Notes under the pieces: model-generated | The model's database searches: none | What the model was told of the DNA's origin: nothing | What the model saw: only the letters and a program-made list of their open reading frames with translations | Made by a program: the position numbers and the translations under genes | IMG/VR virus record: IMGVR_UViG_3300025593_000028 | Location: 31,289-95,288 of that record | From: a virus | Length of the DNA stretch: 64,000 nt | Strand: one strand, 5' to 3' | In this document: piece by piece, positions 1 through 64,000 of the stretch | Position numbering within the stretch: position 1 is the first letter of the stretch | Layout: each line of letters starts with the position of its first letter

Positions 1-1
1 A

Positions 2-322
2 GCCGGTGAAGCGGCGGGCACGGCTAGCCTGTTCACGCGCGGGCACGACCCGGCCGAGATCCTCGGGATCAAGATCACCTACAGCGAACAGCCCGAAACC
101 ACGACGGTGAAAGTGTCGGATCGAGAGGGCCTGAACGGCGACGTGCTCTCGGTTGCCGGCAACGAAGACAAGACCTACAGGCCCCAGTCCCCCACGCACA
201 ACTCAGAAGGCGCAGTGATCGAAGGATGGTTCGCGCCGTTCTGCGTAGACGGGCTCGACGTGTCGGTGTCCGGGGCCGACGCCGGCGGGACCGTCACCGT
301 AGAGGTCTACTTCGAGCTCTAG
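2..322 (+). CDS. Virion structural protein, 5'-truncated by the window edge (capsid decoration/head-associated, unassigned)
   Basis: Open frame from base 2 to TAG at 322; beta-rich, lies just upstream of the head-tail connector. Confidence 0.55.
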   Translation, partial: AGEAAGTASLFTRGHDPAEILGIKITYSEQPETTTVKVSDREGLNGDVLSVAGNEDKTYRPQSPTHNSEGAVIEGWFAPFCVDGLDVSVSGADAGGTVTVEVYFEL

Positions 323-339
323 CGGGTAGTATCTCTGCT

Positions 340-996
340 GTGGCAGTACCGCTACTAGCAGAAGCAGAAGATGTAGCACGCGTGCTGCAGGTCACCGAAG
401 CGTCTCTTCCGGAAGGTACGACGCACTACTTGGAAGTCGCGTCTGAATGGGCGCGACAGTTCCTCGGCCAGCCGAAGCTCGGGATCGCCGGGGAAGACAC
501 GCTGAAGTTCTTCGAGCGCCGCAGCGACGCGTTCCTTTCGCTGGAGGGTACCCCCACAGAAGTCAAGATCAAGAGGGCGCCAGGCGGCGAACTGGAAGCG
601 ATCACCGAGGGGACTGAATGGACCGCCCAAGACGGCGGGGTGCGGCTCAGGCCGCCGCTCTTCCTCAACGAACTCGAATACGACCCCCGCTACTACGCGA
701 CGCCGAACGTCGCATTCCAGCGCATCTATCCAGAAGTGCAGGTCACCCGAGAAACGTCAGAAACGGTGAACCAGCTAGTAGTAGAGGGCGTCGCCCAGGC
801 AGCAGCCGCGATCCTGACGCGAGCGCCCAGGGAGGCCAAGGGCCTCTACAGCGAGACGATCGGTGACTACTCCTACAGCAGCGGGTTCGGCCGACGAGGG
901 CTCGAAGGGGTGGTGGAAACCTCCCCGTACTTCTCTACCGCTAAGGCCTTCCTCAAGATGGTGCCGAGGAACCGGCTCAAGCCGTTCGTGGTGTGA
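340..996 (+). CDS. Head-to-tail adaptor (SPP1 gp15/HK97 gp6-like)
   Basis: GTG at 340; C-terminal SETIGDYSYS motif typical of adaptors; gene position. Confidence 0.75.
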   Translation: MAVPLLAEAEDVARVLQVTEASLPEGTTHYLEVASEWARQFLGQPKLGIAGEDTLKFFERRSDAFLSLEGTPTEVKIKRAPGGELEAITEGTEWTAQDGGVRLRPPLFLNELEYDPRYYATPNVAFQRIYPEVQVTRETSETVNQLVVEGVAQAAAAILTRAPREAKGLYSETIGDYSYSSGFGRRGLEGVVETSPYFSTAKAFLKMVPRNRLKPFVV

Positions 997-997
997 C

Positions 998-1447
998 GTG
1001 GCCCAGTTCGGGAACCTCATGGGCCTGCTCACCGAGACGGCGATCGTCTATCGCCGCCAGCAGGTAGAAGGCTCCTACAAGGTAGACCGCTTCGGCCAGC
1101 CCACCCGAGACGAGGAACCTCACCACATCCTCGCCTGCAGGATCACCGCTGCTCGCGGCGGAGAACAGTTCACAGACCGCACCCACGACGTCGTAGAAGC
1201 CACCCATCGTCTGTTCCTAGACAAGGGTGCCGACCTGTCCGAGCAGGACGTGGTGACCGTCGTAGATGCGACCGTAGACGAAGTACAGGGCCCGTTCGAA
1301 GAAGACCCGTCTACCGCGGCAGAAGGGTTCAACGAGATCGTGAGCCGCGCCCGGGTGCTCCTGGCAAAGCGGGCCCATGACGGGTCTAGCGAGCACCACA
1401 GAGAGGCCAAGCTCGCCGTCCAGCGCGAGACCGCGGAGGCCAGCTGA
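998..1447 (+). CDS. Head-to-tail stopper/closure protein (SPP1 gp16-like)
   Basis: DRFGQP...ACRI motif; follows the adaptor. Confidence 0.7.
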   Translation: MAQFGNLMGLLTETAIVYRRQQVEGSYKVDRFGQPTRDEEPHHILACRITAARGGEQFTDRTHDVVEATHRLFLDKGADLSEQDVVTVVDATVDEVQGPFEEDPSTAAEGFNEIVSRARVLLAKRAHDGSSEHHREAKLAVQRETAEAS

Positions 1448-1818
1448 TGGGGCTCAAGAAGGAGGAATGGCACGGCGACAGGATCATCAGGCTGTGGCGT
1501 GCGGCCAGCGGCGAGGCGACCGTGGAAATGGCAGACGAGGTAGCGAAGGAGATGCGCCGGGTGGCGCACGTCAAGACCGAGGCCCTCAAGACGAGCATCC
1601 ACGTGGCCCTGCCGGAAACCAACGGGTCGGTCGTGGGAGCCGAGACCCGCGTCGTGGGCAAAGGTAAGCACGCCCGCGAGGTCGGCAGTTGGCTCCCCTA
1701 CGCGTGCGTCGAGAACAACCGCGGCGGCTCCCACGCGTTCGCCGACATCGGCTGGCAGCTGGCGCGAGCCAAGTTCCGTGTGATCCTCGGACGCGCGTGG
1801 AGGAGGCCCGGACTGTGA
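1447..1818 (+). CDS. HK97 gp10-like neck/tail-completion protein
   Basis: VKTEALKTSI and YACVE motifs (cf. VDTGxLRxSI, YAxxVE); synteny. Confidence 0.7.
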   Translation: MGLKKEEWHGDRIIRLWRAASGEATVEMADEVAKEMRRVAHVKTEALKTSIHVALPETNGSVVGAETRVVGKGKHAREVGSWLPYACVENNRGGSHAFADIGWQLARAKFRVILGRAWRRPGL

Positions 1819-2285
1819 GTCCGCTCGGTCCCGGCAACGTCGAGCTCCCCGGAGAAGACATCCCGTCCCCGGCAGAGCTGCTCATGCGCTTCATCAACGA
1901 CAACGCGAGCGAAAGCATCGTACCCTCCGGAGCTGTGGTAGGCGGCGCTGACGACACGCAGCAGCAGGCCGGGGTGATCGCGCTCATGGACGCGGGTGAC
2001 GCCAACACAGAGCTCTACGTGCCGCTACTGTCCAAGCGGGTGCAGGTACGCTGCGTCGGTCCCACGCTGGCCAAGGCAGACGAGATCGGCAACTACGCGT
2101 TCGAACTACTCAACAAACAGCGCTGGCTCATCCTAGAAGACTCAGAAGAACGGCTCTGGATGGTCCACAGCATCTACTGCACGGTCGGCCCGTCGCACCA
2201 CATCGACAGTCCAGAGACCCACGAGAGCCTGTTCTTCTGCGCTGTCACGCTCGGATCTGAACCGGTAGGCGTGCCAAAACCGTAA
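1815..2285 (+). CDS. Tail terminator
   Basis: RVQVRCVG...A..IA pattern; lies between gp10-like gene and major tail protein; GTGA overlap. Confidence 0.65.
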   Translation: MSPLGPGNVELPGEDIPSPAELLMRFINDNASESIVPSGAVVGGADDTQQQAGVIALMDAGDANTELYVPLLSKRVQVRCVGPTLAKADEIGNYAFELLNKQRWLILEDSEERLWMVHSIYCTVGPSHHIDSPETHESLFFCAVTLGSEPVGVPKP

Positions 2286-2295
2286 GATCTACTCG

Positions 2296-2529
2296 ATGAG
2301 TACTCTGAGCATCCGGTACGTAGGCGGGGCGCACGTCGCGAAGATCGGAGACGACACGTTCGAGAGGAACGGAGACCCCGGTGACGTAGACGAGGAGCTC
2401 GCCAGCAGGCTGCTCGAGTCCCCAGATTGGGAGCCGGCAGGCAAGCAGGACGAGCCTGTCGCCGAGCCCGAGAGTGACGAGCAGAGCGACGAGTTCGACG
2501 AGTTCGACGAGGCGTTCGGCGCCGAGTGA
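2296..2529 (+). CDS. Small acidic virion-module protein
   Basis: 77-aa ORF with a leaderless-type -10 box upstream. Confidence 0.6.
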   Translation: MSTLSIRYVGGAHVAKIGDDTFERNGDPGDVDEELASRLLESPDWEPAGKQDEPVAEPESDEQSDEFDEFDEAFGAE

Positions 2530-2569
2530 GCACCACCTCCACCGCCGCTCGCTATAGGATCTTCACTGG

Positions 2570-3169
2570 ATGAGTACTGACCTTTCCAACTGGGCTCCCT
2601 TCGAGATCCTCGCCGGCCCCGCCGACGTCTACGTGGGCGAATTCGAAGCGACGTTCCCGACCCTCGCCGAAACGCCCAAAGAAGAAGAATTCACCTACAT
2701 CGGTCAGACCGAGGGTGGCGTCACCGTCAAACACACCCAGACGATCACCCCGCTCACCTCCGACCAGCACACCGGCCACGTCAAGGCCCTCCGCACGGAA
2801 GAGGGCCTGGAAGTCTCGTTCTCGGTCGTCGAGCTGACGCTCGAGAACTACAGTGCGGTGCTCAACTCCACGACGATCACGGCGGAAGCCGCGCCGGGCG
2901 AAGGCAAATACCCCAACAAGTCTCTAGCTTTCCACCAGGGCATCCACGTCGACCTGCGCACCCTGCTCATCAGGGGCCGCTCGCCGTACGGGAACTGGCC
3001 CGCGCAGTACCAGGTGCCCATCGTCTACCAGAACGAGAGCCCAGAAGTCGCCTTCGTCAAGGACGACAAGAGCGTCCTCGCCTGCGTCTGGATGGCACTC
3101 GAGGACACCTCCGCCGAATCGGGCGAAGAGTTCGGCACCCTGGTCGCCGCGACCGCCGAAAAAGAATAA
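2570..3169 (+). CDS. Major tail tube protein
   Basis: YIGQTEGGV motif, 199 aa, upstream of chaperones and tape measure. Confidence 0.85.
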   Translation: MSTDLSNWAPFEILAGPADVYVGEFEATFPTLAETPKEEEFTYIGQTEGGVTVKHTQTITPLTSDQHTGHVKALRTEEGLEVSFSVVELTLENYSAVLNSTTITAEAAPGEGKYPNKSLAFHQGIHVDLRTLLIRGRSPYGNWPAQYQVPIVYQNESPEVAFVKDDKSVLACVWMALEDTSAESGEEFGTLVAATAEKE

Positions 3170-3193
3170 CCCCAAGCTCATAAGGAGAGCGGC

Positions 3194-3409
3194 ATGGCCC
3201 ACCGCGGCGCAGCCCAAACCGACACAGCAGGTGACTTGGCCCAGGAGGCCGCAGCCATCGCTGCTGACACGAAGGCCCTACGTAGCCAGACCCGCTCGCT
3301 AGCACAGCGAGCCGCAGCGCTTAGAGACAAGCTCGAGGAAGCCGGCATCGGCTTCTCGGCAGAACCAGACCAGACCATGGCCCAAGAGGGCGAAGGAGGA
3401 AGCAAGTGA
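3194..3409 (+). CDS. Small coiled-coil protein
   Basis: AGGAG SD upstream; stop overlaps the next GTG. Confidence 0.6.
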   Translation: MAHRGAAQTDTAGDLAQEAAAIAADTKALRSQTRSLAQRAAALRDKLEEAGIGFSAEPDQTMAQEGEGGSK

Positions 3410-3873
3410 GCGAGCTAGACGAGAAGCGGGACCTGCTGGAGGACGAGGACGAGGTCCTCGACCAGGACGAGGCAGAGGCCCCCGCAGAGGACCCGACGGA
3501 CGAGGTGCTGAGCATCTCTTCTGACGCGGTGCCTACTAAGAAGATCCGGATCGACGACGACGTCTACGATCTCTACAGCTACGAGCACCTGAGCCCGGAA
3601 CGCGAGGCGTCTGTGACGGCGTGCTTCGCGCAGTTCCAGCGCACCTACCTGGCGCTCGACGGGGCGAAGAACGAAGCCATCGCGAAGAAGGTCGCGAAGA
3701 AGGTGCGCGAGCACCGCATGCGCCTGATCGGCCTCATGACCTCGATCCCCAGGGAGGTCTACGAGCCGCTGAGCGCAGCGAAGCAGGGCAAGATCCTGAG
3801 GGCGATACAAGAGGAGATCGGCGCCGAGGTCGACGACACCAGCGGTGCCGCGGAAGACGACCTCATCGCCTGA
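3406..3873 (+). CDS. Tail assembly chaperone (gpG-like)
   Basis: Strong GGAGG SD; position between tail tube and tape measure. Confidence 0.75.
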   Translation: MSELDEKRDLLEDEDEVLDQDEAEAPAEDPTDEVLSISSDAVPTKKIRIDDDVYDLYSYEHLSPEREASVTACFAQFQRTYLALDGAKNEAIAKKVAKKVREHRMRLIGLMTSIPREVYEPLSAAKQGKILRAIQEEIGAEVDDTSGAAEDDLIA

Positions 3874-4207
3874 CGCTTCGGGAGACCTAGACCCGAAGGA
3901 CCGGTACCGGTACTGGCCGGACCTGTCTTTCTACTATGGGCTGGGCTGGGACGAACTCCGGCGCATGCCCAAGTGGCTCTGCTCGCTCTACATCGAGGAG
4001 CTCCCGCGGCTGCGCGCGCAAGCACAGCTCGCGGCGATCGACTCGTCGTCATTCAGCGACATGGAGGAGGGCGCGCGTAAGCGCCTGCTCCGCAGGCTGA
4101 ACCGCGAAGCCGGCGTGGGCCCGGCGCAGGCCAGCCCGCAGTCCATCGCTGCCTCTGGGATCGGCGTCAAGATGGTCCCGGCAGAGGACGGGGAGGGCGG
4201 TGACTGA
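3845..4207 (+). CDS. Tail assembly chaperone extension (gpT-like), probably expressed by frameshift
   Basis: Overlaps the gpG 3' end in the +1 frame; WPDLSFYYGLGWDELRRMP is a gpT-like motif; ends at the tape measure ATG. Confidence 0.65.
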   Translation: MPRKTTSSPDASGDLDPKDRYRYWPDLSFYYGLGWDELRRMPKWLCSLYIEELPRLRAQAQLAAIDSSSFSDMEEGARKRLLRRLNREAGVGPAQASPQSIAASGIGVKMVPAEDGEGGD

Positions 4208-7200
4208 TGCCCGAGCTCGGAAAAGCTACCTACGTAGTCGAAATCTCGACCCGCGAGGCAGAGCGCGAACTCGGCCGGTTCAAGAAAACCACGCACAGGG
4301 CTACGGCCGATGCCAGTCGAGACGTACACCGCCTCGAGCGAGGCTGGGAAGATGCCGGGCTCGGCGTGCGTAGGGCAGAGCGCGACGTACGCAGATTCAA
4401 CAAAGAGCAGGAACGCGGCGGACGCAAGACCTGGATCTGGGACAACAAACTCCGCCAGTTCAGCAACACGATCAACGCGCTCAAATGGCCGGCGATCTTC
4501 GCGCTGGGTGGGCCGGCGATCCAGGCGCTCGCCTCGCTCGCTGCCGGGGCCGTGTCCGTCAGCAGCGCCCTCGTGTCCGCCACGGGCGGCGTGGTGGCGA
4601 TGGGCGGCGCGCTCGTCCAGATGGCCCGCGGGGCCAGCATCGCGCTCAACGGCATGCTCGGCTTGGCGACTGCCGCTGGGACCCTGCTCCTAGGCTTCAA
4701 CGGCGTCGCCGGCGCGCTTAGCGCCATGATGAACCAGTACGGGAGGTCGGGCCAGGAAGCAGAATCGTCGGCCAAAGCCCAGCGCAGCGCGATGAACCAG
4801 GTGCACAGCGCGATCGAACGTATCCGTACCTCGGAAGAATCGCTCGCGAAGGCGCACGTCGGGGTGGCAGACGCGCAGGAAGAACTCCACAAGGCCCGCA
4901 GAGAAGCGATCAGGGACCTCGTAGACCTCAGGTACGCCGCAGAAGAAGGCCGTCTCAGCGAACGGCAGGCCATCCTCGCGCTCGACGAAGCCAGGGAAAG
5001 CGCAGCTGAACTAGCGAAACGCGGGAGCGGCGCGACTGCGGACGAACAGCGCGGCGCGATCCTGTCGATCGAACAGGCAGAACTCGGGCTGCGCAAGTCT
5101 CGCACCGAAAACAAGCGATCGCAGGAAGACCTACAGCGCGGCGAACGCCGCGGGGTGCGCAACTCAGAAGGGGTAGTCTCGGCGCGCAAGGCGCTCATCG
5201 AAGCGAACCGGAACGTATCCAAGACGGAGCGAGCGCTTGTGCAGAGCGAGCACAACCTCGTGGAACAGCAGAAAGACGCCGCGGAAGCGATGAACAAGAC
5301 CGGCAGGTATGCAAACACCCTGGCGGCAAAAATGAAACTGCTCCCGCCTGCGGCCAAAAAGTTCGTGCACTTCCTCTGGGGGATGAAACCAAAATTCGAA
5401 GAACTCCAGGAGGTCTCTGCTGCCGGGATGTTCCCTGGCATGGAACACGGCCTCACCGCGGCGATGGGGAGCTTCGAGCGGCTGAAGAAAGTGATCGGCC
5501 TCACCGCCGGTGCGATCGGCCACACGTCAGAAGAAATGGGGAGGCTCGTCGGCAGCAAGGGCTTCGGCAGCAGGCTGCAGGAGGTCGGCGAATCGAACGC
5601 GCGGATCATGCGGATGCTCGGCCGGGCCAGCGTCTCGCTCACCGACGCCTTCTCGGTCCTAGCGAAGGCCGGTGCTCCCCTCAACGAATGGCTCGGTGGG
5701 CTGGTCAAGAAGTGGGCCGAACAGTACGATGCCCAGAAGCACGCAGAAGCCTCTAGCGGTCGGCTCGCGAAGAGGTTCTCGATGATCAAATCGATCATCA
5801 AGGCCGTGGGCGGCACCATCTGGAACTTCGGGCACGTGTTTCTCACCGTCATGGAAGCCGGCCAGCACGCCGGGCTCGGCCTGTGGAGGTCCATCGACAA
5901 GTGGTCCAAGGGCCTCCGCGAAGGCGTGGAAAGCGTCAGCGGTCGCAAGAGCCTCAGCGCGTACTTCGAACGGTCGGCGAAAGCCCTGCGGCTCGTGGGG
6001 AAGCTCTTCATGAACCTCCTCGGCACCGTCGTCAACGTGGGATCTGCCAGCCGCAAGACCGGCATGGAGCTACTGCGGATGCTCAACCACGCAGCAGAAG
6101 GTTGGAAGAAGTGGACCGAATCCTTCCACGGCAAGAACGAGATGAAGGCCTACTTCGAGCACACGAAGCCAGACGTCGTCGAGTCGGGCAGGCTCGTAGC
6201 GGCACTCGGCAGCGCGATCGTAGAATTGAACCAGCGCGGGACGGTGGCCCCGCTGCTGCGCGAACTCAGGGTCAAACTACTGCCGGCGCTGACCGAGCTG
6301 ATCGGCAACTTCACGAGCGATCTCGCGCCCGCGGTGATCAACGTGCTGGTAGAACTGATGGGGATCGTGGGCCAGCTCTCCAAGGCATCGGGCGGGCTCA
6401 GCGCGGCGTTCCAGATCATCGCGGGCGGGCTGCGCATCATCAACGGGATCCTGCAGAACCCGATCCTGCGGCAGCTCGCATCGTGGACCCTCGCGTTCGC
6501 TGCTCTGGCGAAGGCAGGTCTGATGGTGAGGGAGGCGTTCCTGGGCAGCGCGCTGTCTCAGGTGATGTCTAGGATCAGGAGCATCGGGGCGGAGAGCTCC
6601 GCAGCGGCGGGCGAGATGTCGGCCGCAGAGACGGAGAAAACTGCGGCGGTCGAACGCACCAACGCGGCCCTCAGGGAGCAGGAAGTACTGATGTCCCGCG
6701 AGGAGGCCGTGGCCATGTACGGGCCGTACGCCGGCAACAAGTACGCGGACAAGCAGGGGCTCCCGGCCACGACCTGGCGCGGCAAATACGCGGGCGCCAA
6801 GAACATGGCCCGGGGCATCCCAGGGCGCGCTAGGAACGTCGGCAGGTCGGCGCTCGGCTTCGCGCGCAGGAACTCCGGGAGCATCATCGGCGGAGGGCTG
6901 CTCGTCGGCGGCTCGTATGCGGGCAGCGCGGTGGGCGGCACGGCGGGCAGCATCATTGGGGGCGCCGCGACCGGGGCCGGGCTCGGCGCGATGTTCGCGC
7001 CCGAGTCGCTCGGCCTCTCGATCCCCATCGGCGCGGCGGCCGGGGCGCTCGCGGCGGGGATCGGCGCGCTGACCAGCGGGGGGTCGTCGCTGGGCAAGGC
7101 CCAGAAGAAACTCATCGGGTACGCGCGGAGGGTGAACCAGACGTTCGGGGAAGCCACGAGCTCTGCTGCTCGCCTGACCGAAGCGCAGAAGCGCGTCTCG

Positions 7201-10200
7201 CAGGCCGGAGACGAAGAGCACCACGCGACGAAGCGCCTCACCAAGGCCGAGAGGAAGCTCAACGAGCTGCGGCACAGCAACCACAAGGACTCGCACGCGG
7301 TAGTCAAAGCAGAATTCAACGTAGCGCGCGCACGGTGGAGCCAGGTGCAGGCGCTGCGCAAGCTGCACGCGTCAGAAGAAGTGCAGCGAGCGGGAGAACA
7401 CGCGACTAGGGCGTCGATCGTCAAGGGCTACGCGGCGACCAAACTCGCCATCGCAGCAGAAGAAAAGCACAGGAAACACCTTGAAGAGCGCGCCCGCACC
7501 GAAGGCTGGACGAAGGAAGTCACCGAAAAGATGGGCAAGACCATCAAGCGGATCACCGGCTACCGAGAAAAAGAAGCGCAGCTCACGAAGGTAGCGGGGC
7601 AGATCAGCGACGGCTTCCGCAAGAAGGTCGAATCGATGACGTCGGCGCAGGCCAAGTACGGGCGGAGCGGCGTCGTACTCACCGACCAGCTCAAAGAACA
7701 GCGCGAAAAGCTGCGCGACATGAAAACGCACGGGCTAGACTACGTCGGCTCCGGGTACCAGCAGCTCAGGGACGAAGCACACAAGACCGAAACCAAGCTG
7801 CAGGAATTCCTGCGCAACACGTCGCCTAAGCTCGCGAAGTTCTCCGAAACAGGATCCACGCACATCAAGGGCCTGTCGGGCGCGTTCGAAGGCATGTCCG
7901 AAGCGACCCGAGAAGCACTCGAAGCACTCGGCGTCAACGTCAACAAGATCCTGCTCAAGCTCGGCGTAGACAAGCTCGCGCCGCCGCACCTCAAACACCT
8001 GAGGGGCCGCGCGGCCGCGGAAGCGCACCACCACATGCAGCCCGGCAACCCGTTCACGCTGGGTCGTCAGCGCGGCGGGCACATCGACATGGGCGCCCCC
8101 GCCGGAGACTCGGTACCGGCGATGCTCGAGAAGGACGAGTACGTCCTGAACCGCAAGGCGGTCAGAAAAGTCGGCGTGCACAACCTCGACCGGCTCAACT
8201 TCGGCGAGGCCCCGAGGTTCGGGTTCCAGCAGGGCGGGTTCGTGATCTCGGAACCGCAGCTCTCTGGGGGGACCAAGGGCCTGCGCGAAGCCGGCCAGAG
8301 CGGGGTGCACCGGGCCACGAAGGCCGCGCGCCACTACGTCAACAAGTTCTGGGGCGGCAAGAAGGGCATCGGCGGGCTGCAGGTCAAGACCGGGCCGATC
8401 CAGCAGATGGCGCGGACGCTCGTCTCGCGGACCTTCGGCCCGGGCCAGTGGAACTCGTTCAACGCGCTGGAGATGGGCGAGGCGGGCTGGGACCCACACG
8501 CGCAGAACCCTGAATCCACGGCGTACGGCCTCGCGCAGAACCTCTACCCGGCGACCTACCCGCCGGCCGGGCGGCCCGGATCGCGAGCGCCGCTGCTCGA
8601 GCAGGCCAAGGCGCAGCTGCAGTGGATGGTGCGCTACATCAAGGAACGCTACGGCGACCCGAAGACCGCCTATGCCACGTGGCTGGGCCGCAGCCCGCAC
8701 TGGTACCAACGCGGCGGTCGGGTGCGGGGCTACCAGCGCGGTGGCCGCGTGAGGCTGCAGTCCGGCGGCCAGCCGACGGCCAGCGCGTCGTCGTGGAGCG
8801 GCGTTGGCGCGGGCGGCCTACACACCGGGATCCACAACCTCGCGTCGTACGTGATGAGCAAGTTTGGTGGCCTGTCGGTCACGAGCACCACCGGCGGAGA
8901 ACATGAACCGAACTCTTACCACTACAAGGGCGAGGCGGTCGACCTAGCGAACTCGAGCACCTCGTACATGGACAAGGCAGCCGGCTGGATCTCGGGCAAC
9001 CTCACGAGCGCACTCACCGAGGGCATCCACAACCCGGACCTATCTGTGAAGTACGGGAAGGGCGTCCCGTCCTCGTACTGGGGTCCGGAAACCTGGGCCG
9101 GGCACAAGAACCACATCCACCTGGCGGTGGACCACCCGTGGTCGCGCCCAAGTTCGCCTGCTTCAGGGTCGGGTGCTAGCGCCGCCGAACGTGGGTTCAC
9201 GAAACCCAAGGAAAAGCTCCCCGACCACACTACGGCCAAGATCCCGACCGGCGGAGTGGGTCCGGGCAAGGGCGGGCACGCCGTAGCGGGCTACTCAGAA
9301 ACTAGCGTCTCGACGGACAAAGTCAAGCTGCCCCCGCTCCCGAAGAACGCGATGGGCTGCACGAAGCAGATCGCGTCGATGCGGTCGCTGCTCAACATGT
9401 ACAACACCGCCGCGAAGCAGACGAAGAACGAGCCCGCCAAGCGCGCCTACCTGGAAAACGCTCGAGTGGTGCGAGGCCGGATTTCCGCGCTGATCAAGCT
9501 CAGGGCGAAGTTCATCCGCTCGGAAAAAATCCGCAAGATCACGACTGCGATCAAACGCGCCGCGGCGTTCGAATACTGGAACGGCGGAGAACTCGTCAAA
9601 GAAGGCCTGCTCGAGCAGCTGGAAAAGAAGTGGACTGCGGCAGAAGAATACGCTGGTCGCGTCACCGACCTAGAGCCGACGGAAGAAGCCGACGCGCTGT
9701 CCTACATCAGGGCGCAGGAGGAACCCGCCTACAAGGCGGTGCTCGGCGTCGAGGGCGACTGGCGCAATGCGCTCGTGCAGGCCAAAGAATCCGGTACACA
9801 GAAGGCGGGCGTCGAGTGGCCCGGGAAGATCACTGACCTCCGCGGCAAGGTCTCGCACCAGAAGGACCGCATCAAGGAAATCACCGAAAAGATCAAGGAG
9901 ATCCTCGGGTACAAGAAAGACCACCCGGAAGCGTGGGAGAAACAGAAGGGCCGGATCCCCGGGCTGAAGAACGAACGCGACGATCTCCGAGGCAAGATAG
10001 AAGTAGAGCGCGCGACGATGGGCGCGCTGCGCGAAGCGATCACGCAGACCTACGGGGAAACGATCCCGGACTGGGAATCGATGATGGAAGGCGTGCAGGG
10101 CGCGTCGGGGCCGTGGGGGGTCATCGCCCCGCTGCCGGCCTCGCCGGACGCGAACGCCGGGTTCGGGGGCGACATCTGGGCCACCCAGATGGCGATCCGA

Positions 10201-10608
10201 GACCTCGGGCTCAGGATCAAGCAGGGCGAATCGCAGAGCGCGCAGAAACGCGCCGAAGAATACGAAGCCTTCAACGAGGCGATGCGCGGCCTCCTCGCCG
10301 GGCGGCCGTTCCTGTCGCTGAACTTTACGAACTTCATGGGCGCGCACGCGAAGGGCGGCGTCGCGCTCGTCGGCGAGAAAGGTCCGGAGCTCGCGCACAT
10401 GCCGCACGGCACCAGGATCACCGACGCGGAAGAGACCGCGCGACTGCTCAAGCCGCAGGTCACCGTCAGCGCCGAAGGCCTCTCGGAAGAATCCGGTGGA
10501 GATGAACGCGTGTACCATGTCGACGTGACGAACAACTTCCCGACGCCGCCCGCGGATCCGCACACCTGGGCGAAGCAGCAGGAGTACGAGCTCGGAGCGC
10601 TGGCGTGA
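4207..10608 (+). CDS. Tape measure protein with lytic-transglycosylase-like (~8400-8706) and M15-like peptidase (~8815-9140) domains
   Basis: 2133 aa, Ala/Gly-rich helical; EAGWDPHAQNPESTAYGLAQ...YIKERYG (SLT-like); SYHYKGEAVD...HKNHIH (M15 Zn ligands); GDSVPAML and VGEKGPEL tape-measure motifs. Confidence 0.92.
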   Translation: MPELGKATYVVEISTREAERELGRFKKTTHRATADASRDVHRLERGWEDAGLGVRRAERDVRRFNKEQERGGRKTWIWDNKLRQFSNTINALKWPAIFALGGPAIQALASLAAGAVSVSSALVSATGGVVAMGGALVQMARGASIALNGMLGLATAAGTLLLGFNGVAGALSAMMNQYGRSGQEAESSAKAQRSAMNQVHSAIERIRTSEESLAKAHVGVADAQEELHKARREAIRDLVDLRYAAEEGRLSERQAILALDEARESAAELAKRGSGATADEQRGAILSIEQAELGLRKSRTENKRSQEDLQRGERRGVRNSEGVVSARKALIEANRNVSKTERALVQSEHNLVEQQKDAAEAMNKTGRYANTLAAKMKLLPPAAKKFVHFLWGMKPKFEELQEVSAAGMFPGMEHGLTAAMGSFERLKKVIGLTAGAIGHTSEEMGRLVGSKGFGSRLQEVGESNARIMRMLGRASVSLTDAFSVLAKAGAPLNEWLGGLVKKWAEQYDAQKHAEASSGRLAKRFSMIKSIIKAVGGTIWNFGHVFLTVMEAGQHAGLGLWRSIDKWSKGLREGVESVSGRKSLSAYFERSAKALRLVGKLFMNLLGTVVNVGSASRKTGMELLRMLNHAAEGWKKWTESFHGKNEMKAYFEHTKPDVVESGRLVAALGSAIVELNQRGTVAPLLRELRVKLLPALTELIGNFTSDLAPAVINVLVELMGIVGQLSKASGGLSAAFQIIAGGLRIINGILQNPILRQLASWTLAFAALAKAGLMVREAFLGSALSQVMSRIRSIGAESSAAAGEMSAAETEKTAAVERTNAALREQEVLMSREEAVAMYGPYAGNKYADKQGLPATTWRGKYAGAKNMARGIPGRARNVGRSALGFARRNSGSIIGGGLLVGGSYAGSAVGGTAGSIIGGAATGAGLGAMFAPESLGLSIPIGAAAGALAAGIGALTSGGSSLGKAQKKLIGYARRVNQTFGEATSSAARLTEAQKRVSQAGDEEHHATKRLTKAERKLNELRHSNHKDSHAVVKAEFNVARARWSQVQALRKLHASEEVQRAGEHATRASIVKGYAATKLAIAAEEKHRKHLEERARTEGWTKEVTEKMGKTIKRITGYREKEAQLTKVAGQISDGFRKKVESMTSAQAKYGRSGVVLTDQLKEQREKLRDMKTHGLDYVGSGYQQLRDEAHKTETKLQEFLRNTSPKLAKFSETGSTHIKGLSGAFEGMSEATREALEALGVNVNKILLKLGVDKLAPPHLKHLRGRAAAEAHHHMQPGNPFTLGRQRGGHIDMGAPAGDSVPAMLEKDEYVLNRKAVRKVGVHNLDRLNFGEAPRFGFQQGGFVISEPQLSGGTKGLREAGQSGVHRATKAARHYVNKFWGGKKGIGGLQVKTGPIQQMARTLVSRTFGPGQWNSFNALEMGEAGWDPHAQNPESTAYGLAQNLYPATYPPAGRPGSRAPLLEQAKAQLQWMVRYIKERYGDPKTAYATWLGRSPHWYQRGGRVRGYQRGGRVRLQSGGQPTASASSWSGVGAGGLHTGIHNLASYVMSKFGGLSVTSTTGGEHEPNSYHYKGEAVDLANSSTSYMDKAAGWISGNLTSALTEGIHNPDLSVKYGKGVPSSYWGPETWAGHKNHIHLAVDHPWSRPSSPASGSGASAAERGFTKPKEKLPDHTTAKIPTGGVGPGKGGHAVAGYSETSVSTDKVKLPPLPKNAMGCTKQIASMRSLLNMYNTAAKQTKNEPAKRAYLENARVVRGRISALIKLRAKFIRSEKIRKITTAIKRAAAFEYWNGGELVKEGLLEQLEKKWTAAEEYAGRVTDLEPTEEADALSYIRAQEEPAYKAVLGVEGDWRNALVQAKESGTQKAGVEWPGKITDLRGKVSHQKDRIKEITEKIKEILGYKKDHPEAWEKQKGRIPGLKNERDDLRGKIEVERATMGALREAITQTYGETIPDWESMMEGVQGASGPWGVIAPLPASPDANAGFGGDIWATQMAIRDLGLRIKQGESQSAQKRAEEYEAFNEAMRGLLAGRPFLSLNFTNFMGAHAKGGVALVGEKGPELAHMPHGTRITDAEETARLLKPQVTVSAEGLSEESGGDERVYHVDVTNNFPTPPADPHTWAKQQEYELGALA

Positions 10609-11423
10609 GTGACCTCGGCGTAGACTACGGCGTGCCCTTCGTGCTCGAAGGGCCAGACGGCACCCGAGCCGTCTTCAACGACGACTCAGACGAAGACTAC
10701 GTCGGGATCCTCGGGGAGGAATCCTCGGGGCTCGACTCGGCGGAAGTGCGTGAAAACGCTCAGGACGCGACCGAAGCGGACGGCGGCGTGCACGGCAACT
10801 TCTACTACGGCCGGCGCCCGGTGATCCTCGCGGGCACCGTCGTGGCCGACTCGCTGTCGGATCGCAGGTCGAAGATCACCAAGCTGAAACGCGCGTCGAA
10901 CGCGCTCAGGGAAGACTCCTCGCTGACGTGGGAACCGCCGAGCGGCCCAGAAGTCGCGCTGTCGCTGCGCCGGCAGCAGCCAATACGCGTGACGGGCGGC
11001 GTGGTGAAGAGCTTCCAGGTGCCGCTAGTCTCAGCTAGCGCGTTCATCGAGAGCGTGGCGACCCACACGAAAGAATTCGCCGAAAACAAAGTCGCGTTCT
11101 CGGTGGAAAACGCGGGCGACGCGGAAGCGGCCCCCACGGTCGTGCTCGACGGCCCCATGACGAACCCGAGCATCATCAACAAAACCACCGGCAAGACGCT
11201 GAAGATCTCAGAATCGTGGCTCAAAGAAGAAACAGTCACGATCGACTTCAAGAACCACTCCATCAGCTTCAACGGAGAAGAAGACTACAACCTCTTGAAC
11301 TTCTCGGAAAGCACCTGGTGGAAGCTCGCTCCCGGATCGAACTCGATAGAAGTCTCGGCGTCTGTGTTCCTGCCAGGAGAAGGGGCGAAGATCACCGTGG
11401 AATGGAAGGACGCCTGGGTCTGA
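10605..11423 (+). CDS. Distal tail protein (Dit)
   Basis: DGGVHG...GRRPV and NAGDAEAAP...LAPGSN motifs; directly after the tape measure. Confidence 0.8.
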   Translation: MSDLGVDYGVPFVLEGPDGTRAVFNDDSDEDYVGILGEESSGLDSAEVRENAQDATEADGGVHGNFYYGRRPVILAGTVVADSLSDRRSKITKLKRASNALREDSSLTWEPPSGPEVALSLRRQQPIRVTGGVVKSFQVPLVSASAFIESVATHTKEFAENKVAFSVENAGDAEAAPTVVLDGPMTNPSIINKTTGKTLKISESWLKEETVTIDFKNHSISFNGEEDYNLLNFSESTWWKLAPGSNSIEVSASVFLPGEGAKITVEWKDAWV

Positions 11424-12637
11424 TGTGGACGTTCATCTTGACCAAACTCGACTGCACGAAGATCGGGGAGGTGCTGAACGCCAGCGAGCGATCGCTAGAG
11501 CTCAGGCTCAACGGTGCATCCACGGCATCTTTCACAATCAGATCTGACAGCGACCTCATCCCGAATCTGTTCGGGGAAGACACGCTGCTGCAGGTGTGGC
11601 AAGACAAGACGATCAGGTTCCACGGCTTCGTAGTCTCCACGCAGATGTCCGGCACCGAAGAGCAGGGCCTGACTGTGTCTGTTAACGCGATTGATCCCGC
11701 TTGGAGGCTCAGCAAGCGAGTGATGGACCCAGACGGAGAAGGGTTGAACTATGAAGGACAGCCGTCCTTCATCGCAGCTGCCATCATCGATCGTCTAAAC
11801 CACGACAGCGAAGAGTACCCAGACCGTAGAGACACAAGAATCAGCGTGAGCGGCGGGGCGCTGTCAGAAACTCCGCCAAGCATTCCTTACCAGGTGCTAC
11901 CGTTCGACACAGCCCTCAAGGGAGTGACAGATATGGCGCACCAGATCGGAGGCTTCGATTGGAGGATCGCGCCACTAGAGGGTGAACTTGATACAAGCAG
12001 CAGAATCACTGGTACTTCAGCTCAGCTAGGTGTAGAACCACCGATCACTGACGGAGGAGAGGAAGGAGAACTTCTAAAGATCGGTTACTTTTCTGCATTG
12101 AGTCACAGCTATCCGACCTTCGAAAAGTCAGAAACTGTGTTCTTCGAGCATGGGTTTGGTAAGCATAACATCTCGTCGATCAACTATAAGCGCGATCTAG
12201 AAGACATGGTGAACAAGGCGTACCACCTTCCCGACGAGGGTCTTGTCGCAGAAGGTGGTCACGCAAAGAACGTGCTCTTCAAGCGCGACCTCACCGCGAT
12301 GTGGGAACACAGTGGTCTGTTCGAAGAAGTAGCGGATGCACCCGGGTTGAACAGCGATGACCTGCGCAACGCGTGGTTGGAAGAAGTGATCAGGGTGAAA
12401 AAGAACCCGCGCTACGTAGTAGATGCCACCCTCAGGACCGATGACGGCACCGGCCAGGTACCGTCGATCGGAGACGATTTCTTCCTCGGGGACCGAGTTA
12501 CGATCAGATCCAAGATCGCCGACAGAGCTCTGTTCTCGGGAGTCGTGCGTGTGTACAGCATCTCTGTATCGCTCGACGAAAGCGGCAATGCAGAAGTATC
12601 GCCGACATTCCTCGACGAAGAAGGCAGCAGCCTCTAA
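11423..12637 (+). CDS. Baseplate hub/Tal-like minor tail protein
   Basis: LRLNGASTASF and DFFLGDRVT motifs; ATG overlaps the Dit stop; visibly lower GC. Confidence 0.75.
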   Translation: MWTFILTKLDCTKIGEVLNASERSLELRLNGASTASFTIRSDSDLIPNLFGEDTLLQVWQDKTIRFHGFVVSTQMSGTEEQGLTVSVNAIDPAWRLSKRVMDPDGEGLNYEGQPSFIAAAIIDRLNHDSEEYPDRRDTRISVSGGALSETPPSIPYQVLPFDTALKGVTDMAHQIGGFDWRIAPLEGELDTSSRITGTSAQLGVEPPITDGGEEGELLKIGYFSALSHSYPTFEKSETVFFEHGFGKHNISSINYKRDLEDMVNKAYHLPDEGLVAEGGHAKNVLFKRDLTAMWEHSGLFEEVADAPGLNSDDLRNAWLEEVIRVKKNPRYVVDATLRTDDGTGQVPSIGDDFFLGDRVTIRSKIADRALFSGVVRVYSISVSLDESGNAEVSPTFLDEEGSSL

Positions 12638-15042
12638 TGCCCAGGGATCCGAAGGACATCACAGCAAGTGGTCCGAGGAAGCGAGCACGCAAGATCGCTA
12701 TCCTCGGAGACAAAGTGTTCCCATCGAACGGCGGGCACTTCACCACGAACTACATTATCACCGGCAAAAACGTAGACGAAGAAACGCTATCCGGAAGCCA
12801 CATCGTCACGGAAACGTTGGACGCTAGGACGATCGCTGCGAACGCGATCACGGCGGGCAAGATCGAAGCCGGGGCTATCACCGCCGAAAAAATCGCCGCC
12901 AACGCGGTGCTAGCAGAAAACATCTTCGCTGGAGCGGTGACCACCGAAAAACTTGCGGCGGGGGCGGTCACCGCCGAAAAGATCGCCGCAGGCACCATCG
13001 TCGCGGCCAACATCGAAGCCGGGACGATCACAGCCGAACTGATCGCAGCAGAAGCGATCACCACCGAAAAGCTCTTCGCCGAAGCCGTGGTCGCGTCGAA
13101 GATCGCCGCGGGTGCGATCACCGCCGGGAAGATCTCTGCGGGATCGATCGAAACCTCGCACCTGAAAGCCGAAGCGGTCACCGCAGAAAAGATCAAAGCC
13201 GACTCGATCACGGCCGGGCAGATCGCAGCGGAAGCGATCACGACCTCCGAGTTGGCCGCCAACTCGGTCACCTCCGCGAAGATCGCGGCGGCGACCATCA
13301 CCGGCAGCGACATCGCAGCCTCGACGGTGACGGCGACCAACATCACGATCACCGAACTGTCCGCACTGAGCGCCGACCTCGGTACGATCACGGCCGGCAC
13401 CGTCACGGGCGCAACGCTGCGCACCGCAGAATCCGGCACCCGCTGGGAAGTCAATACAGAAGCGATGCGTGCGTACAGCGGCGCCACTCCCGTGCTGGAC
13501 TTCGACCTCGAAACCGGAAACCTAAAAATCAAGGGGACCATCGAAGAAGGGTCCACGATCCCGGCCGGCTCGATCACCGGGGTGCTCACGAGCGAACAGA
13601 TCGAATCGCTCGAAGCCGCGAAGATCACCGGCAAGCTCACGGGCGCACAAGTCAATGTGCCTAGCTTGATTTTCGACATCGTCGCCGCAGTGCCCGCCGA
13701 AGGCCAGGCCGCGATGAGTGAAGAAACAGCCGAACCGTATGAATGGCGGCTGAAACCCAGCGAAGCGAAATATCTCGCGATCCGCGACATCGACAAGTCT
13801 GGCAGGGAACTCGACGCGCTGTTCCAGCAGTTCGCATCCTCGGGTGAACCGTTCAAGGCACAGATATTGCTAACCAGTGCGTCTGATCCATCACGCTATG
13901 CACTATTCAACGTCAAAGGCAAAACCGAAAACATTGGTTCGCTGTATTACCGCTGGGAAATCGAATTATCCAAAGGCGTGGCAGAATTCGAATCTGGCGA
14001 GGAACTCTACTTCGAATTGAAGTCGGGGGCCGTTGTAGCTGAATCAATCACCGCCGGATACGTCGCAGCGGGGGCCATCACCACCGCGAAGCTGACGGCC
14101 TCCGCTGTCACCGCAGAAAAGATCGCCGCGAGCGCAGTCGAAGCGTCGAAGATCAAAGCCGAAGCGGTGGAAGCCTCCAAGATCAAATCGGAAGCCATCG
14201 AAACGTCGAAGTTGAAGGCCAACGCCGTGACGGCCGCCAAGATCGCGGCCTCCACCATCACCGCGACGCAGATCGCCGGGGAAACGATTACCGGCGCGAA
14301 GATCGCGGCTGGGACTATCACCGCCGCGAAGCTGTCCGTCGAAACCCTCTCCGCCATCAGCGCCAACCTGGGGACGGTTACTGCTGGGACGATCAAATCT
14401 GTGAACATAGAAGGCGGCAGTATCACCGGCGCGGCAATCCAGATCGACGCCGCGAGCAGTGAAGGCGTAGGAGAAGGCAGCAACAAACTTCGCTGGATGG
14501 ATGGCGCACTCGCGCGCGGTGAACTTTACACTTTCTCCAGCGGCTTTGGACTGAGCCACCTACAGATCAGGACTAACACTAGCGGTGGTACCTACGAGAC
14601 GCTGATGCGTAACATTGCTAATCCTACTGCGGCCGAAGCGTGGATCGACTTCAGCGCGAACAATAATCCGCGCACAATCGTCAATCAGAGCGGCGGGTCA
14701 ACCTTCGTCCAAGTCAGCACCAATCCGGGATACGTCGGTAACAATTACAGCAGCGCACCACAGGTCGGCATGATCTGGGGCAAAATCGGCCCGAGCGGCG
14801 AAAAGATTGATGGCTTGACCGAATTTTTCACAGTTAGTCACACCACGACCGGGCGCTACACGATCAGCTTCGTCGCCCCGTTTAAGACTTCCCCGGTTAT
14901 TATGCTCACGCGGTCTGGCGGGGAAGGGCAGTACGGCTTCAGCACCTACGGGGCGTTGACCAAAGAATCGTTCGCTGCGTATATTCGTAACTCAGGTGGC
15001 ACGCTCGCCAACGAATATTGGGCGTTCATTGCAATCGGATAA
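12637..15042 (+). CDS. Tail fibre/receptor-binding protein with 10-aa repeats
   Basis: Two blocks of (ITAEKIAAGA)-type repeats and LSAISANLGTVTAG motifs; globular C-terminus ending WAFIAIG. Confidence 0.8.
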   Translation: MPRDPKDITASGPRKRARKIAILGDKVFPSNGGHFTTNYIITGKNVDEETLSGSHIVTETLDARTIAANAITAGKIEAGAITAEKIAANAVLAENIFAGAVTTEKLAAGAVTAEKIAAGTIVAANIEAGTITAELIAAEAITTEKLFAEAVVASKIAAGAITAGKISAGSIETSHLKAEAVTAEKIKADSITAGQIAAEAITTSELAANSVTSAKIAAATITGSDIAASTVTATNITITELSALSADLGTITAGTVTGATLRTAESGTRWEVNTEAMRAYSGATPVLDFDLETGNLKIKGTIEEGSTIPAGSITGVLTSEQIESLEAAKITGKLTGAQVNVPSLIFDIVAAVPAEGQAAMSEETAEPYEWRLKPSEAKYLAIRDIDKSGRELDALFQQFASSGEPFKAQILLTSASDPSRYALFNVKGKTENIGSLYYRWEIELSKGVAEFESGEELYFELKSGAVVAESITAGYVAAGAITTAKLTASAVTAEKIAASAVEASKIKAEAVEASKIKSEAIETSKLKANAVTAAKIAASTITATQIAGETITGAKIAAGTITAAKLSVETLSAISANLGTVTAGTIKSVNIEGGSITGAAIQIDAASSEGVGEGSNKLRWMDGALARGELYTFSSGFGLSHLQIRTNTSGGTYETLMRNIANPTAAEAWIDFSANNNPRTIVNQSGGSTFVQVSTNPGYVGNNYSSAPQVGMIWGKIGPSGEKIDGLTEFFTVSHTTTGRYTISFVAPFKTSPVIMLTRSGGEGQYGFSTYGALTKESFAAYIRNSGGTLANEYWAFIAIG

Positions 15043-15060
15043 TAAGAAACGCGACTAGAC

Positions 15061-15089
15061 TTGCCCCACAACCCCACATCGTGTAGAAT
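15061..15089 (+). promoter_or_regulatory. Sigma70-type promoter (TTGCCC-N17-TAGAAT) upstream of the lysis cassette
   Basis: -35 at 15061-15066, 17-bp spacer, -10 at 15084-15089. Confidence 0.55.
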
Positions 15090-15118
15090 CTACCAACCCA
15101 ACAGTCTAAGGAGGACAC

Positions 15119-15334
15119 ATGGCAGCACGGCCTAAGAAGAAACCCAAGCCCAAGAGCAGTGACAAGTCTACCGGAGCCCAAGAAGAGCAGACCCCCGACG
15201 GGGTGCTTGTGGTCGTAGACGACGGGGGCCAGCTGCAGGCGCAGCCGGTCGGCGACGTCAAGCCCGCAGAGGTGCCGACGATTCTCCGCGTAGCTGCCAA
15301 AGGCGTCGAGGACGCGATGATCGACGCGGGCTAG
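15119..15334 (+). CDS. Hypothetical protein
   Basis: AAGGAGG SD; 71 aa. Confidence 0.7.
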   Translation: MAARPKKKPKPKSSDKSTGAQEEQTPDGVLVVVDDGGQLQAQPVGDVKPAEVPTILRVAAKGVEDAMIDAG

Positions 15335-15394
15335 GACTGGCTTCCAGTCCCATCTCGGGTAAGATCTACGAGTGAGCAAGAACCAAGGAGGATC

Positions 15395-15724
15395 ATGAGC
15401 CTAGCTCAGTATCGCAAGCTCGCGGTCTCGGTGGTGTCGTTCGGGGCGGCTGCGGTCGCGCTGTTCATCACCACTGACCCGGGGCTGAACGCAGCGCTCG
15501 TGTCCCTCGTCGGCGCCGGTTTCGGCGTCGTGGCGGTATTCGCCGCGAAGAACCACACGCCAGACGACCTCTCGAAGGCCGTCGCGCAGCTGCAGGGCGC
15601 CGCCCTGTCGGTGGCTGGCTTCTTCGTGACGGTCCCCACCACGCTGCCCGAGAAGCTGGCCGTGCTGTCTGCGGCCGCGGTCTCGGTCATCGGCGTCTAC
15701 TGGGCGAGGAACGAACCGTCGTGA
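15395..15724 (+). CDS. Holin (four hydrophobic segments, internally duplicated)
   Basis: YRKLAVSVV...VFAAKN and ...VYWARN halves; precedes the endolysins. Confidence 0.7.
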   Translation: MSLAQYRKLAVSVVSFGAAAVALFITTDPGLNAALVSLVGAGFGVVAVFAAKNHTPDDLSKAVAQLQGAALSVAGFFVTVPTTLPEKLAVLSAAAVSVIGVYWARNEPS

Positions 15725-15903
15725 GTGGACGGGGGTGCCCGAGCGGATGCCTGGGCACCCCCGTCGCTCGCTTCGATGCCCCGCGCAGGAGGCTCCACTT
15801 CTCGGTGCTCTGCGACAAGTGCGGCCACAGACTGAGCACGCCGGCCCCGCCCCAGGACTACTCGCCGGACCCGAAGCTCGGCCCAGGGATCAGCAGACCA
15901 TAG
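15721..15903 (+). CDS. Small Cys-rich (zinc-ribbon-like) protein
   Basis: CPSGC...CDKC; GTGA overlap. Confidence 0.45.
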   Translation: MSGRGCPSGCLGTPVARFDAPRRRLHFSVLCDKCGHRLSTPAPPQDYSPDPKLGPGISRP

Positions 15904-15913
15904 GATCTGCTCG

Positions 15914-16552
15914 ATGGCCACGAACGGTCGCCTGAGCAAGTCCGAACTCGCCCCGATCCCCGGGGGAGAACTGCGCAAGGACGCGGCAGCGGCTTGGAAC
16001 GCCCCAGGCGGGCCCGCAGACGCCGGCCTGCGCCCGACCGGGTCGATGTCGAGCTACAGGACCTACGACGAGCAGGTCTACCTCTACAAGCTCTACCTGG
16101 AAGGGAAGGGCGCGCTCGCAGCCGTGCCGGGCACGTCGAACCACGGCTGGGGAGTCGCCGTGGATCTCGCCGAGCCGTGGATGCGCGACTGGATCGACCA
16201 GCACGGCGCCAGGTACGGCTGGAAGAAGACCGAAGCTCTCAGCGAGTGGTGGCACGTGAACTACGTCGGAGGGGTGCACTTCCCGACGTTCAGGCCCCTG
16301 TCTTACCCGCGGTCGCGCGGGCGCAGGGTCGTGCGCTACACGAAACGACTGAAGTTCATCCGCAAGCGCAACGGACAGCGCTACATCAAGCGCTGGTACT
16401 GGCGCTTCAAGAAGCCCGTCCGCTGGGCCGTGAAGGACTTCCAGCGCGACCACGGGCTCAAGGATGACGGGGTGATCGGGGCCAAGACAGGATCTAAGAT
16501 CGACGCTGTGTTCCGCCGTCAGTGGCGACGCAGGAAGGTGGGGAAGCGGTGA
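15914..16552 (+). CDS. Endolysin 1: M15B (VanY-like) peptidase + peptidoglycan-binding domain
   Basis: SYRTYDEQ, PGTSNHGWGVAVD, EWWH; C-terminal AVKDFQRDHGLKDDGVIG. Confidence 0.88.
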   Translation: MATNGRLSKSELAPIPGGELRKDAAAAWNAPGGPADAGLRPTGSMSSYRTYDEQVYLYKLYLEGKGALAAVPGTSNHGWGVAVDLAEPWMRDWIDQHGARYGWKKTEALSEWWHVNYVGGVHFPTFRPLSYPRSRGRRVVRYTKRLKFIRKRNGQRYIKRWYWRFKKPVRWAVKDFQRDHGLKDDGVIGAKTGSKIDAVFRRQWRRRKVGKR

Positions 16553-17172
16553 ACAAGCAGGTCAGGGAGCTGGAGGCCGAGTGGGAGAAGCTCGCGAGCG
16601 CGCGCAAGCGCCAGCTAGAGCTCTACAAGAAGACCGGCCTCCGCGGGCACGCGAGGCTGGCCGCCGAGATCGGCAAGAAGATGAAGAGGGTCCGCACCAA
16701 GATCAAGAAGGCGGAAGAGATGCCCACCTGGAAGCTCGCGTGGGCCGCGCGGTTCGTCGCCAAGTGGGAGGGACTGCTGCTCACCTCGTACCTAGACACG
16801 ATCGCCTCGCCGCCGGTCTGGACCATCGGCTACGGGCACACCGGGCCAGACGTGGGCCCGGGGCAGAAGATCTCGAAGGCACGCGCGCTGGTCCTCCTGA
16901 CGCGGGACCTGCGCACCGCCGCACGGGCCGTCGCCCGCGACGTCAGCGTGCCGCTCACTACGCGCCAGCGGATCGCGCTCATCTCGATCTACTTCAACGT
17001 CGGAGCAGGGGCGATGGGCGCGTCGACGCTGGTGCGGAAGCTGAACGCGAAGGACTATCACGGGGCCGCGGACGAGTTCCTGCAGTGGGACCACGCAGGC
17101 GGGGTAGTCGTCCAAGGCCTCCTGAACAGGCGCCGGGCGGAGCGCTGGATGTTCCTGCATTCTGGCCGCTAA
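16549..17172 (+). CDS. Endolysin 2: GH24 (T4/P21-type) lysozyme with a basic N-terminal coiled coil
   Basis: EG..LTSYLD...WTIGYGHT, FNVG, GLLNRRRAE. Confidence 0.9.
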   Translation: MNKQVRELEAEWEKLASARKRQLELYKKTGLRGHARLAAEIGKKMKRVRTKIKKAEEMPTWKLAWAARFVAKWEGLLLTSYLDTIASPPVWTIGYGHTGPDVGPGQKISKARALVLLTRDLRTAARAVARDVSVPLTTRQRIALISIYFNVGAGAMGASTLVRKLNAKDYHGAADEFLQWDHAGGVVVQGLLNRRRAERWMFLHSGR

Positions 17173-17264
17173 ACCGTGGTCTAGCCTGGGTGCTCACGAG
17201 AGGGCATAGAACCGGCTGAGTCCCGGTCCTTGAGCCTCTCTCGGGCCCAGTGGCTCCGCGGATG

Positions 17265-17273
17265 TGGTATAGT
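17265..17273 (+). promoter_or_regulatory. Extended -10 promoter (TGgTATAGT)
   Basis: TGnTATAGT in the intergenic gap, followed by an AGGAGG SD. Confidence 0.5.
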
Positions 17274-17307
17274 GTAGCCCACGGAGGCTAGACTAGGAGG
17301 GAGAGGC

Positions 17308-17517
17308 TTGAACTGCAAGGCCCACTGCCGATCGTGCGGGAGGCACTTCACGAGCACGTCGGCGTTCGATAGGCACAGGACGGGGCCCTGGGACGATCGG
17401 TCTTGCGCGGACCCGTCGTCCGTAGACCGGCTCTACGAGTACGAGGGGGAGTGCGACCTCAAGCGAGGAGATCCGGACCCGGAGGCGGCCGTCTGGTCGA
17501 CGAAGAAGCCCGGGTGA
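17308..17517 (+). CDS. FDxHR-type phage zinc-binding protein
   Basis: HCRSCG.HF.STSAFDRHR...C. Confidence 0.7.
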   Translation: MNCKAHCRSCGRHFTSTSAFDRHRTGPWDDRSCADPSSVDRLYEYEGECDLKRGDPDPEAAVWSTKKPG

Positions 17518-18167
17518 GCACCAAGACAGACCCGATGCTGCTGCCCCCCGAGGCACCGAGCATCTCTGATTTCCAGCGATCTAAGGTGCTCTCCGCTGAG
17601 GCCTCCATCTCGGGCGACTCACCGCCGGCTCCTACCGGCCTAGCGGAGGAGGCCTGCGCCCGCGCGTCCGAGCTGGGCGGCGGCCTGCTCTCGCTCGAGC
17701 AGGTCGACGGTGCTGACGTGGTCTACGTGCGCGAGTCGGACAACAGGAGCCGGCTCGAGGTGGGCCGCGAGGCAGCCGCGCACGCCCTGCTGAGGGGGTC
17801 CTCGCACCACCTGGTGCATCCCGTCTTCCCTCCCCACGGCGTCGAGTGGGTATCTAGGTTCCTGGGCTCGCTCAGGGCGCACGGGGACGACGACGCGGCG
17901 CTCGAGTACGAAGCTGCGTATCGAGAGCTCGAAGTGCACACGGACCCGGCGGTCCGCGTGCGCCGCGCACGCAAGTCAGCGCTCGGCGCCGTGAACAAGG
18001 AGCGCGGCGTGCTCGCGAGGATCATCGCAGACGACCGGCCAGAATCCGTCGTGTGCCAGATGCTGGAGGTGGCCGACGGAGCTCTGAGGATCTACGACTC
18101 TTCCGGCGAGCGATCCGTGGACCTGCCGAGGCTGCGCTACCTGGCGTACAGGCTGTCAGAGGGGTAG
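17514..18167 (+). CDS. Degenerate TIGR04338/Rv0185-like metallopeptidase homologue
   Basis: LLRGSSHHLV...PPHGVEWVSRFL aligns by eye with LHExAHHL...HGPEF, with HExxH lost. Confidence 0.5.
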   Translation: MSTKTDPMLLPPEAPSISDFQRSKVLSAEASISGDSPPAPTGLAEEACARASELGGGLLSLEQVDGADVVYVRESDNRSRLEVGREAAAHALLRGSSHHLVHPVFPPHGVEWVSRFLGSLRAHGDDDAALEYEAAYRELEVHTDPAVRVRRARKSALGAVNKERGVLARIIADDRPESVVCQMLEVADGALRIYDSSGERSVDLPRLRYLAYRLSEG

Positions 18168-18227
18168 CGGCAAGGGGGTCGGACCCCCCTGGAAGCCCCT
18201 CCCCGAGGGGGTTGTACCATCTAGGGA

Positions 18228-19721
18228 GTGGCAGAGGAGAGTAGATCCGGCAAGGTCCTCAAGGTCCTCACCGTCGATGGAGACGGTGAATCCGTCAGCA
18301 AGTGGTCGGCGCAGCTTCCGGTCGACCCCTTCAACGGCGGGTACCAGTACTCGGGGCTGAAAGAGCCGCCGTACTCGCTCGAGCAGCTCGTCTACCTAGC
18401 AGAACAGCACCCGACGCACGGCGCGGCGCTCGAGCAGAAGTCCTCTGACGTGATCGGCACCGGCTGGCAGTGGGAGTCGCTGGCAGAGGGGTCGGAAGAG
18501 TCGGACGAGGAGCAGCGCAAGTCGCTCGACTCGTGGATCACCGGTCTCGCAGAAGACGGGGAAACCGACGACACGTCGCACGAGATCCTCCTCGCAGCGT
18601 GGGAAGACAAAGAAACTGTCGGGCAGGGCTTCATCGAGCTCGCCCGAGACCCGAACGGGAAGCTGAGGCACTGGTTCAGCACCCCCGGCCACACGTTCAG
18701 GTTCCACCGAGACGGGGTCCGCATCGCCCAGAAGCGCGGCGGCAAGCGGCGGTGGTTCAAGCGCTGGATCCCGGGCGACAAGCGCGGCGTCAACCTCAAG
18801 ACGGGCAAGCTCGTTGACGACGCGAAGTCGATCCCGTTCAAGGAACGGGCTACCGAGCTGTTCGTGCTCCGTAGCCCGGGCAGGCGGTCGACGTGGTACG
18901 GGATCCCCAATTACATCTCGTCTGTCGGGTGGATCACCCTGTCGGTCGCGGCGCGCGACGACAACCTGCTGTTCTTCGAGAATCGGCGCGAGCCCCGCTG
19001 GGCGATCATCATGGAAAACGTGGAAGACGACCCGGAGGTCGAGGAGGCCATCCAGAGGGCCCTGTCCACGGATCTGAAGCAGCCCCACAGGAACCTCGTC
19101 ATCCCGCTGTCCGGCGGGGCGAAAATCAACTTCCAGCAGCTCGGCGACAACAAGGGCGACATGTCCTGGGAGAAGCTCCAGGAACGCGCAGACAAGACGA
19201 TCCTGACGGCGCACAGACTGCCCGGCGAGCGGATCGGCTTCGTGCGCACCGGGGCCCTGGGCGGGTCCACCGTCGAGGAGAGTGGGATCGCGTACAAAGA
19301 AGCCGTGATCGGCAACAGCCAGGCGATGCTCTCGTCGCGGATCAACAAGCTGATCGAGATCGAGTCGGGCATCGACCACCTCAAGTGGAGCTGGCACCCG
19401 ACCGAAATGGACCTGTCGACGCGCGACGAAGACCGCAGGTCCGCTACGCAGGGCTTCACCGGCGGCGTGCTGAAACTGAACGAGGCCCGAGAGGCCTTCG
19501 GCGAGGAGCCACTCGACGACGAAGACGAACGCGGCGAGCAGTTCGTCTGGGAGCTGGACCCGAAGGTGGCCGCAGCAGCGATGTCCGGGGGCGGCCGCGA
19601 AGAGCTCGGCCAGGGAGAAGGAGAAGGCCATCGAGCCGGTCCGGGGGAAGAGGCCATGGCAGCGGCGCACGGCGAACTCGCCGAAGAGGTACGCCGGCTA
19701 GTGGAGGAGCCCAAGCAGTGA
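18228..19721 (+). CDS. Portal protein (PBSX-like)
   Basis: EPPYSLEQL, GQGFIELARD, WYGIPNY, FFEN..PRW, ILTAHRLP, NEARE motifs; 497 aa. Confidence 0.85.
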   Translation: MAEESRSGKVLKVLTVDGDGESVSKWSAQLPVDPFNGGYQYSGLKEPPYSLEQLVYLAEQHPTHGAALEQKSSDVIGTGWQWESLAEGSEESDEEQRKSLDSWITGLAEDGETDDTSHEILLAAWEDKETVGQGFIELARDPNGKLRHWFSTPGHTFRFHRDGVRIAQKRGGKRRWFKRWIPGDKRGVNLKTGKLVDDAKSIPFKERATELFVLRSPGRRSTWYGIPNYISSVGWITLSVAARDDNLLFFENRREPRWAIIMENVEDDPEVEEAIQRALSTDLKQPHRNLVIPLSGGAKINFQQLGDNKGDMSWEKLQERADKTILTAHRLPGERIGFVRTGALGGSTVEESGIAYKEAVIGNSQAMLSSRINKLIEIESGIDHLKWSWHPTEMDLSTRDEDRRSATQGFTGGVLKLNEAREAFGEEPLDDEDERGEQFVWELDPKVAAAAMSGGGREELGQGEGEGHRAGPGEEAMAAAHGELAEEVRRLVEEPKQ

Positions 19722-19728
19722 TCTGCGC

Positions 19729-20592
19729 GTGACGAGCCGCTACGTAGACGACGCGGCCGTGGGCCAGTTCATCGACTCGCAGCGCGCGATGGTGCTGCAG
19801 CGCTACGGGCACGCCGTGGATCGTTCACAGAGGGCGCTGGATCGCTGGGATGCTCGGTGGGCCGAGTCCCTCACGGGCGACGTGCCGACGGCCTCAGACG
19901 GGGACCTTGAACGTCTCTTGGCCCTAGCACGCGCCGACTCGCGCGCGCTCAGCAAGGCGTTCTTCGGGCCCAGGCTGCGCGCCGGCGTCGAGAAGCTGCT
20001 CTCTCCGATGAGGGGCAGGGTGCGGCGGACCCAAGACTGGTACTCTCGGCGCGTCTCAGAAGACGCCGGGCAGCATGCCCTCGACGTCCTAGGGATCAAC
20101 CGACCCTGGTCGTGGGGGGAAGAATCGGCGATAGAAAGGCTGGAGTCTGCGCGCGGGTCGAAGGCGATAGAAGACCTGTACGGAGACCACGTGGACAGGC
20201 TCACGAAGATCATCGAGCGCGAGTCTCGGGACCGCAGTGCGAAGTCAGACAGAGAACTCGCCGACCGCATCCAAGAAGAGTGGAGCGGGATCGTGCGCTG
20301 GAAGGCGGAGCAGATCGCGCGCACAGAGTCGGCCCACATGTGGGAGGCCACGAACTTCGTCGCCTACGTCGCTAACGGGGTGACCGAGTTCGACTGGCTC
20401 GTGGCGACCGGCCCAGGAGTCGAGCCGGGCAGCGTGTGCACTAGGTGCCTGTCGATCGCTACGTTGAACCCCTACACTGCAGAGAAGGCGCCGCTACCTC
20501 CACGGCACCCTCTGTGCAGATGCACCCTCGTGCCGGCGCTCGGGCAGCAGTGGCGCGCCCCGTCAGAACCGTGGACCGGGGGGTCTAAGTGA
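19729..20592 (+). CDS. MuF/SPP1 gp7-like minor head protein
   Basis: AEQIARTE...VCTRC...PPRHPLCRC. Confidence 0.85.
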   Translation: MTSRYVDDAAVGQFIDSQRAMVLQRYGHAVDRSQRALDRWDARWAESLTGDVPTASDGDLERLLALARADSRALSKAFFGPRLRAGVEKLLSPMRGRVRRTQDWYSRRVSEDAGQHALDVLGINRPWSWGEESAIERLESARGSKAIEDLYGDHVDRLTKIIERESRDRSAKSDRELADRIQEEWSGIVRWKAEQIARTESAHMWEATNFVAYVANGVTEFDWLVATGPGVEPGSVCTRCLSIATLNPYTAEKAPLPPRHPLCRCTLVPALGQQWRAPSEPWTGGSK

Positions 20593-20822
20593 GGCCCTCC
20601 AGCGAGGTGGAGCTCGAGATCGACGCGGTGTCTGACGAGCGCAGAGACGCGCAACGCGCCGGCGAGATGGGCCGCATGGGAGAGCTCGACGGCTGGCTGT
20701 CGGACCTCTACGAGGAGCTACGAACGGCCAGGGCGCGCGAGCGGTACGGCACGCGAGAAGAGATCGCGCAGCGCGCTAGAGTGGAGCGGGAGCTCGAGAA
20801 GCTCAGCCGCCCAGAGGCCTAA
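20589..20822 (+). CDS. Hypothetical helical protein (last plus-strand gene)
   Basis: GTGA overlap; converges with the minus-strand block. Confidence 0.55.
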   Translation: MRPSSEVELEIDAVSDERRDAQRAGEMGRMGELDGWLSDLYEELRTARARERYGTREEIAQRARVERELEKLSRPEA

Positions 20823-21037
20823 GCCAGGCTGCGCTCCTCGGCGAAGGCCGCCAACCTCATCCTGTAGGTGTCTACGTCTGCCCGCCTGAGCGGGATGTCC
20901 TCGTCCTCTCCCACGAGGTCGACGGTCACCAAGCTACAGACTCGGGTCTGCGGGGCCGGGACGCCGGGGAGTCGAGTGGACGGGCCGAGCTTCTTGTGGA
21001 CCTCCTTGGGCCAGCCGCACTGCGGACAGATCCTCAC
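20819..21037 (-). CDS. Small Cys/His protein
   Basis: CPQCG...H...C; SD upstream. Confidence 0.55.
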   Translation of the reverse strand: MRICPQCGWPKEVHKKLGPSTRLPGVPAPQTRVCSLVTVDLVGEDEDIPLRRADVDTYRMRLAAFAEERSLA

Positions 21038-21053
21038 GGTCCTTCCCTTTCTC

Positions 21054-22337
21054 CTACCATCCCTCGTCCTCCCGCTTTGAGACGTACAGCGGGCACTGCA
21101 TGCTGATGCCGTGCTGCGGCGTGACGACGCAGAGCGCCTGCTGCGGCGGCTCGGGCTCGAACCCCTTGCCCCGCGCGTACTCGTCGTAGCCCTTGCCGGC
21201 GCCGTTGCAGATGAAGCCCTTCGCTACGAGCGACATGTACTGGTGCCAGTGGCCAACGAGCAGGACGTCGAACGGCCTGCCCTCCGAGCTGGCCTGGGTC
21301 CTGCGGCGGTGCGTCAGGAGCGCCAGCGGCAGCATCGCCCCCTGGATCCCGCTACCCCCGCGGGCCTCGTCGCCGTGCTCGGCGCGGAACCGCGTCTCGT
21401 AGATCGAGAAGTCAGACGAGATCCCGTCCGGGATGTCGAAGGTGACCCTGTCGTCTCCAGCGAAGTTCGCGGCCACCAGCTTCATGATCAGCGTGTCGGC
21501 GTTGTGCGCCGAGCGCTTCTTATACCGGGGCTGCTTGCTGTCGCGTGGGTGGTTGCCCGGCACGCACGGGACGTGCACGCGGCCGAACTCGTCGGCCAAC
21601 ATGCCGATCCCCTCCGTGATGAGGGGTACTGCGAACGGCACGGCCTCGTAGTTCGACAGCTCGTTGGTCTGCCTGAACTCGTCGTGGATCTCCCCCGAGA
21701 TCGTGTCGCCCAGAGACGCCATCACTACCCCGTCGTAGTCGACCCCCGCGAGGTACTGGCGGGCGACCAAGATCTGGCGCTCGAAGAACCGCTTGAGCCG
21801 CTGTTCTGCGATCGCCGGATCGTAAGCGTTGTAGCCAGCGAGCTCTCCCGGGCTCACGACCTCCCCTACGTGGAAGTCCGAGAACAGCGATAGGAGAGTG
21901 CCCCGGTGCGAGCCCTCGTCCTCCGGGCGAGGCGCGAGCCACTCGGGGCTCGGGATGCTCTCTACGTCTAGCGCCAGGGTCAGCTCACGCTGGGTCTTCT
22001 CGAGCTCCCCCTCGAGCTCGTCGGTACGCTGGCGCGCGACCCGCGCTTCGGTCGTCGCTGCTGACGCGCGTGACTGCAGGGACAGGACCTTGCTCGCGAG
22101 CTCCTTCTCGACCGGCGTGGGCTCGGCCCCGTCGTCGGCGACCTCGACCGAGGCCGCTCGGTCTACTGTGGTCTCGCGCTTGAAGTTCGGGCGGCCGCGC
22201 CGTTCCTTCCACCAGCGCTGCGACACGGCCGAATCGCTGCACCCCGCTTGGCGCGCCGCGTCGGCGAATGACTCCGCCTCACCGGACGCGATGATCTCGA
22301 CGGCGTCGTCGACCTTGCTGCTCGAGGGTGCGCTCAC
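21054..22337 (-). CDS. HTH + coiled coil + calcineurin-like metallophosphoesterase
   Basis: SDFH, LGD, GNH, HGD, GHWH motifs; N-terminal SFADAARQAGCSDSAV helix-turn-helix. Confidence 0.85.
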   Translation of the reverse strand: MSAPSSSKVDDAVEIIASGEAESFADAARQAGCSDSAVSQRWWKERRGRPNFKRETTVDRAASVEVADDGAEPTPVEKELASKVLSLQSRASAATTEARVARQRTDELEGELEKTQRELTLALDVESIPSPEWLAPRPEDEGSHRGTLLSLFSDFHVGEVVSPGELAGYNAYDPAIAEQRLKRFFERQILVARQYLAGVDYDGVVMASLGDTISGEIHDEFRQTNELSNYEAVPFAVPLITEGIGMLADEFGRVHVPCVPGNHPRDSKQPRYKKRSAHNADTLIMKLVAANFAGDDRVTFDIPDGISSDFSIYETRFRAEHGDEARGGSGIQGAMLPLALLTHRRRTQASSEGRPFDVLLVGHWHQYMSLVAKGFICNGAGKGYDEYARGKGFEPEPPQQALCVVTPQHGISMQCPLYVSKREDEGW

Positions 22338-22347
22338 TATCTAGACA

Positions 22348-22758
22348 CTACTCCTTTGTCGAATTGCAATGCGGAAGATGCTGTGCTACATTAGCAAATA
22401 GAAAACCACACGATGGGCAAAAATCAAGAGCAGATGGCCCCTGCCCCCAGCGGCCCATCGGCACTGGATCTTTGAAATACTGCTCTTTTCTACGGCTGGA
22501 CAGCCACGGGCTCAACAGCTCGAACACGGCACCTACCGCTACAGCTGACCTAGCTCGCCAGCGCCAAGACCAGTCATAGTTGTTGCGGTCAGACGGTGTC
22601 TTTGACCTGATGACATGTCCCACTCCCACTACATGATGAAATCTACGTACTGGCTCCTCATCGCACATGAGTAGAGCCGCAGATGAGCTGGTCCAATGCC
22701 CCTCTCCCTCAAAGAGCCCGGCTGCCCAGGCGGCCTCGGCGTCGCTTACTCCTGCCAC
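22348..22758 (-). CDS. Free-standing LAGLIDADG-type homing endonuclease (single motif)
   Basis: AAWAAGLFEGEG motif; lower GC than neighbours. Confidence 0.7.
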   Translation of the reverse strand: MAGVSDAEAAWAAGLFEGEGHWTSSSAALLMCDEEPVRRFHHVVGVGHVIRSKTPSDRNNYDWSWRWRARSAVAVGAVFELLSPWLSSRRKEQYFKDPVPMGRWGQGPSALDFCPSCGFLFANVAQHLPHCNSTKE

Positions 22759-24020
22759 GGCTCCGGCCTATGCACCCATCCTGAGATCTCTTGCGGCCAG
22801 CGCCGGTAGTCAAGTGAGCAGTTGAACTCGTACTCGCGATCTCCTATCTTCTTGCAGGGCGCACCTGGTTTCCCGTCAAGCGCACGTCCGACCCACCCTG
22901 AGATCCAGCGACCGTTCTCCACTGGAGCGCACTTGCCCACGTACTTCGACGCGTTCCCGACCGAGATGCCCTCCGGCCAGCGCCAAGCGTCCGGCAGGCC
23001 CATGAGCCTCGACAGCTCGCGGATCGTGAGGAATCGCGTCTCGCTCCAGTGCACGAACTTCGACGCGCCGGACCCTGCTACCACGTAGCCCGGCCGGTCG
23101 GGACGGATCCTAGTGGGCCACTGCCAGCCTCGCGGGTCGCGCCAGTTAGACTCGTCGTAGGCGAACCGCTGCAGCAGCGTCGGGGGCGGCGAGTCCTGCT
23201 TGAGGATCGCCTCCTTCATGTTCTCGCCCGGGAGCCAGTCCTGCTCGATCTCGCGCAGCAGCGCCCCGAGCCGCGCCGTGTCTTCGTCGATCGTCACGTG
23301 CGCGTCGACCCGGCCGTCCTCACGGCGCTTCCTCGCGGCCCACTCGCTCGGTTTCCGGCGGATCGCCTGCTCGCCCCACTTGATCGAGAGCTTCTGCAGG
23401 TCACCGATGGCTTCCTCGTACGTCACGACCTTGCGAGGCTCGGGCGCGTCGATCCCGAACGGCACCCGGTGAGCGACCCAGAAGTAACGGTGCCGGAGCT
23501 GCGCCGCCCCGACCGTCGCCCCCGACATCATCACGTGCGTCAAGTCGTAGCTCTGGCCCGACGATCGCTCTAGCTCAGAACGCAACCGAAGCATCAGGTC
23601 TCGCCCGGTCGTGTAGGCCTGCTGCACGGACTCGAAGGCCACGATCTCTGCTCCCGGGGCGCCGTCCTCGCCCGTGCAGCGACCGCCGAACTTGGCTAGG
23701 TCTCTCATGCACGAGTTGATGGGCGAGTCCGGGCCCCTGGAGTTCTCTCCCTTGGAGACGTTCATCAGCGAGAAGCCGCTGCACGGCGGGGTGCCGTGCA
23801 CGTAGCCTACGCCATCGTAGGGCTCCCACTCGCGCTCTGGGGCCTCCTGCACCTCTACTCCCTCGGTGCCCAGCAGCTCAGCGTTCTCGTAGAACGCGTC
23901 ATCACCGAAGCCGCCCGGTAGGGTCGCGCGGCCGACCACGTCAAACTTCTCCGTCTCCACGGTCCCCAGCGTCCAGTGGCCCGCGAGGCCCTGGCAGTCT
24001 ACGGCGCGGTGCTTGCTCAC
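22746..24020 (-). CDS. Divergent DNA cytosine-5 methyltransferase homologue
   Basis: GTPPCSGFS (motif IV), FESV (VI variant), QLRHRYF (VIII), RFLTIRELSRLMGLPD (IX); atypical motif I (DCQGLAG) and X (GKC). Confidence 0.8.
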   Translation of the reverse strand: MSKHRAVDCQGLAGHWTLGTVETEKFDVVGRATLPGGFGDDAFYENAELLGTEGVEVQEAPEREWEPYDGVGYVHGTPPCSGFSLMNVSKGENSRGPDSPINSCMRDLAKFGGRCTGEDGAPGAEIVAFESVQQAYTTGRDLMLRLRSELERSSGQSYDLTHVMMSGATVGAAQLRHRYFWVAHRVPFGIDAPEPRKVVTYEEAIGDLQKLSIKWGEQAIRRKPSEWAARKRREDGRVDAHVTIDEDTARLGALLREIEQDWLPGENMKEAILKQDSPPPTLLQRFAYDESNWRDPRGWQWPTRIRPDRPGYVVAGSGASKFVHWSETRFLTIRELSRLMGLPDAWRWPEGISVGNASKYVGKCAPVENGRWISGWVGRALDGKPGAPCKKIGDREYEFNCSLDYRRWPQEISGWVHRPEPWQE

Positions 24021-24172
24021 TCTACGTACGCTCCTCTGTCGGCTGCTGCAAACATCAGTTCCTCTGCCATCGCTTCTGCTAGGTCTTCACCTTCGGCCAG
24101 CGACATGCCCTCGCCGTCACAGTACATCACGAATGCGACCACCAGATCGTTCAGCGTAGGTCCGACGTTCAT
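24017..24172 (-). CDS. Small hypothetical protein
   Basis: ATGA overlap with the upstream gene; 51 aa. Confidence 0.45.
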   Translation of the reverse strand: MNVGPTLNDLVVAFVMYCDGEGMSLAEGEDLAEAMAEELMFAAADRGAYVE

Positions 24173-24528
24173 CCCTCGTAGAAGCTCCTCCGCCTCGCGG
24201 CGGTCTTGTCTTGCGCTGCTCTGCACAGCTTTGCGAAGTCCTCGTCTCCGTAGCCGCAGTTGAGTACCAGATTCCACAAGAAGAGCTGGACGTCAGCGAG
24301 CTCCTCCGCGACCATCTGACCCTCCGTGGTGCCTATCAGCGGCCCGCCGGTCTCCGCGTCGGCCCAGGGCTTCCAGCCGGGGACCTCACGAAGGGCCTCG
24401 TGCAGCTCGTCGGTAGCAGCCAGGACGTTGTCCCTGAACGAGCGGGCCAGGTCCTCCCCGGCCCGCTCGTACGGATCCTCCCCGAAGCTCTCGCGCTGGA
24501 GAGCTCGCTGTCTACCGATCAAGCCCAC
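24169..24528 (-). CDS. All-alpha dNTP pyrophosphohydrolase (MazG/dimeric dUTPase/T4 gp56 dCTPase-like)
   Basis: DELHEAL...WKPW...EELADVQLF. Confidence 0.8.
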   Translation of the reverse strand: MGLIGRQRALQRESFGEDPYERAGEDLARSFRDNVLAATDELHEALREVPGWKPWADAETGGPLIGTTEGQMVAEELADVQLFLWNLVLNCGYGDEDFAKLCRAAQDKTAARRRSFYEG

Positions 24529-24537
24529 GGTACCGAC

Positions 24538-25308
<771 letters not shown>

Positions 25309-25314
25309 CTGTTG

Positions 25315-26094
25315 CTACCCTCCTTGTGTCGCGGCCTCCGCCGCAGTGTGTGACGTATCTGATGCTACGGGTTGCGCCTCTCCCACCTCGGAATGCCTGA
25401 GCTGCCCGAAGAGCTGCCCGATGTTCGGCGCCTGCACGACTGGGCCGGGGATTTCGTTGGTCCCGTCCTTGGCTACGGCCATGGGCAGCGACGCGACCAG
25501 CATGTTGCGCTGGACGCCCTGCTCGGGCGTGTAGCTGGTGTACAGATACCCGACCGTGTCCACCGCGTACGGCAACGAGCGTGCCATCGCGCCCTGGAGC
25601 ATCGGCCTCCACTTCCCAGATTTGTCTTCTCGCGACCCGGTCGTGAACACGACGCAGCGCGTCGGATTCTCGGGCTTGATCACGAGGTCTCGGTAGTCGC
25701 GCACCAGCTTCTCGAGGTTGCGGAGCACCACGCCCCAGTCCTGCTGGTCCAGTGGATTGAGCCCGACCAGCTCGTCTATGAAGCGTTTCTGCACCTCCAT
25801 CAGCGAGTCTACCACGACCGAGAGGAACTGGTGTTGGCCGCTCTGCAGCCACCGGAACACGAGCTCCATCGTCTTGTAGTCGGGCACGATCGCGACGCAG
25901 GTCTCCCACGTGCCGTCGTACTGCGGCGGCGCGCCCTTCCTCGGGTCCCACAGGACCTTCGGCTGGCTCGGTAGGTACTTGGCGCGACCCTCAGCGTCTA
26001 GGATGAGCCTAGGCGCGGGAGACGAGTCACCGAGCCAGCTCTTTCCGGCTCCGGCTTCGCCGTGTACCAGCAGCGTCAAAGTCTGATCGTTCAA
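25315..26094 (-). CDS. AAA_24/Sak4-like ATPase (ssDNA-annealing recombinase)
   Basis: HGEAGAGKS Walker A, LDAEG, VVVDSL Walker B, QQDWG. Confidence 0.8.
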   Translation of the reverse strand: MNDQTLTLLVHGEAGAGKSWLGDSSPAPRLILDAEGRAKYLPSQPKVLWDPRKGAPPQYDGTWETCVAIVPDYKTMELVFRWLQSGQHQFLSVVVDSLMEVQKRFIDELVGLNPLDQQDWGVVLRNLEKLVRDYRDLVIKPENPTRCVVFTTGSREDKSGKWRPMLQGAMARSLPYAVDTVGYLYTSYTPEQGVQRNMLVASLPMAVAKDGTNEIPGPVVQAPNIGQLFGQLRHSEVGEAQPVASDTSHTAAEAATQGG

Positions 26095-26159
26095 CGGCCC
26101 TCCTCCGTTCGGTCCATCAGAGGAACTGTACCAGGCATGCTCGGAGGGGGCCGGAGGAG

Positions 26160-26750
26160 TCAGAAGCCGCGCTGCCTCCTGCGGATCTTCTCTGCCAGCT
26201 TCGGTTCAGACACGTGAGTGTAGATCATAGTGGTGTCTACGCTCTTGTGGCCGAGCAGGTTCTGGATCTCGCGGATGTTGAGGTCTCCCTCGCTCATCAG
26301 CTCGGTCGCGTACGTGTGCCTGAGCATGTGCGGGTGGCACGGGCCTTCGATGCCGGCCCGCCGCCCGTAGCGCTGCATCATCTGCCAGCAGTAGTGCGGG
26401 GACACGGGGCTCCCCTTCAGCGTCACGAAGAGAATCTTGCTTCCGTCCGCGTATTTCTCTCGCTCTCGCTTCCAGCGTTCTACGAGCTCGAGCGTGCCGT
26501 CCTCGATCTGGACGTAGCGCTCCACCTTGTTCTTGGCGATGGCCGCGCGGATGTGGATGCGCCGCTCGCGCACCTGGACGTCGCGGACGTTCAGGCGGCA
26601 GAGCTCGCCCACTCGCAGCCCTGCGCGGTACATCAGCTCGAGCATCGCGCGGTTCCTGATGCCGGTCGGCCGCCGCATGTTCGGCACCGCCAGCAGAGCA
26701 CGCACGTCCTCGTCCGAGAAGATCTTCGGAAGCTCTCGTCCCTTCTTCAT
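26160..26750 (-). CDS. Short tyrosine recombinase (catalytic domain only; XerD/FimB-like)
   Basis: GLRVGE, AKNKVER, HPHMLRH, LLGH...TTMIY catalytic residues; about 196 aa. Confidence 0.9.
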   Translation of the reverse strand: MKKGRELPKIFSDEDVRALLAVPNMRRPTGIRNRAMLELMYRAGLRVGELCRLNVRDVQVRERRIHIRAAIAKNKVERYVQIEDGTLELVERWKREREKYADGSKILFVTLKGSPVSPHYCWQMMQRYGRRAGIEGPCHPHMLRHTYATELMSEGDLNIREIQNLLGHKSVDTTMIYTHVSEPKLAEKIRRRQRGF

Positions 26751-26930
26751 ATAAGCAATTTCTCCTCTAAGCCAGTCGCAGACTGAGATTCGTACGTGGG
26801 GTACCCGCATATAGATCATACCCGCAGACGAATGTTGCTGCTATAGAGGCCGCTCTCACCTGAGCAGACGAAGATTCCTCATATGCAGGCCGCAGTAGAT
26901 CCTTCGCGGCACATGATAGTGCTTATATGA
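26747..26930. repeat. Putative recombination site: 11-bp inverted repeats enclosing three GCAGAC-core direct repeats
   Basis: TCATATAAGCA (26747-26757) / TGCTTATATGA (26920-26930); GCAGACTGAGATT 26778, GCAGACGAATGTT 26824, GCAGACGAAGATT 26864. Confidence 0.6.
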
Positions 26931-26956
26931 CGCCTAGAATCCGGCGTCTAGCGGAG

Positions 26957-27031
26957 TGCCCGCCCCGGGACTCGAACCCGGAACCTCTCCCTTCTGAGGG
27001 GAGCGCCTCTGCCGGATTGGGCTAGACGGGC
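26957..27031 (-). tRNA. tRNA-Leu(CAG), short variable loop
   Basis: Cloverleaf; anticodon arm CTCCC-CTCAGAA-GGGAG; GTTCGAGTC T-loop; A73. Confidence 0.85.
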
Positions 27032-27058
27032 AAGGAGATCCTACGGATCGCGCCCCAG

Positions 27059-27139
27059 TGCGCGGGGACGGAATCGAACCGCCACAGCCAGAGACGCCTG
27101 GTTTACAGCCAGGGGGGCTCGCCCATGCCCAGCCCGCGC
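27059..27139 (-). tRNA. tRNA-Tyr(GTA)
   Basis: CCTGG-CTGTAAA-CCAGG; long variable arm; GTTCGATTC; acceptor stem extended by flanking inverted repeat. Confidence 0.8.
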
Positions 27140-27156
27140 ACTGGGGCGCGGAAAGA

Positions 27157-27390
27157 CTATATCGGCAGCTCGGGCGTGTCGCTGGTGTCCACGCCAGAGC
27201 CGCCGCATTTCTTGCAGCAGCGGTACATGGAGTAGAGCCAGTTGCCAGTGCCGCGGCATTCCTTGCAGAGCTTTCTGCCGGCAGCCCAGTTGCCCCATGC
27301 GACTTTCATGTCCGTCCACTCGCCCACAAGCGGTGGCGCACCGATCTCGCGTCGCTCGTCTTCGTCCACAGGCTTCGAGACGTCGATCAT
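27157..27390 (-). CDS. DnaJ-type zinc-finger protein
   Basis: CKECRGTG and CKKCGGSG. Confidence 0.6.
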   Translation of the reverse strand: MIDVSKPVDEDERREIGAPPLVGEWTDMKVAWGNWAAGRKLCKECRGTGNWLYSMYRCCKKCGGSGVDTSDTPELPI

Positions 27391-27734
27391 CCCCATCGGC
27401 CTGCCGCCTCTGGGAATAGGAACCGAACCTTCTTCCCGTTCTTTTCCGCGTACTTGATCTCGCGCTCCGTAGAACTCCCCACATATCCCCCAACGTTGAC
27501 GACTAGAATCTCGTCGGCTAGGTCGATCTTGCGGAAATGGACTTCGTCGAGTCCCTGCTTCCCATCGGTCGACTCGTCTCCGTCTGAGCACAGGAACTTC
27601 GATCCGGGGGGATCATCTTGGTGCCCGTACACGCTGAGCGGGATACAAACGTTGCCCATGAAGGCCTCATGCATCTCGGCCATTCGATGCGCCTCTGGAA
27701 AGCGAGTGCTGCCGCAAAGCGTAACTACGGTCAT
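27387..27734 (-). CDS. Nucleoside 2-deoxyribosyltransferase-superfamily protein
   Basis: TLCGSTRF...KIDLADEILVVN.GGYVGSST.REI.YA. Confidence 0.65.
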   Translation of the reverse strand: MTVVTLCGSTRFPEAHRMAEMHEAFMGNVCIPLSVYGHQDDPPGSKFLCSDGDESTDGKQGLDEVHFRKIDLADEILVVNVGGYVGSSTEREIKYAEKNGKKVRFLFPEAAGRWG

Positions 27735-27904
27735 TCTGACTCCTTCTCCCTCAGTCTTTCTAGGTTCTCGAGCACGGCTTCTCGCGCGGCCTTTGCGGCC
27801 ATGTCTTCTACGATCTGCCTCAGCAGTGCATCGTCCACGTCGTAGAGCAGCTGCTTACTGATCGGTATCGTGATTTCCGGTATGCGTATTGATACGTGCT
27901 CCAC
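27731..27904 (-). CDS. Small hypothetical protein (57 aa, below the ORF-track cutoff)
   Basis: GTG...TGA fills the gap exactly, with ATGA coupling. Confidence 0.5.
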   Translation of the reverse strand: MEHVSIRIPEITIPISKQLLYDVDDALLRQIVEDMAAKAAREAVLENLERLREKESE

Positions 27905-27906
27905 CG

Positions 27907-28875
27907 CTACTTCGCTACCTCCACAGGTAGCCCTGCAGCGCGTCGGTAGCGCGCAAGCGGGTCGCCGACTTCGAAGAAGTCCTGGATCATCGGCTCGGGG
28001 TCCTGCCCGTCATCGAGCCGGCCCGGCAGGCAGACGTCGCGGAACTCGCATTCCCACCGGCAGTCTCGGGTGGGGTTCGGCGGGCACAGCTCGTGATGGC
28101 TCGCGCCGCCGTCGAGCTCGGCGCGGGTCGCGATGATCTCGGTCGCGATCCTGTGAACGTGCTTCCAGTGGTTGCGCAGCTCCTCCACGGTGTGCGTGAC
28201 CTCGTGCCGTTCGTAGAACGGCGGCTTGGCTCGAGCAGTGCGTTTGACCTTCCGCAGCATGTTGTAGAGGATGAACTCGGCCCTGGTGCCCTCGCCCTCG
28301 TGCTCGAGCAGGTGCAGGTACTCGACCAGGTGCTCGGTCAGTAGCTGCGTGTCGACCTGCAGCGTCGGGAGCGCTTCTTTGAAGGATCCACCCACGGTCT
28401 TGTGCTCGAGCGCGCCGCGCTTTCCGTCTGAGACGCGCTCGACGCGCGCGTCGATCTTCGAGAGCAGCGTGGCTTCGACCGTCCCCGACCCGTCGTCCGC
28501 GACGACCAGCGGAGCCTCCATCTCGGACTCGGGCTCGACGACGCGTATGTCTGAGTCCTCGCCCTCCTCCTCCAGCCACTGGAGGTAGCCCTCCAGCATA
28601 GCACGGCAGAGGTCTGCTTCCTTGCGGATGTCGTCCTCCATCGCTGGGTGCTCCGAGACGTCCTCCTCGACTCCGGCCTCGAAGTGCGCCATCGGGTCGG
28701 GCCGCTCGAGCCCGGGTACGTAGTAGTGCTGCAGCGTGTCGTGCATCCGCGTACCGATCGACAGTGGATTGTCGAATTCGATCCCGCGCTTCTGCAGCCC
28801 GCGGTACGTGCCGAGGTACCACTTGCGCCGGCACCTGCGCCACTGCTTCGCCTCGCTGTTGGTGAGGCGGATCAC
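27907..28875 (-). CDS. Cas4/RecB-like PD-(D/E)xK exonuclease
   Basis: CRRKW, GTRMH, KID...EHKT, Q, C-terminal C..C.....C cluster. Confidence 0.85.
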   Translation of the reverse strand: MIRLTNSEAKQWRRCRRKWYLGTYRGLQKRGIEFDNPLSIGTRMHDTLQHYYVPGLERPDPMAHFEAGVEEDVSEHPAMEDDIRKEADLCRAMLEGYLQWLEEEGEDSDIRVVEPESEMEAPLVVADDGSGTVEATLLSKIDARVERVSDGKRGALEHKTVGGSFKEALPTLQVDTQLLTEHLVEYLHLLEHEGEGTRAEFILYNMLRKVKRTARAKPPFYERHEVTHTVEELRNHWKHVHRIATEIIATRAELDGGASHHELCPPNPTRDCRWECEFRDVCLPGRLDDGQDPEPMIQDFFEVGDPLARYRRAAGLPVEVAK

Positions 28876-29120
28876 GTCGTGCTCGCGTCCTGCTTGATCC
28901 TCTGTGCCACCAGCAGCATCCACAACGACGCGAGCACCGCGGTGCTCGCGGCCGAGAACCACAGGCTCAGCGACACGTACGGCACCACGAACGCCGCGAG
29001 GATCGACCCGGTCATGGCGCTAGTGCGCACGTCTGGCTTCTCCGCCCCGAGCACGGACGGCAGCAGCGCCACCGAGAACCCGATCGACCCGAGGGTGAAT
29101 ATGACGTCCTGCCAGCTCAC
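28872..29120 (-). CDS. Three-helix membrane protein (PQ-loop/SemiSWEET-like size)
   Basis: 82 aa, three hydrophobic segments, ALLPSV after the first helix. Confidence 0.5.
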   Translation of the reverse strand: MSWQDVIFTLGSIGFSVALLPSVLGAEKPDVRTSAMTGSILAAFVVPYVSLSLWFSAASTAVLASLWMLLVAQRIKQDASTT

Positions 29121-29392
29121 TTCTGCTCGGAGAGCTTCGCGAGCTCCTCGGCCTCAGCTGGCGAGGCCACGTGCACGCTCTCGCTTAGCAGCGCTTGACC
29201 GATGTCCTTCGCGTGCTCTGCGTCCATCGGGATCACGTGCTCAGTCGCCGTGCCCGGATCGAGCATGTGGATCCGCTTGGATCCCTTCTCTCCAGCGAGC
29301 ACGCCGATGATGACGCCTCGGTACTCTACACGCTTCGTGACCGGAGCGCCGGGGATCCCCCCGACCTCCTGTTGGCCTTGCTCCTCGCTCAC
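29117..29392 (-). CDS. Hypothetical protein
   Basis: Coupled ORF in the operon. Confidence 0.6.
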   Translation of the reverse strand: MSEEQGQQEVGGIPGAPVTKRVEYRGVIIGVLAGEKGSKRIHMLDPGTATEHVIPMDAEHAKDIGQALLSESVHVASPAEAEELAKLSEQK

Positions 29393-29724
29393 AGTTCCAC
29401 CCCCAGATGGTCTACGGCACGGGCGAGCGCGATGCGAAGCCCGAGCTTCTTGTTGAAGTTGTCTTTCTCCGAGCAGTCCGCCACGCCGGTGGACCCGTAG
29501 TTCCCTCCCGGTCCCTCCAAGCGCACGACCGTCTTGCCACCTGTTGGAAGCAGGCTAACCCGCTTAGCGTACAGTCCCGCTTCTCCTCCGTAAGGAAACA
29601 TCTTCTTGAGCTCGTCAAGCTCCCACTTGGCGTACAGGCCGCCGTCACTTGCGCGACGTAGGTGCTGCACGCGCACCGTGTACCCGCGCCTTCGCAGCTC
29701 TACTATCTTCTCGCTAGGACTCAC
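29389..29724 (-). CDS. Conserved phage protein with GxAxCSxxDxFxKxxGxxIA motif
   Basis: GVADCSEKDNFNKKLGLRIALARA. Confidence 0.6.
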   Translation of the reverse strand: MSPSEKIVELRRRGYTVRVQHLRRASDGGLYAKWELDELKKMFPYGGEAGLYAKRVSLLPTGGKTVVRLEGPGGNYGSTGVADCSEKDNFNKKLGLRIALARAVDHLGVEL

Positions 29725-30005
29725 AGCTCGTCATCTCCCTCCAGCACCGCGTCGAGCAGCGCGTATCCTACTACGTCCACCGCGGTGTCTCGCTTGTAAC
29801 CCTCTGCTCCTCTGATCGCCTTCAATAGTACCATGAGCATGGTCACGTCGTGCGGGGTGATCGGGTCGTCGTCGATCGACCGGCCCGCCAGGTACGCGTT
29901 CCACGCGTCTGCCAGCCTCTGAAAGTTCACCCTCGGGTGGCCGTAATCCTCCTGGCGCTGTCCGCGGATCAGCTTTTCTGCCTCTTGTCCTACCGTATCC
30001 CCCAT
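29721..30005 (-). CDS. DUF6378-like (dNTP pyrophosphatase-related) protein
   Basis: RQEDYGHP..NF..LA..W...DV..LMVLLK...D..VD..GYA. Confidence 0.75.
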   Translation of the reverse strand: MGDTVGQEAEKLIRGQRQEDYGHPRVNFQRLADAWNAYLAGRSIDDDPITPHDVTMLMVLLKAIRGAEGYKRDTAVDVVGYALLDAVLEGDDEL

Positions 30006-30010
30006 CAGTG

Positions 30011-30589
30011 CTACCCTACGCCGTCCACCCCGAGGAAGCCGGCACGCCCGAGGAACAGGTCTTTCGGCGTGCCCTGGAAGCGGAGGGAGGTGCGCACGGC
30101 GACCCCGTCCGGGAGCTTGCCGAGCTCGTCGAGATCTCGAGTCAGCCCCTCCGACGGCATCAGGAGGCGGGCCTCGGCTACGAGCGCTCGGTTGTCTGCT
30201 TCCTTCACGGTCTCGTGCGATAGAGCCCCGAGGTCGATGTTTAGGCTTTCGAAGATCACTTCGTCTGCGGCCTCGGCGAGTCGCTCGTACTCCGGTCCGA
30301 TCTGGCTCTTGAGCGGCTTTGGCAGGTCTCCCAGGTACGCCTCGTGGGCGTCGTGGAACAGCCCCGCGACGACTACGTCTAGGTCTTGGTCCCACGCTTC
30401 GAGGATCTCGCTCACGAGCACGCAGTGCTGCGCGACCGAGTAGAACTTCGAGGTGTGGCCGCCGAACCGGCACGTGTTGCCCAGCCCGTGCGCGACGTCT
30501 GCTAGGCAGACCTGGCTCGGCTTCGGGTCCGCGTAGTCGTAGATCAACCCCGACGCAGTCTCGATCCTAGTCTCCCCGAACCAAGTCAT
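30011..30589 (-). CDS. HD-domain 5'-deoxynucleotidase (YfbR/YfdR-like)
   Basis: CRFGGH...YSVAQH...LFHDAHEAYLGD. Confidence 0.85.
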   Translation of the reverse strand: MTWFGETRIETASGLIYDYADPKPSQVCLADVAHGLGNTCRFGGHTSKFYSVAQHCVLVSEILEAWDQDLDVVVAGLFHDAHEAYLGDLPKPLKSQIGPEYERLAEAADEVIFESLNIDLGALSHETVKEADNRALVAEARLLMPSEGLTRDLDELGKLPDGVAVRTSLRFQGTPKDLFLGRAGFLGVDGVG

Positions 30590-32295
30590 CCTCCGAGCCA
30601 CCTCCGCATCGTGTCCTCGTCCCGGACGATCTCCTCCAGGAGCTCTAGCTTCGTGCCGTACGTATCGAGCACGTCTTTGTCCACCGTATCGGCGGCTACG
30701 ATGTCTATCGTCAGGAGCCGCCCCTCTCGCCCGGGCCGCTGGGCGCGCTCTTCGGACTGCGCGTTCTTGACCGCAGACCACGAGCGCTCGAGGTACACCT
30801 GCGCGTCGGCGCGCGAGAGGTTGATGCCCTCCGCTCCGGCTCCGAAGGTGACGAGCAGCACCTGCAGGTCTCCGTCCTGGAAAGCGGCGCGATTGCGCTC
30901 CCGCTGCGCGGGATCGACGGTGCCGGTGAACTGCCCGCAGGACACGCCGATCTTCTCGAGCCGGGCGGCAGCGAGCTCGATCAGCTGGCGGCTCTCGGCG
31001 AAGACCACGATCTTGTCGTCCCCCAGCTCTTCGACCACGTCCACGAGGTCGTCGACCTTGCTCGACGGCTCTTTGAGTTCTACGTTACCGTCGTCGTCGA
31101 TCTTCCCAGTCGCGCCTGCGAGCTGGCGCAGACGGCCCATGCGCTGCATGGGGTTCGACGCCATCAGCACCCCGCCTTCCAGCTCTACCAGCATCTCTTT
31201 CCTGAGCGAGTCGTACGCTTTGCGCTGCTTCGGCGCTAGGTCGACGACCCTCGTGGTGGGAGGCAGCTTGTCGGGCAGCTGCGGCAGGATGAGCTTCTTA
31301 GGCCGCCTGATCAACCTCGGGTCGAGGAAGCGAAAGAGCTCGTCCCTGGTGTCCCCGCGCAGCCCTACGACCTCCATGCGGCCGAACGGATTCCAGCGCA
31401 TGAGGCCGTAGCGCTCGACCCACTTCGTCTTAGACGGGTACTCGTCCGGGGCCACGAAGCGCATGACCGCCCACAGGTCCTCCGGCGTGTTGGCCACCGG
31501 GCTGCCGGTCAGCGCAAACCTGTACGTGGCCTTGTCGCCCACCGCCCAGAGCGCTCTTGTCTGCTGCGCCTTCGGCGACTTGGCTCGGTGCGCCTCGTCG
31601 GCGATCACCGTCTTGAGCCCCATCTCGTTGAGCTCCTTTAGCTCCTTCTCCTTGTCCTTGAGCCGGATCGAGCCGTAGCCAGCGAGGCGGCTGTGTAGTT
31701 TGAGCGCCTCCCAGTTGATGACGTACACCTGGGCCTCCGCGGCGAGCGCCTCGCGGCGCTTCTTCGCGCTACCGGCGACGACTGAGACGTCGACCCCTGG
31801 CCACCAGGTAGCGAACTCGTTGCGCCAGTGCGGCTTGACGCTGTTCGGCGCGACCACCAGCGCGGGGAACGGGTCGTCTAGGCGCTTGAGCGCGCATATC
31901 GTCATCGGCGTCTTGCCCGCGCCCATCGGGTCGCAGTTGAGTGCTTGGCGCGCGGTGCTCATGAAGCCCACGCCCGACCTCTGCAGCGGCGAGAGCCTCG
32001 GCTCGTCTACGTCTGGGCAGTCTCCGGCGTCCCTCAGCGCCATGCACGGCGTCACGCGGAGCTCGAGCACCTGCCGCGCGAGCCCCTCTAGCTCTGGCTC
32101 GATCACGAGCCTGTCGCCGAACACGCCTCGCAGCTGCTGCATCGCGGCCCACGACAGCGGGGCGACCCAGGTGCGCTCCGCTTGGTTCCACGTCGCGCCG
32201 GGTACGCCGTCGCGTACGTTCTCCTTGTCCTGGTAGCCGGCGCCGACCTCGATCTTCTGGTCGTCGCGCAGTCCAACGTGTACCGGCTCGTTCAC
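30586..32295 (-). CDS. SNF2-family helicase
   Basis: DPMGAGKT, DEAH, LTGSP, EGINL, QSEERAQR. Confidence 0.9.
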   Translation of the reverse strand: MNEPVHVGLRDDQKIEVGAGYQDKENVRDGVPGATWNQAERTWVAPLSWAAMQQLRGVFGDRLVIEPELEGLARQVLELRVTPCMALRDAGDCPDVDEPRLSPLQRSGVGFMSTARQALNCDPMGAGKTPMTICALKRLDDPFPALVVAPNSVKPHWRNEFATWWPGVDVSVVAGSAKKRREALAAEAQVYVINWEALKLHSRLAGYGSIRLKDKEKELKELNEMGLKTVIADEAHRAKSPKAQQTRALWAVGDKATYRFALTGSPVANTPEDLWAVMRFVAPDEYPSKTKWVERYGLMRWNPFGRMEVVGLRGDTRDELFRFLDPRLIRRPKKLILPQLPDKLPPTTRVVDLAPKQRKAYDSLRKEMLVELEGGVLMASNPMQRMGRLRQLAGATGKIDDDGNVELKEPSSKVDDLVDVVEELGDDKIVVFAESRQLIELAAARLEKIGVSCGQFTGTVDPAQRERNRAAFQDGDLQVLLVTFGAGAEGINLSRADAQVYLERSWSAVKNAQSEERAQRPGREGRLLTIDIVAADTVDKDVLDTYGTKLELLEEIVRDEDTMRRWLGG

Positions 32296-32753
32296 TCGCC
32301 GTCCCCTTCCATCGCAGACATCCTACGGGCTACCAAGCTGCGAAAGTCGGAATCGTGCTGGCACAGGTACAGCAGCAGGTGGCGGCTCGCATCGCGGGCG
32401 TGGTCGGTGCCCACGGTCCACCACCCCATCGCACGAAGCTTGTCGTCGTTCGAGAAGCCCTTGGCCTCGGCGGGGGTCTGCTTGTTCGAGAACTCGAGGC
32501 CGTGCTCGCGGCACAGGTGCCGCAGGTAGCCGACCTGCTCGACGGAGGAGAGCACCTGCTCCCCCTTCCTGATCGTGTGCTGCGTGATCGTGATGCGCTC
32601 GACGACCACCGCTCCGCCGAAGCCCGACCGAAGCGCCTCTCGCGCCCAGTCCATGGCCTCATCTTCGGGCGCGTCCCACGCGCTGTGCTCGCCATCCCTC
32701 CAGAGCGCGAGCCCGGTCTGGAACCCGGTGTCGAGAGCGAGCACGTCAGGCAT
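32292..32753 (-). CDS. RuvC-like Holliday junction resolvase
   Basis: LALDTGFQTG, VVVE, HARDA. Confidence 0.75.
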   Translation of the reverse strand: MPDVLALDTGFQTGLALWRDGEHSAWDAPEDEAMDWAREALRSGFGGAVVVERITITQHTIRKGEQVLSSVEQVGYLRHLCREHGLEFSNKQTPAEAKGFSNDDKLRAMGWWTVGTDHARDASRHLLLYLCQHDSDFRSLVARRMSAMEGDGE

Positions 32754-34497
32754 ACAGCGCCCCCCAGCGCTTAGTCGTGTCTACGTCCACGGTGAGCGGG
32801 ACCTTGAAGTGCTCGGTCTCCGGCATCACCTCTTCGATCGTGGCCACGGCTTCGTCTAGGCTGTCGTCCGGCACGCTGAACACGACCTCGTCGTGGATCG
32901 GCAGCAGGATCTGCGGGCCCAGCCCCGCCTGCGCGAGCTCGATGATCTTCAGCTTGAGCACCTCTCCGGCCGTGCCCTGGTCGCGGTAGTTGACCCCCTT
33001 GTAGGCTTCGTCCTTGGGGACGAAGAGCCTGCGGCCGAACTCCGTGTGAACCTCGCCCCACCCCTTGTCGCCGCCCCGCGACTCGTGTACTTCCTGCGAC
33101 ACCTGTTCTTGGAACGCGGCGACGCGAGGGAACAGCGCGTCGTACCGCTCGAGCACCGAGGCGGCCTCGCTTTCGCTCAGCCCAGCCGAGTACGCGAACT
33201 TGGTCACGCCGGCGCCGTAGATCTTGGCGTACCCTGACGTCTTCGCGACGTTCCGCTGCTCGTACACAACTTCCTCGAGGCTCTGCAGGCCGAAGATTTC
33301 CTGCGCAGTCCACTTGTGCAGGTCTTCGCCGGAGCAGAACCGAGAGATCATGTTCTCCTCGTCCGCCATGTGAGCGAGGAGCCTGAGCTCGATCCCAGAG
33401 AAGTCGGCCGAGATCAGGGTCTCACCCTCGTCCGCGATGAAAGCGTCCCTGCCGACCGAGGACTTGGGCAGGGTCTGCAGCGCGGGTTCGGTGATCGACA
33501 TCCTCCCGGTCTTCTGCGCGCCGAGCACACGAACCGACGGGTGCACGCGGTCGTCTGCCTCGATCTTCAGCAGCTTGTCGAAGTAGCTGCCTTTCAGCTT
33601 GCTGCACTCCCGGTAGCGACGCATGTCGTGGCACTCCGGGATCTTTCCCTCCCAGTACTCGAGCACCTCGTCGTCCGCTGCGAGGTGGCCCTTCTCGGTG
33701 CGTTTGGTCAGCGTCGCGCCACGCGACTGCAGGAACTCGACGACCTGCTTCGGCGCGTTCGGGTTGCACGGCAGCTTCGGCGACAGTGCTGCGATCTCGG
33801 CCTCCAGCTCGAGCGACGTCTTACGGCAGAAATCTACGTCCACCCGCATCCCGCGCAGCTCTGCGTCGCGCAGGGCGTGGATCGAGCCGAGCTCGATGTC
33901 GTAGGAGCGCCGGTACCTGTCGCGCACTTTGGGCCAGAGCTTCTCCGCGATCCTGCACGTGAGCACCGGGTCCAGCGCACCGTACTGCCAGTACGGCGGG
34001 AAGTCCAGCGGCACCGTGTCCCAGTCCCAGCCCTGCTTCTTCATGGCCTCGTGCAGCACGACCTGTCCGGCCAGCGCCTTCTTGTCTACGAGTCGAGATG
34101 CCACGGGCTTCAGGCCCACCGGCAGGTGGGAGGTCACGAGCTGCGCCATGACCATCGTGTCCTCGGCGAGGTGCTGCGGCACGGTCACGCCGTCGCGCTT
34201 CAGGAACGCCGAATCGAAGATCAGGTTGTGCGCGACCAGCGGCGACGAGTCGTACGCCTCGATCAGCTCTTTGAACGCGCCGTAGAAGCTGTTAGGTCCC
34301 TCGCACGGGATCGCCCAGCCGTGGTCTCTGTCGCCGAGCTGCGCGAGCCGCACCCTGTCTCGGCCGAGGTTCACCCCAGTGGTCTCGAGGTCGAACCCGA
34401 GCCAGTCCCTCGACCGGCCCAGCCACTCGCGTAGATCCAGCAGCTCGTCGGTGGACTCGACGAGCGTCAGGCCCACGCGCTCAAGTCCCTCAGACAC
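32746..34497 (-). CDS. polA: Family A DNA polymerase (3'-5' exonuclease + polymerase)
   Basis: DLETTG, HNLIFD, TGRMS..P.LQ, ADFSGIELR, AKTSGYAKIYG, IHDE. Confidence 0.93.
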   Translation of the reverse strand: MSEGLERVGLTLVESTDELLDLREWLGRSRDWLGFDLETTGVNLGRDRVRLAQLGDRDHGWAIPCEGPNSFYGAFKELIEAYDSSPLVAHNLIFDSAFLKRDGVTVPQHLAEDTMVMAQLVTSHLPVGLKPVASRLVDKKALAGQVVLHEAMKKQGWDWDTVPLDFPPYWQYGALDPVLTCRIAEKLWPKVRDRYRRSYDIELGSIHALRDAELRGMRVDVDFCRKTSLELEAEIAALSPKLPCNPNAPKQVVEFLQSRGATLTKRTEKGHLAADDEVLEYWEGKIPECHDMRRYRECSKLKGSYFDKLLKIEADDRVHPSVRVLGAQKTGRMSITEPALQTLPKSSVGRDAFIADEGETLISADFSGIELRLLAHMADEENMISRFCSGEDLHKWTAQEIFGLQSLEEVVYEQRNVAKTSGYAKIYGAGVTKFAYSAGLSESEAASVLERYDALFPRVAAFQEQVSQEVHESRGGDKGWGEVHTEFGRRLFVPKDEAYKGVNYRDQGTAGEVLKLKIIELAQAGLGPQILLPIHDEVVFSVPDDSLDEAVATIEEVMPETEHFKVPLTVDVDTTKRWGALYA

Positions 34498-34939
34498 CCC
34501 CGTCGCGCTCCCAGGCCTTCAGCAGCTCCTTGTCCTTCGGCTTGAAGGAGCGGTCTCCCCACGCCACGAAACGGTATGCTTCCACGGTGTACTCGCCGCA
34601 GCCCGGTAGCTCGCCGACCCACTCGTGGGGCGGTCGGATCCCGAACGAGACGACGCATTCCCATTCGTGGAACTTGTTGCTGACGATGTTGAGCGTGTCT
34701 GCCCGGCGAGACTGGAGCCCGCACGGCGAGATCACAGATTCAACCTCGGCGCGGTCTGCTAGGGCGAGCTCCGCCGGTTCTGGCCAGCGCGAGAACAGCT
34801 CGTCCAAGACTGGGCGCACCTGCGAGCCGGAGGTCTGCTGGCACATGACGGTCGAGACGACCACGCGCCACGGCATAAAGGTCCGGTCCTCTCCCGCGTA
34901 CTCCTCCTGGATCAGCAGCCCGTCGCGCACGGCGTGCAC
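34490..34939 (-). CDS. MBD4-like HhH DNA glycosylase (no Fe-S cluster)
   Basis: LIQE...PWRVVVSTVMCQQTSG...RWP...PCGL...RRA...LPGCGEY...YR...PKDKEL parallels the MBD4 catalytic domain; start approximate. Confidence 0.75.
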   Translation of the reverse strand: MHAVRDGLLIQEEYAGEDRTFMPWRVVVSTVMCQQTSGSQVRPVLDELFSRWPEPAELALADRAEVESVISPCGLQSRRADTLNIVSNKFHEWECVVSFGIRPPHEWVGELPGCGEYTVEAYRFVAWGDRSFKPKDKELLKAWERDGGV

Positions 34940-35892
34940 CACCCCACCTTCCCGCTTTCTGCGTAGATGTCGGGCCAGTGGTCCTGATCGTCTGGGAGCA
35001 CGTAGCGGCAACTCGGGCAGATCCTGCCCCCCGACTGCGTACCGTCTAGCACGTCCTCGTACCAACGATGCGCGCTCGGCACTACGTCTGGCTCAGAGGA
35101 GATGCCGGTGATCGCCGCGAAGCTCTGCTGCACCCACCTCCAGCGGTCCAGCGCGACCTCTTCACGCAGCCGCTCGCCCACAGGGAGCGGATACGCGGGC
35201 GGCTGCTCGAACTCCTCGTCGCCGCCGGCCGACCACGTGGAGATGTCGTCCCTGTCCACGTAGGCGTGCATGCTGTAGCAGTGGTGCGAGTAGCGGCCCG
35301 GCTCGACGCCGAGCGCGAACGCCAGCGCGCGCTGCGCGGCCGTGAACTGCATCCAGTCGTACGGCGTCCCCCACACCAGGTCCTGCGACCTCATCGTCGT
35401 GAAGGCCTCTAGCTTGTCGTCGCGGATCTGGTAGAAGAGGTTGAGCGTGCACGGCACGTCCTTAGACGGCCTCTCGAGCTCGCGGCCGAGCCAGATCGTG
35501 ACGCCGGCCTGCCTAGAGTCCCGGTCGGAGCAGAGCTGCGACACCACGCGGGGCCACTGCAGCGCTACCCTGGGCCCGTACGCACCGAGCAGCCTGTGGC
35601 CCGCTGGGCCCTCCACGAACATCGCGAAGTTCTTTGCGCAGTTGACGAGTTGGTCCGCGTCCGAGTACCCGCCCACGAGGTTGGTCGCCTCGGCCGCTCC
35701 GATCTTCGCTACCAGCTTCCTGCCGACCCCGGTGGGCGCCGGGCGAGTCGGATCCTCTAGTACGGTCGTCACTGCGGGGAGCTCGAGCGTCCTGTGCCCC
35801 CTCGGCCGCACCTCGCGGCCCCGCTCGAGCAGAGCGTCTCGCACGCGTAGGTAGAGCTCGGACGCGCTGCCTCCCTGGAACACCTCAGCCAT
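34912..35892 (-). CDS. Thymidylate-synthase homologue, probable dCMP hydroxymethylase/methylase
   Basis: GAYGPR, DSRQA, DVPCT, MRSQDLVWGTPYD (Asp at the Asn specificity position), SMHAY; C-terminal CxxC...CxxC. Confidence 0.85.
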   Translation of the reverse strand: MAEVFQGGSASELYLRVRDALLERGREVRPRGHRTLELPAVTTVLEDPTRPAPTGVGRKLVAKIGAAEATNLVGGYSDADQLVNCAKNFAMFVEGPAGHRLLGAYGPRVALQWPRVVSQLCSDRDSRQAGVTIWLGRELERPSKDVPCTLNLFYQIRDDKLEAFTTMRSQDLVWGTPYDWMQFTAAQRALAFALGVEPGRYSHHCYSMHAYVDRDDISTWSAGGDEEFEQPPAYPLPVGERLREEVALDRWRWVQQSFAAITGISSEPDVVPSAHRWYEDVLDGTQSGGRICPSCRYVLPDDQDHWPDIYAESGKVGWCTPCATGC

Positions 35893-36500
35893 CAGCGCAG
35901 CAGCCCCGCGAACGCGGGGTCCTCTAGATCGTCTGCGACGACGCAGTACTCTGGGGTAGCCGAGCAGTTCTTCTCCTCGTTGATCGCCGCCGTGGCCACG
36001 TCGTCTGCGTGCACCGTCCCCATGTCGAACTCCATTGTCCTCGCGGCCTGCTGCTCGAGGAACCTGAACTGCTGCCGGAACATCGCGTCGGCCGCCGGCA
36101 CGAGCGCGGTCGGGAGAGGCTCCGGCGGTCGAGCCTCTACGAACTCGGCGTGGATCTCGTCTAGCGGCCGTTCGCACATGACGAACAGCGCTCCCTTCGA
36201 CGCGTACGCTGCGACTAGCAGCGCGTACTCGCCGGGGGTCAGAGCCGGGGTGCGCGAGAAGAGCGTGGGCCAGACCGACTCGCCCACGAACGACCTGTCG
36301 AGCACGACGTTCCTGCTCGCATTCGGGACATACTTGAGGATCGGCTCGAGGTACTCGTCCACGGCGCGCGGGCTCTCCGGGCGTTCAGCGTGGATCACCC
36401 GCGTGCCACGGCCGTTGAGCCGGCTCAGGGTCTGGGGCATCTTGTCGGCCAGCGTCGACTTGCCGGTCCGGTCTACTCCCTCGATGACGATGAGTGCCAC
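35892..36500 (-). CDS. dNMP (thymidylate-type) kinase
   Basis: IEGVDRTGKST P-loop; VLDRS motif; coupled to the TS homologue. Confidence 0.85.
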   Translation of the reverse strand: MALIVIEGVDRTGKSTLADKMPQTLSRLNGRGTRVIHAERPESPRAVDEYLEPILKYVPNASRNVVLDRSFVGESVWPTLFSRTPALTPGEYALLVAAYASKGALFVMCERPLDEIHAEFVEARPPEPLPTALVPAADAMFRQQFRFLEQQAARTMEFDMGTVHADDVATAAINEEKNCSATPEYCVVADDLEDPAFAGLLR

Positions 36501-36653
36501 AGATCCCTCCCCGTTGCTTCCTTCCGGGAGACATCGTATCAGGTCTACCGAGAAGATGAGAGCGGCGCTGGGGCGTCGATGGAGGGGGGTCAACCTGACG
36601 CGGAAAGGAGGTGACGTCAGGCGACGCGAGCGCCCCGCGCCTGCTCACTTAGA

Positions 36654-37556
36654 TCATACGCCCCGTCGGTACGGATCGTCGTCCGGGTCTTCGGCGTCCT
36701 CGAACGCCTGGAACACCGCCTGCGCCTTGGCCTCCTCCTCGTCCATGCCCGCATCCTCGTTCTCCCACTTGAGCCGGTAGCGGTTGATCGTGACGAGTGC
36801 TGCCTTCTGCTCTTCCTGCACGACGCGGCTGCTCACGCCGAGCGCCTCGGCCACGTCGTTCCTGAGCATGGACGGCCCTTCGAAGCCGAAGCGCATCTCC
36901 ACGACGCGTCGCTGCCGCTCAGACAGTTGGTCCATCGCGGCACGCAACCACGGGTACGTGTCGATCGCGAGCTGCGCTGGGTCGACCGCGTTCGGGTCCG
37001 CGATCGTCGTGTGCCTCCCGTCGCGTCCGTCCTCGTCGTCGCCGACCGACGCGTCGAGCGACACGCTGGCGCGCGGGCCATCGACCGCCTCGACCGCTTC
37101 GTCGACGTCTATCTCCAGGGCCTCTGCCGCCTCCTCCAGAGTCTCGTCGTGCTCGTCCATGCGCTTCTTGAGCTTCCTGCGCGCTCGCTGGAGCTGCCCG
37201 GGCACCTTGATGAGGTTGCCGTCCGGGCCGGCGACGTAGCGCTGCAGGTGCTGTTTGATCCACCACGTCGCGTAGGTGGAGAATTTGAAGCCCTTCTCCG
37301 GATCGAACTTTTCGAGTGCTTTCATCAGCCCGAGCGTGCCCTCCTGCACCAGGTCCTCCATGCTGTGGCCCATGCGCGCGTACCGCTTCGCGATCGAGAT
37401 CACGAGCTTGACGTTGTGCTCGATCATGAGTCGGTGCGCCTCTCTGTCGCCGGCCTGCGCGGCCCGCGCTAGCTCTTTCTCGCGGTCCCCGCCGAGCACC
37501 TCCCGCGTGCCGATCTCCCTGATGAAGGACCTGAACTCATCCCCGTGCTCGCTCAC
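36654..37556 (-). CDS. RNA polymerase sigma factor, sigma70 family (RpoD/RpoS-like regions 1.2-4)
   Basis: HNVKLVISIAKRY, DLVQEG..GL..A.EKFDPEKGFKFSTYATWWIKQ, SLD, region-4 HTH. Confidence 0.92.
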   Translation of the reverse strand: MSEHGDEFRSFIREIGTREVLGGDREKELARAAQAGDREAHRLMIEHNVKLVISIAKRYARMGHSMEDLVQEGTLGLMKALEKFDPEKGFKFSTYATWWIKQHLQRYVAGPDGNLIKVPGQLQRARRKLKKRMDEHDETLEEAAEALEIDVDEAVEAVDGPRASVSLDASVGDDEDGRDGRHTTIADPNAVDPAQLAIDTYPWLRAAMDQLSERQRRVVEMRFGFEGPSMLRNDVAEALGVSSRVVQEEQKAALVTINRYRLKWENEDAGMDEEEAKAQAVFQAFEDAEDPDDDPYRRGV

Positions 37557-38530
37557 CAATCTCCCTTCGCGTTTGTCAGCAGTACGTCCAAGTCTAGCCC
37601 GCAAGACCGGAGGTCGTCCCCGTCGGGCAGCGCCACCCGCCTCGCGTCTACGCCCGCCTCGCGGAGCCGCGCCGCCCACTTCTTCGACGACTCGCGGCCC
37701 GCGTCGTCCTCGTCCATGCCTAGATATACTACCTCGTACCTAGCGAGCTCTTCGACCCAATCGTCGGCCGGCGCAGCGCCTGCTCCAGATGGCAGTGCCA
37801 GCACGTCGGTCGGCAGGTACAGCGGCCGCGCGTCGGCCCACACGGCGTCGGACTCGCCCTCGCACAGCAGCACAGCGCGAGCACCGCCGACCCTCCAGCA
37901 CCCGTACAGGTGCTTCAGCGGGCCGAACGTCTTCCAAGACCTGTCCCTGTAGCGCACCTTGACAGCAGACAGCGACCCGTCCGGGGCACGGTGCGGGATC
38001 ACCACGTTCGCGGCCTCGTCGAGGCCCCAGCCCCAGTCCAGCAGGTGCTCGTCCCACGCCGTGCGCACGGCTTGATCGTCGTGGTCGCCCACGAACCCAT
38101 ACGCGTAGGACAGCAAGCCGACGTCCGAGTGCCCGCGGGCCCTCTCCCGGCACTCGGCGATCCTCGCGTCCCACGCAGCGTCTGGTACTAGCGCCGCTCT
38201 CCGCTTCGGGGGGTCCAGCTTGAGGTCGTCCGGCAGCTCCTCGGCCAGCGCGCTGAGCTCGAGCAGCGCCTCGTAGAAGGCCACCCCCCGCACCCGTCGC
38301 ACTAGCTCTATGACGTCTACCGCTGCCCCACAGGCTCTACAAAAGGCCCAGGGGAAGCCGTCTTCACCTGGGCCCATCAACTCGAAGTTTGGATTGTTCT
38401 TGTCGTCGTGGAACGGGCAGAGCGCCCGGCCGTCCTGGCCGAACTTGACGCCCACCTCCGCTGCCGCGACCTCCATCGGTACTCGCGACTTGATTTCGTC
38501 CGGCTCGTAGACGTACCGGAGCTCGGTCAC
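37553..38530 (-). CDS. DNA primase (CHC2 zinc finger + TOPRIM)
   Basis: CPFHDD...FCRACG; CEGESDA; MDEDDAG. Confidence 0.88.
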   Translation of the reverse strand: MTELRYVYEPDEIKSRVPMEVAAAEVGVKFGQDGRALCPFHDDKNNPNFELMGPGEDGFPWAFCRACGAAVDVIELVRRVRGVAFYEALLELSALAEELPDDLKLDPPKRRAALVPDAAWDARIAECRERARGHSDVGLLSYAYGFVGDHDDQAVRTAWDEHLLDWGWGLDEAANVVIPHRAPDGSLSAVKVRYRDRSWKTFGPLKHLYGCWRVGGARAVLLCEGESDAVWADARPLYLPTDVLALPSGAGAAPADDWVEELARYEVVYLGMDEDDAGRESSKKWAARLREAGVDARRVALPDGDDLRSCGLDLDVLLTNAKGDW

Positions 38531-40101
38531 TCGGCCCCCCGCTTGCTCCTCACTCGCCAGCGACGCCGGCGCCCGCCGTCCGAGGCCAGCAGCTGGAAGT
38601 CGCCCACCCACCGCCTGTTGTGTTCACGCAGCCACACGCTCAACGCTCGGCCGAAGCGCGCGCCGGACGACACGGAGACGAGGTCCTGCGGGAGGTGGTC
38701 GTGAAGCTCCATGCCGAACTGGCACTTGCTCGATAGCTCTCGCATCTCGAGCGGGTCCAGCCCGAGCTCGAACCAGCCTTCGAGGAACTCCTCTGCTTCC
38801 TTGGTCTCGGGGTCGGCCTCTACCTTCAGCCTGTCCCTGTTCTCGAGGAAGCCCGGCACCCTCGCCGACTCTAGGATCCCGCCCATCACCGCGGCCCACC
38901 GCTCGTACGAGCCCATGGTCTGGCCGCCCTGCTGCGGTCCCTCCCCGGTGCGCGTGATCGCGTACCCGCCCTCGATGCTGATCGGTCCGTCCAACCAGTG
39001 CTGGATCAGGGTGAGCGCCGCCGACACGAGTTCGGACCGGTGCTCGGTCGCCCAGCCCAGGAGGTCCGGGTGGCGGAACTCCTTGCGGTCCCTGTCGGCG
39101 GCCTTCTTCTCGCCCGGTTCTAGGAAGATGGGCACTGCGCGCCGCACCTGCTCGGGCGCGAGGCCGAGGTTGTTGCCGGTCGCCACCCAGACGTTGCGGA
39201 TCGGCAGCCGCACTTCCCGGCTCTCGCCGAGGACGCGGTCCGACCAGACGTCGATCGTCAGCGCCGAGGCGAGCGCTCCAGAGTCGAGCGTGCCCGAGAG
39301 GTTGTCGAGGAGCACGGCCCCAGACCCGGCCAGCAGCGACGAGGTGATGCGCTTGCGCCACTCCTCCTCGTTCGAGGTGCCGGGGGTGGCCGGCACGACG
39401 CCGCACCCCGGCAGCAGCGCCGCCTGGGCGAGCCAGGTCTTGCCCGACCCCACGTCCGGTGCGAGCACCACGTGCAGCGGGGTCGACCCCTTGATGTACT
39501 CGCGCACGAACGGCAGCAGTAGCATCGCCAGAGCGTGCGCCTGGCTCGACACGTCGGCGAAGTCGAAGTCGCCGAGCAGCTCCTCGAGAAGGAAGCTCAG
39601 CGCCCAGTCGAGGTCGTCGGTATCCTTGACCGGCCTCGGCCTAGTCTTGCCGAGGTCGAGCGACGGCCTGTAGTAGAGGCGCGCGTCTGGGTAGCAGCCG
39701 GGAGCCGTGATCAGCGACCCGTCGGAGGCGAGCACCGGCACGTCGACCACCCGGTCGACCCTGGGCGCGCCCTCGTACCGAGCGCTGTCGCGCGCCAGCA
39801 GCACGTTCGCGATGTCGGCCGGCGGGTCTACGGCCCTGGGCTCCCCGTCCACGACGCGCTCGAACTGGGCCACCTCGCTGAGCTCGTCTCTGAGGTTGTC
39901 TTTGATGAACGGCTCGAGCTCCCCGCGCTCGGTCATGCGCACGAGCTCGTTGCCTCGCACCAAGACCCGCGGCTCGACCTCGTCGTTCGCAGACATGAGC
40001 GCACCCCAGGCACCGTCCACCTTTTGGTGGAGCGGATCGCCCAGGTCTACGCGGACCCTGCGGCCTGCGGGCTTCCCAGCGCTCTCCCCCTCTTCCGTCA
40101 C
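38527..40101 (-). CDS. P-loop NTPase, probable replicative helicase partner of the primase
   Basis: APDVGSGKT, LLDN, RVLGES, ATGNN. Confidence 0.7.
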   Translation of the reverse strand: MTEEGESAGKPAGRRVRVDLGDPLHQKVDGAWGALMSANDEVEPRVLVRGNELVRMTERGELEPFIKDNLRDELSEVAQFERVVDGEPRAVDPPADIANVLLARDSARYEGAPRVDRVVDVPVLASDGSLITAPGCYPDARLYYRPSLDLGKTRPRPVKDTDDLDWALSFLLEELLGDFDFADVSSQAHALAMLLLPFVREYIKGSTPLHVVLAPDVGSGKTWLAQAALLPGCGVVPATPGTSNEEEWRKRITSSLLAGSGAVLLDNLSGTLDSGALASALTIDVWSDRVLGESREVRLPIRNVWVATGNNLGLAPEQVRRAVPIFLEPGEKKAADRDRKEFRHPDLLGWATEHRSELVSAALTLIQHWLDGPISIEGGYAITRTGEGPQQGGQTMGSYERWAAVMGGILESARVPGFLENRDRLKVEADPETKEAEEFLEGWFELGLDPLEMRELSSKCQFGMELHDHLPQDLVSVSSGARFGRALSVWLREHNRRWVGDFQLLASDGGRRRRWRVRSKRGAE

Positions 40102-40120
40102 CGGGTACAGGGTATCAGGT

Positions 40121-40405
40121 CTACCTGTGCTGCCTGGGCGTCTTGCTCTGCTTCAGTGGATCCCCGCAGGTGACCATGAGGCCTCCGGTGCTCAGTTCTT
40201 CGATCTTGTTGATCGCACGGCCGACCTTCGGGCATGACTTGCTGATGCCGTGCCCGGGGTTCGGGCCGCTGCACCCTCCGTTGCCGCCGGTGTCGCAGAC
40301 CAGGAACTGATCGCTGTTGACCCTGGTCACGGTGGTCGGGGTCGCGCAGGCCGCGATCCCCACCGCAAGCACCAGGGCCGTCAATGCTACTGCTACCTTC
40401 TTCAT
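40121..40405 (-). CDS. Putative lipoprotein
   Basis: MKK + hydrophobic stretch + IAAC lipobox. Confidence 0.65.
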   Translation of the reverse strand: MKKVAVALTALVLAVGIAACATPTTVTRVNSDQFLVCDTGGNGGCSGPNPGHGISKSCPKVGRAINKIEELSTGGLMVTCGDPLKQSKTPRQHR

Positions 40406-40436
40406 CTCGCGTACTTCTCCTCTCGCGTCGCGGGGC

Positions 40437-40664
40437 TCAGTGCCCCAGGTCCTCGCCGTCCAAGACGGCCTTCTCGATCCGATCATTCAGCTTGTCGCGC
40501 AGCTCTAGCCCTCCAGGCAGCTTCGTCAGTGCGTCCTCTTCTGCCTTGATATCCTTGCGGAGCTTCCGCATCTTCCACCACTGCCACGGGTGTTCCCACC
40601 ACTTTGTCCAGGGACCGGGGGTGGCCCCCCTCACCCTGTATGTCTTGTACTCTGGTGCTTTCAT
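40437..40664 (-). CDS. Hypothetical protein
   Basis: ATGA-coupled ORF. Confidence 0.5.
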   Translation of the reverse strand: MKAPEYKTYRVRGATPGPWTKWWEHPWQWWKMRKLRKDIKAEEDALTKLPGGLELRDKLNDRIEKAVLDGEDLGH

Positions 40665-40864
40665 GCTGCTACGAAACACACCACCGACAGACCCGCGGCC
40701 AAGATGGACAAGAACCACTCCAAGAACGCAAAACCGCTTACCTCGCCTGGGTCGGTGATCCCGTTCCCTTGGAAGTCTTCTGACGCGATGTAGCAGCCCG
40801 CCAAGAATGCTACTACGCTGAGCAGAGCGAACACCACTCCGCCTACTATATAGACTGCTTCCAT
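40661..40864 (-). CDS. Small two-helix membrane protein
   Basis: Two hydrophobic segments; GGAGG SD. Confidence 0.6.
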   Translation of the reverse strand: MEAVYIVGGVVFALLSVVAFLAGCYIASEDFQGNGITDPGEVSGFAFLEWFLSILAAGLSVVCFVAA

Positions 40865-40880
40865 CTCTTACGTCCTCCTT

Positions 40881-42218
40881 CTAGTCGTCTGCTGGTACGC
40901 CGACGGGGGCCATCGCTACGCCGACCGGGCGCAGCTTCTCGAGCACCTCGATCGTGTCGCCCTGCGACTCGAGCACGTCCGCGAGCCGCTTGTACGCGCC
41001 TGGCGCCTCCTCCGCTCCTGAGCCGCGGAGCTCTACCCCTGCCACCTGCGTGACCTGCGCGTGCTCCGCGTTCCAGTCGATCTCGCCCTCCGCCATCTGT
41101 ACCCAGCGCTTGCTGAGCGTGGGGTGGCCACAGCTCGGGCACTTGCCGTCCTCGGGCTTGTGCGTGTGCGGTGGCTGGAACCAGTCGCAGTCTCGGTTGT
41201 TGCACGACCACCGCTTCTTCTGCTTGCCAGCGGCCCGCGACCTGCTCATCGCGCGGCCCGCGCCGTGCACCGTGGAGAACAGAGCGCGCTGCTGCAGCTC
41301 CGTCTCCTCCACAGCAGTACCGACGTCGAACGAACCGCGGCGCGCGCCGCAGAGGATCACGCTCTCCTCTCCCATCGTCGATCCGACGAACCCCTCCTGG
41401 CCCGGGAAGGCGGGGGTGCAGCCCTTGCGCACTACCCAGAAGGTCTCGCCCCGGTGCTCCTCCTCCCACGCGAAGTTGTGGTGGTTGTGGACCTCGTGCT
41501 CCGCCTCGGTCCCGAGGATCTCCAGCACCTCGGATACGACGACGTCGCGGCCCGCGTACGCGTACTCGCCGGCGAGCGACATCGCCGAGAGGTACGACTG
41601 GCCCTCCTCGGAGTCGGTCCTGAACGTGACCGGAGACCCCATGAGGTCCTCCTTGCACTCGCCCTTCGTGCCGAAGGGCTTGCCGCGCGAGACCCACAGG
41701 AACCCGTTCGCGGTCGTGTGCCCGAAGCCACGCGAACCGAAGTGGACGCCGATCCAGAGCTTGCCGTCGTCACCCTCGAAGAGGTCCACGTAGTGGTTGC
41801 CGCCACCTACGCTGCCGAGCTGGTGCGCTGCCTTGTCGAGCAGCGACCGCTGCGGGCTGAAGTCCGCCTCCCTGATCTTGTCGAGCACCGGGTGGTCCGC
41901 GTCGAGGCCGCCTTCACCCGGGCCGAACGGGATCCGATCGTAGATCTCGTCCATGACCCCGGGCACGTCGACGTCCTCGACGAGGAGCGGGGTGCGCACG
42001 GCCTTGTTCCCGCACCCGATGTCGTAGCCGACGCCGGACACGGAGATCCGCTCGCGGTACGCGATGGCCATGCCGACGGGCTGGGCGTACCCGAGGTGGT
42101 TGTCGGCGCACAGCACGCCGATCGACCCCTGCTGGGCGTCGAGACAGTTACGCGCCTGCTCGAGCGTCTTCTCGTCTGCCTCGCCGAAGACGGTCAGGTC
42201 GTAGTAGCGTCCACTCAC
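40881..42218 (-). CDS. rtcB: RtcB RNA ligase with zinc-ribbon insertion
   Basis: DNHLGY, VGYDIGCG, GGGNHY, HFGSRG, HNHHN, HGAGR, EEAPGAYK. Confidence 0.92.
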   Translation of the reverse strand: MSGRYYDLTVFGEADEKTLEQARNCLDAQQGSIGVLCADNHLGYAQPVGMAIAYRERISVSGVGYDIGCGNKAVRTPLLVEDVDVPGVMDEIYDRIPFGPGEGGLDADHPVLDKIREADFSPQRSLLDKAAHQLGSVGGGNHYVDLFEGDDGKLWIGVHFGSRGFGHTTANGFLWVSRGKPFGTKGECKEDLMGSPVTFRTDSEEGQSYLSAMSLAGEYAYAGRDVVVSEVLEILGTEAEHEVHNHHNFAWEEEHRGETFWVVRKGCTPAFPGQEGFVGSTMGEESVILCGARRGSFDVGTAVEETELQQRALFSTVHGAGRAMSRSRAAGKQKKRWSCNNRDCDWFQPPHTHKPEDGKCPSCGHPTLSKRWVQMAEGEIDWNAEHAQVTQVAGVELRGSGAEEAPGAYKRLADVLESQGDTIEVLEKLRPVGVAMAPVGVPADD

Positions 42219-42730
42219 GCTGCGTCCCCCATGCGCTCATGGTACTCGTCGGCGGGCACGAGATCGTGGATCCCCACGGTGCCGGCCGCGTCGACGTACT
42301 TGAGCAGCTCGGACTTGAAGAGCCAGGCGGCCCTCTCGACGTTCACCGTACCGAGCAAGAACTCGGCGCCCTTCTCGGTGAGCTTCCACCAGCCGGCCTT
42401 CGCTCCCGACTGCTTGACGAGCCCGAAGTGCCGAAGCTGAGACAGGCAGTTCTGCGAGTACGACTCGGCTGTCCCGCCGAGCACCGTCGGAACGTGGATG
42501 CCCTGGTCCACGACCTCGCCGCCGTACCGATCGGCCTGCTCGCGCGCTGCCTGCGCGAAGCGCAGGAGCTCGGACGCGTGCACGTGCTCAAGCCTGAGCT
42601 CGTAGCCGACGGCGCGGCCGCAGCACGGGCACTCTGCTGCTTCGCCGGCGCTCGCCTGATCGCGCAGCCAGTCGCGCGCGCGCTGCAGTGGCGCGGTCAG
42701 GTCCTTGAACTTCACCCTCGTCATCTCCAT
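42215..42730 (-). CDS. CPCC + winged-helix-like protein
   Basis: CPCCG; LRHFGLV...GWWKLTEKG. Confidence 0.6.
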   Translation of the reverse strand: MEMTRVKFKDLTAPLQRARDWLRDQASAGEAAECPCCGRAVGYELRLEHVHASELLRFAQAAREQADRYGGEVVDQGIHVPTVLGGTAESYSQNCLSQLRHFGLVKQSGAKAGWWKLTEKGAEFLLGTVNVERAAWLFKSELLKYVDAAGTVGIHDLVPADEYHERMGDAA

Positions 42731-42749
42731 GTCCTGCGTCCTCCTGTGT

Positions 42750-43211
42750 CTAGTCGAGGACTACGTCGTAGTCCACGCCGTGTTGATCGAAACTCCTCTG
42801 CAGCCTCCCGTAGTCCTCCGCGCCCATGCACGCGTAGACCAGCTCTAGGTAGATCCTCGCCATCCACGGGTCGTGGCTCTGCGAGCCGAACCGCGCGTCT
42901 GCCAGCACGTGCGCTACCTCGTGACACAGGATCAGCGGCCTCATGTGGTCGCTCATCATGTCGCAGACCCCGGCGCCCTTCACGGCGTCGAAGCCGCCCA
43001 CGCTACCCCCCTGGCCGTCTGGATGCTCGAAGACCTCCACGCGCAGCACGTGCCTGAAATCTCCCTCCCACCTCCGATAGCGGTCGCGCATGCGGTCCAC
43101 GAAGTCCTGCGCCTCGGCTAGGAGCATCTTGTGCCCCCAAGCCGGAGCGCCATCGCCGGGGAACTCGATCCGGCGCTCGGCCTCGTAGAGGCTATCCTGC
43201 TGGCACGGCAT
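42750..43211 (-). CDS. TIGR04338/Rv0185-like HExxH metallohydrolase
   Basis: QQDSLYEAE N-terminus; LCHEVAH...SHDP.MARIYLELV. Confidence 0.7.
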   Translation of the reverse strand: MPCQQDSLYEAERRIEFPGDGAPAWGHKMLLAEAQDFVDRMRDRYRRWEGDFRHVLRVEVFEHPDGQGGSVGGFDAVKGAGVCDMMSDHMRPLILCHEVAHVLADARFGSQSHDPWMARIYLELVYACMGAEDYGRLQRSFDQHGVDYDVVLD

Positions 43212-43887
43212 TTTCTAGGTCCTTCCCCTTGAGCTTGCACACGAGCCGGCCCCCGTTCCTGCTCAGCAGGCCGAGCGGGGCCTGCGCTACTAGGCCCTCT
43301 GGCTCGACGTCGCCGCCCCAGCGAGACTCGAAGCCGAGTTCCACGAGCTTGTGCATCCCGTCTAGCGTGCCGTAGTCGACGGTCGGCACGGACTCGATGC
43401 CGAGCGACTCGGCGATGCCGTGGACGTCGGCGGGCTTGAGCCACCAGCGGCCGATGCGGACGTCGAACAGCACGAAGTCCGCGCCGTCTGCTTTGTAGTT
43501 TCCCCCGCCCTTCTGGATCTTCGCTCCGTAGCCCTCGCCGTAGAGGGTGACCAGCGCTCGGCCGTCCTCGTCGTCGCCGGCATCGGGGAACACCTGCTCG
43601 AAGAGCTGCTCGCCGGGGTCGCCGCCGAAGAGCTCCTGCAGCCGCTCGACGAGGTGCATGGGCATCTGGGCGCGGTCGGTCTTGCCGCCGAAGCGCACCT
43701 TCTGCCCGTCCCACCCCACGCGCACGTTCGTGCCGTCGACCTTCTCGGTGAACCGCCAGGGCAGGTCGGCCAGCATCTCGAGCTCCGGGCTCGAGAAGGA
43801 CCCGACCAGCAGCCTGTGCGGCTTGTCCGACTCGCGCTTCCACAGCGTCGGGATCTTGTGGTACTTGCCGTGCATGCCCTCGCTCAC
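43192..43887 (-). CDS. ATP-dependent RNA ligase (Rnl2-like)
   Basis: EKVDGTN, YGEGYG, FVLFD, EGLV, KLK nucleotidyltransferase motifs. Confidence 0.85.
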   Translation of the reverse strand: MSEGMHGKYHKIPTLWKRESDKPHRLLVGSFSSPELEMLADLPWRFTEKVDGTNVRVGWDGQKVRFGGKTDRAQMPMHLVERLQELFGGDPGEQLFEQVFPDAGDDEDGRALVTLYGEGYGAKIQKGGGNYKADGADFVLFDVRIGRWWLKPADVHGIAESLGIESVPTVDYGTLDGMHKLVELGFESRWGGDVEPEGLVAQAPLGLLSRNGGRLVCKLKGKDLENAVPAG

Positions 43888-44211
43888 GTCAGCCCCTCCT
43901 CGTTGGCGTCGTAGCACCTGATCATCTCGCCGTCGTGCCGTACCAAGATCGACTTCCCGCCCTCGCCTTCGTACGCGGTCACGATCGCCTGGCCGAGCCC
44001 GGACACGATCAGTTCTCGCAGCTCTGTCTGCAGTTCTTCTACGGTCACTCGAACGCCTTCGCTCCCTTGCCGCGGCAGCTGCGCCGCGGGTTGTTCGGGT
44101 CCGCGTTCCTCTTGCGGCCCCTCGTGTGCGTCACCTGCCTGCCGTCCCTAGCGCAGTACGAGCACGGGCCGCGGCTCCCCCGCCGCTTTTTCGACGCCCT
44201 CGGGCCGGGCA

Positions 44212-45009
44212 TCAGCCCGCCCCCAGCGCGGGCGCACTCCCGCCCGACACTCGGTCGCCGCCAAGCGAGATGTCCGCGGACGCGCCCGCGGCCTCTCCCG
44301 CTCCGCGCCCGTCTGTGTAGCTGCTCTTGTAGTTGGTCCTCACGGTCCTCAGCTCTCCTCCCCACTTCTCGTCGTACCAGTCCTGCACGTTGTCGGCCCT
44401 GCTCCTGACGATCATCGCGACCGACTCGGACGCCTCGCTGACCGTGGCGCCCGACCTCTCGGCCTCGACCTCAGCAGCGTCGCGCTGGCCGGCCTCGGCT
44501 GCCTGAGACAGCCTCGTGCGCAGCCCATCCACGAAGCCGAAGCCGAAGTCGCGCCGAGCGAGCCGCTTCTGGGTGCGGGACATCGTCGACAGCGTCGGGT
44601 GCTCGGCCACCCACTTCGTCCTCGCGACCTCGAGCTGCAGCTGCACGCTGGTGTGCAGCAGCCTGATCCTGGCAACGTCCGACTCGTAGCCGATCGTGAC
44701 CACGTCGATCCTGCGCGGGCTCGAGTCGGTGAAGTTCCTGTAGAACCACTGGCAAGCATTCGCGTCTACGATCGCCCCGGCCAGGGATTTGAGCACGTGT
44801 CGGTGCACGCCCGCGCACTCGATCGTCTCTTCCACGATCTCCTCTGCCGGCTTGTCCTCACGCTCACGAAGCATCGCCTCGGTGATCGCGTACTGCGTCA
44901 TGAGCTCCTGCGCCTTCTCGGTGAAGGCCTCGGCCTCGTGCGGGTTATCGGTGTCCTCTGCCTTTCGGAGGAGCTTCGCGATCTTGTCTGCCCAGTCGAC
45001 CTCGCTCAC
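44212..45009 (-). CDS. DUF2786-domain protein (Rv0184-like)
   Basis: KIAKLLRKAEDTDNPHEAEAFTEKAQELMTQYAI; F..GF..GL..RL; G..AG..ADI. Confidence 0.8.
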   Translation of the reverse strand: MSEVDWADKIAKLLRKAEDTDNPHEAEAFTEKAQELMTQYAITEAMLREREDKPAEEIVEETIECAGVHRHVLKSLAGAIVDANACQWFYRNFTDSSPRRIDVVTIGYESDVARIRLLHTSVQLQLEVARTKWVAEHPTLSTMSRTQKRLARRDFGFGFVDGLRTRLSQAAEAGQRDAAEVEAERSGATVSEASESVAMIVRSRADNVQDWYDEKWGGELRTVRTNYKSSYTDGRGAGEAAGASADISLGGDRVSGGSAPALGAG

Positions 45010-45201
45010 GGCTTCACCAACACCTCTGCTCCGGCCGGCCACCAGCTGACCCCGTCACGATCGTCTCGGCTGAACGGCACGAGGCCGTCCCGCTTGCCTG
45101 GCTCGACCACCCCGACGATGACTCCGAAGAAGTCAGAAGACACGAAAGGGCTTCCCGGGCGCAGGTCCCCGAGCTTCCTGCGCGCGTGTCTTGCGGCCAC
45201 C

Positions 45202-45501
45202 TCACGAGACCGTCTCTATCGCCCTGTCGAACATCTCCAGCACCCTGGGGTGGGCCACCTCTGGCGGGCCTGAGTCGTTCAGCTTGACCGGCCCCGAGAA
45301 GCCCATCTTGTCGGCTGCGTCCAGCATGGCCGCCCACGCGTCGGGGTGAGTGCCGACGCATACGGCCGCGGTCACGTACGCCTGCGAAGCGCACATCGAA
45401 TCGCCCGGGCCTACAGCTCGGTTCTGGCACCACTTGTGCGGGTCCTTGATCATCTCCCTCGCGTGCTCGAGGGCCTTCTTCGCTGCCTCGTTCGCGGCCA
45501 T
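45202..45501 (-). CDS. DUF6197-like protein
   Basis: KWCQ...MCASQA...LND...VLEMFDRAI. Confidence 0.55.
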   Translation of the reverse strand: MAANEAAKKALEHAREMIKDPHKWCQNRAVGPGDSMCASQAYVTAAVCVGTHPDAWAAMLDAADKMGFSGPVKLNDSGPPEVAHPRVLEMFDRAIETVS

Positions 45502-45503
45502 GG

Positions 45504-45725
45504 TCAGAGCACCTCGATGCCGCGCGTTTTCGCCTCTGCCCGCACCTCGTCGAGGACTCGCTGCATCTCTCCGAGCACGGCGTCGACGTAGAAGCTGCCC
45601 TGCGCGGTGCTCGGCTTACCGTTCGGTACGCGCACCGAGCTCTTCGTCACCGTCACCTGGAAGACGTCGGCTCCGTACTCCACAGTCCACGTCTTCGTCC
45701 CCCCGTCGTCCTCCCGCTTGATCAC
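45504..45725 (-). CDS. Hypothetical protein
   Basis: GAGGAG SD; 73 aa. Confidence 0.55.
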   Translation of the reverse strand: MIKREDDGGTKTWTVEYGADVFQVTVTKSSVRVPNGKPSTAQGSFYVDAVLGEMQRVLDEVRAEAKTRGIEVL

Positions 45726-45755
45726 AGCTCTCCTCCTCTGTCGTCTCGTACCTGC

Positions 45756-45874
45756 ATGCGCTGCGGCCGGCCGCCCTGCAGGGGGGCGCGCTGCTCCGAG
45801 CGACGAATGGGGCCAGCATGGAAAGGCCCCCTCGGGCGCTGCTGCCCCCCTGCACGGCGGTCGACCGCGCGCAT
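45756..45874. ncRNA. Candidate rod-shaped structured RNA
   Basis: Long imperfect inverted repeat (ATGCGC..GCGCAT; CCGCC/GGCGG; TGCAGGGGGG/CCCCCCTGCA) with inner CCGAG/CTCGG and GGGGCC/GGCCCC stems; intergenic. Confidence 0.45.
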
Positions 45875-46115
45875 CACAGGTCCTCGTGTGGTATCTGGTA
45901 CGGCAGATCTTCTTCTCGCTCGCGCACCTCGTTCTCGAGGTCGTAGCTCACGTCCACCCAGAACCTGCCGTGCTCTGGGCACTCGGCTACCAGCGCTCCC
46001 CCGTACACGTCTAGCTCGCAGATCGGGAAGGGGTCGCGGTGACAGTCGTACGGGCACTCCAGCCCGCCGTCCACCTCGACGACCCGCTCCTCGATGGCCT
46101 CGAGCGCTTCCCTCC

Positions 46116-46661
46116 TCAGTCCCACGGCGACTCGTCCTCCTCCTCGTCGAGGAACGCGACCCGTACCTCTGCGACCCCGCCGTCCGTGTCGTACGTCACG
46201 AAGCACGGATACTCCCCGTCGCCGTATCCGGTGCTCGAGACGGCCCGCCCGTCCACGGCCAACGGCTGCGCCACGCGCGACCCGTCGTAGTGTCCGAGCT
46301 TCTCGAGCTCGTCGCAGAAGGCCGTCCAGTCCCGCACGCGGCCCGACTCGACCGGGATGAAGGCCATCAATCCGGCGTCCACGGCGAGCCGCCGGACTTG
46401 CTGCTCGCCTCCGGCTCCGCGCACCGCGCCCATCCTCGTCGCCGTGAGCTCCGAGGTGCGCAGGCCCCAGCTGCCCTCATCGAGGTAGCTAGTGCTGACC
46501 CTCCAGTCGCCGGTACCGTCGAACCTGTAGCCGAGATCTCCCGGGTCCCGCGTGCCGTCCTCGGTGTAGTAGCACGGGTCGCAGATGAGCACCTCGCCCT
46601 CTACTCCCCTGAGCACGACCTCGATCTCGGCCGGCTTGGTCACCTTCTCTAGCGTCTCCAT
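46116..46661 (-). CDS. DUF4241-like protein
   Basis: ICDPCY, VDAG, STGYGDGEYP. Confidence 0.65.
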   Translation of the reverse strand: METLEKVTKPAEIEVVLRGVEGEVLICDPCYYTEDGTRDPGDLGYRFDGTGDWRVSTSYLDEGSWGLRTSELTATRMGAVRGAGGEQQVRRLAVDAGLMAFIPVESGRVRDWTAFCDELEKLGHYDGSRVAQPLAVDGRAVSSTGYGDGEYPCFVTYDTDGGVAEVRVAFLDEEEDESPWD

Positions 46662-46680
46662 GCTTCCTCCTTCGTCGTTG

Positions 46681-47058
46681 TCACTGCTTGCCTCGCCTCC
46701 TGCGCCTGCGCTTGGTGCCGGCGCCCGAGGCCTTCTCGCCGCGGATCTTAGCACATTCCTCGAGCAGCTCCGCGCGCCACTCGTCGTCCGTCGCACCCTG
46801 GCCGATCATCGCTTTGACGATCTTCTTGAGTTCCTTCTCGCGCACCGTGTAGGACTTGACCTTGCCGTCTTTGTCCTTGCCGAGGCGACGGAACTGCCAG
46901 TTGCCCTGGGCGTAGAACACGCCTTCCACCTCGCCCGAGTCGACGCGTTCGACAAGCGCGGTGAGCCAGCCCGGGTACTCGACTCCGACCGGCTCCCATT
47001 TTGGCTTGCGGCCCTGCGCCGCCTTGCCGCGCTCGACGGCGGCGTCGATCGCGCTCAC
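46681..47058 (-). CDS. Hypothetical protein with basic C-terminus
   Basis: GTGA-coupled ORF. Confidence 0.5.
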   Translation of the reverse strand: MSAIDAAVERGKAAQGRKPKWEPVGVEYPGWLTALVERVDSGEVEGVFYAQGNWQFRRLGKDKDGKVKSYTVREKELKKIVKAMIGQGATDDEWRAELLEECAKIRGEKASGAGTKRRRRRRGKQ

Positions 47059-47411
47059 GCGGCGGCCGCCTCCGGCTCCTCGTCCCACGAGGACGGGGAC
47101 AGGTCGAACACCAGTAAGTCGGCCGGGAACGCCACGGCCTCGAACATCTCGCCCTCCGGGTCTTCTATGTCGAGCCGGCCATCCTCGTCGGACCTGACGA
47201 CTTCGCAGACCTGATCGGGCACCGGGTCCTTGGTGTCCTTGTGGATCACCAAGTCGCCGATTTCAAGCATCGGGTCGGGGTCGCTGTTGACCCGCAGCGC
47301 TAGCTGCCGCTCGACGTTGTGGGCGATGAGCCCCCGCGGGACGAGCCGCATGATGTCGTTCGCCACCGACTTCGGGAGGCCGGCCATCTGACTATGGATG
47401 GTCACCTCCAC
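47055..47411 (-). CDS. Hypothetical protein
   Basis: GGAGGAG SD. Confidence 0.55.
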   Translation of the reverse strand: MEVTIHSQMAGLPKSVANDIMRLVPRGLIAHNVERQLALRVNSDPDPMLEIGDLVIHKDTKDPVPDQVCEVVRSDEDGRLDIEDPEGEMFEAVAFPADLLVFDLSPSSWDEEPEAAAA

Positions 47412-47611
47412 CTAGCTCCTCCTCCCGCGCTTACGGGCCTCCGCTTGTTTCCTCGTGCCCTCCTGTAGCCGCTCCCGGTACTCGTCCGGGAGCGCTGCGA
47501 GGGTCGCCCACGGGGTCTGCTTCGCACCCGCGCGCTTCGAGATGTGCGGCGACGTGCCGCCTACCTCCTCCATGCGTGCCTCCTCTCCATCTAGGATCCC
47601 ATGCTCAAGCG

Positions 47612-47657
47612 CATCATATCAGGTCGCGCTCGAGCCCGTATTAAGGTCGGGTTAAGG
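47612..47657 (-). promoter_or_regulatory. Conserved 46-bp promoter/operator, copy 1
   Basis: Minus strand: CCTTAAC-N4-CCTTAATACG-N14-CCTGATATGATG. Confidence 0.7.
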
Positions 47658-47675
47658 TCTTAAAAACCCGACCGT

Positions 47676-48257
47676 TTATCGAGCGGGCCTGAACGCGCGC
47701 AGCCAGCTGAGGAAGCCCTCGGTAGCGCCGCTCACCGCGGCGTCTCCGTCCTCGCGCTCGGTCAGGTGGTTGCTGATCTCGTCGAAGAACGAGTGCCCGT
47801 CCTCGAACAGGTACTGCAGGTCGTAGTCGTCTACCTCTACCCCGATGGACTGGAGCCACCCGAGCACCGCCCCGTCGGTGACGTCGGCGCCCTCGACCAG
47901 GGCTTCCGCGAAGTCCTTCACGAAGTTGATCGCGGCACCGTGCGTGAACTGCGCCTCGAAGAGGCCCTCGGCAGCGACAGCGAGCACGGGCGTGATCCCG
48001 AATTCCTCTCCGAGGAGCTCGCGCTGCTGTCGGTCCGAGATGTCGAGGTACGTCGTACCCGGCTTGAGCCACTTCTCGAGGAAGTCAGCGAGCTCTCGAG
48101 CCCTGTGCGGGGTCGACAAGCAGCCGACCGCGCAGCCCTTGTACTCGACGCTGCGGCCGTCGGATCTGCAGCTTCCGTAGGTGCCCTGCACCACGTGGTC
48201 CTGCTCGGCGTGCGACCTGGCGCGCAGCACCAGCTCGCGGATGTTCCTGAGTATCAC
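47676..48257 (-). CDS. Hypothetical protein (QG...GCAVGC family)
   Basis: VVQGTYG...KGCAVGCL. Confidence 0.6.
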   Translation of the reverse strand: MILRNIRELVLRARSHAEQDHVVQGTYGSCRSDGRSVEYKGCAVGCLSTPHRARELADFLEKWLKPGTTYLDISDRQQRELLGEEFGITPVLAVAAEGLFEAQFTHGAAINFVKDFAEALVEGADVTDGAVLGWLQSIGVEVDDYDLQYLFEDGHSFFDEISNHLTEREDGDAAVSGATEGFLSWLRAFRPAR

Positions 48258-48868
48258 TTCGTCTCCTCCTCGGAGTCGGGTCCGGCCCACTGCCAGACGT
48301 TGCAGAACAGTTCTGCCTGGCCTACCGCGTCGTCGAGCGCGTCGTGAGTGTGCTTACGCGACACGGCGGTCAGGTGGTTTGGCATCTTCCCCTTAGTGGC
48401 CTTGGACAGCGGCACGCCGGCCTTGGCCGCGTACATCGACTTGATGTCGAGTGCCGAGCTGAACCCGAACGGGTCGAGCTTGGGGCCCAGGAAGTGTTCG
48501 AAATAGAAGTGGACGAACGTCCAGTCGTAGCTCAGTGGGTACGCGACGAAGACGGGCCGTGCGTCGCCGGACACGCGCAGCACCCACTCGCGGAAGTGTT
48601 CCATCGCGAGCCGCGGCGGGATCGCGTCCGGGCCGTTGACCGGCACCCCGTGCCCGCCCAACCACCGGACCGTCTCGGGGTCCGAGTCGAACCCCTCTGC
48701 CTGCTGGATCTCGCGCTTGAAGCCCGTCGGTGCGCCCTGGTTCGCCGGCGTGAACACGCGGCCCCGCAGCGTCGCTGCTACGCACGCCCCGACCTGGACC
48801 ATCGAGCCGTCTACCGGCACGCGACCGTCGGCCTCGACGTCGACGGAGATGTAGAGGTCGTGGGCCAT
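48254..48868 (-). CDS. DEDD 3'-5' exoribonuclease (Rv2179c/RNase AS-like)
   Basis: SVDVEADG, YDWTF, LDIKS, HDALDDA..QA. Confidence 0.8.
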   Translation of the reverse strand: MAHDLYISVDVEADGRVPVDGSMVQVGACVAATLRGRVFTPANQGAPTGFKREIQQAEGFDSDPETVRWLGGHGVPVNGPDAIPPRLAMEHFREWVLRVSGDARPVFVAYPLSYDWTFVHFYFEHFLGPKLDPFGFSSALDIKSMYAAKAGVPLSKATKGKMPNHLTAVSRKHTHDALDDAVGQAELFCNVWQWAGPDSEEETK

Positions 48869-49110
48869 CACGCAGTCGCCTCCTCTCGAGCGCCGACCAG
48901 CGCCAGCGCTGCTTCTACCTCGTTCGCGAGCTCTGCCTCTCGGACGTTGAGCGTCGCCGAGAGCTCGCCGCCCTCGTCCTGCCAAGTCGCTCCGAGCACG
49001 ACGTAGTCGCCGGGGCCCAGCTCGAGCATCTCGCCGGACCTCGGCACCGCCTCGCTGCTGAGCTCGGCGTGCTGGGTCCCGGACGCGACGTCTACGACCC
49101 TGACCCTCAC
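48868..49110 (-). CDS. Hypothetical protein
   Basis: Coupled ORF; VPRSGE motif. Confidence 0.5.
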   Translation of the reverse strand: MRVRVVDVASGTQHAELSSEAVPRSGEMLELGPGDYVVLGATWQDEGGELSATLNVREAELANEVEAALALVGAREEATA

Positions 49111-49445
49111 GATCGGTCCTCCATCCTGTACACTCGGGCGTGCGAGGCCTCGGGCGAGTGCTCGAGCAGCCCCTCGAGCACGCCGCGCATGACGTCGCGC
49201 GCCTGCTCTTCGGTGGCCGGGTCTACCTGCACCTTGTCGTCTTCTGCCGAGTACTCGTCGTCCCCGGTACGGAGCACCGAGAACGACGCGTTGCGGATCT
49301 TCGCGTCGTCCGCCACGAACTCGACGCGCTCGCCGACGTCGAGCGACGCCAGCGTGGTTTCACACCGCTCGACCGCCTTCTCGAGCTCGAGCTCCTGGTG
49401 CTCGCCCCTCAGCACGACTGTATGCTCCGTGTGCATCATGTACAC
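49107..49445 (-). CDS. Hypothetical protein
   Basis: Coupled ORF. Confidence 0.5.
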   Translation of the reverse strand: MYMMHTEHTVVLRGEHQELELEKAVERCETTLASLDVGERVEFVADDAKIRNASFSVLRTGDDEYSAEDDKVQVDPATEEQARDVMRGVLEGLLEHSPEASHARVYRMEDRS

Positions 49446-49446
49446 C

Positions 49447-49776
49447 TCACTCGGCCCCCTCTAGCGTCTTCTCTGCCTCGAGCAGCACGGCTTCTACCTC
49501 TGGCCACTCGCGGCCCTCTTCGTCGTTCCACCGTATCACGAAGCTAGCCCCGTCTGGGTAGAGCTTCTTGATCGCGTAGTACACCGCGTTCGCGACGTCG
49601 AAGCCGATCGGTTCCACCGCGAGGATCGCGCCGGATAGGCACCACGCGCAGGCCTGCTCGCTGTTCGGCTTAACGGGAAATCCGCGCTCGTTCTTGGCGA
49701 ACTCTCCCTGGGTCCACGCCTCGCCGCCGTCGAGCAACTCGCGCACTCGGCGTGCTCTGTCGGCCGCGGTCACCAC
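49447..49776 (-). CDS. DUF6197-like protein
   Basis: WTQG...CAWCLSGAI...WND...EV..VL. Confidence 0.65.
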   Translation of the reverse strand: MVTAADRARRVRELLDGGEAWTQGEFAKNERGFPVKPNSEQACAWCLSGAILAVEPIGFDVANAVYYAIKKLYPDGASFVIRWNDEEGREWPEVEAVLLEAEKTLEGAE

Positions 49777-50162
49777 AGGTACTCCGAGATGTCGGCCGTC
49801 ACGAGCACCAGCTCGCCCCCGTCATAGATCCACGAGACCAGAGCGGGCCCGCAGTCCCCTTCCTGGGCCACCCAGACCGGCGTGTCCATCCCCATCAGGA
49901 AGTCTCCTCCCTTCCACCCTTCGAACTCAGTGCCGACCGCGTCGAGCGCGGCCTGGCGCAGCTCTGCGGCCGATCGCAGCACCTTCGGGTGCGGTACTGC
50001 CTCGCCCGCGTCTTGGGGGATCAGGCAGAGGTGCGAGTAGTTGCCCCGGTATGAACAGAAGCCCACCGGGTAGTAGCGATCACCTACCGCTCCGGCCAGC
50101 ACCACCCGGTCGGTCGGGCACACCTCCTCGTCGCAGATGCGGATGATGTCTCCAAGTACCAC
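49770..50162 (-). CDS. Conserved phage hypothetical protein
   Basis: SYRGNYSHL...FEGWKGGDF.M...TPVWVA; start approximate. Confidence 0.6.
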   Translation of the reverse strand: MVLGDIIRICDEEVCPTDRVVLAGAVGDRYYPVGFCSYRGNYSHLCLIPQDAGEAVPHPKVLRSAAELRQAALDAVGTEFEGWKGGDFLMGMDTPVWVAQEGDCGPALVSWIYDGGELVLVTADISEYLW

Positions 50163-50180
50163 GCGTCCTCCTCTTGAGTT

Positions 50181-50254
50181 TGGGGTGACCGCCGGGACTC
50201 GAACCCGGATCGCGGGGGCCACGTCCCCGAGCTTTACCGTTAAGCTACGGCCAC
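50181..50254 (-). tRNA. tRNA-His(GTG), CCA encoded, atypical loop (A32,C33) and no encoded G-1
   Basis: CGGGG-ACGTGGC-CCCCG; acceptor GTGGCCG/CGGTCAC; C73-CCA. Confidence 0.85.
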
Positions 50255-50268
50255 GACTGTGCTGCTGA

Positions 50269-50342
50269 TGGCGCCGGTGGGGATCGAACCCACGACCTTC
50301 GGATTAAGAGTCCGCTGCTCTAGCCAGCTGAGCTACGGCGCC
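50269..50342 (-). tRNA. tRNA-Lys(CTT)
   Basis: Canonical cloverleaf, loop CTCTTAA. Confidence 0.92.
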
Positions 50343-50542
50343 GGTTGGATGCTACTCGTACGTCCGCTTGACTCCCCCGCGGGCGCCGATGACGACCGAG
50401 ACGCGCTCGGTCGAGCCCTCGCCCGAGACGGTGTAGCAGACGAGGACGGCCTTGCCGTCCTCCTCTACGCTGAGGTCGGACGCGTCCGAGATGTTCGCCG
50501 CGGCGAGCTCAGCTGCGAGCGCTTCCAGCTGCTTGCCGGCCT

Positions 50543-50914
50543 TCACGCGTAGTACTCCGCCGGGAGCAGTCCCGCGTCGAAGTCCTGCGCGATCGCGCCG
50601 ACGTGGCTCGGGAGCGAGACGCTGAACCCGCCGCCCAACTGGGGCGACGCCGTGGTCCCGACCTGGTCCGCGAGGTACTCGGCCTGGGCCTGGTACTCGC
50701 GCGGGAACCAGACGCGCCAGCCGGAGCCGGGCCCGTTCTGGTCGACCGAGCACTCGAAGCCGAACGCCTGAGCGAGCACGCAGTGCTTCGCGTCCTTGGG
50801 CGTCGAGGCCGGCAGGTCGCCGAGCACCGAGCCCCCGAACTGGGACCTCAGCGAGTTGGCGATTTTGACCGCCTCGAGGATGGATTCAGCTCTCAGCTCT
50901 GCTCTCTGCCCCAT
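50543..50914 (-). CDS. Hypothetical protein, paralog of 52253-52801
   Basis: N.LR...GG..L..L..S.P.D...C.LA..F.F.C.V ... LP......A..FD shared. Confidence 0.6.
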   Translation of the reverse strand: MGQRAELRAESILEAVKIANSLRSQFGGSVLGDLPASTPKDAKHCVLAQAFGFECSVDQNGPGSGWRVWFPREYQAQAEYLADQVGTTASPQLGGGFSVSLPSHVGAIAQDFDAGLLPAEYYA

Positions 50915-51149
50915 CAGGCGACCTCCTCCCGAACCGTCTCGAGCGCCGTGATCAGCGAGTCGAGCTCGTTCCGGCTGACCGGGACGAGGTCGCTCTCGGT
51001 GACGCCGCCCGGGTACCGCAGGCCGACGCGCGCGGCCGACCCGTGGTCGCCGCCGACTTGCGCGAGGAACCAGTCGAGCACGCGCACCTCGCGCACCCCT
51101 CCGGTGCCACCGCCGACCGGGGTGATCTTGTTGCTGCCCTCGAACATCT

Positions 51150-51452
51150 CTAGACCTCCTCTCCGATCAGCGCGTTGATCGCGTCGCGCAGGTTGTACAG
51201 GTCGTTCTTGCCGTATCCGTAGATGCCGGCGTTCCCGAACTGCCCGATGGGGTAGCGCACGCCGTAGGTGATGGCGGTCAGCCCCCCGTCCTTCGTGATC
51301 TCGAGGCCGTTGCCGGCGCCCGAGGTGCCCTCCGCGTTCGTGAACGACGCCGACGCGGGGGCGACGACGACCGACTCGGGTGACGAGTCCTCGACGAACA
51401 CCGCTACGCTGCCGGTGCTACGCGAGTCGTCTCGCTTGAGCTTTGAGCTCAT
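51150..51452 (-). CDS. Hypothetical protein
   Basis: MSSKLKRDD start after a purine-rich SD. Confidence 0.55.
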   Translation of the reverse strand: MSSKLKRDDSRSTGSVAVFVEDSSPESVVVAPASASFTNAEGTSGAGNGLEITKDGGLTAITYGVRYPIGQFGNAGIYGYGKNDLYNLRDAINALIGEEV

Positions 51453-51491
51453 GTGCTTCTCTCCTCTCTTCTCTCGTTTGCTGTACAGCAG

Positions 51492-51562
51492 CGGGAGAGC
51501 CGGGACTCGAACCCGGGTACTCGGTTTTGGAGACCGAGCGGATGCCGCTACCTCACTCTCCC
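51492..51562 (-). tRNA. tRNA-Trp(CCA), weak D-arm
   Basis: TCGGT-CTCCAAA-ACCGA; GGGAGAG/CTCTCCC; G73. Confidence 0.8.
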
Positions 51563-51571
51563 TGATGTCGC

Positions 51572-52099
51572 TTAGTCGCGCTCCTCGAACTCGACCTCTG
51601 GCTGCGGTGGCGCGGGCTCCGGGGTCGAGACGGTGAACGTCTCGGTCTGGACGTCCCCGTCCCAGAACAGCGCGGTGGCGCTGAACTTTTCGCCCGACAG
51701 CAGCTGTCCGTCCCGAGCGAGCTTGCTGATGTACTCGCGGAGGGTCCTGCGGTAGGGACTCGACAGCGACACCGTCTCGCGGCGCTCGAACGCGCCGTCG
51801 TAGTCGCCGTAGCCCTTCTTCCCCCGGAAGATCGTCAGCTCGGCCTGCCCGCTTCCGATCCCGAGGCCCAAGTACGACGTGATCGCGCTCTTGCTCGAGC
51901 CCTCCCGATCGCTCTCGCTGCACGCGTTCCAGAAGTTCGGCGTGATCTGTCGAACGTCGTTCGGGTTCTCACCGTCCTCGCGCCAGATGTAGACGAGCGG
52001 CGGCGAGAACACCCCGCGGTCCTCCAGGTGGTGGACGGTCGCGTAGTCGCCCGCGTTCGAACGGATCCGCTGCCCGACCTTGCACTCTGTCGCTTCCAT
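51572..52099 (-). CDS. Hypothetical protein
   Basis: SD present; 175 aa. Confidence 0.55.
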   Translation of the reverse strand: MEATECKVGQRIRSNAGDYATVHHLEDRGVFSPPLVYIWREDGENPNDVRQITPNFWNACSESDREGSSKSAITSYLGLGIGSGQAELTIFRGKKGYGDYDGAFERRETVSLSSPYRRTLREYISKLARDGQLLSGEKFSATALFWDGDVQTETFTVSTPEPAPPQPEVEFEERD

Positions 52100-52252
52100 G
52101 TACTCTCCCTCTCCCTCTTGTTGGTTTGCTCGTGAAATCTTGGACCGACGGCCCCGCGGCCTACCGTCGGTGGTGCGCGGGTCGGTGTGCGGATCGGGTC
52201 TGCCCCAAGCACTCCGCGGCGCGCGCTGCCCTCCTTCGGCAGCAGGATCGTA

Positions 52253-52801
52253 TCAGGCGGGTTCCTCTTCCTCGGGAACGAGCTCGCCGGTGCCTGGGAC
52301 GATGCCCATGTCGCACTCGATCACCTCGCGATCGTCGGCCGGCAAGTACTTCGCCGGCCAGCTGCTGGCCGATTCCACGTCGCACGTCGCATCGTCGAAG
52401 GTTTCGGCCACGAGCGTTATCTCGTCGGGCAGGACCACCGAGAATCGCTCGTCCTCTTCCAGCGGCTCCCACGCACCGTCACCGCCCTCTTCGCGGTCGA
52501 TCTTGACGAGGCCGAGCGCCGCGGCGATCTTGTCGCGCACCTCCCTGCTCGGACAGATCATCTCCCACGGCTCGCCCACGAGCTTCGCGTCGCGCATGAG
52601 CTGCTCCCTGGACGTGCTGTCCGGCATGTCTTCGACGGGCCGCACGCAGCAGTCGAAGTTGAGCCCGTTCGCGATGAGGCACGTCATCTGGTCGCCCGGG
52701 TCGGACTCGAAGAGCGCGCCGAGCGCGTCGCCGCCGCCGGCGGCCCGCACCTTGTTGCAGAACTCGAGGGTCTCGGCCTCGGTCGCCATCTTCCTAGACA
52801 C
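52253..52801 (-). CDS. Hypothetical protein, paralog of 50543-50914
   Basis: Shared motifs as above. Confidence 0.6.
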   Translation of the reverse strand: MSRKMATEAETLEFCNKVRAAGGGDALGALFESDPGDQMTCLIANGLNFDCCVRPVEDMPDSTSREQLMRDAKLVGEPWEMICPSREVRDKIAAALGLVKIDREEGGDGAWEPLEEDERFSVVLPDEITLVAETFDDATCDVESASSWPAKYLPADDREVIECDMGIVPGTGELVPEEEEPA

Positions 52802-52963
52802 TGCTGGCTTCCTTGTCGATGTAGTTTCGCTGGCGCACCAGCGCGTCGATGAAAGGTTTGTCGTGGGTCCCGGAGGCGTAGCGCTTCTCTCCCCTGTCCC
52901 ACACCCTCCAGCCGTCCGAGTCCTCGCGAGACTCGTACCGCGGTGGGATGACCATCTCCTCGC

Positions 52964-53269
52964 TCACGGGAACTTGACCTCGGTGACCGTCTGCTGCTCT
53001 ACCACAGTGTGGATGAGGTGCCCGGAGCCGTCTGCGAAGTCCACGGAGGCGACGTACTCGCCCTCCTCTAGCGAGTGCTCGATCACCAGTCCCTTGACGA
53101 TCTGCTTCTCGCTGCGGCTGTCTCCCCTCCACATCCCAGAGTGGTAGACCAGCGGGGTGCGCATGTATCGCTCGTCCCCGTTGGGGGCCGGGAAGATCCT
53201 GATCCTCCATTCTCCCCGGTACTTCGGGCTGCCCCCGTGCACGCAGCTCATCTCTAGCTCTCTCAGCAT
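52964..53269 (-). CDS. Hypothetical protein
   Basis: GAGGAG SD before MLRELEM. Confidence 0.5.
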   Translation of the reverse strand: MLRELEMSCVHGGSPKYRGEWRIRIFPAPNGDERYMRTPLVYHSGMWRGDSRSEKQIVKGLVIEHSLEEGEYVASVDFADGSGHLIHTVVEQQTVTEVKFP

Positions 53270-53784
53270 GGGCTCCTCTCCTACTTGGCTTTCCAGGGCA
53301 GGAGGCAGATGCTCTTCCCCCACACCACCATGAACAGTCCGGGCTCGTTGAACAGCTCGGGGCTCCTCCACGAGATCTTCACGCGGCGCTCACCTCCCTG
53401 GTGGCCTCCGCGAGGATCGCCGAGATGTCGCGGCGCGCGATCCTCCTGCAGTCCCTGCGCACGTCGGACAGCGACCAGTCGCCCCTGCCGCCGCCTTCCT
53501 TGCGGCGTCGGGCGATCCGCTTCGCCAGCGCGTCCTCGACCCTCGACATCTCGATGTGCTCGCGCAGGAGCCGCTCGGTCAGCGGCCCCACGACCACGGT
53601 CGTCGCGCTGTCCATCTCCGACGCCATCAGCAGGTGATCAGCGGGACGCAGAAGACGAAGGAACTGCCGCAGCCCGGGCACGTGTGCCGGTAGACCCCGG
53701 GCGACAGCACGACGTTCGCCGGCGGATCGTGTTCCGGGTTCAAACAGACGTCGGCGGTGATGTCGGCGATCTTCTCGAGGCCCA

Positions 53785-54354
53785 TCATCGTCCCCCGAGC
53801 GAGTAGCCGCGCAGCACGGTGCCCTTCGGCACGTAGATGTTCCATTCCGTCTGCAGTTCGTCTCGTTCGCACAGCCTGTGGATCGGCGCGAGCCACCACG
53901 GGGTGAGGCACTGGTTCTGCGCTTCCTTGCTCGTGACGCGCGGGCGTCCCGAGTCGGTCTCGTGCACGAAGACGTCGTTGTACCCATCTTCCTGGACCAT
54001 CATGCCACGCAGCCTGCCATCCGGTTCGCGCTGGTACCAGGTGTAGGCGAGGTACGAGCTGCCTTCGCCGACGACGGAGCCAATGCCGAGGAAGAACGAT
54101 CCACCGAGGCGGCTGCTGCTGCCCTCGCCGTCATGCAGGGTCACGATCGGAGCGTCGGTCCTCCCGGTCACTTCGTAGGTCTTGCTCTGGGTCCATTCGG
54201 TGAGGCCGAACGCGACGAGCACGAGCACCCCGAACACCATCGCCCCGGCCAGCGCCGAGAAGAACACGGCTTCGTTCTTGGACGTGTACCAGTCCCGGGT
54301 CAGGTTCCTGAACGACCACGCCACCACGGCAAGAGTGCCAAGCACCAGCAACAT
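53785..54354 (-). CDS. Membrane-anchored protein, paralog of 55663-56238
   Basis: Two N-terminal TM segments; SFFLGIG...WYQ...WLAP...W.IYVPKG. Confidence 0.65.
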   Translation of the reverse strand: MLLVLGTLAVVAWSFRNLTRDWYTSKNEAVFFSALAGAMVFGVLVLVAFGLTEWTQSKTYEVTGRTDAPIVTLHDGEGSSSRLGGSFFLGIGSVVGEGSSYLAYTWYQREPDGRLRGMMVQEDGYNDVFVHETDSGRPRVTSKEAQNQCLTPWWLAPIHRLCERDELQTEWNIYVPKGTVLRGYSLGGR

Positions 54355-54900
54355 CAGTTCCCTCCTCGTGTCATGCTACTTCTAGGCCCCGCTCGACGCC
54401 GCACGTCGCGTGCGCCAAGACGAGGTCCCCGTCGTCATCGAACTCTCCCATGCCCTCCCCGCCCATCGTGCAGCAGAGGGGCTCGCCGCAGACGTCGCAC
54501 TCGCGGCCGCCGTGCGTGTTGAAGATCGTGTCGTCGAAGTCGAACCCGGCCGTCTCCGCCCAGGTTTTCAGCTCCTGCTGGGGCGTCACGCCCGCGCCCC
54601 CTCGAAGTCGTGCACGTGCAGCGGGTCGTAGCCCTCCGCGCCGACGAGGTCCCAGAGCTCTTCTGGCTCGCCTCCGCCGGTCGAGTAGTAGCAGAGCCCC
54701 CACTCGTCCAAGACGGTCAGGCCGTCGCCGTCGGCGAACAGGCCGAGCATGATGCCGCCCCCCGAGTGGTAGTAGATCCCACCGTACAGCGCGCACGCGA
54801 GCTGGATGCCGCCGTCGAGCGCGGCGGCGGTCGACTCGCGTAGGCTGTCGAAGATCTCGTGCTTGTCCATGCTTGCCTCCATTCCCGACCCTCTAGTCCG

Positions 54901-54946
54901 CATCGTATCAGGCATCGGGTCGCGTCGTATTAAGGTAAGGTTAAGG
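54901..54946 (-). promoter_or_regulatory. Conserved 46-bp promoter/operator, copy 2
   Basis: Minus strand: CCTTAAC-CTTA-CCTTAATACG-N14-CCTGATACGATG. Confidence 0.7.
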
Positions 54947-55662
54947 CGGGCGGGCCGCCCGCTAGAAGATGAACGCCGAGAGCAGCCCGGCGTCTTCCAG
55001 CTCGTCTAGCAGCTCGTCGGGTCTGTAGTATGGGCACGCCGGGCAGGACAGGCATAGGAACCTCAGCACCTCCTCCACGTCGTCCTCGCGCGGCGACCGA
55101 GCGAGCGCCGCGACGAAGAAGTCGCACGCTGCTCGAGTGCCGCGGAAGACGAGCGGCGTACCGTACTCGCCGCGGAGCCCGTCCGCGCGCGAGTAAACGC
55201 CCCAGTCGTCGCCGGGGCCGAGCCTGATCAGGTCACGATCCACGCGCCTCCTCCGGCAGCTCGTCCGGTAGGGCGCCCTTCTCTAGGACCTCCTCGTCGA
55301 GGTCCCCGCCGTAGCAGTCGACCACCCTGAGCTCGATGGGCTCGCCGTCCGCGCGAGACGCGACCGAGCTGACGCCCACCGAGTGGTCCTCGTACAGGAG
55401 CTCGTCGCCCTCGTACAGGCCCTCCCATTCGCTGACCCGGACGACGGTGAACTTCCTCATCTCGCTGCTCCTCCCCGCGGCCGCCAGAACAGCCTGCGCC
55501 ACCTGTTCCGGCGGATCCGCTTCCTCCGCTGCTTCATGCGCAGGACCGGCCCGAGCCTGCGGCCCGGGATCCGGCGCGTCCAATTGAGCTGGACTTCCGC
55601 TAGGGAGCCTTCCAGCTCGACGCCGACCGGGCGGCCGAGCATCGATCTGACCAGGCGCCCCC

Positions 55663-56238
55663 TCATTCTTCGTTGACGAGGAACTTGGTCTTCATCGACC
55701 CCTTCGGGATGCTGATCACCCAGGTTTCGGGGGTGCAGCACGGGTCCTGCGCCATGTCGAAGGGAGCCAGCCAAGACTTCGTGGTCACGTGTTCTGCTGG
55801 GTACTTGCGCTGCGCCGTGGGCTGCGCGCCGTCCGGGATGAACTTCAGGTGGACGTGCGTGTTGTCGTCTACCTGGATCCGATGGAGGAAGAATTCCCCT
55901 TCTCCGGTTTCCTGGTAGAAGCGATATTCGGTCACGTCGTTTTCGTGCGACCCGTAGCCGCCCACGCCGAGCACGAAGAACGCGCTCGCGTCCGTCTTGG
56001 TCCCGATGTGGTCTTGGAACGAGATGATCTTCGCCGGCGCTTCTGGATGGTCGAACGTAGGTTCGTTCTTCGCCGCGCCGACAAAGCACGCGCACACCAT
56101 GAAAGCGAGCGCAACACCGAGCAGGGCCCCTAAGAAGGCACCGAACACGGCCTCTTCGCCTGGATTGAACGTAGCGCTCGAGGCGGCCAGGATCACTCCC
56201 AGCACCACGCACGCCGCGATGATTCCTATGAACAGCAT
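55663..56238 (-). CDS. Membrane-anchored protein, paralog of 53785-54354
   Basis: AFFVLGVG...FYQ...WLAP...WVISIPKG. Confidence 0.65.
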   Translation of the reverse strand: MLFIGIIAACVVLGVILAASSATFNPGEEAVFGAFLGALLGVALAFMVCACFVGAAKNEPTFDHPEAPAKIISFQDHIGTKTDASAFFVLGVGGYGSHENDVTEYRFYQETGEGEFFLHRIQVDDNTHVHLKFIPDGAQPTAQRKYPAEHVTTKSWLAPFDMAQDPCCTPETWVISIPKGSMKTKFLVNEE

Positions 56239-56413
56239 GTTTCCTCTCCTTTCGTCGATTTGGTCGGTCGAGTAGCGCGCCGTCCCGCGTCCTCGACCGC
56301 TTGCGCACGCCTGGCGGTCGGCCCCTCTCCAAGCCGTCCACCACGCCTCTCGCGTGACGGTGCGCCCGCCGCATCCCCGACGGGTGGGTGGTGGCCCGTA
56401 TGATCGCGAGCCA

Positions 56414-56487
56414 AGCCCAAGCCGGGAGTCGAACCCGGAACCTTCTCCTTACAAGGGAGCTGCTCTAGCCAGTTGAGCTACTCGGGC
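56414..56487 (-). tRNA. tRNA-Thr(TGT)
   Basis: Cloverleaf, loop CTTGTAA. Confidence 0.88.
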
Positions 56488-57353
56488 AGCGAGATCCTAC
56501 TAGATCGAAGCGGCGACTTCCTTCGGCGTCAGCGCGCCGAACTCGCGCGCGACCTTGAAGATCCTCGCGATCCAGCCGGACTCGACCGGAGCGGTGACGA
56601 CCACGTCGCCCTCCTCCGCGGCACCGACCTCGATCATCCGCTTGACGATCATCTCCCCGCTGTCGCAGTAGGCGGAGAAGGTGTGCTCGTCGAGGGGGAC
56701 CCACTGCAGCCCGTGCGCCAGCCCCCGCGAGTGCTTGTAGACGACGTACTTCGGTGAGTTGCCGATCATCGCGGCTCCACCCCCGCGGTGCCCGGCTGGA
56801 CCTCGCCGTCGACGACGGTGAATAGCTCGACAGCGTCTCCGCTGAACCCGCCCGGACCGACCACGGCCAGCACGCAGGACAGCCACTCCGGCGCATGGTC
56901 CCAGTTCGCGACGAAGTGCTCAGCGGCCTCGCGCGCCGAGTCGGCCGCGACCGGGTTGCGCGAGAACGGGAACCTCCCTCGTTTCTCGATGATGTCTGTG
57001 GTCCCCTGGTCGAAGACCCTGTACTCCTTCATGCTGCTCCTTTCTGCTTACGTATCCGTATCAGCTTGCCGTGCTTGAACTTCAGCGGGTTCGAGATCGC
57101 CGAGGACCTCTCGACGAAGACGAACCCGCGCTTCACGCTTATCTCGATCCCGAACATCGGGCTATCAGGCTCTCTTGGGCGCTGATGGTGAGCCGGTCGG
57201 CAGGCACGCGCGGGTCCGCGGTGTCGTCGTCGAACAGCACTCTGCAGTACCTGCGGCCGTCCCACGACTGGACCCTCTCGACCCGCTCCACCACGCCGTG
57301 CTTGAGCGGCCCGCGCGGGTATTCGTACCAGACTTCGTCGCCTGCGCGCACCA

Positions 57354-57920
57354 CTACGACGCTCTCCTGGGCCACTTGCGGATCCTGGTCAGCACGGCGC
57401 GCGGGTGCCAGCGCATGATGCGACCGTACTTCTCGCCGAGGCGGCGCTTGGCGGCGACGACGCTGCCGTGCGCGTTGCGCCAGTCGTCGCGCTCCCTCTG
57501 CGTCGCGTGCAGCTCGTCGGCGAGGTCCGAGATCGCGTCGAGCGCTGCGTCCACCGGGCTGGACTCTTCCCCGGGCAGCCCGCCGCGCCGTTGCTGGCCC
57601 GGCTCCCAGCCGACCTGGTCCGCGAGGTAGGCGACCTCCTCTGAGTCCTTCGTCGGCTCGCGCTCGAGCAGCGCGACCCGGCGCTCGAGGTTGTCGCGCT
57701 GCTCGCGCAGCGAGTCGCGCTCGTGCTTCACGAAGCCGTAGGCCACCTCTGCTACCGCGGCCATGTCGGAGACTGGCTCGCCGTGGACGTGTTCGAAGCG
57801 CGACAGCTCGCGCCGCGCCGCGTCGAGCTCTGCCCGGTCCTCCTCGCGGCTCGAGACCACCGCGTCGAAGGCGCCGGCCGAGACCCATTCCTGGCCCTCC
57901 CCGTCGATGAAGACCGCCAT
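57354..57920 (-). CDS. Coiled-coil protein
   Basis: GGAGG SD; heptad-rich. Confidence 0.55.
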   Translation of the reverse strand: MAVFIDGEGQEWVSAGAFDAVVSSREEDRAELDAARRELSRFEHVHGEPVSDMAAVAEVAYGFVKHERDSLREQRDNLERRVALLEREPTKDSEEVAYLADQVGWEPGQQRRGGLPGEESSPVDAALDAISDLADELHATQRERDDWRNAHGSVVAAKRRLGEKYGRIMRWHPRAVLTRIRKWPRRAS

Positions 57921-57943
57921 CTAGATCAACCTCCTGTCTAGTG

Positions 57944-58201
57944 TCATGACGGACCGTACTTCTTCGAGACGGTCACCGGCGCGCGGCGCGCGGCGCTGTA
58001 CCCGAAGATCTGGATCGGGAAGCCGCTCTTGCCGCGCATGAACGACTGCACGAGGTAGTCGCCCTCGTGCTCGATGAAGCCCGCCGCCTCCTCGAAGCCT
58101 TCGTGCCGCCTCATCTCGTCCTCGTAGACCCAGCGGTAGAACTCGTACCCGCCGTTTTCCACGTACTTGAAGATCCCGTACGCGATCTTTCGGTCGCCCA
58201 T
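57944..58201 (-). CDS. Hypothetical protein
   Basis: GGAGG SD. Confidence 0.55.
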   Translation of the reverse strand: MGDRKIAYGIFKYVENGGYEFYRWVYEDEMRRHEGFEEAAGFIEHEGDYLVQSFMRGKSGFPIQIFGYSAARRAPVTVSKKYGPS

Positions 58202-58211
58202 CTCGTCCCTC

Positions 58212-58592
58212 CTATAGGTAGAGCTCTTCGAGCTCGTCCGCGATCCTGTCGAAGCTCCACTCGTGGTCGTCGTTCGCGGCCGTCGCGGGTACTTCTACCT
58301 TGCCCATCTTCGCGACCGTCGGGTTCATGTGGTCGAAGCCGAACCAGTCCGCGACGTCCGTGGGCAGGAGATCCACGGCGTCTGAGTTCCTGGTCACGAA
58401 CACCTGGTCTTCGGTGGTCCAGTCCCCGTCGGAGGTCTCCTCTCGGTACACCTCGCAGGCGACGCCGAGGCAGCACCGCCCGTCTGGGTCGATGCCCGAC
58501 CTCAAGGCGTAGGGGGCCTGGGTGAAGCGGCCCGACCTGAGCGCGTCCACCCACTTGCGTACGCGCTCGCGCTGCTGCTCGTCCGAGATCAT
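58212..58592 (-). CDS. Conserved phage protein (WV.ALRSG...Q...CCLGVAC...ND family)
   Basis: Motif recognition. Confidence 0.65.
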   Translation of the reverse strand: MISDEQQRERVRKWVDALRSGRFTQAPYALRSGIDPDGRCCLGVACEVYREETSDGDWTTEDQVFVTRNSDAVDLLPTDVADWFGFDHMNPTVAKMGKVEVPATAANDDHEWSFDRIADELEELYL

Positions 58593-59155
58593 CGCGCCAC
58601 CAACCCCTCCAGGTAGCCGAGCGCGCTGCTCGCGTCCTCCTTGAGGAGCGCGTGCTCGTCCCCGGGCCACGCGAGGACCTCGTGCGCGAGCTCCTCGGCG
58701 TCGCGCAGGGCCTGCTGGGTCGTCTTCCCCTCGACCAGCGCCTCGAGCCTGGCCTCCGCCCGGCCGATCGCGCACTTCGCGGCGAGGGCCCTGGCGGCGA
58801 AGAGCCGGACCTCAGGCGCAGCGGGCGGCTCCTGCCGGACGAGCCTGGAGCACGGCACCTCGTGCTCGCCGCCGTGCTCGTCGACGATCACCGCGGTCCG
58901 CACGTCGTACACCTCTCGCACGGTCGCGCGGAACCCCATCTGGCTGCCCATCCGGACCTCGTCGCCCTCGCGGACGGCCGGCACCACGAGCTCGTACCCG
59001 TCTGGATCGCCGTGCAGCTCCTTGCCGGCGTGCCGACCCGAGTGCCACCTGATCCAGACGTTGCGCGCCGCGTACTCCGGCGTGTCCCGGTCGATCACGG
59101 TGCCCACGCAGCTGGGCTCTACCTTTTTGCGCACTTCGTCGCCCTCGTGGAGCAT
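58589..59155 (-). CDS. Hypothetical protein with two SH3/KOW-like EGDEV repeats
   Basis: LHEGDEVR and VREGDEVR. Confidence 0.55.
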   Translation of the reverse strand: MLHEGDEVRKKVEPSCVGTVIDRDTPEYAARNVWIRWHSGRHAGKELHGDPDGYELVVPAVREGDEVRMGSQMGFRATVREVYDVRTAVIVDEHGGEHEVPCSRLVRQEPPAAPEVRLFAARALAAKCAIGRAEARLEALVEGKTTQQALRDAEELAHEVLAWPGDEHALLKEDASSALGYLEGLVAR

Positions 59156-59478
59156 CAGACCAGCGCCCCGATCTCGACGTGCGTGTCCTGCACCGGCGTG
59201 ACCTCGACGGCCACGAGCCGGCCGCTGCCGTCGTCGTAGAGGATCTGCGCGACGTAGTGGCCCTCGCCGAGGTCGTGGCACATGTCCTCGATCAGCGCGG
59301 CGAGGTTCGCCTGGTAGTTCGACGGGTGGATCAGCGAGGGGGCGTCGCCGATGAACGCGCGCAGCGGCCTCGCGACCCCGCCGGCCTCCTCCCTCGGGTT
59401 CTTGTAGATCAGGATCCGCATCTGCTCTTCGCCGAGCAGCGGCACGCAGACCCCCACGTAGTACGGGTGCATCGTCAT
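59155..59478 (-). CDS. Hypothetical protein, paralog of 61362-61670
   Basis: EGHYVAQILYDDGSG vs EGQYVAYVLYSDGSG. Confidence 0.6.
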   Translation of the reverse strand: MTMHPYYVGVCVPLLGEEQMRILIYKNPREEAGGVARPLRAFIGDAPSLIHPSNYQANLAALIEDMCHDLGEGHYVAQILYDDGSGRLVAVEVTPVQDTHVEIGALV

Positions 59479-60130
59479 CCCCCTTCCGCGGCGCGGACCC
59501 GAGCCTGCAGTTCCGCGCCGTCGATCTCTTCGGACTCTTCCTCCTTGACGACCAGGGCTTCGATCTGCCCCAGCGCCTCGGTCTCGGCGTCGATCTTTTC
59601 GGCGTGCGGCGACCGAGTCCCTTCCGGGAGCATAACCCCGTCGTCGCGTGTCGCGCTCCACAGCCAGCCCTGGTCCCCGGAGTCGAGCTTCACCTTCCAC
59701 TTCTTGAGTTCTTCTTCGGTCACGCGGGCACCCCCTCGCTCGCGAGGGCGAGCACGCGGACCGCGGCCTCGGGCACGCCCGCGACCTCCTCGGTCTCACC
59801 GCCCTGTTCGAAGTGCTCGACGGAGTCGTACCGGCCGATCCAGATGCCCGGCTCGTCGAGCTCGGAGAGGCCGGAGTCCTCCATCGCGTCCGAGACGAGC
59901 ACGTGCGGCCCGTCGAGCCGGTCCGCGCTGAGCCAGACGTACAGGTAGTCGTGCGGGCTGCCGGAGACGTTCGAGGGCGCCGCCTCGACGCTCAGTCCCG
60001 CGTCCTCGAGCATCGAGTAGAGCTCCTCGATGCGGTCGTTCACGGAGCACTCCTCGCGCTCTTGCTCGGTCTTGCACTGGTAGCACATAGGTACTGTCTC
60101 TCCCTTCGTCGTAGGGTCGGAGCCTGGGCA

Positions 60131-60176
60131 TACCATATCAGGTCGCGCCCAGGGCCGTATTAAGGTTACGTTAAGG
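60131..60176 (-). promoter_or_regulatory. Conserved 46-bp promoter/operator, copy 3
   Basis: Minus strand: CCTTAAC-GTAA-CCTTAATACG-N14-CCTGATATGGTA. Confidence 0.7.
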
Positions 60177-61023
60177 CCGTTCGGGTACGGTGTAGTTTTT
60201 ATCACAGGCGGGGCAGCCCGGGCAGCGCCCCACCGTCTCGGTGCCGTCGGGGTGGAAGGTGATGTACAGCCACCCGCTCCCGCCGCAGGTGGCGACACGA
60301 TCGCGCAGGTCGATCGAGTGCACCCGTAGATGGCGCAGCAGTTTAGGCATAGCCGATCACTTCTCCCATGTTGAACGACTCCCTCGGACCACACGGCTCT
60401 CCGCTCGGAAACAGCCGCTCGCACCCGGTCCACTGCTCACCATCGTCTCCGCCCTGCCACATCCACCCAGCAGGCTCCAGCGCGTACAGCAACCTACCGT
60501 CCTCTAGTCTTACTCTCATCATTTTGGCTCCTTCCCGCTCCCGCCGCAGCGGGGGCACGTTTCAGACGTGGACACGATGAACCCGTTCGGGTTCTGGCTC
60601 GCGATCAGCTGGTCCGCGTCCACGCACCCGACGCCCCCGCATTCCGTGCACGGCTCAGATCCGGGCATCGTACTCGAGCAACCTCTCAGCGGACGTGGTG
60701 CTCACGGCGATCTCGGCTCCCATCGGGCGGAACCCGCGGCACGAGCACTCCTTGTACGCGCACTCCCCGTAGTGCTCGTCTTCTTCGTAGTGATCGTGCA
60801 TCTTCTGCTGGTGGCCGCACCAGCACATGCGCTTGCCGCACAGCCGCGGGTCGTCCCAGTCGACTCGGTCAGGCGGCATAGTCGCCCTCGCAGAAGTAGA
60901 CCGGGTTGCGCCAGCACACCTCGTTCTCCTTGATGGCGACCAGCGGCCTCTTAGCGACGCGGCCCTGCGACAGGCAGACGCACCACGCGCCCGGGATGCT
61001 GGATCGGGTGACCAGCAGGCCGA

Positions 61024-61365
61024 TCACGCCAGCTCCCACCTGCCGACGTACTTCTCTTTCCTGTAATGCCCGGCGGTGAACTCGCCCGCGTTGAGCACCA
61101 CCTGCAGGGCGGTCTCCATCTCCGCGTGGAGCTCACGGAGCCGCTTCGCGTCCTCTGCGCGGACGACCTCGCCGTCCTCGGTCTCGACGGTCTCCACCCC
61201 GAGCACCTCTGCCATGTCGAGGACGACGTCCGAGTTCCCGTACGGACGCTTGGGGTCGATCTCGGGCGCGCCGAACTCGCACGGATCCCACGATACCCAG
61301 GCGGCCTTGAATAGCTCGAGGTGCTCCTCGGTGAGGTCGAACTCTTCGTACCCGAAGTCGCTCAC
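61024..61365 (-). CDS. Conserved phage hypothetical protein
   Basis: GAPEIDPKRPYGNSDV motif. Confidence 0.65.
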   Translation of the reverse strand: MSDFGYEEFDLTEEHLELFKAAWVSWDPCEFGAPEIDPKRPYGNSDVVLDMAEVLGVETVETEDGEVVRAEDAKRLRELHAEMETALQVVLNAGEFTAGHYRKEKYVGRWELA

Positions 61366-61670
61366 AGGAAGCGCACCTCATTCCTGGGCTCGGCCGGGGG
61401 CACCGTCGTGACGTCGAACATGTACGCGCTGCCCGAGCCGTCGCTGTAGAGCACGTAGGCGACGTACTGGCCTTCGTCGAGGTACTTCGCGATGTCGCCC
61501 AGCCTCGCGGTGCCCGTCATGCTCCCTTCCACCGCTCCAGGCCCGGCGTACGTCGCCACGTGGAACCTCGGCTTCTCGCGCAGGAAGACGTTGACCAGCA
61601 CTTCTCGCTTGCCGATCACCTCCAGCGGCACGTTCCTCGGGACGTACTCGATGTTGCTGCACTTGCCCAT
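61362..61670 (-). CDS. Hypothetical protein, paralog of 59155-59478
   Basis: Shared YVA..LY.DGSG motif. Confidence 0.6.
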   Translation of the reverse strand: MGKCSNIEYVPRNVPLEVIGKREVLVNVFLREKPRFHVATYAGPGAVEGSMTGTARLGDIAKYLDEGQYVAYVLYSDGSGSAYMFDVTTVPPAEPRNEVRFL

Positions 61671-61700
61671 CTATCCGATCCTCTCGTAGTTTGCTCCGAG

Positions 61701-61773
61701 CGCCCCGGCCGGGATTCGAACCCGGGACCTACCGCTTAGGAGGCGGTCGCTCTGTCCGCTGAGCTACCGGGGC
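61701..61773 (-). tRNA. tRNA-Arg(CCT)
   Basis: ACCGC-CTCCTAA-GCGGT; canonical T-arm. Confidence 0.92.
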
Positions 61774-61779
61774 GGCGTT

Positions 61780-62175
61780 CTAGCGCTGCTGGGTGCGTGC
61801 CTCTTCCAACACCGAGATGAGCGCCTCGACCTGTTCCTCGTTGAGGTCGTCGTCCCAGACGGTGAGCTCGACGCCCCCTCCGTCGGGCACAACCTCGACC
61901 GCGGTGCCGCCGAAGCCGTCCCCGATCTCGTACGTCGTCGGGGGCGGGGGATCGGGTTCCTCCCTGCGCACCTTCACGCAGTCGTGCTCCTCCGCGGGCA
62001 GCAGAACGAGCCCGCTCGCGTTCGTTTCGAGCTCCCGCTGCGGCTCGTCGAAGAAGACCCAGCACCGGCCCCCCGAGGTTCCCTCGTCCTTGTAGCGGAC
62101 GAACGTGCCCTTCTTGTAGTGGCCCGGCTCATCTTCGATCCGCTGGCCCTTCCTGAACTTCAGTGTTGCTGGCAC
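61780..62175 (-). CDS. Hypothetical protein with N-terminal SH3-like FRKGQR module
   Basis: KFRKGQRI...GTFVRY...CWVFFD. Confidence 0.6.
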   Translation of the reverse strand: MPATLKFRKGQRIEDEPGHYKKGTFVRYKDEGTSGGRCWVFFDEPQRELETNASGLVLLPAEEHDCVKVRREEPDPPPPTTYEIGDGFGGTAVEVVPDGGGVELTVWDDDLNEEQVEALISVLEEARTQQR

Positions 62176-62201
62176 TGCGTGCTCCTTCCTGTGTCGTGTT
62201 G

Positions 62202-62638
62202 TCAGAGGCTCCGCGCCCGCTGGATCTCCTCGAGGATCTCCTCCAGGGCGTCGACGTCCGAGTGGGTCAGGTGCATTCGGCCGCTGTTGCCCGGCGATCC
62301 CTCGGGCTTGAACGGGATCTCGCTCGAGTCGAGGAGCGCGACGGCGATGCCGTCGTCCTCTACCTCGATCTCGCACAGCGGGGCCGACCTCCCGGTGGTG
62401 CTCCTGAGCCTGTAGCCCTTCACCGGCATCGGCTCACGCGGGCGCTCAAACGTGGTCTCTACAAGGTCGCTGCCCGCCGGGCCCTCCGGCTTGAGCTTCC
62501 ATTCCGGGCAGTGCAGCGTGTGCCCGCTCGAGTCGTACTTCACCCAGCACTTGTCCCCTCGTACCGGACGAACGTGCCGTATTCTGCGTACGGCCCGTCC
62601 TCGGTGTTGCGGACGCGCTGTCCTTTCCTGAACTGCAT
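62202..62638 (-). pseudogene. Frameshifted paralog of 61780-62175
   Basis: MQFRKGQRV...GTFVRYEG continues as DKCWVKYD only if one G is added to the G4 run (62555-62558). Confidence 0.6.
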
Positions 62639-62658
62639 GTGCCTCTCCTCTCCTCGTT

Positions 62659-63231
62659 TTACTGGTCGAAGTATCCGTCCGGCGCGGGCTCGCCGTAGAC
62701 CCGTTCGTACTTCTCCGGCGAGTCGATCGTGCGCTCCTCGATACCGAGCCCGTCGAGCACCCGGTCCTGCAGGGCGTGGAACCACACGCGCTCCGGCGCC
62801 GTGTCGAGCAGGCCGCGCACCCTCTCGAGCTCGTCGAGGACGTGCTCCTGCACGTCTCCGCCGTCCGGGACGAGCGGCTCCTCGCCGGCCACCGGCTCGA
62901 CGTTGAAGACGGCGTCGTGCAGCCTGCGCTCGATCGTCGCCCTGCGGGTCGGGGACAGCGGGGGGTCCGCCGCGTGGCGGACGGCGCGGCGGCACTCGGA
63001 CTCCGGCAGCTCGCAGTCCACGATCCCCGGTGGCACGACGCGATACCCGGAGGCGGAGAGCCTCGCGTGTACCTTTTTGCGGAGCACCGAGTCGCCGTCG
63101 GTGCTGTAGACCAGCCGCTGCGGCTCGCCGCGGGTGCGTTCGACCGAGGCCCGCTTCTCCTCCGGGGGCTTCTCGGTCGTGCCCACGCGGGTCACGCCGC
63201 TGCCGGCTATGAAGAAGATCTGGGTGCTCAC
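62659..63231 (-). CDS. Possible degenerate GIY-YIG/T5orf172-like protein
   Basis: QIFFI...RVGTT...KKVHARL resembles the YxI-KIG-T pattern without the catalytic residues. Confidence 0.4.
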   Translation of the reverse strand: MSTQIFFIAGSGVTRVGTTEKPPEEKRASVERTRGEPQRLVYSTDGDSVLRKKVHARLSASGYRVVPPGIVDCELPESECRRAVRHAADPPLSPTRRATIERRLHDAVFNVEPVAGEEPLVPDGGDVQEHVLDELERVRGLLDTAPERVWFHALQDRVLDGLGIEERTIDSPEKYERVYGEPAPDGYFDQ

Positions 63232-63563
63232 ACCTCGCACCCGCAGCCCTTCGCGCGCAGGGCGGCGAGTTGGTCGTCCCAGGGCTCGGGCCAGTGCACG
63301 ATCGAGCTCGCCGAGTCCAGAGAGATCGGGCTGTGATGGTTGTACCCGCGGTGTTTCATCTCGTAGGCGAGAGTGTAGTGTCGGTTGAACAGCGCGTTGA
63401 TCCCGTCGTCGGTCATCCAGCGCTTCACCTCTGGATGGTGCTCGTACGGAGACCCGCTGCGCTCTCCGGTGATGATCCGCCAGATGGCGTGTAGCTCGCG
63501 GTGCTCTCCCAGGAGGTGCTGGCGGCAGAGCTTGGACGGCGGTACGGCGTCCCAGATCCTCAC
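63228..63563 (-). CDS. Pyrimidine-dimer DNA glycosylase (DenV/Pyr_excise family)
   Basis: RIW...P..LCRQHLLGEHRELH...HHPE..RW...EM..RGY.H. Confidence 0.8.
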   Translation of the reverse strand: MRIWDAVPPSKLCRQHLLGEHRELHAIWRIITGERSGSPYEHHPEVKRWMTDDGINALFNRHYTLAYEMKHRGYNHHSPISLDSASSIVHWPEPWDDQLAALRAKGCGCEV

Positions 63564-64000
63564 CTGGGCTTCACCCCGCTCCCACCGCACGTCGGGCACG
63601 GCTCCTCCGCATCGCGCCAGCGGCCGAACAGCTCGCCCTCGCCGAGGTCGTGCTCGGCGTCTGCTTCTACCGTCCGCCCGAAAGCGTTGCCCTCCTCTGA
63701 GACGTAGAGCACGATCGCCACCTCTCGCTTCTGCATCGTGGCGAAGTCGCGCGGGCGTTCGATCCGCGCGCCGACCGGGAACTCGCCGGCACTCTTCAGC
63801 TCGCTAGGCACTGAGGCTCGACCTCCTCGTAGGGGTGCCGCGCCTTGAACAGGCGGAAGCCGTCCGCCGCGCACTCGAACGAGACCGCGAAGGTCTCACT
63901 CTCTGGGATGTCCTCGGTGCGGATGAAGTGCCTCACCGCCTCGTAGATCGAGCCGTCCGAGGTCCTGAACCTCGCACCGGGGACGATGAAGAAGTCCAGC

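Follow-up and report, generated by a model that had tools for sequence, protein, structure and literature searches.

A virus-restricted family with the C5-cytosine-methyltransferase fold is co-inherited with a dCMP-hydroxymethylase-type gene and may act on 5hmC in phage DNA

Our analysis identified a phage gene whose product is confidently modelled with the C5-cytosine-methyltransferase fold and keeps the covalent catalytic core of these enzymes. Its relatives share the same altered cofactor and C5-pocket motifs, are confined to viruses, and are inherited together with a thymidylate-synthase (TS) homologue of the dCMP-hydroxymethylase type, hereafter TS(Asp). We put at roughly 40% the probability that the enzyme is a DNA-level member of a 5hmC pathway, in which it would attack C6 covalently but not transfer a methyl group from SAM in the canonical way.

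A methyltransferase-like gene with an intact catalytic core

The analysed DNA, referred to as the window, is a whole stretch of 64,000 nucleotides from the IMG/VR record IMGVR_UViG_3300025593_000028. The window sequence was found in two wetland metagenome contig sets only, with neither raw reads nor an RNA data set among the listed holders, and a Megablast search of the locus against phage records returned no match. The gene under study and its neighbours are:

22746..24020, (-) strand: divergent enzyme with the C5-cytosine-methyltransferase fold, 'ESV/GK' family, 424 aa
24017..24172, (-) strand: 51-aa ORF between the enzyme and pyrophosphatase genes
24169..24528, (-) strand: all-alpha NTP pyrophosphatase (MazG / dimeric dUTPase / dCTPase superfamily), 119 aa, candidate dCTPase
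22348..22758, (-) strand: homing-endonuclease-like ORF (phrog_5046, 3.7e-12), overlapping the 3' end of the enzyme gene by 13 nt

The methyltransferase-like gene shows the third-position GC bias of real genes (GC3 = 0.86). In the AlphaFold2 model of its product (pLDDT 94.2) a class I methyltransferase fold is joined to a target-recognition domain; the best Foldseek matches of the model were DNMT1, MET1 and M.HaeIII, with E values from 1e-17 to 1e-13, and the family profile matched HaeIII at 1e-24. The catalytic residues Cys80, Glu130, Arg176 and Arg178 are all intact, as the sequence-only reading had said of the PC and RxR motifs. Its account of the motif deviations was likewise accurate: the protein reads DCQGLAG at residues 8-14, PPCSGFS around Cys80, ESV at 130-132, RHR at 176-178 and GKC at 362-364.

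C5-methyltransferases are textbook SAM enzymes, and the gene could encode an ordinary, if divergent, SAM-dependent member that methylates unreplaced cytosines or a defined motif as an anti-restriction backup. The full catalytic set and the fold favour such an enzyme, as do the methyltransferase label in public records and the match to Pfam PF00145, which scored 42.1 bits against a cut-off of 22. That match spans only residues 154-368 of the protein (profile positions 133-313), and the score against NCBIfam dcm (TIGR00675), 18.3 bits, lies far under the cut-off of 100.65 and counts against ordinary methylation.

The cofactor and C5 pockets are altered across a virus-only family

Several canonical elements are absent from this protein: the SAM-binding motif I FxGxG with its adenine-stacking Phe, the acidic ribose-binding residue of motif II, and the motif VI ENV and motif X GN, which read ESV and GK. 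In a profile alignment to M.HaeIII, Gln10 takes the place of the motif I Phe, Leu12 that of the first Gly, Thr33 that of the motif II Glu, and Lys363 that of the motif X Asn, which corresponds to the Asn304 position of HhaI.

Residues were counted over 150 cluster representatives aligned to the family model (the family has at least 150), with denominators that vary by position. The catalytic residues are nearly invariant: Cys80 was found in 130/130 representatives, Glu130 in 144/144, Arg176 in 148/149 and Arg178 in 149/149. At the motif I Phe position the family has Q, H, E, Y, M or N and never Phe, and the first motif I Gly is always replaced by F, L or Y. Motif IV reads PCS in 117 of 131 members, within TPPC here and NPPC in most of the family. 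Ser131 of ESV is present in 139 of 144 (the other five have Cys), and a motif scan of the 150 representatives found no ENV. Lys occupies the motif X Asn position in 143 of 146 members. Judged by these alignments, the deviations define the family, and are neither private quirks of one protein nor chance.

Set beside the PF00145 enzymes M.HaeIII, M.HhaI and the DNMT1 catalytic domain, the family has the same fold, a DNMT1/HaeIII-like target-recognition region, the PC cysteine, the motif VI Glu, the motif VIII RxR and motif IX. It differs from them in the changes of Phe to Gln, first Gly to Leu or Phe, PCQ to PCS, ENV to ESV and GN to GK, and in having no conserved motif II Glu. The family may still bind SAM, since Gly14, Asn46 and the Rossmann half as a whole are preserved and the motif II Glu, which contacts the SAM ribose, is kept in 88 of 129 members (68%). 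Among known methyltransferases, too, some function with an unusual motif I. The frequency of the motif II Glu speaks for ordinary methylation; against it stand the four SAM/C5 positions altered family-wide, where the adenine-stacking Phe never occurs and a bulky residue fills the first loop Gly, and the replacement of the ribose-binding Glu by Thr in this protein.

In the collections searched, the family occurs in viruses only. The representative genomes of 185,579 bacterial and archaeal species yielded a single match, on a contig that carries the same phage replication module. Within the C5-cytosine-methyltransferase fold, the family forms a deeply divergent clade restricted to viruses, and its absence from cellular genomes is a further point against an ordinary methyltransferase.

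The enzyme gene is coupled to a candidate dCTPase gene

The earlier placement of the gene one small ORF away from a WKPW-type all-alpha dNTPase holds. The ATG of the intervening 51-aa ORF overlaps the upstream stop (ATGA), and its own stop overlaps the GTG of the methyltransferase-like gene (GTGA); these overlaps indicate that the enzyme, 51-aa ORF and pyrophosphatase genes are translationally coupled. No similarity was detected between the 51-aa ORF and the 50-aa ORF that Gordonia phage Sixama has at the same place. The 51-aa ORF is missing where the enzyme and pyrophosphatase genes abut, and it was rejected as a conserved component. The homing-endonuclease-like ORF on the other side is probably a selfish insert and serves as context only.

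The pyrophosphatase has the invariant residues Glu41, Glu44, Trp52-Lys53-x-Trp55, Glu76 and Asp79, with ExxE ... ExxD metal-binding motifs, and is modelled by AlphaFold2 as four helices (pLDDT 94.5). It matched phrog_173 at 9e-8. A phmmer search of the MazG-like protein alone against the PDB gave nothing useful, and a family profile was required; profile matches were to dimeric dUTPases (1w2y, 3e-10) and DCTPP1 (2.5e-4). The top Foldseek matches, mouse and human dCTPase, were weak (E 7.5e-3, TM about 0.65). The product of 24169-24528 is a candidate dCTPase that could equally be a dUTPase, since a genome search found no trimeric dUTPase in this genome.

A MazG-like gene lies at most 400 nt upstream of the enzyme gene and on the same strand in 55 of 80 related loci, counts that are not independent because most loci share one replication module. 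The pair is also adjacent in Sixama and in Micrococcus phage Kurnik, and the same gene trio occurs in the cultured Gordonia phages Sixama, Forza and GMA2 and in Kurnik.

The family is gained and lost together with TS(Asp)

Two further genes of the window bear on the nucleotide supply:

34912..35940, (-) strand: thymidylate-synthase homologue with dCMP-hydroxymethylase signature; start codon uncertain, open frame to 36177
35892..36593, (-) strand: P-loop nucleotide kinase-like gene, candidate 5hm-dCMP kinase (PPK2 9e-5, Thymidylate_kin 0.0099)

The signature of dCMP hydroxymethylases is N177D and L143D/E with D169 retained (PMC13326640). The TS homologue has Asp at both the N177 and L143 positions, keeps D169 and the catalytic Cys, and reads D-V-P-C-T followed by RSQD...D. 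The same signature was found in 32/32 co-occurring homologues inspected, all of which read D-x-P-C...RS.D...G...D. The premise of the sequence-only reading that C5 is already substituted at the nucleotide level is thus backed by a published signature, and from these residues we infer that the phage DNA carries 5hmC. In Sixama, the gene annotated 'thymidylate synthase' seems to encode a dCMP hydroxymethylase, and by similarity so, probably, do those of related Gordonia phages.

The arrangement resembles the T4 5hmC pathway (gp56 dCTPase, gp42 dCMP hydroxymethylase, gp1 kinase, glucosyltransferases) in its N177D/L143D TS homologue, its all-alpha NTP pyrophosphatase and its kinase-like gene beside TS. 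It differs from T4 in that T4 has no methyltransferase-fold partner, and in that the TS homologue is nearest to the SPO1-type pyrimidine hydroxymethylase clade and MilA rather than to gp42. The kinase-like gene lies directly upstream of the TS homologue, and Sixama has an annotated thymidylate kinase at the same place. A genome search found no dCMP deaminase in this genome. An HhH-GPD glycosylase gene adjoins the TS gene here.

The enzyme family and TS(Asp) are both present in 24/24 near-complete genomes, among them G061, and the near-complete relatives without one gene are missing the other too (3/3; G057, G058, G060). TS was present in 43 of the 50 records that hold the enzyme family, and in 22/22 of those at least 90% complete. 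Twenty-five further relatives were chosen by a common PD-(D/E)XK nuclease module: five have both genes, 18 have neither and two are discordant, both being fragments, 14-16% complete, that end before the usual place of the missing gene. On a quick tree of the nuclease, where L189 is labelled K-minus only through an artefact of its flank, the presence label needs eight changes, at least five of which are forced by well-supported branches. The pair has been gained or lost several times independently. Homologues distributed independently of TS-like genes would have spoken against the sequence-only reading; instead, the two genes are jointly present or absent in every near-complete genome, and the linkage holds over these independent gains and losses.

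An ordinary methyltransferase would here be strictly co-inherited with a gene expected to deprive it of its substrate, and with the evidence of the preceding sections we consider it rather unlikely. Since the enzyme gene is gained and lost together with a predicted 5-hydroxymethyl-dCMP-making enzyme, the action of its product on phage DNA is probably not methylation.

Comparison with cytosine carboxymethyltransferases

CmoX carboxymethylation was reportedly recognised as natural only in 2025. SpCmoX of Synechococcus phage S-B43 (PDB 8YF3; PMC12783734) and the engineered M.MpeI N374K resemble the family in carrying a cationic residue at the motif X Asn position, which is Arg (Arg350) in SpCmoX and Lys in the family; SpCmoX is also phage-encoded and has PCS for PCQ. 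Cx-SAM is used best when the side chain here is cationic (PMC12783734; PMC13288465), so that a CmoX-like cytosine carboxymethyltransferase using carboxy-SAM, with Lys363 serving as Arg350 or N374K do, would fit both the Lys363 alignment and the common PCS. However, SpCmoX keeps the canonical SAM residues Phe25, Glu47, Phe48 and Asp69, ENV, and a full-length PF00145 match of 180 bits, and the family does not. By hhalign, only residues 65-372 align with SpCmoX; the N-terminal 64 residues, with motifs I-III, do not. CmoX is defined by an SPPC motif and an Arg350 that binds the Cx-SAM carboxylate (PMC12783734), where this protein has TPPC and Lys, although the latter change is functionally analogous. 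CmoX lies mostly on contigs that also carry CmoA, with 4257 CmoA genes per 5615 CmoX sequences (PMC12783734). The family is instead accompanied by TS(Asp) and a MazG-like partner, and no CmoA (TIGR00740) was found in 51 genomes, this one and 50 relatives. The target C, moreover, should be replaced by 5hmC. We regard carboxymethylation as very unlikely.

Fusions and operon partners point to a hypermodification context

No glycosyltransferase had been seen in the window, and for Glycos_transf_2 a genome search bore this out across this genome; the statement does not extend to the relatives Kurnik and Sixama, which carry glycosyltransferases in the same operon. HMUDK_hel was also not found in the genome search. 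A DNA-kinase / amino-acid:DNA-transferase (ADDT) cassette is present in this genome just outside the window (G000 25499-28012). Given the relatives' glycosyltransferases and this cassette, the methyltransferase-like enzyme is not necessarily the sole second-step modifier.

In four loci (L022, L023, L026 and L081), a cassette of ADDT, phosphatase and HMUDK directly precedes the MazG/enzyme pair. The HMUDK/ADDT cassette occurs in only 8 of 50 relatives, and it was rejected as a requirement for the enzyme. One protein (P0027) joins the enzyme domain to a 5-hmdU DNA kinase domain; in seven others its fusion partner is an FkbM- or UbiG-like methyltransferase domain. All eight fusions whose C-terminal part is either a second methyltransferase-type domain or unassigned retain the motif II Glu. 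The thymidine hypermodification systems (5-HMUDK, amino-acid:DNA transferase, aGPT-Pplase; PMC5889632, PMC8989533) have HMUDK/ADDT-family genes in common with this genome, with the enzyme's operon in some relatives and with the enzyme-HMUDK fusion of one relative. They differ in starting from 5hmU made by an Asn-type hydroxymethylase, where the type found here is Asp (cytosine). Deamination of 5hmC to 5hmU by the enzyme to feed HMUDK/ADDT was also considered and was rejected as mutagenic for the phage.

The fusion partners (5-hydroxymethyl-pyrimidine DNA kinase, FkbM-/UbiG-like) and the operon partners (glycosyltransferases, ADDT/HMUDK) all plausibly act on a hydroxyl, and would therefore come downstream of the product of a cytosine 5-hydroxymethylase. 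Together with the degraded SAM pocket, this would suit such an activity at the DNA level, in which leftover C is turned into 5hmC with a non-SAM one-carbon donor, such as formaldehyde or methylene-tetrahydrofolate, as proofreading for the nucleotide-level pathway. C5-methyltransferases add formaldehyde to C in vitro. Such an activity would, however, duplicate the work of the dCMP hydroxymethylase that always accompanies the enzyme; cells contain little free formaldehyde, and the protein has no recognisable donor-binding motif. We judge this role distinctly unlikely.

The fusions also bear on whether the enzyme is directed against the host. SAM-starved C5-methyltransferases deaminate C, and a SAM-free covalent attack on unmodified host cytosine, for example by Lys-assisted C5 protonation, might deaminate C to U or leave protein-DNA adducts; the phage would be spared only through having 5hmC in its own DNA. 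This would explain why the enzyme gene is never found without TS(Asp) and why it sits beside a candidate dCTPase gene, and the HhH-GPD glycosylase gene next to TS would fit as well. It leaves the fusions to DNA kinase or methyltransferase domains and the enlarged C5 pocket unexplained, and by tblastn the glycosylase is in the flanks of only 2 of 80 related loci. We consider this anti-host activity highly improbable.

A proposed reaction on 5hmC

The reading that we prefer is a DNA-level step in the 5hmC pathway. The process would begin with the pyrophosphatase, as candidate dCTPase, the TS homologue and the kinase-like product, which would together supply 5hm-dCTP, so that 5hmC replaces C in the DNA. 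The enzyme would then act on DNA, flipping the base and attacking C6 through Cys80 as in all C5-methyltransferases. The surroundings of C5 appear widened by the change of Gln to Ser in PCQ and of Asn to Ser in ENV, a Lys stands in for the motif X Asn, next to the transferred group, and the adenosine-binding positions of the SAM pocket appear degraded. The substrate would be 5hmC or phosphorylated 5hmC, with Lys363 contacting the 5-substituent. From the C6 adduct, the 5-substituent would be exchanged or edited through an exocyclic methylene intermediate, in place of SAM methyl transfer.

Reportedly, the Klimasauskas laboratory found that C5-methyltransferases, when no SAM is present, replace the 5hmC hydroxyl with thiols and attach or release formaldehyde. 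To our knowledge, SAM-free reactions of these enzymes on 5hmC have so far been laboratory curiosities only. A C6 thiolate and an exocyclic methylene are used by Clade 2 aGPT-Pplases (PMC8989533). In relatives with glycosyltransferases, or with the kinase and amino-acid:DNA transferase, the same hydroxyl is needed by these enzymes, which would compete with a hydroxyl exchange. More tentatively than the general role, we suggest that the family could be the first natural enzyme class to use C5-methyltransferase machinery on 5hmC in DNA without SAM, turning 5hmC or its phosphorylated form into a new hypermodified cytosine by way of an exocyclic methylene. If true, cytosine would have an equivalent of the hypermodification pathways known for thymidine.

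Mis-annotation is likely: the 'methyltransferase' genes of Sixama and related Gordonia phages may not encode methyltransferases. In conclusion, a virus-only family with a covalent core, a rebuilt pocket and linkage to TS(Asp) points to an undescribed cytosine-modification step in phages. It would matter for our understanding of phage evasion of restriction, and might provide a new enzymatic handle for 5hmC chemistry and sequencing.

Residue conservation across the enzyme family

The sequence-only reading had listed an intact catalytic core and altered cofactor motifs for a C5-methyltransferase-like gene, and these motifs are present in the 424-aa product of ORF 22746-24020(-). Pfam PF00145 covers only the C-terminal half of the enzyme (residues 154-368, 42 bits), and the NCBIfam dcm model, which has a cut-off of 100.65, gives 18 bits. 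An AlphaFold2 model built from 68 homologues was confident (pLDDT 94.2); its nearest solved structures were DNMT1, MET1 and M.HaeIII. The family profile was compared with M.HaeIII, with the register set by the model's secondary structure, in which residues 4-9 form a strand and a helix starts at residue 15. Gln10 corresponds to the motif I Phe, Leu12 to the first loop Gly, Thr33 to the motif II Glu and Lys363 to the motif X Asn.

An exhaustive HMMER search returned 135 cluster representatives at E below 1e-30, here termed the ESV/GK family. Residues were counted in 150 representatives aligned to the family model.

Residue counts in the ESV/GK family (HhaI equivalents in brackets)
Cys80: 130/130
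Glu130: 144/144
Arg176 and Arg178: 148/149 and 149/149
Ser131 (Asn of ENV): 139/144
Ser81 (Gln of PCQ): 117/131
Lys363 (Asn304): 143/146
Gln10 (Phe18): Q/H/E/Y/M/N, never Phe
Leu12 (first loop Gly): F/L/Y in all
Thr33 (ribose-binding Glu): Glu in 88/129

Judged from the alignment, the residues of covalent catalysis appear to be under strict selection and those that hold the adenosine under none such, while the space around C5 is predicted to be larger and positively charged. Public records label the family methyltransferase; a conventional SAM-dependent methylation of leftover cytosine is a doubtful reading, and we infer that it performs no canonical SAM methyl transfer.

One 752-aa member, P0002, contains an intein with Hint, LAGLIDADG and splicing domains. 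Its alignment to the family model is regained precisely at the PPC catalytic Cys, which suggests that the intein is inserted at that residue. Inteins at such positions usually mark sites under strong functional constraint.

Representative genomes from 185,579 species of bacteria and archaea gave a single relative, on a contig holding the same phage replication module. Fifteen annotated phage records carry the family (13 Gordonia, 1 Actinomycetia, 1 Micrococcus). Across the collections searched, this clade of the methyltransferase fold is confined to viruses; its covalent core is kept and its pocket rebuilt. No description of it was found in the literature searched.

Genomic neighborhood and operon structure

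The IMG/VR record comprises 95,288 bp with direct terminal repeats, and the window (its bases 31289-95288) has a G+C content of ~65%; the stretch is present in two wetland metagenomes. The enzyme gene is surrounded by a minus-strand arm for replication and nucleotide metabolism, which also encodes an SNF2 helicase, DNA polymerase A, primase, PD-(D/E)XK nuclease and Sak4-like ATPase, together with the glycosylase and TS homologue listed below.

Features of the window
22348-22758 (-): homing-endonuclease-like ORF (phrog_5046, LAGLIDADG-like GLFEGEG stretch), overlapping the 3' end of the enzyme gene by 13 nt
24169-24528 (-): all-alpha NTP pyrophosphatase (MazG-like), upstream of the enzyme gene
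34490-35065 (-): HhH-GPD glycosylase-family gene, flanked by the DNA polymerase A gene and the TS homologue
34912-35940 (-): thymidylate synthase (TS) homologue
36654-37679: sigma-70 family gene
40881-42218 (-) and 43192-43917 (-): closely spaced RtcB and RNA ligase family genes that may form a tRNA-repair pair

A similar homing-endonuclease-like ORF follows the enzyme gene in two related loci (L015 and L017). The glycosylase gene lies outside the conserved core, since tblastn matched it in the flanks of only 2/80 related loci.

The pyrophosphatase profile (25 homologues) matched dimeric dUTPases at 3e-10 and dCTP pyrophosphatase 1 at 2.5e-4, and its four-helix model (pLDDT 94.5) was nearest to mouse and human dCTPase, with weak scores. 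A 51-aa ORF separates it from the enzyme gene, with ATGA and GTGA overlaps. The family's encoding contigs in IMG/VR number 111, and 80 loci were fetched and compared: in 55 of them a co-directional MazG-like gene preceded the enzyme gene by no more than 400 nt, and in another 10 by up to 6.6 kb. The trio of pyrophosphatase, small ORF and enzyme, with its stop-start overlaps, recurs in Gordonia phage Sixama and Micrococcus phage Kurnik. The enzyme shares an operon with a dCTPase-like pyrophosphatase. Upstream of the trio, glycosyltransferase genes are directly adjacent in Kurnik (L120:6793-8309) and ~1.1 kb away in Sixama (L003:7937-9187); these are candidate 5hmC glycosyltransferases.

Co-inheritance with a dCMP hydroxymethylase-type gene

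The TS homologue had its best match in the CMP hydroxymethylase MilA (5e-13), and its nearest phage relatives are SPO1-type pyrimidine hydroxymethylases. Its D-V-P-C (L143D) and RSQD...D (D169 kept, N177D) motifs mark it as a probable dCMP hydroxymethylase rather than a thymidylate synthase or 5-hydroxy-dCMP synthase, because these residues fit the published criteria for dCMP hydroxymethylase (L143D, D169, N177D; PMC13326640). The identical Asp signature occurs in 32/32 TS sequences examined, including the annotated thymidylate synthase of Sixama. This protein, gp179 (L005:6757-7605), is more likely a dCMP hydroxymethylase, since position L143 and position N177 are each occupied by Asp. Equivalents in Forza, Boopy, BlueNGold, Mareelih and GMA2 are noted by similarity only, the signature residues being read from Sixama.

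A TS homologue is present in 43/50 family-holding records, and in 22/22 of those at least 90% complete. As a control, 80 relatives were fetched via the shared PD-(D/E)XK nuclease, and 25 new whole records were searched for both genes: 5 had both, 18 neither, and the 2 discordant records were fragments (14-16% complete) that stop short of where the missing gene normally lies. Among near-complete control genomes, both genes occur in G061 and both are missing from G057, G058 and G060. On a quick maximum-likelihood nuclease tree, in which the absence label of L189 is a flank artefact, the distribution of the family requires 8 changes, and well-supported branches force at least 5 of these. From this concordance and these changes it follows that the two genes were gained or lost jointly several times. 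The enzyme is strictly co-inherited with the dCMP-hydroxymethylase-type gene; the sequence-only reading had itself named independent distribution as grounds for its refutation, and this outcome speaks in its favor. The phage DNA probably contains 5hmC, on which the enzyme would act. That the enzyme is itself a DNA-level hydroxymethylase is unlikely, and an anti-host role against unmodified cytosine is the least probable reading considered.

Linkage to hydroxymethyl-directed enzymes and proposed activity

One member of the family carries a 5-hmdU DNA kinase domain as a fusion partner, and 7 others carry FkbM- or UbiG-like methyltransferase domains. A cassette of this genome lies outside the window, 3.3-5.8 kb before its start (L116:8500-11013).

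Cassette of the whole record, G000 25499-28012 (+)
amino-acid:DNA transferase, ADDT (PF18724, 28.7 bits)
dual-specificity phosphatase and 129-aa ORF
5-hmdU DNA kinase, HMUDK (PF18748, 32.9 bits)

In four loci (L022:43-3710, L023:6594-11176, L026:674-5870, L081:4411-7760), the ADDT/phosphatase/HMUDK cassette is directly upstream of the pyrophosphatase/enzyme pair, forming one co-directional cluster. The enzyme is repeatedly linked, physically, to enzymes acting on hydroxymethyl groups. The cassette occurs in only 8/50 relatives; it is optional, whereas the TS homologue is obligatory. Because the hydroxymethylase is of the cytosine (Asp) type and no dCMP deaminase was found in this genome, its gene content suggests an amino-acid hypermodification that starts from 5hmC, not 5hmU.

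SpCmoX, a natural DNA carboxymethyltransferase (PMC12783734; PDB 8YF3), shares with the ESV/GK enzyme PCS and a cationic residue at the Asn304 position (Arg350, aligned with Lys363), where such a side chain favors carboxy-SAM in engineered M.MpeI N374K (PMC13288465). SpCmoX retains Phe25, Glu47, Asp69 and ENV, its PF00145 score is 180 bits, and most CmoX sequences have a gene for CmoA, the carboxy-SAM supplier, on the same contig (PMC12783734). No CmoA was found in this genome or in 50 relatives, and the partner domains of the eight fusion proteins showed no CmoA resemblance. Given these differences in residues and score and the lack of CmoA, a carboxy-SAM transferase is very unlikely.

We favor, at a probability of about 0.4, C6-thiolate catalysis on 5hmC, or phosphorylated 5hmC, in DNA. 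Lys363 would be placed at the 5-substituent, which would be exchanged through an exocyclic methylene intermediate. The main weakness of this reading is that the co-encoded glycosyltransferases and kinase/transferase pair require the same hydroxyl. If 5hmC-directed chemistry is confirmed, the ESV/GK family would be categorically new.

Follow-up and report, generated by a model that had tools for sequence, protein, structure and literature searches.

The pairing of C5 modification with T:G repair has precedents in the Vsr and Dcm proteins of E. coli, and in Mig.Mth with M.MthTI on plasmid pFV1. Coupling of a glycosylase to Pol A has been described as UDG-Pol A fusions in phages with hypermodified thymine (PMC13697223). 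Modified nucleotides are made by the T4 pathway, which comprises gp42, the dNMP kinase gp1 and the dCTPase gp56, and by the thymidine hypermodification systems of phages M6, ViI, PaMx11 and phiW-14. The locus compared here with these systems comes from an uncultivated phage with a 95-kb genome of 66% G+C, complete with direct terminal repeats. The window analysed is a 64,000-nucleotide stretch of this genome, and positions are those of the window unless the genome is named. The reading preferred here, which we consider about evenly balanced between right and wrong, is that the locus combines a cytosine hydroxymethylation or hypermodification pathway with an MBD4-type enzyme directed against deamination products.

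The operon and its predicted dCMP hydroxymethylase

The genes for a nucleotide kinase, a thymidylate synthase (TS) homologue, an HhH-GPD glycosylase and Pol A follow one another on the minus strand, overlapping or abutting, in the order and at the positions originally predicted (Table 1). The kinase gene starts at GTG 36500, preceded by GGGGAGGG, and its stop codon (35892-35894) overlaps the ATG of the TS homologue at 35892. The TS stop codon is at 34912-34914, and the glycosylase gene, which starts at GTG 34942 or 34939 preceded by GGGAAGGTGGGG, overlaps the 3' end of the TS gene by approximately 30 nt. The glycosylase stop codon (34490-34492) is followed closely on the map by the Pol A start, GTG 34497, giving an overlap of 8 nt. 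The promoter-like element lies approximately 30 nt 5' of the kinase start and is preceded by a hairpin 3' of a sigma-factor gene, and a scan of the minus strand from 37800 to 30000 found no terminator-like sites. The arrangement of the four genes behind this single promoter-like element was confirmed.

Table 1. Positions of the features discussed in the text
Feature	Position	Strand	Basis
Promoter-like extended -10 element CCTGATACGAT	36533..36543	-	Read from sequence
Nucleoside-monophosphate kinase, 202 aa	35895..36500	-	P-loop EGVDRTGKST and DR motif
TS homologue, 326 aa	34915..35892	-	Pfam PF00303 Thymidylat_synt, 1.4e-11
Stand-alone MBD4-type HhH-GPD glycosylase, ~150 aa (best match)	34493..34942	-	Pfam HhH-GPD, 1.2e-9
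Pol A, family A DNA polymerase with 3'-5' exonuclease	32749..34497	-	Pfam DNA_pol_A, 5.5e-72; DNA_pol_A_exo1, 2.7e-12
HD-domain phosphohydrolase (YfbR-like)	30014..30781	-	Weak Pfam HD/YfbR-like, 3e-5 to 1e-3
C5 cytosine DNA methyltransferase homologue	22749..24020	-	Pfam PF00145, 9.7e-11

The closest phage relatives of Pol A are actinophage polymerases (33-37% identity). Downstream in the same gene string is an HD phosphohydrolase, a candidate nucleotide-pool enzyme whose homologues, at 43-44% identity, are retained in both of the phage's nearest relatives (L019 and L036); in phage M6 an HD hydrolase gene adjoins the hydroxymethylase gene. The kinase gave weak Pfam P-loop matches to PPK2 and Tmk and nothing stronger, while a profile built from 10 homologues ranked SPbeta YorR first (8.7e-11), followed by PPK2 and thymidylate kinases. 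YorR was also the top fold match of its AF2 model (pLDDT 88; TMq 0.66-0.67, TMt 0.76-0.78), so that the predicted dNMP kinase has the fold of a nucleoside-monophosphate kinase of YorR/Tmk type. Its proposed role is phosphorylation of 5hm-dCMP.

The TS homologue contains the peptide RSQDLVWGTPYD, as claimed, and carries a C-terminal extension of approximately 110 aa with a CxxC...CxxC motif. It is the single TS of the complete genome (n = 1), and among PDB sequences it matches the CMP hydroxymethylase MilA best (4.3e-13). The Asp reported at the position of the dUMP-specific Asn is present as Asp179 (codon 35356-35358), aligned with N177 of E. coli and D179 of T4 gp42; the remaining diagnostic residues are Cys148, Asp145 (equivalent to L143), Thr149 (H147) and Asp171 (D169). 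Residue comparison showed the signature D143/C146/T147/D169/D177 to be identical to that of T4 gp42, with four diagnostic positions in common (L143D, H147T, D169 kept and N177D), and unlike E. coli ThyA, the dUMP hydroxymethylases SPO1-type gp29 and M6 gp58 (N147/N177) or the Xp12 methylase (N143/P147). The N177D substitution selects dCMP, L143D/E accompanies hydroxymethyl products and D169N is the mark of 5-hydroxy-dCMP synthases (PMC13326640), while positions 177 and 147 distinguish cytosine-modified from unmodified metavirome contigs (PMC8670742). Since all four positions match T4 gp42, the TS homologue is predicted to be a dCMP hydroxymethylase with 5hm-dCMP as its product. Its diagnostic residues disagree with those of methylases, dUMP enzymes and 5-hydroxy-dCMP synthases; of the original proposal that the phage makes 5hm-dCTP or 5m-dCTP, they support the cytosine specificity and favour a hydroxymethylase over a methylase. 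Neither dCMP deaminase nor MazG was found in the complete genome. A dCTPase was not found either, so replacement of cytosine may be partial.

A possible second source of 5-substituted cytosine, and hence a possible client of a T:G glycosylase, is the C5 methyltransferase homologue, which has a PC motif at residue 79. The hypermodification operon of a related virus, L038, begins with a C5 methylase gene, whose likeness to this homologue is at family level alone (20% identity, 2.8e-10).

Probable hypermodification genes elsewhere in the genome

Genes for an amino acid:DNA transferase (AADT), a DSP phosphatase and a homologue of 5-hmdU DNA kinase (5-HMUDK) lie at 25499-28009 of the genome, outside the window. 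ADDT (PF18724) and HMUDK (PF18748) exceeded the Pfam gathering cut-offs with weak scores, 27-33 bits compared to 66-160 in M6. In the complete 92-kb virus L038 the order ADDT-DSP-HMUDK-kinase-TS(D177) forms a single row, the TS having Asn at position 143; because the first three genes are directly upstream of the kinase-TS pair, the likely product in the phage analysed here is a hypermodified hydroxymethylcytosine. The DSP phosphatase accompanies AADT in every case observed. Against this reading stand the Asn143 of the L038 TS, the weak ADDT and HMUDK scores and the complete 64-kb genome of L144, in which ADDT-DSP is present and no TS was found. The original prediction of 5hm- or 5m-dC as the modification had missed this cassette, which makes hydroxymethylcytosine a probable intermediate and not the end product. 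Judged from its gene content, the phage probably makes a modified cytosine that has not been described, using a DNA kinase and transferase that are otherwise known from thymine hypermodification alone.

That ADDT and HMUDK have been characterised on 5hmU alone (PMC8989533) suggests another reading, in which the host deaminates hm-dCMP to hm-dUMP, or the TS accepts dUMP, and 5hmU in the DNA is modified by HMUDK and ADDT as in M6, ViI and PaMx11. On this reading, uracil or 5hmU opposite G would be policed by the glycosylase, in analogy to the Pol A-fused UDG of T-hypermodified phages. A dCMP deaminase adjoins TS in 70 of 80 related TS(D177) loci, and one preprint gives 5-substituted dC as a substrate of some such deaminases (bioRxiv 10.1101/2024.12.05.627091). 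Against this, the complete genome yielded no dCMP deaminase, the T147/D177 pair differs from the N147/N177 of gp58 from the thymine-hypermodifying M6 and of SPO1-type gp29, and the ADDT and HMUDK copies are distant from the T-type ones; a thymine product is unlikely.

In the preferred cytosine pathway the operon would be the pre-replicative half, co-transcribed with the gene for the replicative polymerase. The TS homologue would convert dCMP to 5-hydroxymethyl-dCMP like T4 gp42, the adjacent kinase would phosphorylate it, host enzymes would complete the triphosphate and Pol A would incorporate it. The hydroxymethyl group in DNA would then be activated by the 5-HMUDK-type DNA kinase and a nucleophile attached by the AADT-type transferase, paired with the DSP phosphatase, to give hypermodified cytosine. 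We infer all substrates and products of this pathway, as well as the specific service of the glycosylase to the modified base.

The glycosylase and its possible link to the modification genes

The glycosylase contains the catalytic Asp137 (codon 34532-34534), Tyr118 after GCGE, Leu76 in CGL and Gln12, and ends 13 residues past the catalytic Asp, leaving it without an Fe-S cluster module. MBD4 was the best sequence match (1.3e-8), ahead of MIG (3.5e-5), MutY (5.5e-4) and EndoIII (1.5), with an alignment that extends through the catalytic PxD. The AF2 model (pLDDT 93) superposed on MBD4 chains over its full length (TM 0.71-0.80), and these again ranked ahead of MIG, MutY and EndoIII; the best matches include MBD4 complexes with G:T and G:5hmU. 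At E<=1e-3 the family numbers 1490 representatives, and G75, G116, Y118 and D137 are invariant in a 60-sequence alignment (A3), where the EndoIII Lys position is a conserved Tyr. The position that we take, from MBD4 residue numbering, to be the Arg finger is Gln in the phage sequence. The original assignment of the 34490-34939 product to MBD4 rather than EndoIII or MutY was upheld by sequence, by fold and by the missing Fe-S module, and an MBD4-type mismatch glycosylase is the best match for the HhH-GPD protein.

A role outside repair, as a base-flipping modification accessory or as a weapon excising bases from unmodified host DNA, is highly improbable. The accessory role comes to mind because AADTs are themselves predicted to adopt an HhH fold like that of glycosylases, aGPT-Pplase/AADT genes often occurring as paralogous pairs (PMC8989533), and the replaced Arg finger would agree with a non-repair function. 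Set against it are the Pfam match to HhH-GPD alone with no AADT family match, the invariant catalytic Asp and MBD4/MIG-type Tyr, the superposition of the entire chain on MBD4, and the same cassette without this glycosylase in L038. As a repair enzyme the protein would be a monofunctional pyrimidine-mismatch glycosylase, most likely excising 5-hydroxymethyluracil, thymine or uracil opposite G. Such lesions would arise by deamination of modified or residual cytosines in the 66% G+C genome, and base excision repair would be completed by host or phage enzymes.

The predicted co-occurrence of the genes was surveyed in 80 related viral loci of the TS clade, 38 IMG/VR glycosylase loci with TS sought within 8 kb, and 50,697 phage-database records. 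The pairing of TS(Asp) and kinase recurred, a kinase homologue adjoining TS in 63 of the 80 loci; the glycosylase was in none of them (0/80), and the complete genomes to which L038 and L020 belong lack it as well. The slot between TS and Pol A holds an HNH gene in one of the closest relatives (L019) and small ORFs in the other (L036), the latter without a match to glycosylase or deaminase. These absences and differing inserts would fit a general repair gene, in which case the TS and kinase would make modified dC, and the glycosylase would be an ordinary U/T:G base excision repair enzyme, not tied specifically to the modified base, whose gene was acquired by a repair-rich 66% G+C phage and came to lie beside that of Pol A. 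Classical TS was not found within 8 kb in 34 of the 38 glycosylase loci, and the genes repeatedly found nearby in those loci include ones for Fpg/Nei, ThyX, an NT5C-like protein and RNR; in other viral contigs the glycosylase adjoins Fpg/Nei or shares an open frame with it, and two fecal phage contigs carry it with no TS found in the stretch covered. Because the phage encodes further repair enzymes, among them a T4 endoV-like glycosylase (63231-63599), a general repair role fits equally; it also carries an RNA-repair set of RtcB, RNA ligase, RlaP and PNK phosphatase.

A purely general role is nevertheless somewhat unlikely. The glycosylase gene overlaps the coding sequences of TS as well as Pol A, and every TS within approximately 5 kb of the glycosylase in IMG/VR (4/38 loci) is of the DCTDD (dCMP) type (4/4, with no Asn-type). 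The glycosylase is rare, occurring in 17 of the 50,697 records, yet it stands beside TS(Asp) both here and in the Xp12 lineage, where the adjacency is independent: 13 of the 17 records are Xp12-like, with TS(Asp) at one gene's distance. The proposed modify-and-repair system is thus partly supported, by the Xp12 neighbour and the dCMP-type TS genes and not as a dedicated partnership, and the phage may repair deamination products of its modified base.

Comparison with known systems

The phage and the T4 pathway have in common the catalytic Cys and D143/T147/D169/D177, and in both the TS-family gene adjoins a nucleotide kinase near the replicative polymerase. The phage differs in that its TS homologue is 20% identical to gp42, its YorR/Tmk-like kinase showed no match to gp1, and genome searches gave no dCTPase/MazG or dCMP deaminase. 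No glycosyltransferase was found among Pfam matches of the scanned ORFs, and in place of T4 glucosylation the likely follow-up chemistry is that of a kinase and transferase. The phage resembles the thymidine hypermodification systems in having 5-HMUDK/AADT above Pfam cut-offs together with an NMP kinase and a hydroxymethylase of the TS family. Unlike those systems, the hydroxymethylase is of the cytosine type (T147/D177, not N147/N177), no dCMP deaminase was found, AADT is always paired with DSP, and both AADT and HMUDK have diverged strongly from the T-type enzymes. Pfam scans found no tailoring enzymes of the PLP, radical-SAM or flavin kinds.

The Xp12 group (Bradleyvirinae of Xanthomonas, with 5-methylcytosine DNA) has a small glycosylase homologue of 28-29% identity, one gene from TS(D177) and close to Pol I. 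In Xp12 this homologue is annotated as a hypothetical protein only. The Xp12 TS differs in having N143/P147 and W80 and is grouped with DHFR and dCMP deaminase, features consistent with a reductive methylase, and ADDT and HMUDK were not found in the group.

The mammalian MBD4/MED1 domain (PDB 4ew4, 6vjw, 4e9e and others) is the best match across the whole 150 aa; both proteins have the catalytic Asp, a Tyr following GxG and the Leu wedge, lack an Fe-S cluster and have a domain of approximately 140 aa. Among structural families, MIG (1kea) comes second. The phage protein differs from MBD4 in its approximately 24% identity, its Gln for the Arg finger, the absence of a methyl-CpG-binding domain, and its encoding by a phage gene that overlaps that of Pol A. 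The logic would be that of Vsr/Dcm, Mig.Mth and UDG-Pol A, in which base modification is coupled to a remover of the deamination or mis-incorporation product. Those systems use post-replicative DNA methylases or the UDG fold, whereas the partner here would be a nucleotide-level hydroxymethylase pathway.

Source genome and gene context

The window (bases 31289-95288) belongs to a single viral contig of 95,288 bp and 66% G+C with direct terminal repeats (IMG/VR class), for which CheckV gave a completeness of 100%. The Pol A of this phage is just 33-37% identical to the polymerases of Micrococcus, Microbacterium, Arthrobacter and Gordonia phages, which argues for a novel phage, probably with an actinobacterial host. 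A blastn search against phage records gave no match.

The four genes of the original prediction were found on the minus strand in the order kinase, thymidylate synthase (TS) homologue, glycosylase and Pol A, the last three being confirmed by Pfam. All four carry a Shine-Dalgarno-like sequence or overlap a neighbouring gene, and the glycosylase gene overlaps both the TS and the Pol A gene. The promoter-like sequence CCTGATACGAT lies 30 nt 5' of the kinase start, and no terminator-like sites were found on the minus strand from this promoter down to position 30000. The operon is immediately preceded by the gene of a full-length sigma-70 family factor and then a hairpin. A homologue of C5 cytosine DNA methyltransferases is somewhat surprising in a phage whose cytosine may be replaced; the enzyme could methylate the cytosine that remains, or be the true client of a T:G glycosylase.

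Features of the window phage (window coordinates unless marked genome or with a locus number)
Feature	Coordinates	Strand	Evidence or remark
Kinase	35895-36500	-	P-loop, DR motif, YorR profile match
TS homologue	34915-35892	-	Pfam TS family
C-terminal extension of TS homologue	34915-35250	-	~110 aa, residues ~215-326; ends CPSC...CTPCATGC
HhH-GPD glycosylase	34493-34942	-	Pfam HhH-GPD
Pol A	32749-34497	-	Pfam Pol A family
Sigma-70 family factor	36657-37679	-	regions 1.2, 2, 3, 4
RtcB and RNA ligase	40884-42218 and 43195-43917	-	RNA repair
RlaP, PNK 3'-phosphatase/HAD protein, metallophosphoesterase	genome 1-18646 (left arm, outside window)		further RNA-repair toolkit
T4 endonuclease V-type pyrimidine-dimer glycosylase	63231-63599	-	PF03013, 4.9e-24; second DNA glycosylase
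C5 cytosine DNA methyltransferase homologue	22749-24020	-	PF00145, PC motif at residue 79
Cassette: amino acid:DNA transferase (ADDT), DSP/PTP phosphatase, 129-aa ORF, 5-hmdU DNA kinase homologue	genome 25499-28009 (L011:7499-10009; outside window)	+
ADDT gene of the cassette	genome 25499-26524
5-hmdU DNA kinase homologue of the cassette	genome 27398-28009

The thymidylate synthase homologue and the kinase

The Asp codon at 35356-35358, on which the predicted cytosine specificity had been based, encodes residue 179 of the TS homologue and aligned with N177 of E. coli ThyA and D179 of T4 gp42 (ThyA numbering is used below). In this alignment the catalytic Cys146 and the phosphate- and base-binding residues R166, S167, D169, H207 and Y209 are all kept, and D143, T147, D169 and D177 form the exact signature of T4 gp42; position 80 is Phe. 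The dUMP hydroxymethylases SPO1-type gp29 and M6 gp58 have N147/N177, E. coli ThyA has L143/H147/N177, and the Xp12 TS has N143/P147/D177 with W80 kept. The best solved relative was the CMP hydroxymethylase MilA (4.3e-13), and PDB entry 9iqu was matched at 3.8e-10.

In the TS family N177D confers specificity for cytosine (PMC8670742, PMC13326640), and positions 177 and 147 were the best separators of cytosine-modified from unmodified metavirome contigs (PMC8670742). L143D/E, the acidic residue giving water access, accompanies hydroxymethyl and not methyl products, a non-His residue at 147 together with acidic 143 is the hydroxymethylase criterion, and D169N is the mark of flavin-dependent 5-hydroxy-dCMP synthases (PMC13326640). 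Because D143/T147/D169/D177 is shared with T4 gp42 and differs from the other aligned enzymes, the TS homologue is read from its sequence as a likely dCMP hydroxymethylase, in keeping with the cytosine type originally proposed.

Two other activities were considered and rejected. A 5-hydroxy-dCMP synthase of the RB69 gp48, DLP3 gp80 and HY126 type would carry D169N, and D169 is kept. A dCMP methylase of the Xp12 type would have N143, W80 and P147 in place of the D143, F80 and T147 observed; Xp12 also has a DHFR gene nearby, and no DHFR was found among the Pfam matches of the scanned ORFs of the window phage. The product had been proposed as either a 5-hydroxymethyl or a 5-methyl nucleotide, and the hydroxymethyl half of this proposal is favoured by the gp42-like D143/T147, while the methyl half was abandoned. 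A dUMP hydroxymethylase (N177) as a source of 5hmdU is at odds with the sole TS of the genome being D177/T147. No second TS, dCMP deaminase or MazG was found in the complete genome, which leaves the cytosine-type enzyme as the one source of hydroxymethylpyrimidine that the phage encodes.

The C-terminal extension of the TS homologue is missing from T4 gp42 and most aligned relatives, and its cysteine-rich end is a possible zinc ribbon. A single-protein search for related loci with the TS homologue found none.

The EGVDRTGKST P-loop and the DR motif of the kinase are invariant in the kinase alignment (A5). A profile of ten homologues matched SPbeta YorR (8.7e-11), followed by PPK2 and thymidylate kinases; the AF2 model, for which YorR was the top fold match, gave the same ranking, and the modelled kinase has the nucleoside-monophosphate kinase fold (Tmk/YorR/PPK2). 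The nearest homologue was protein P0153. In phages DSL-LC01, GMA2, AXL3 and PW916 a kinase homologue immediately precedes a TS gene of the same clade, and homologues are also present at 63 of 80 IMG/VR loci with a TS of this clade; the kinase and TS(D177) thus form a conserved module. The P-loop kinase gene of the Pseudoxanthomonas phage PW916 (L005:2300-3300) is unannotated, and the TS homologue next to it is annotated as a deoxyuridylate hydroxymethyltransferase despite its cytosine-type D177/T147 signature.

The glycosylase and its possible link to modification

Sequence matches of the glycosylase were strongest to MBD4 (1.3e-8), followed by MIG (3.5e-5), MutY (5.5e-4) and EndoIII (1.5). 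The AF2 model (pLDDT 93) superposed over its full length on MBD4 chains, including those in complexes with G:T and G:5hmU, which were the top fold matches with TM values of 0.71-0.80. The original assignment, of a protein nearer to MBD4 than to EndoIII/MutY and free of an Fe-S motif, was upheld in both searches, the fold comparison having covered MBD4, MIG, MutY and EndoIII. The protein of 150 aa is a single HhH-GPD domain without a methyl-CpG-binding domain, and the chain ends 13 residues past the catalytic Asp, so that the Fe-S cluster loop is absent. D137 aligned with the Asp of the MBD4 PED motif and GCGEY with GIGKY; across the 60 sequences of the glycosylase alignment (A3), neither D137 nor the Tyr that follows GxG varies, and Tyr in place of the EndoIII Lys marks the enzyme as putatively monofunctional.

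The family, with 1490 representatives at E<=1e-3, has the motifs LIQE, PWR.LV..LLN.T, RPLGL, LPGxGxYAxDSYRIF and PxDKEL, which closely echo MBD4. The Arg finger of MBD4 (human R468) occupies the space vacated by the flipped-out base; its position is occupied by Gln in the window glycosylase (CQQTSG vs LNRTSG) and by Arg or Asn-x-Thr in most family members. MBD4-type is thus the best match by sequence and modelled fold, and the enzyme is predicted to remove T, U or 5hmU mispaired with G. An EndoIII/MutY identity was rejected on the absent C-terminal 4Fe-4S module, the Tyr at the Lys position and the weaker E-values. The protein was also considered as an AADT/aGPT-Pplase paralogue, which was rejected as only PF00730 was matched at E<=0.01; the true ADDT member of the genome is a separate gene.

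The nearest homologue (P0002) was 52% identical. A TS HMM gave no signal in the 46 homologues of at least 200 aa, and the C-terminal domain of ~260 aa shared by the long homologues had no Pfam match and an uninformative atlas match at 0.77. A single-protein search for related loci with the glycosylase found none.

Homologues were present in 17 of 50,697 phage-database records, of which 13 were Xp12 and its relatives. In the Xp12 group the gene is located one gene from TS(D177), dCMP deaminase and DHFR, with Pol I near. The Xp12 copy (MT664984.1, L001:5887-6369, QNN97216.1) is annotated as a hypothetical protein, and no mention of an MBD4-like glycosylase was found in the Xp12 genome paper. A TS was found within about 5 kb at 4 of 38 IMG/VR glycosylase loci, and all four were DCTDD-type (D143/C146/T147/D169/D177, as in T4 gp42), none being Asn-type. 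Most other viral copies have Fpg/Nei, two ThyX paralogues, an NT5C-like protein and RNR as neighbours. The 38 loci (L099-L136, e.g., L130:7971-9212, L128:6723-7583, L125:10922-11971 and L118:9760-10818) include at least one, from another viral lineage, in which the MBD4-like gene shares one open frame with Fpg/Nei; a 160-aa unknown protein is a further recurrent neighbour, and the NT5C-like protein has an unknown N-terminal domain.

The coupling of modification and repair originally put forward is consistent with the gene overlaps, the Xp12 adjacency and the four dCMP-type TS genes, but the glycosylase occurs at 0 of the 80 loci of the window TS clade. The glycosylase is also absent from two complete related genomes, and in the two closest relatives its slot is taken by an HNH gene in L019 and by small ORFs matching neither glycosylase nor deaminase in L036. 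Substitution of the glycosylase for dCMP deaminase, which is present at 70 of the 80 loci, was weakened as a proposal by L019, L036 and L038 having neither gene in the slot. The T4 endonuclease V-like glycosylase and the RNA-repair set of the window phage count against a dedicated role. No PF00730 entry was present in the MetaGPA supplements, and the literature searched does not discuss stand-alone glycosylases of the MBD4 type next to TS(Asp) genes. We regard the glycosylase as an accessory, acquired by C5-cytosine-modifying modules on more than one occasion, and not as part of their core; that it serves the modification pathway specifically is plausible, though we lean slightly against it.

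A candidate pathway to hypermodified cytosine

The cassette of transferase, phosphatase and 5-hmdU DNA kinase (HMUDK) homologues is located among late genes, just upstream of an XkdF-type protease and the capsid gene. With M6 as positive control, the window phage genome scored 32.6-32.9 bits for HMUDK (PF18748, cut-off 27) and 27.6-28.7 bits for ADDT (PF18724, cut-off 26.2), which is low though above the Pfam cut-offs. In a complete virus of 92 kb (L038:2147-8894, IMGVR_UViG_3300037722_000409) a single row contains C5 methylase, myo-inositol-1-phosphate synthase, HAD hydrolase, ADDT, DSP phosphatase, HMUDK, NMP kinase and TS(N143/T147/D177). This row ties the cassette to the window TS clade, with the caveat that the L038 TS has Asn at position 143. 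The inositol-phosphate enzymes of this virus hint that its transferase might attach a polyol and not an amino acid. ADDT and DSP are again paired in L038, L144 and L145, and the pair is also found in a complete genome that lacks a TS altogether. Twenty AADT relatives (P0163-P0182) were found on contigs of up to 99 kb; AADT searches of metagenome contigs gave none, or short contigs only.

In the proposed pathway, cytosine of the phage DNA would be fully or partly replaced by 5-hydroxymethylcytosine, the hydroxymethyl group would be phosphorylated on DNA by the 5-HMUDK-like kinase, and the AADT-like transferase with its dedicated DSP phosphatase would append an amino acid or other nucleophile. 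Translated together with the polymerase, the glycosylase of MBD4 type would act as a dedicated proofreader of the deaminated base (5hmU or a derivative) opposite G, and the unannotated Xp12 homologue would have the same role in a 5mC phage. Taken as a whole, with replacement, tailoring, proofreading and Xp12 included, this reading is rather unlikely to hold in every part.

To our knowledge, all known kinase/transferase hypermodifications start from 5-hydroxymethyluracil, and the hydroxymethylcytosine derivatives known to us carry sugars or a carbamoyl group. The combination of a cytosine-type hydroxymethylase with 5-HMUDK and AADT homologues, arranged in a single row in a second complete phage genome, points to a class of cytosine hypermodification that is as yet undescribed and, if true, would be the first of kinase/transferase type; no paper linking dCMP hydroxymethylase with 5-HMUDK or AADT was found in the literature searched. 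The cassette would then supply new DNA-modifying enzymes relevant to restriction evasion and biotechnology. The glycosylase stands beside TS(Asp) in the window phage, Xp12 and a few metavirome contigs, and if the repair role is true, phages with C5-modified cytosine carry their own repair for deamination products invisible to UDG and offer small, Fe-S-free T/hmU:G glycosylases.

The logic of the window system resembles that of the T4 gp42/gp1 pathway and of Vsr-Dcm and Mig.Mth-M.MthTI, in which a repair enzyme is linked to C5 methylation. It is also similar to that of the fusions of UDG with Pol A in T-hypermodified phages (PMC13697223) and of M6/ViI thymidine hypermodification (PMC8989533), with which the window phage shares 5-HMUDK and AADT homologues. 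The M6/ViI type has an N177 dUMP hydroxymethylase, whereas the window phage has a D177/T147 TS and no dCMP deaminase. Unlike these precedents, the window phage combines a cytosine-type hydroxymethylase with kinase and transferase tailoring genes, the AADT comes with a DSP phosphatase in every case, and the glycosylase has an MBD4-type fold.
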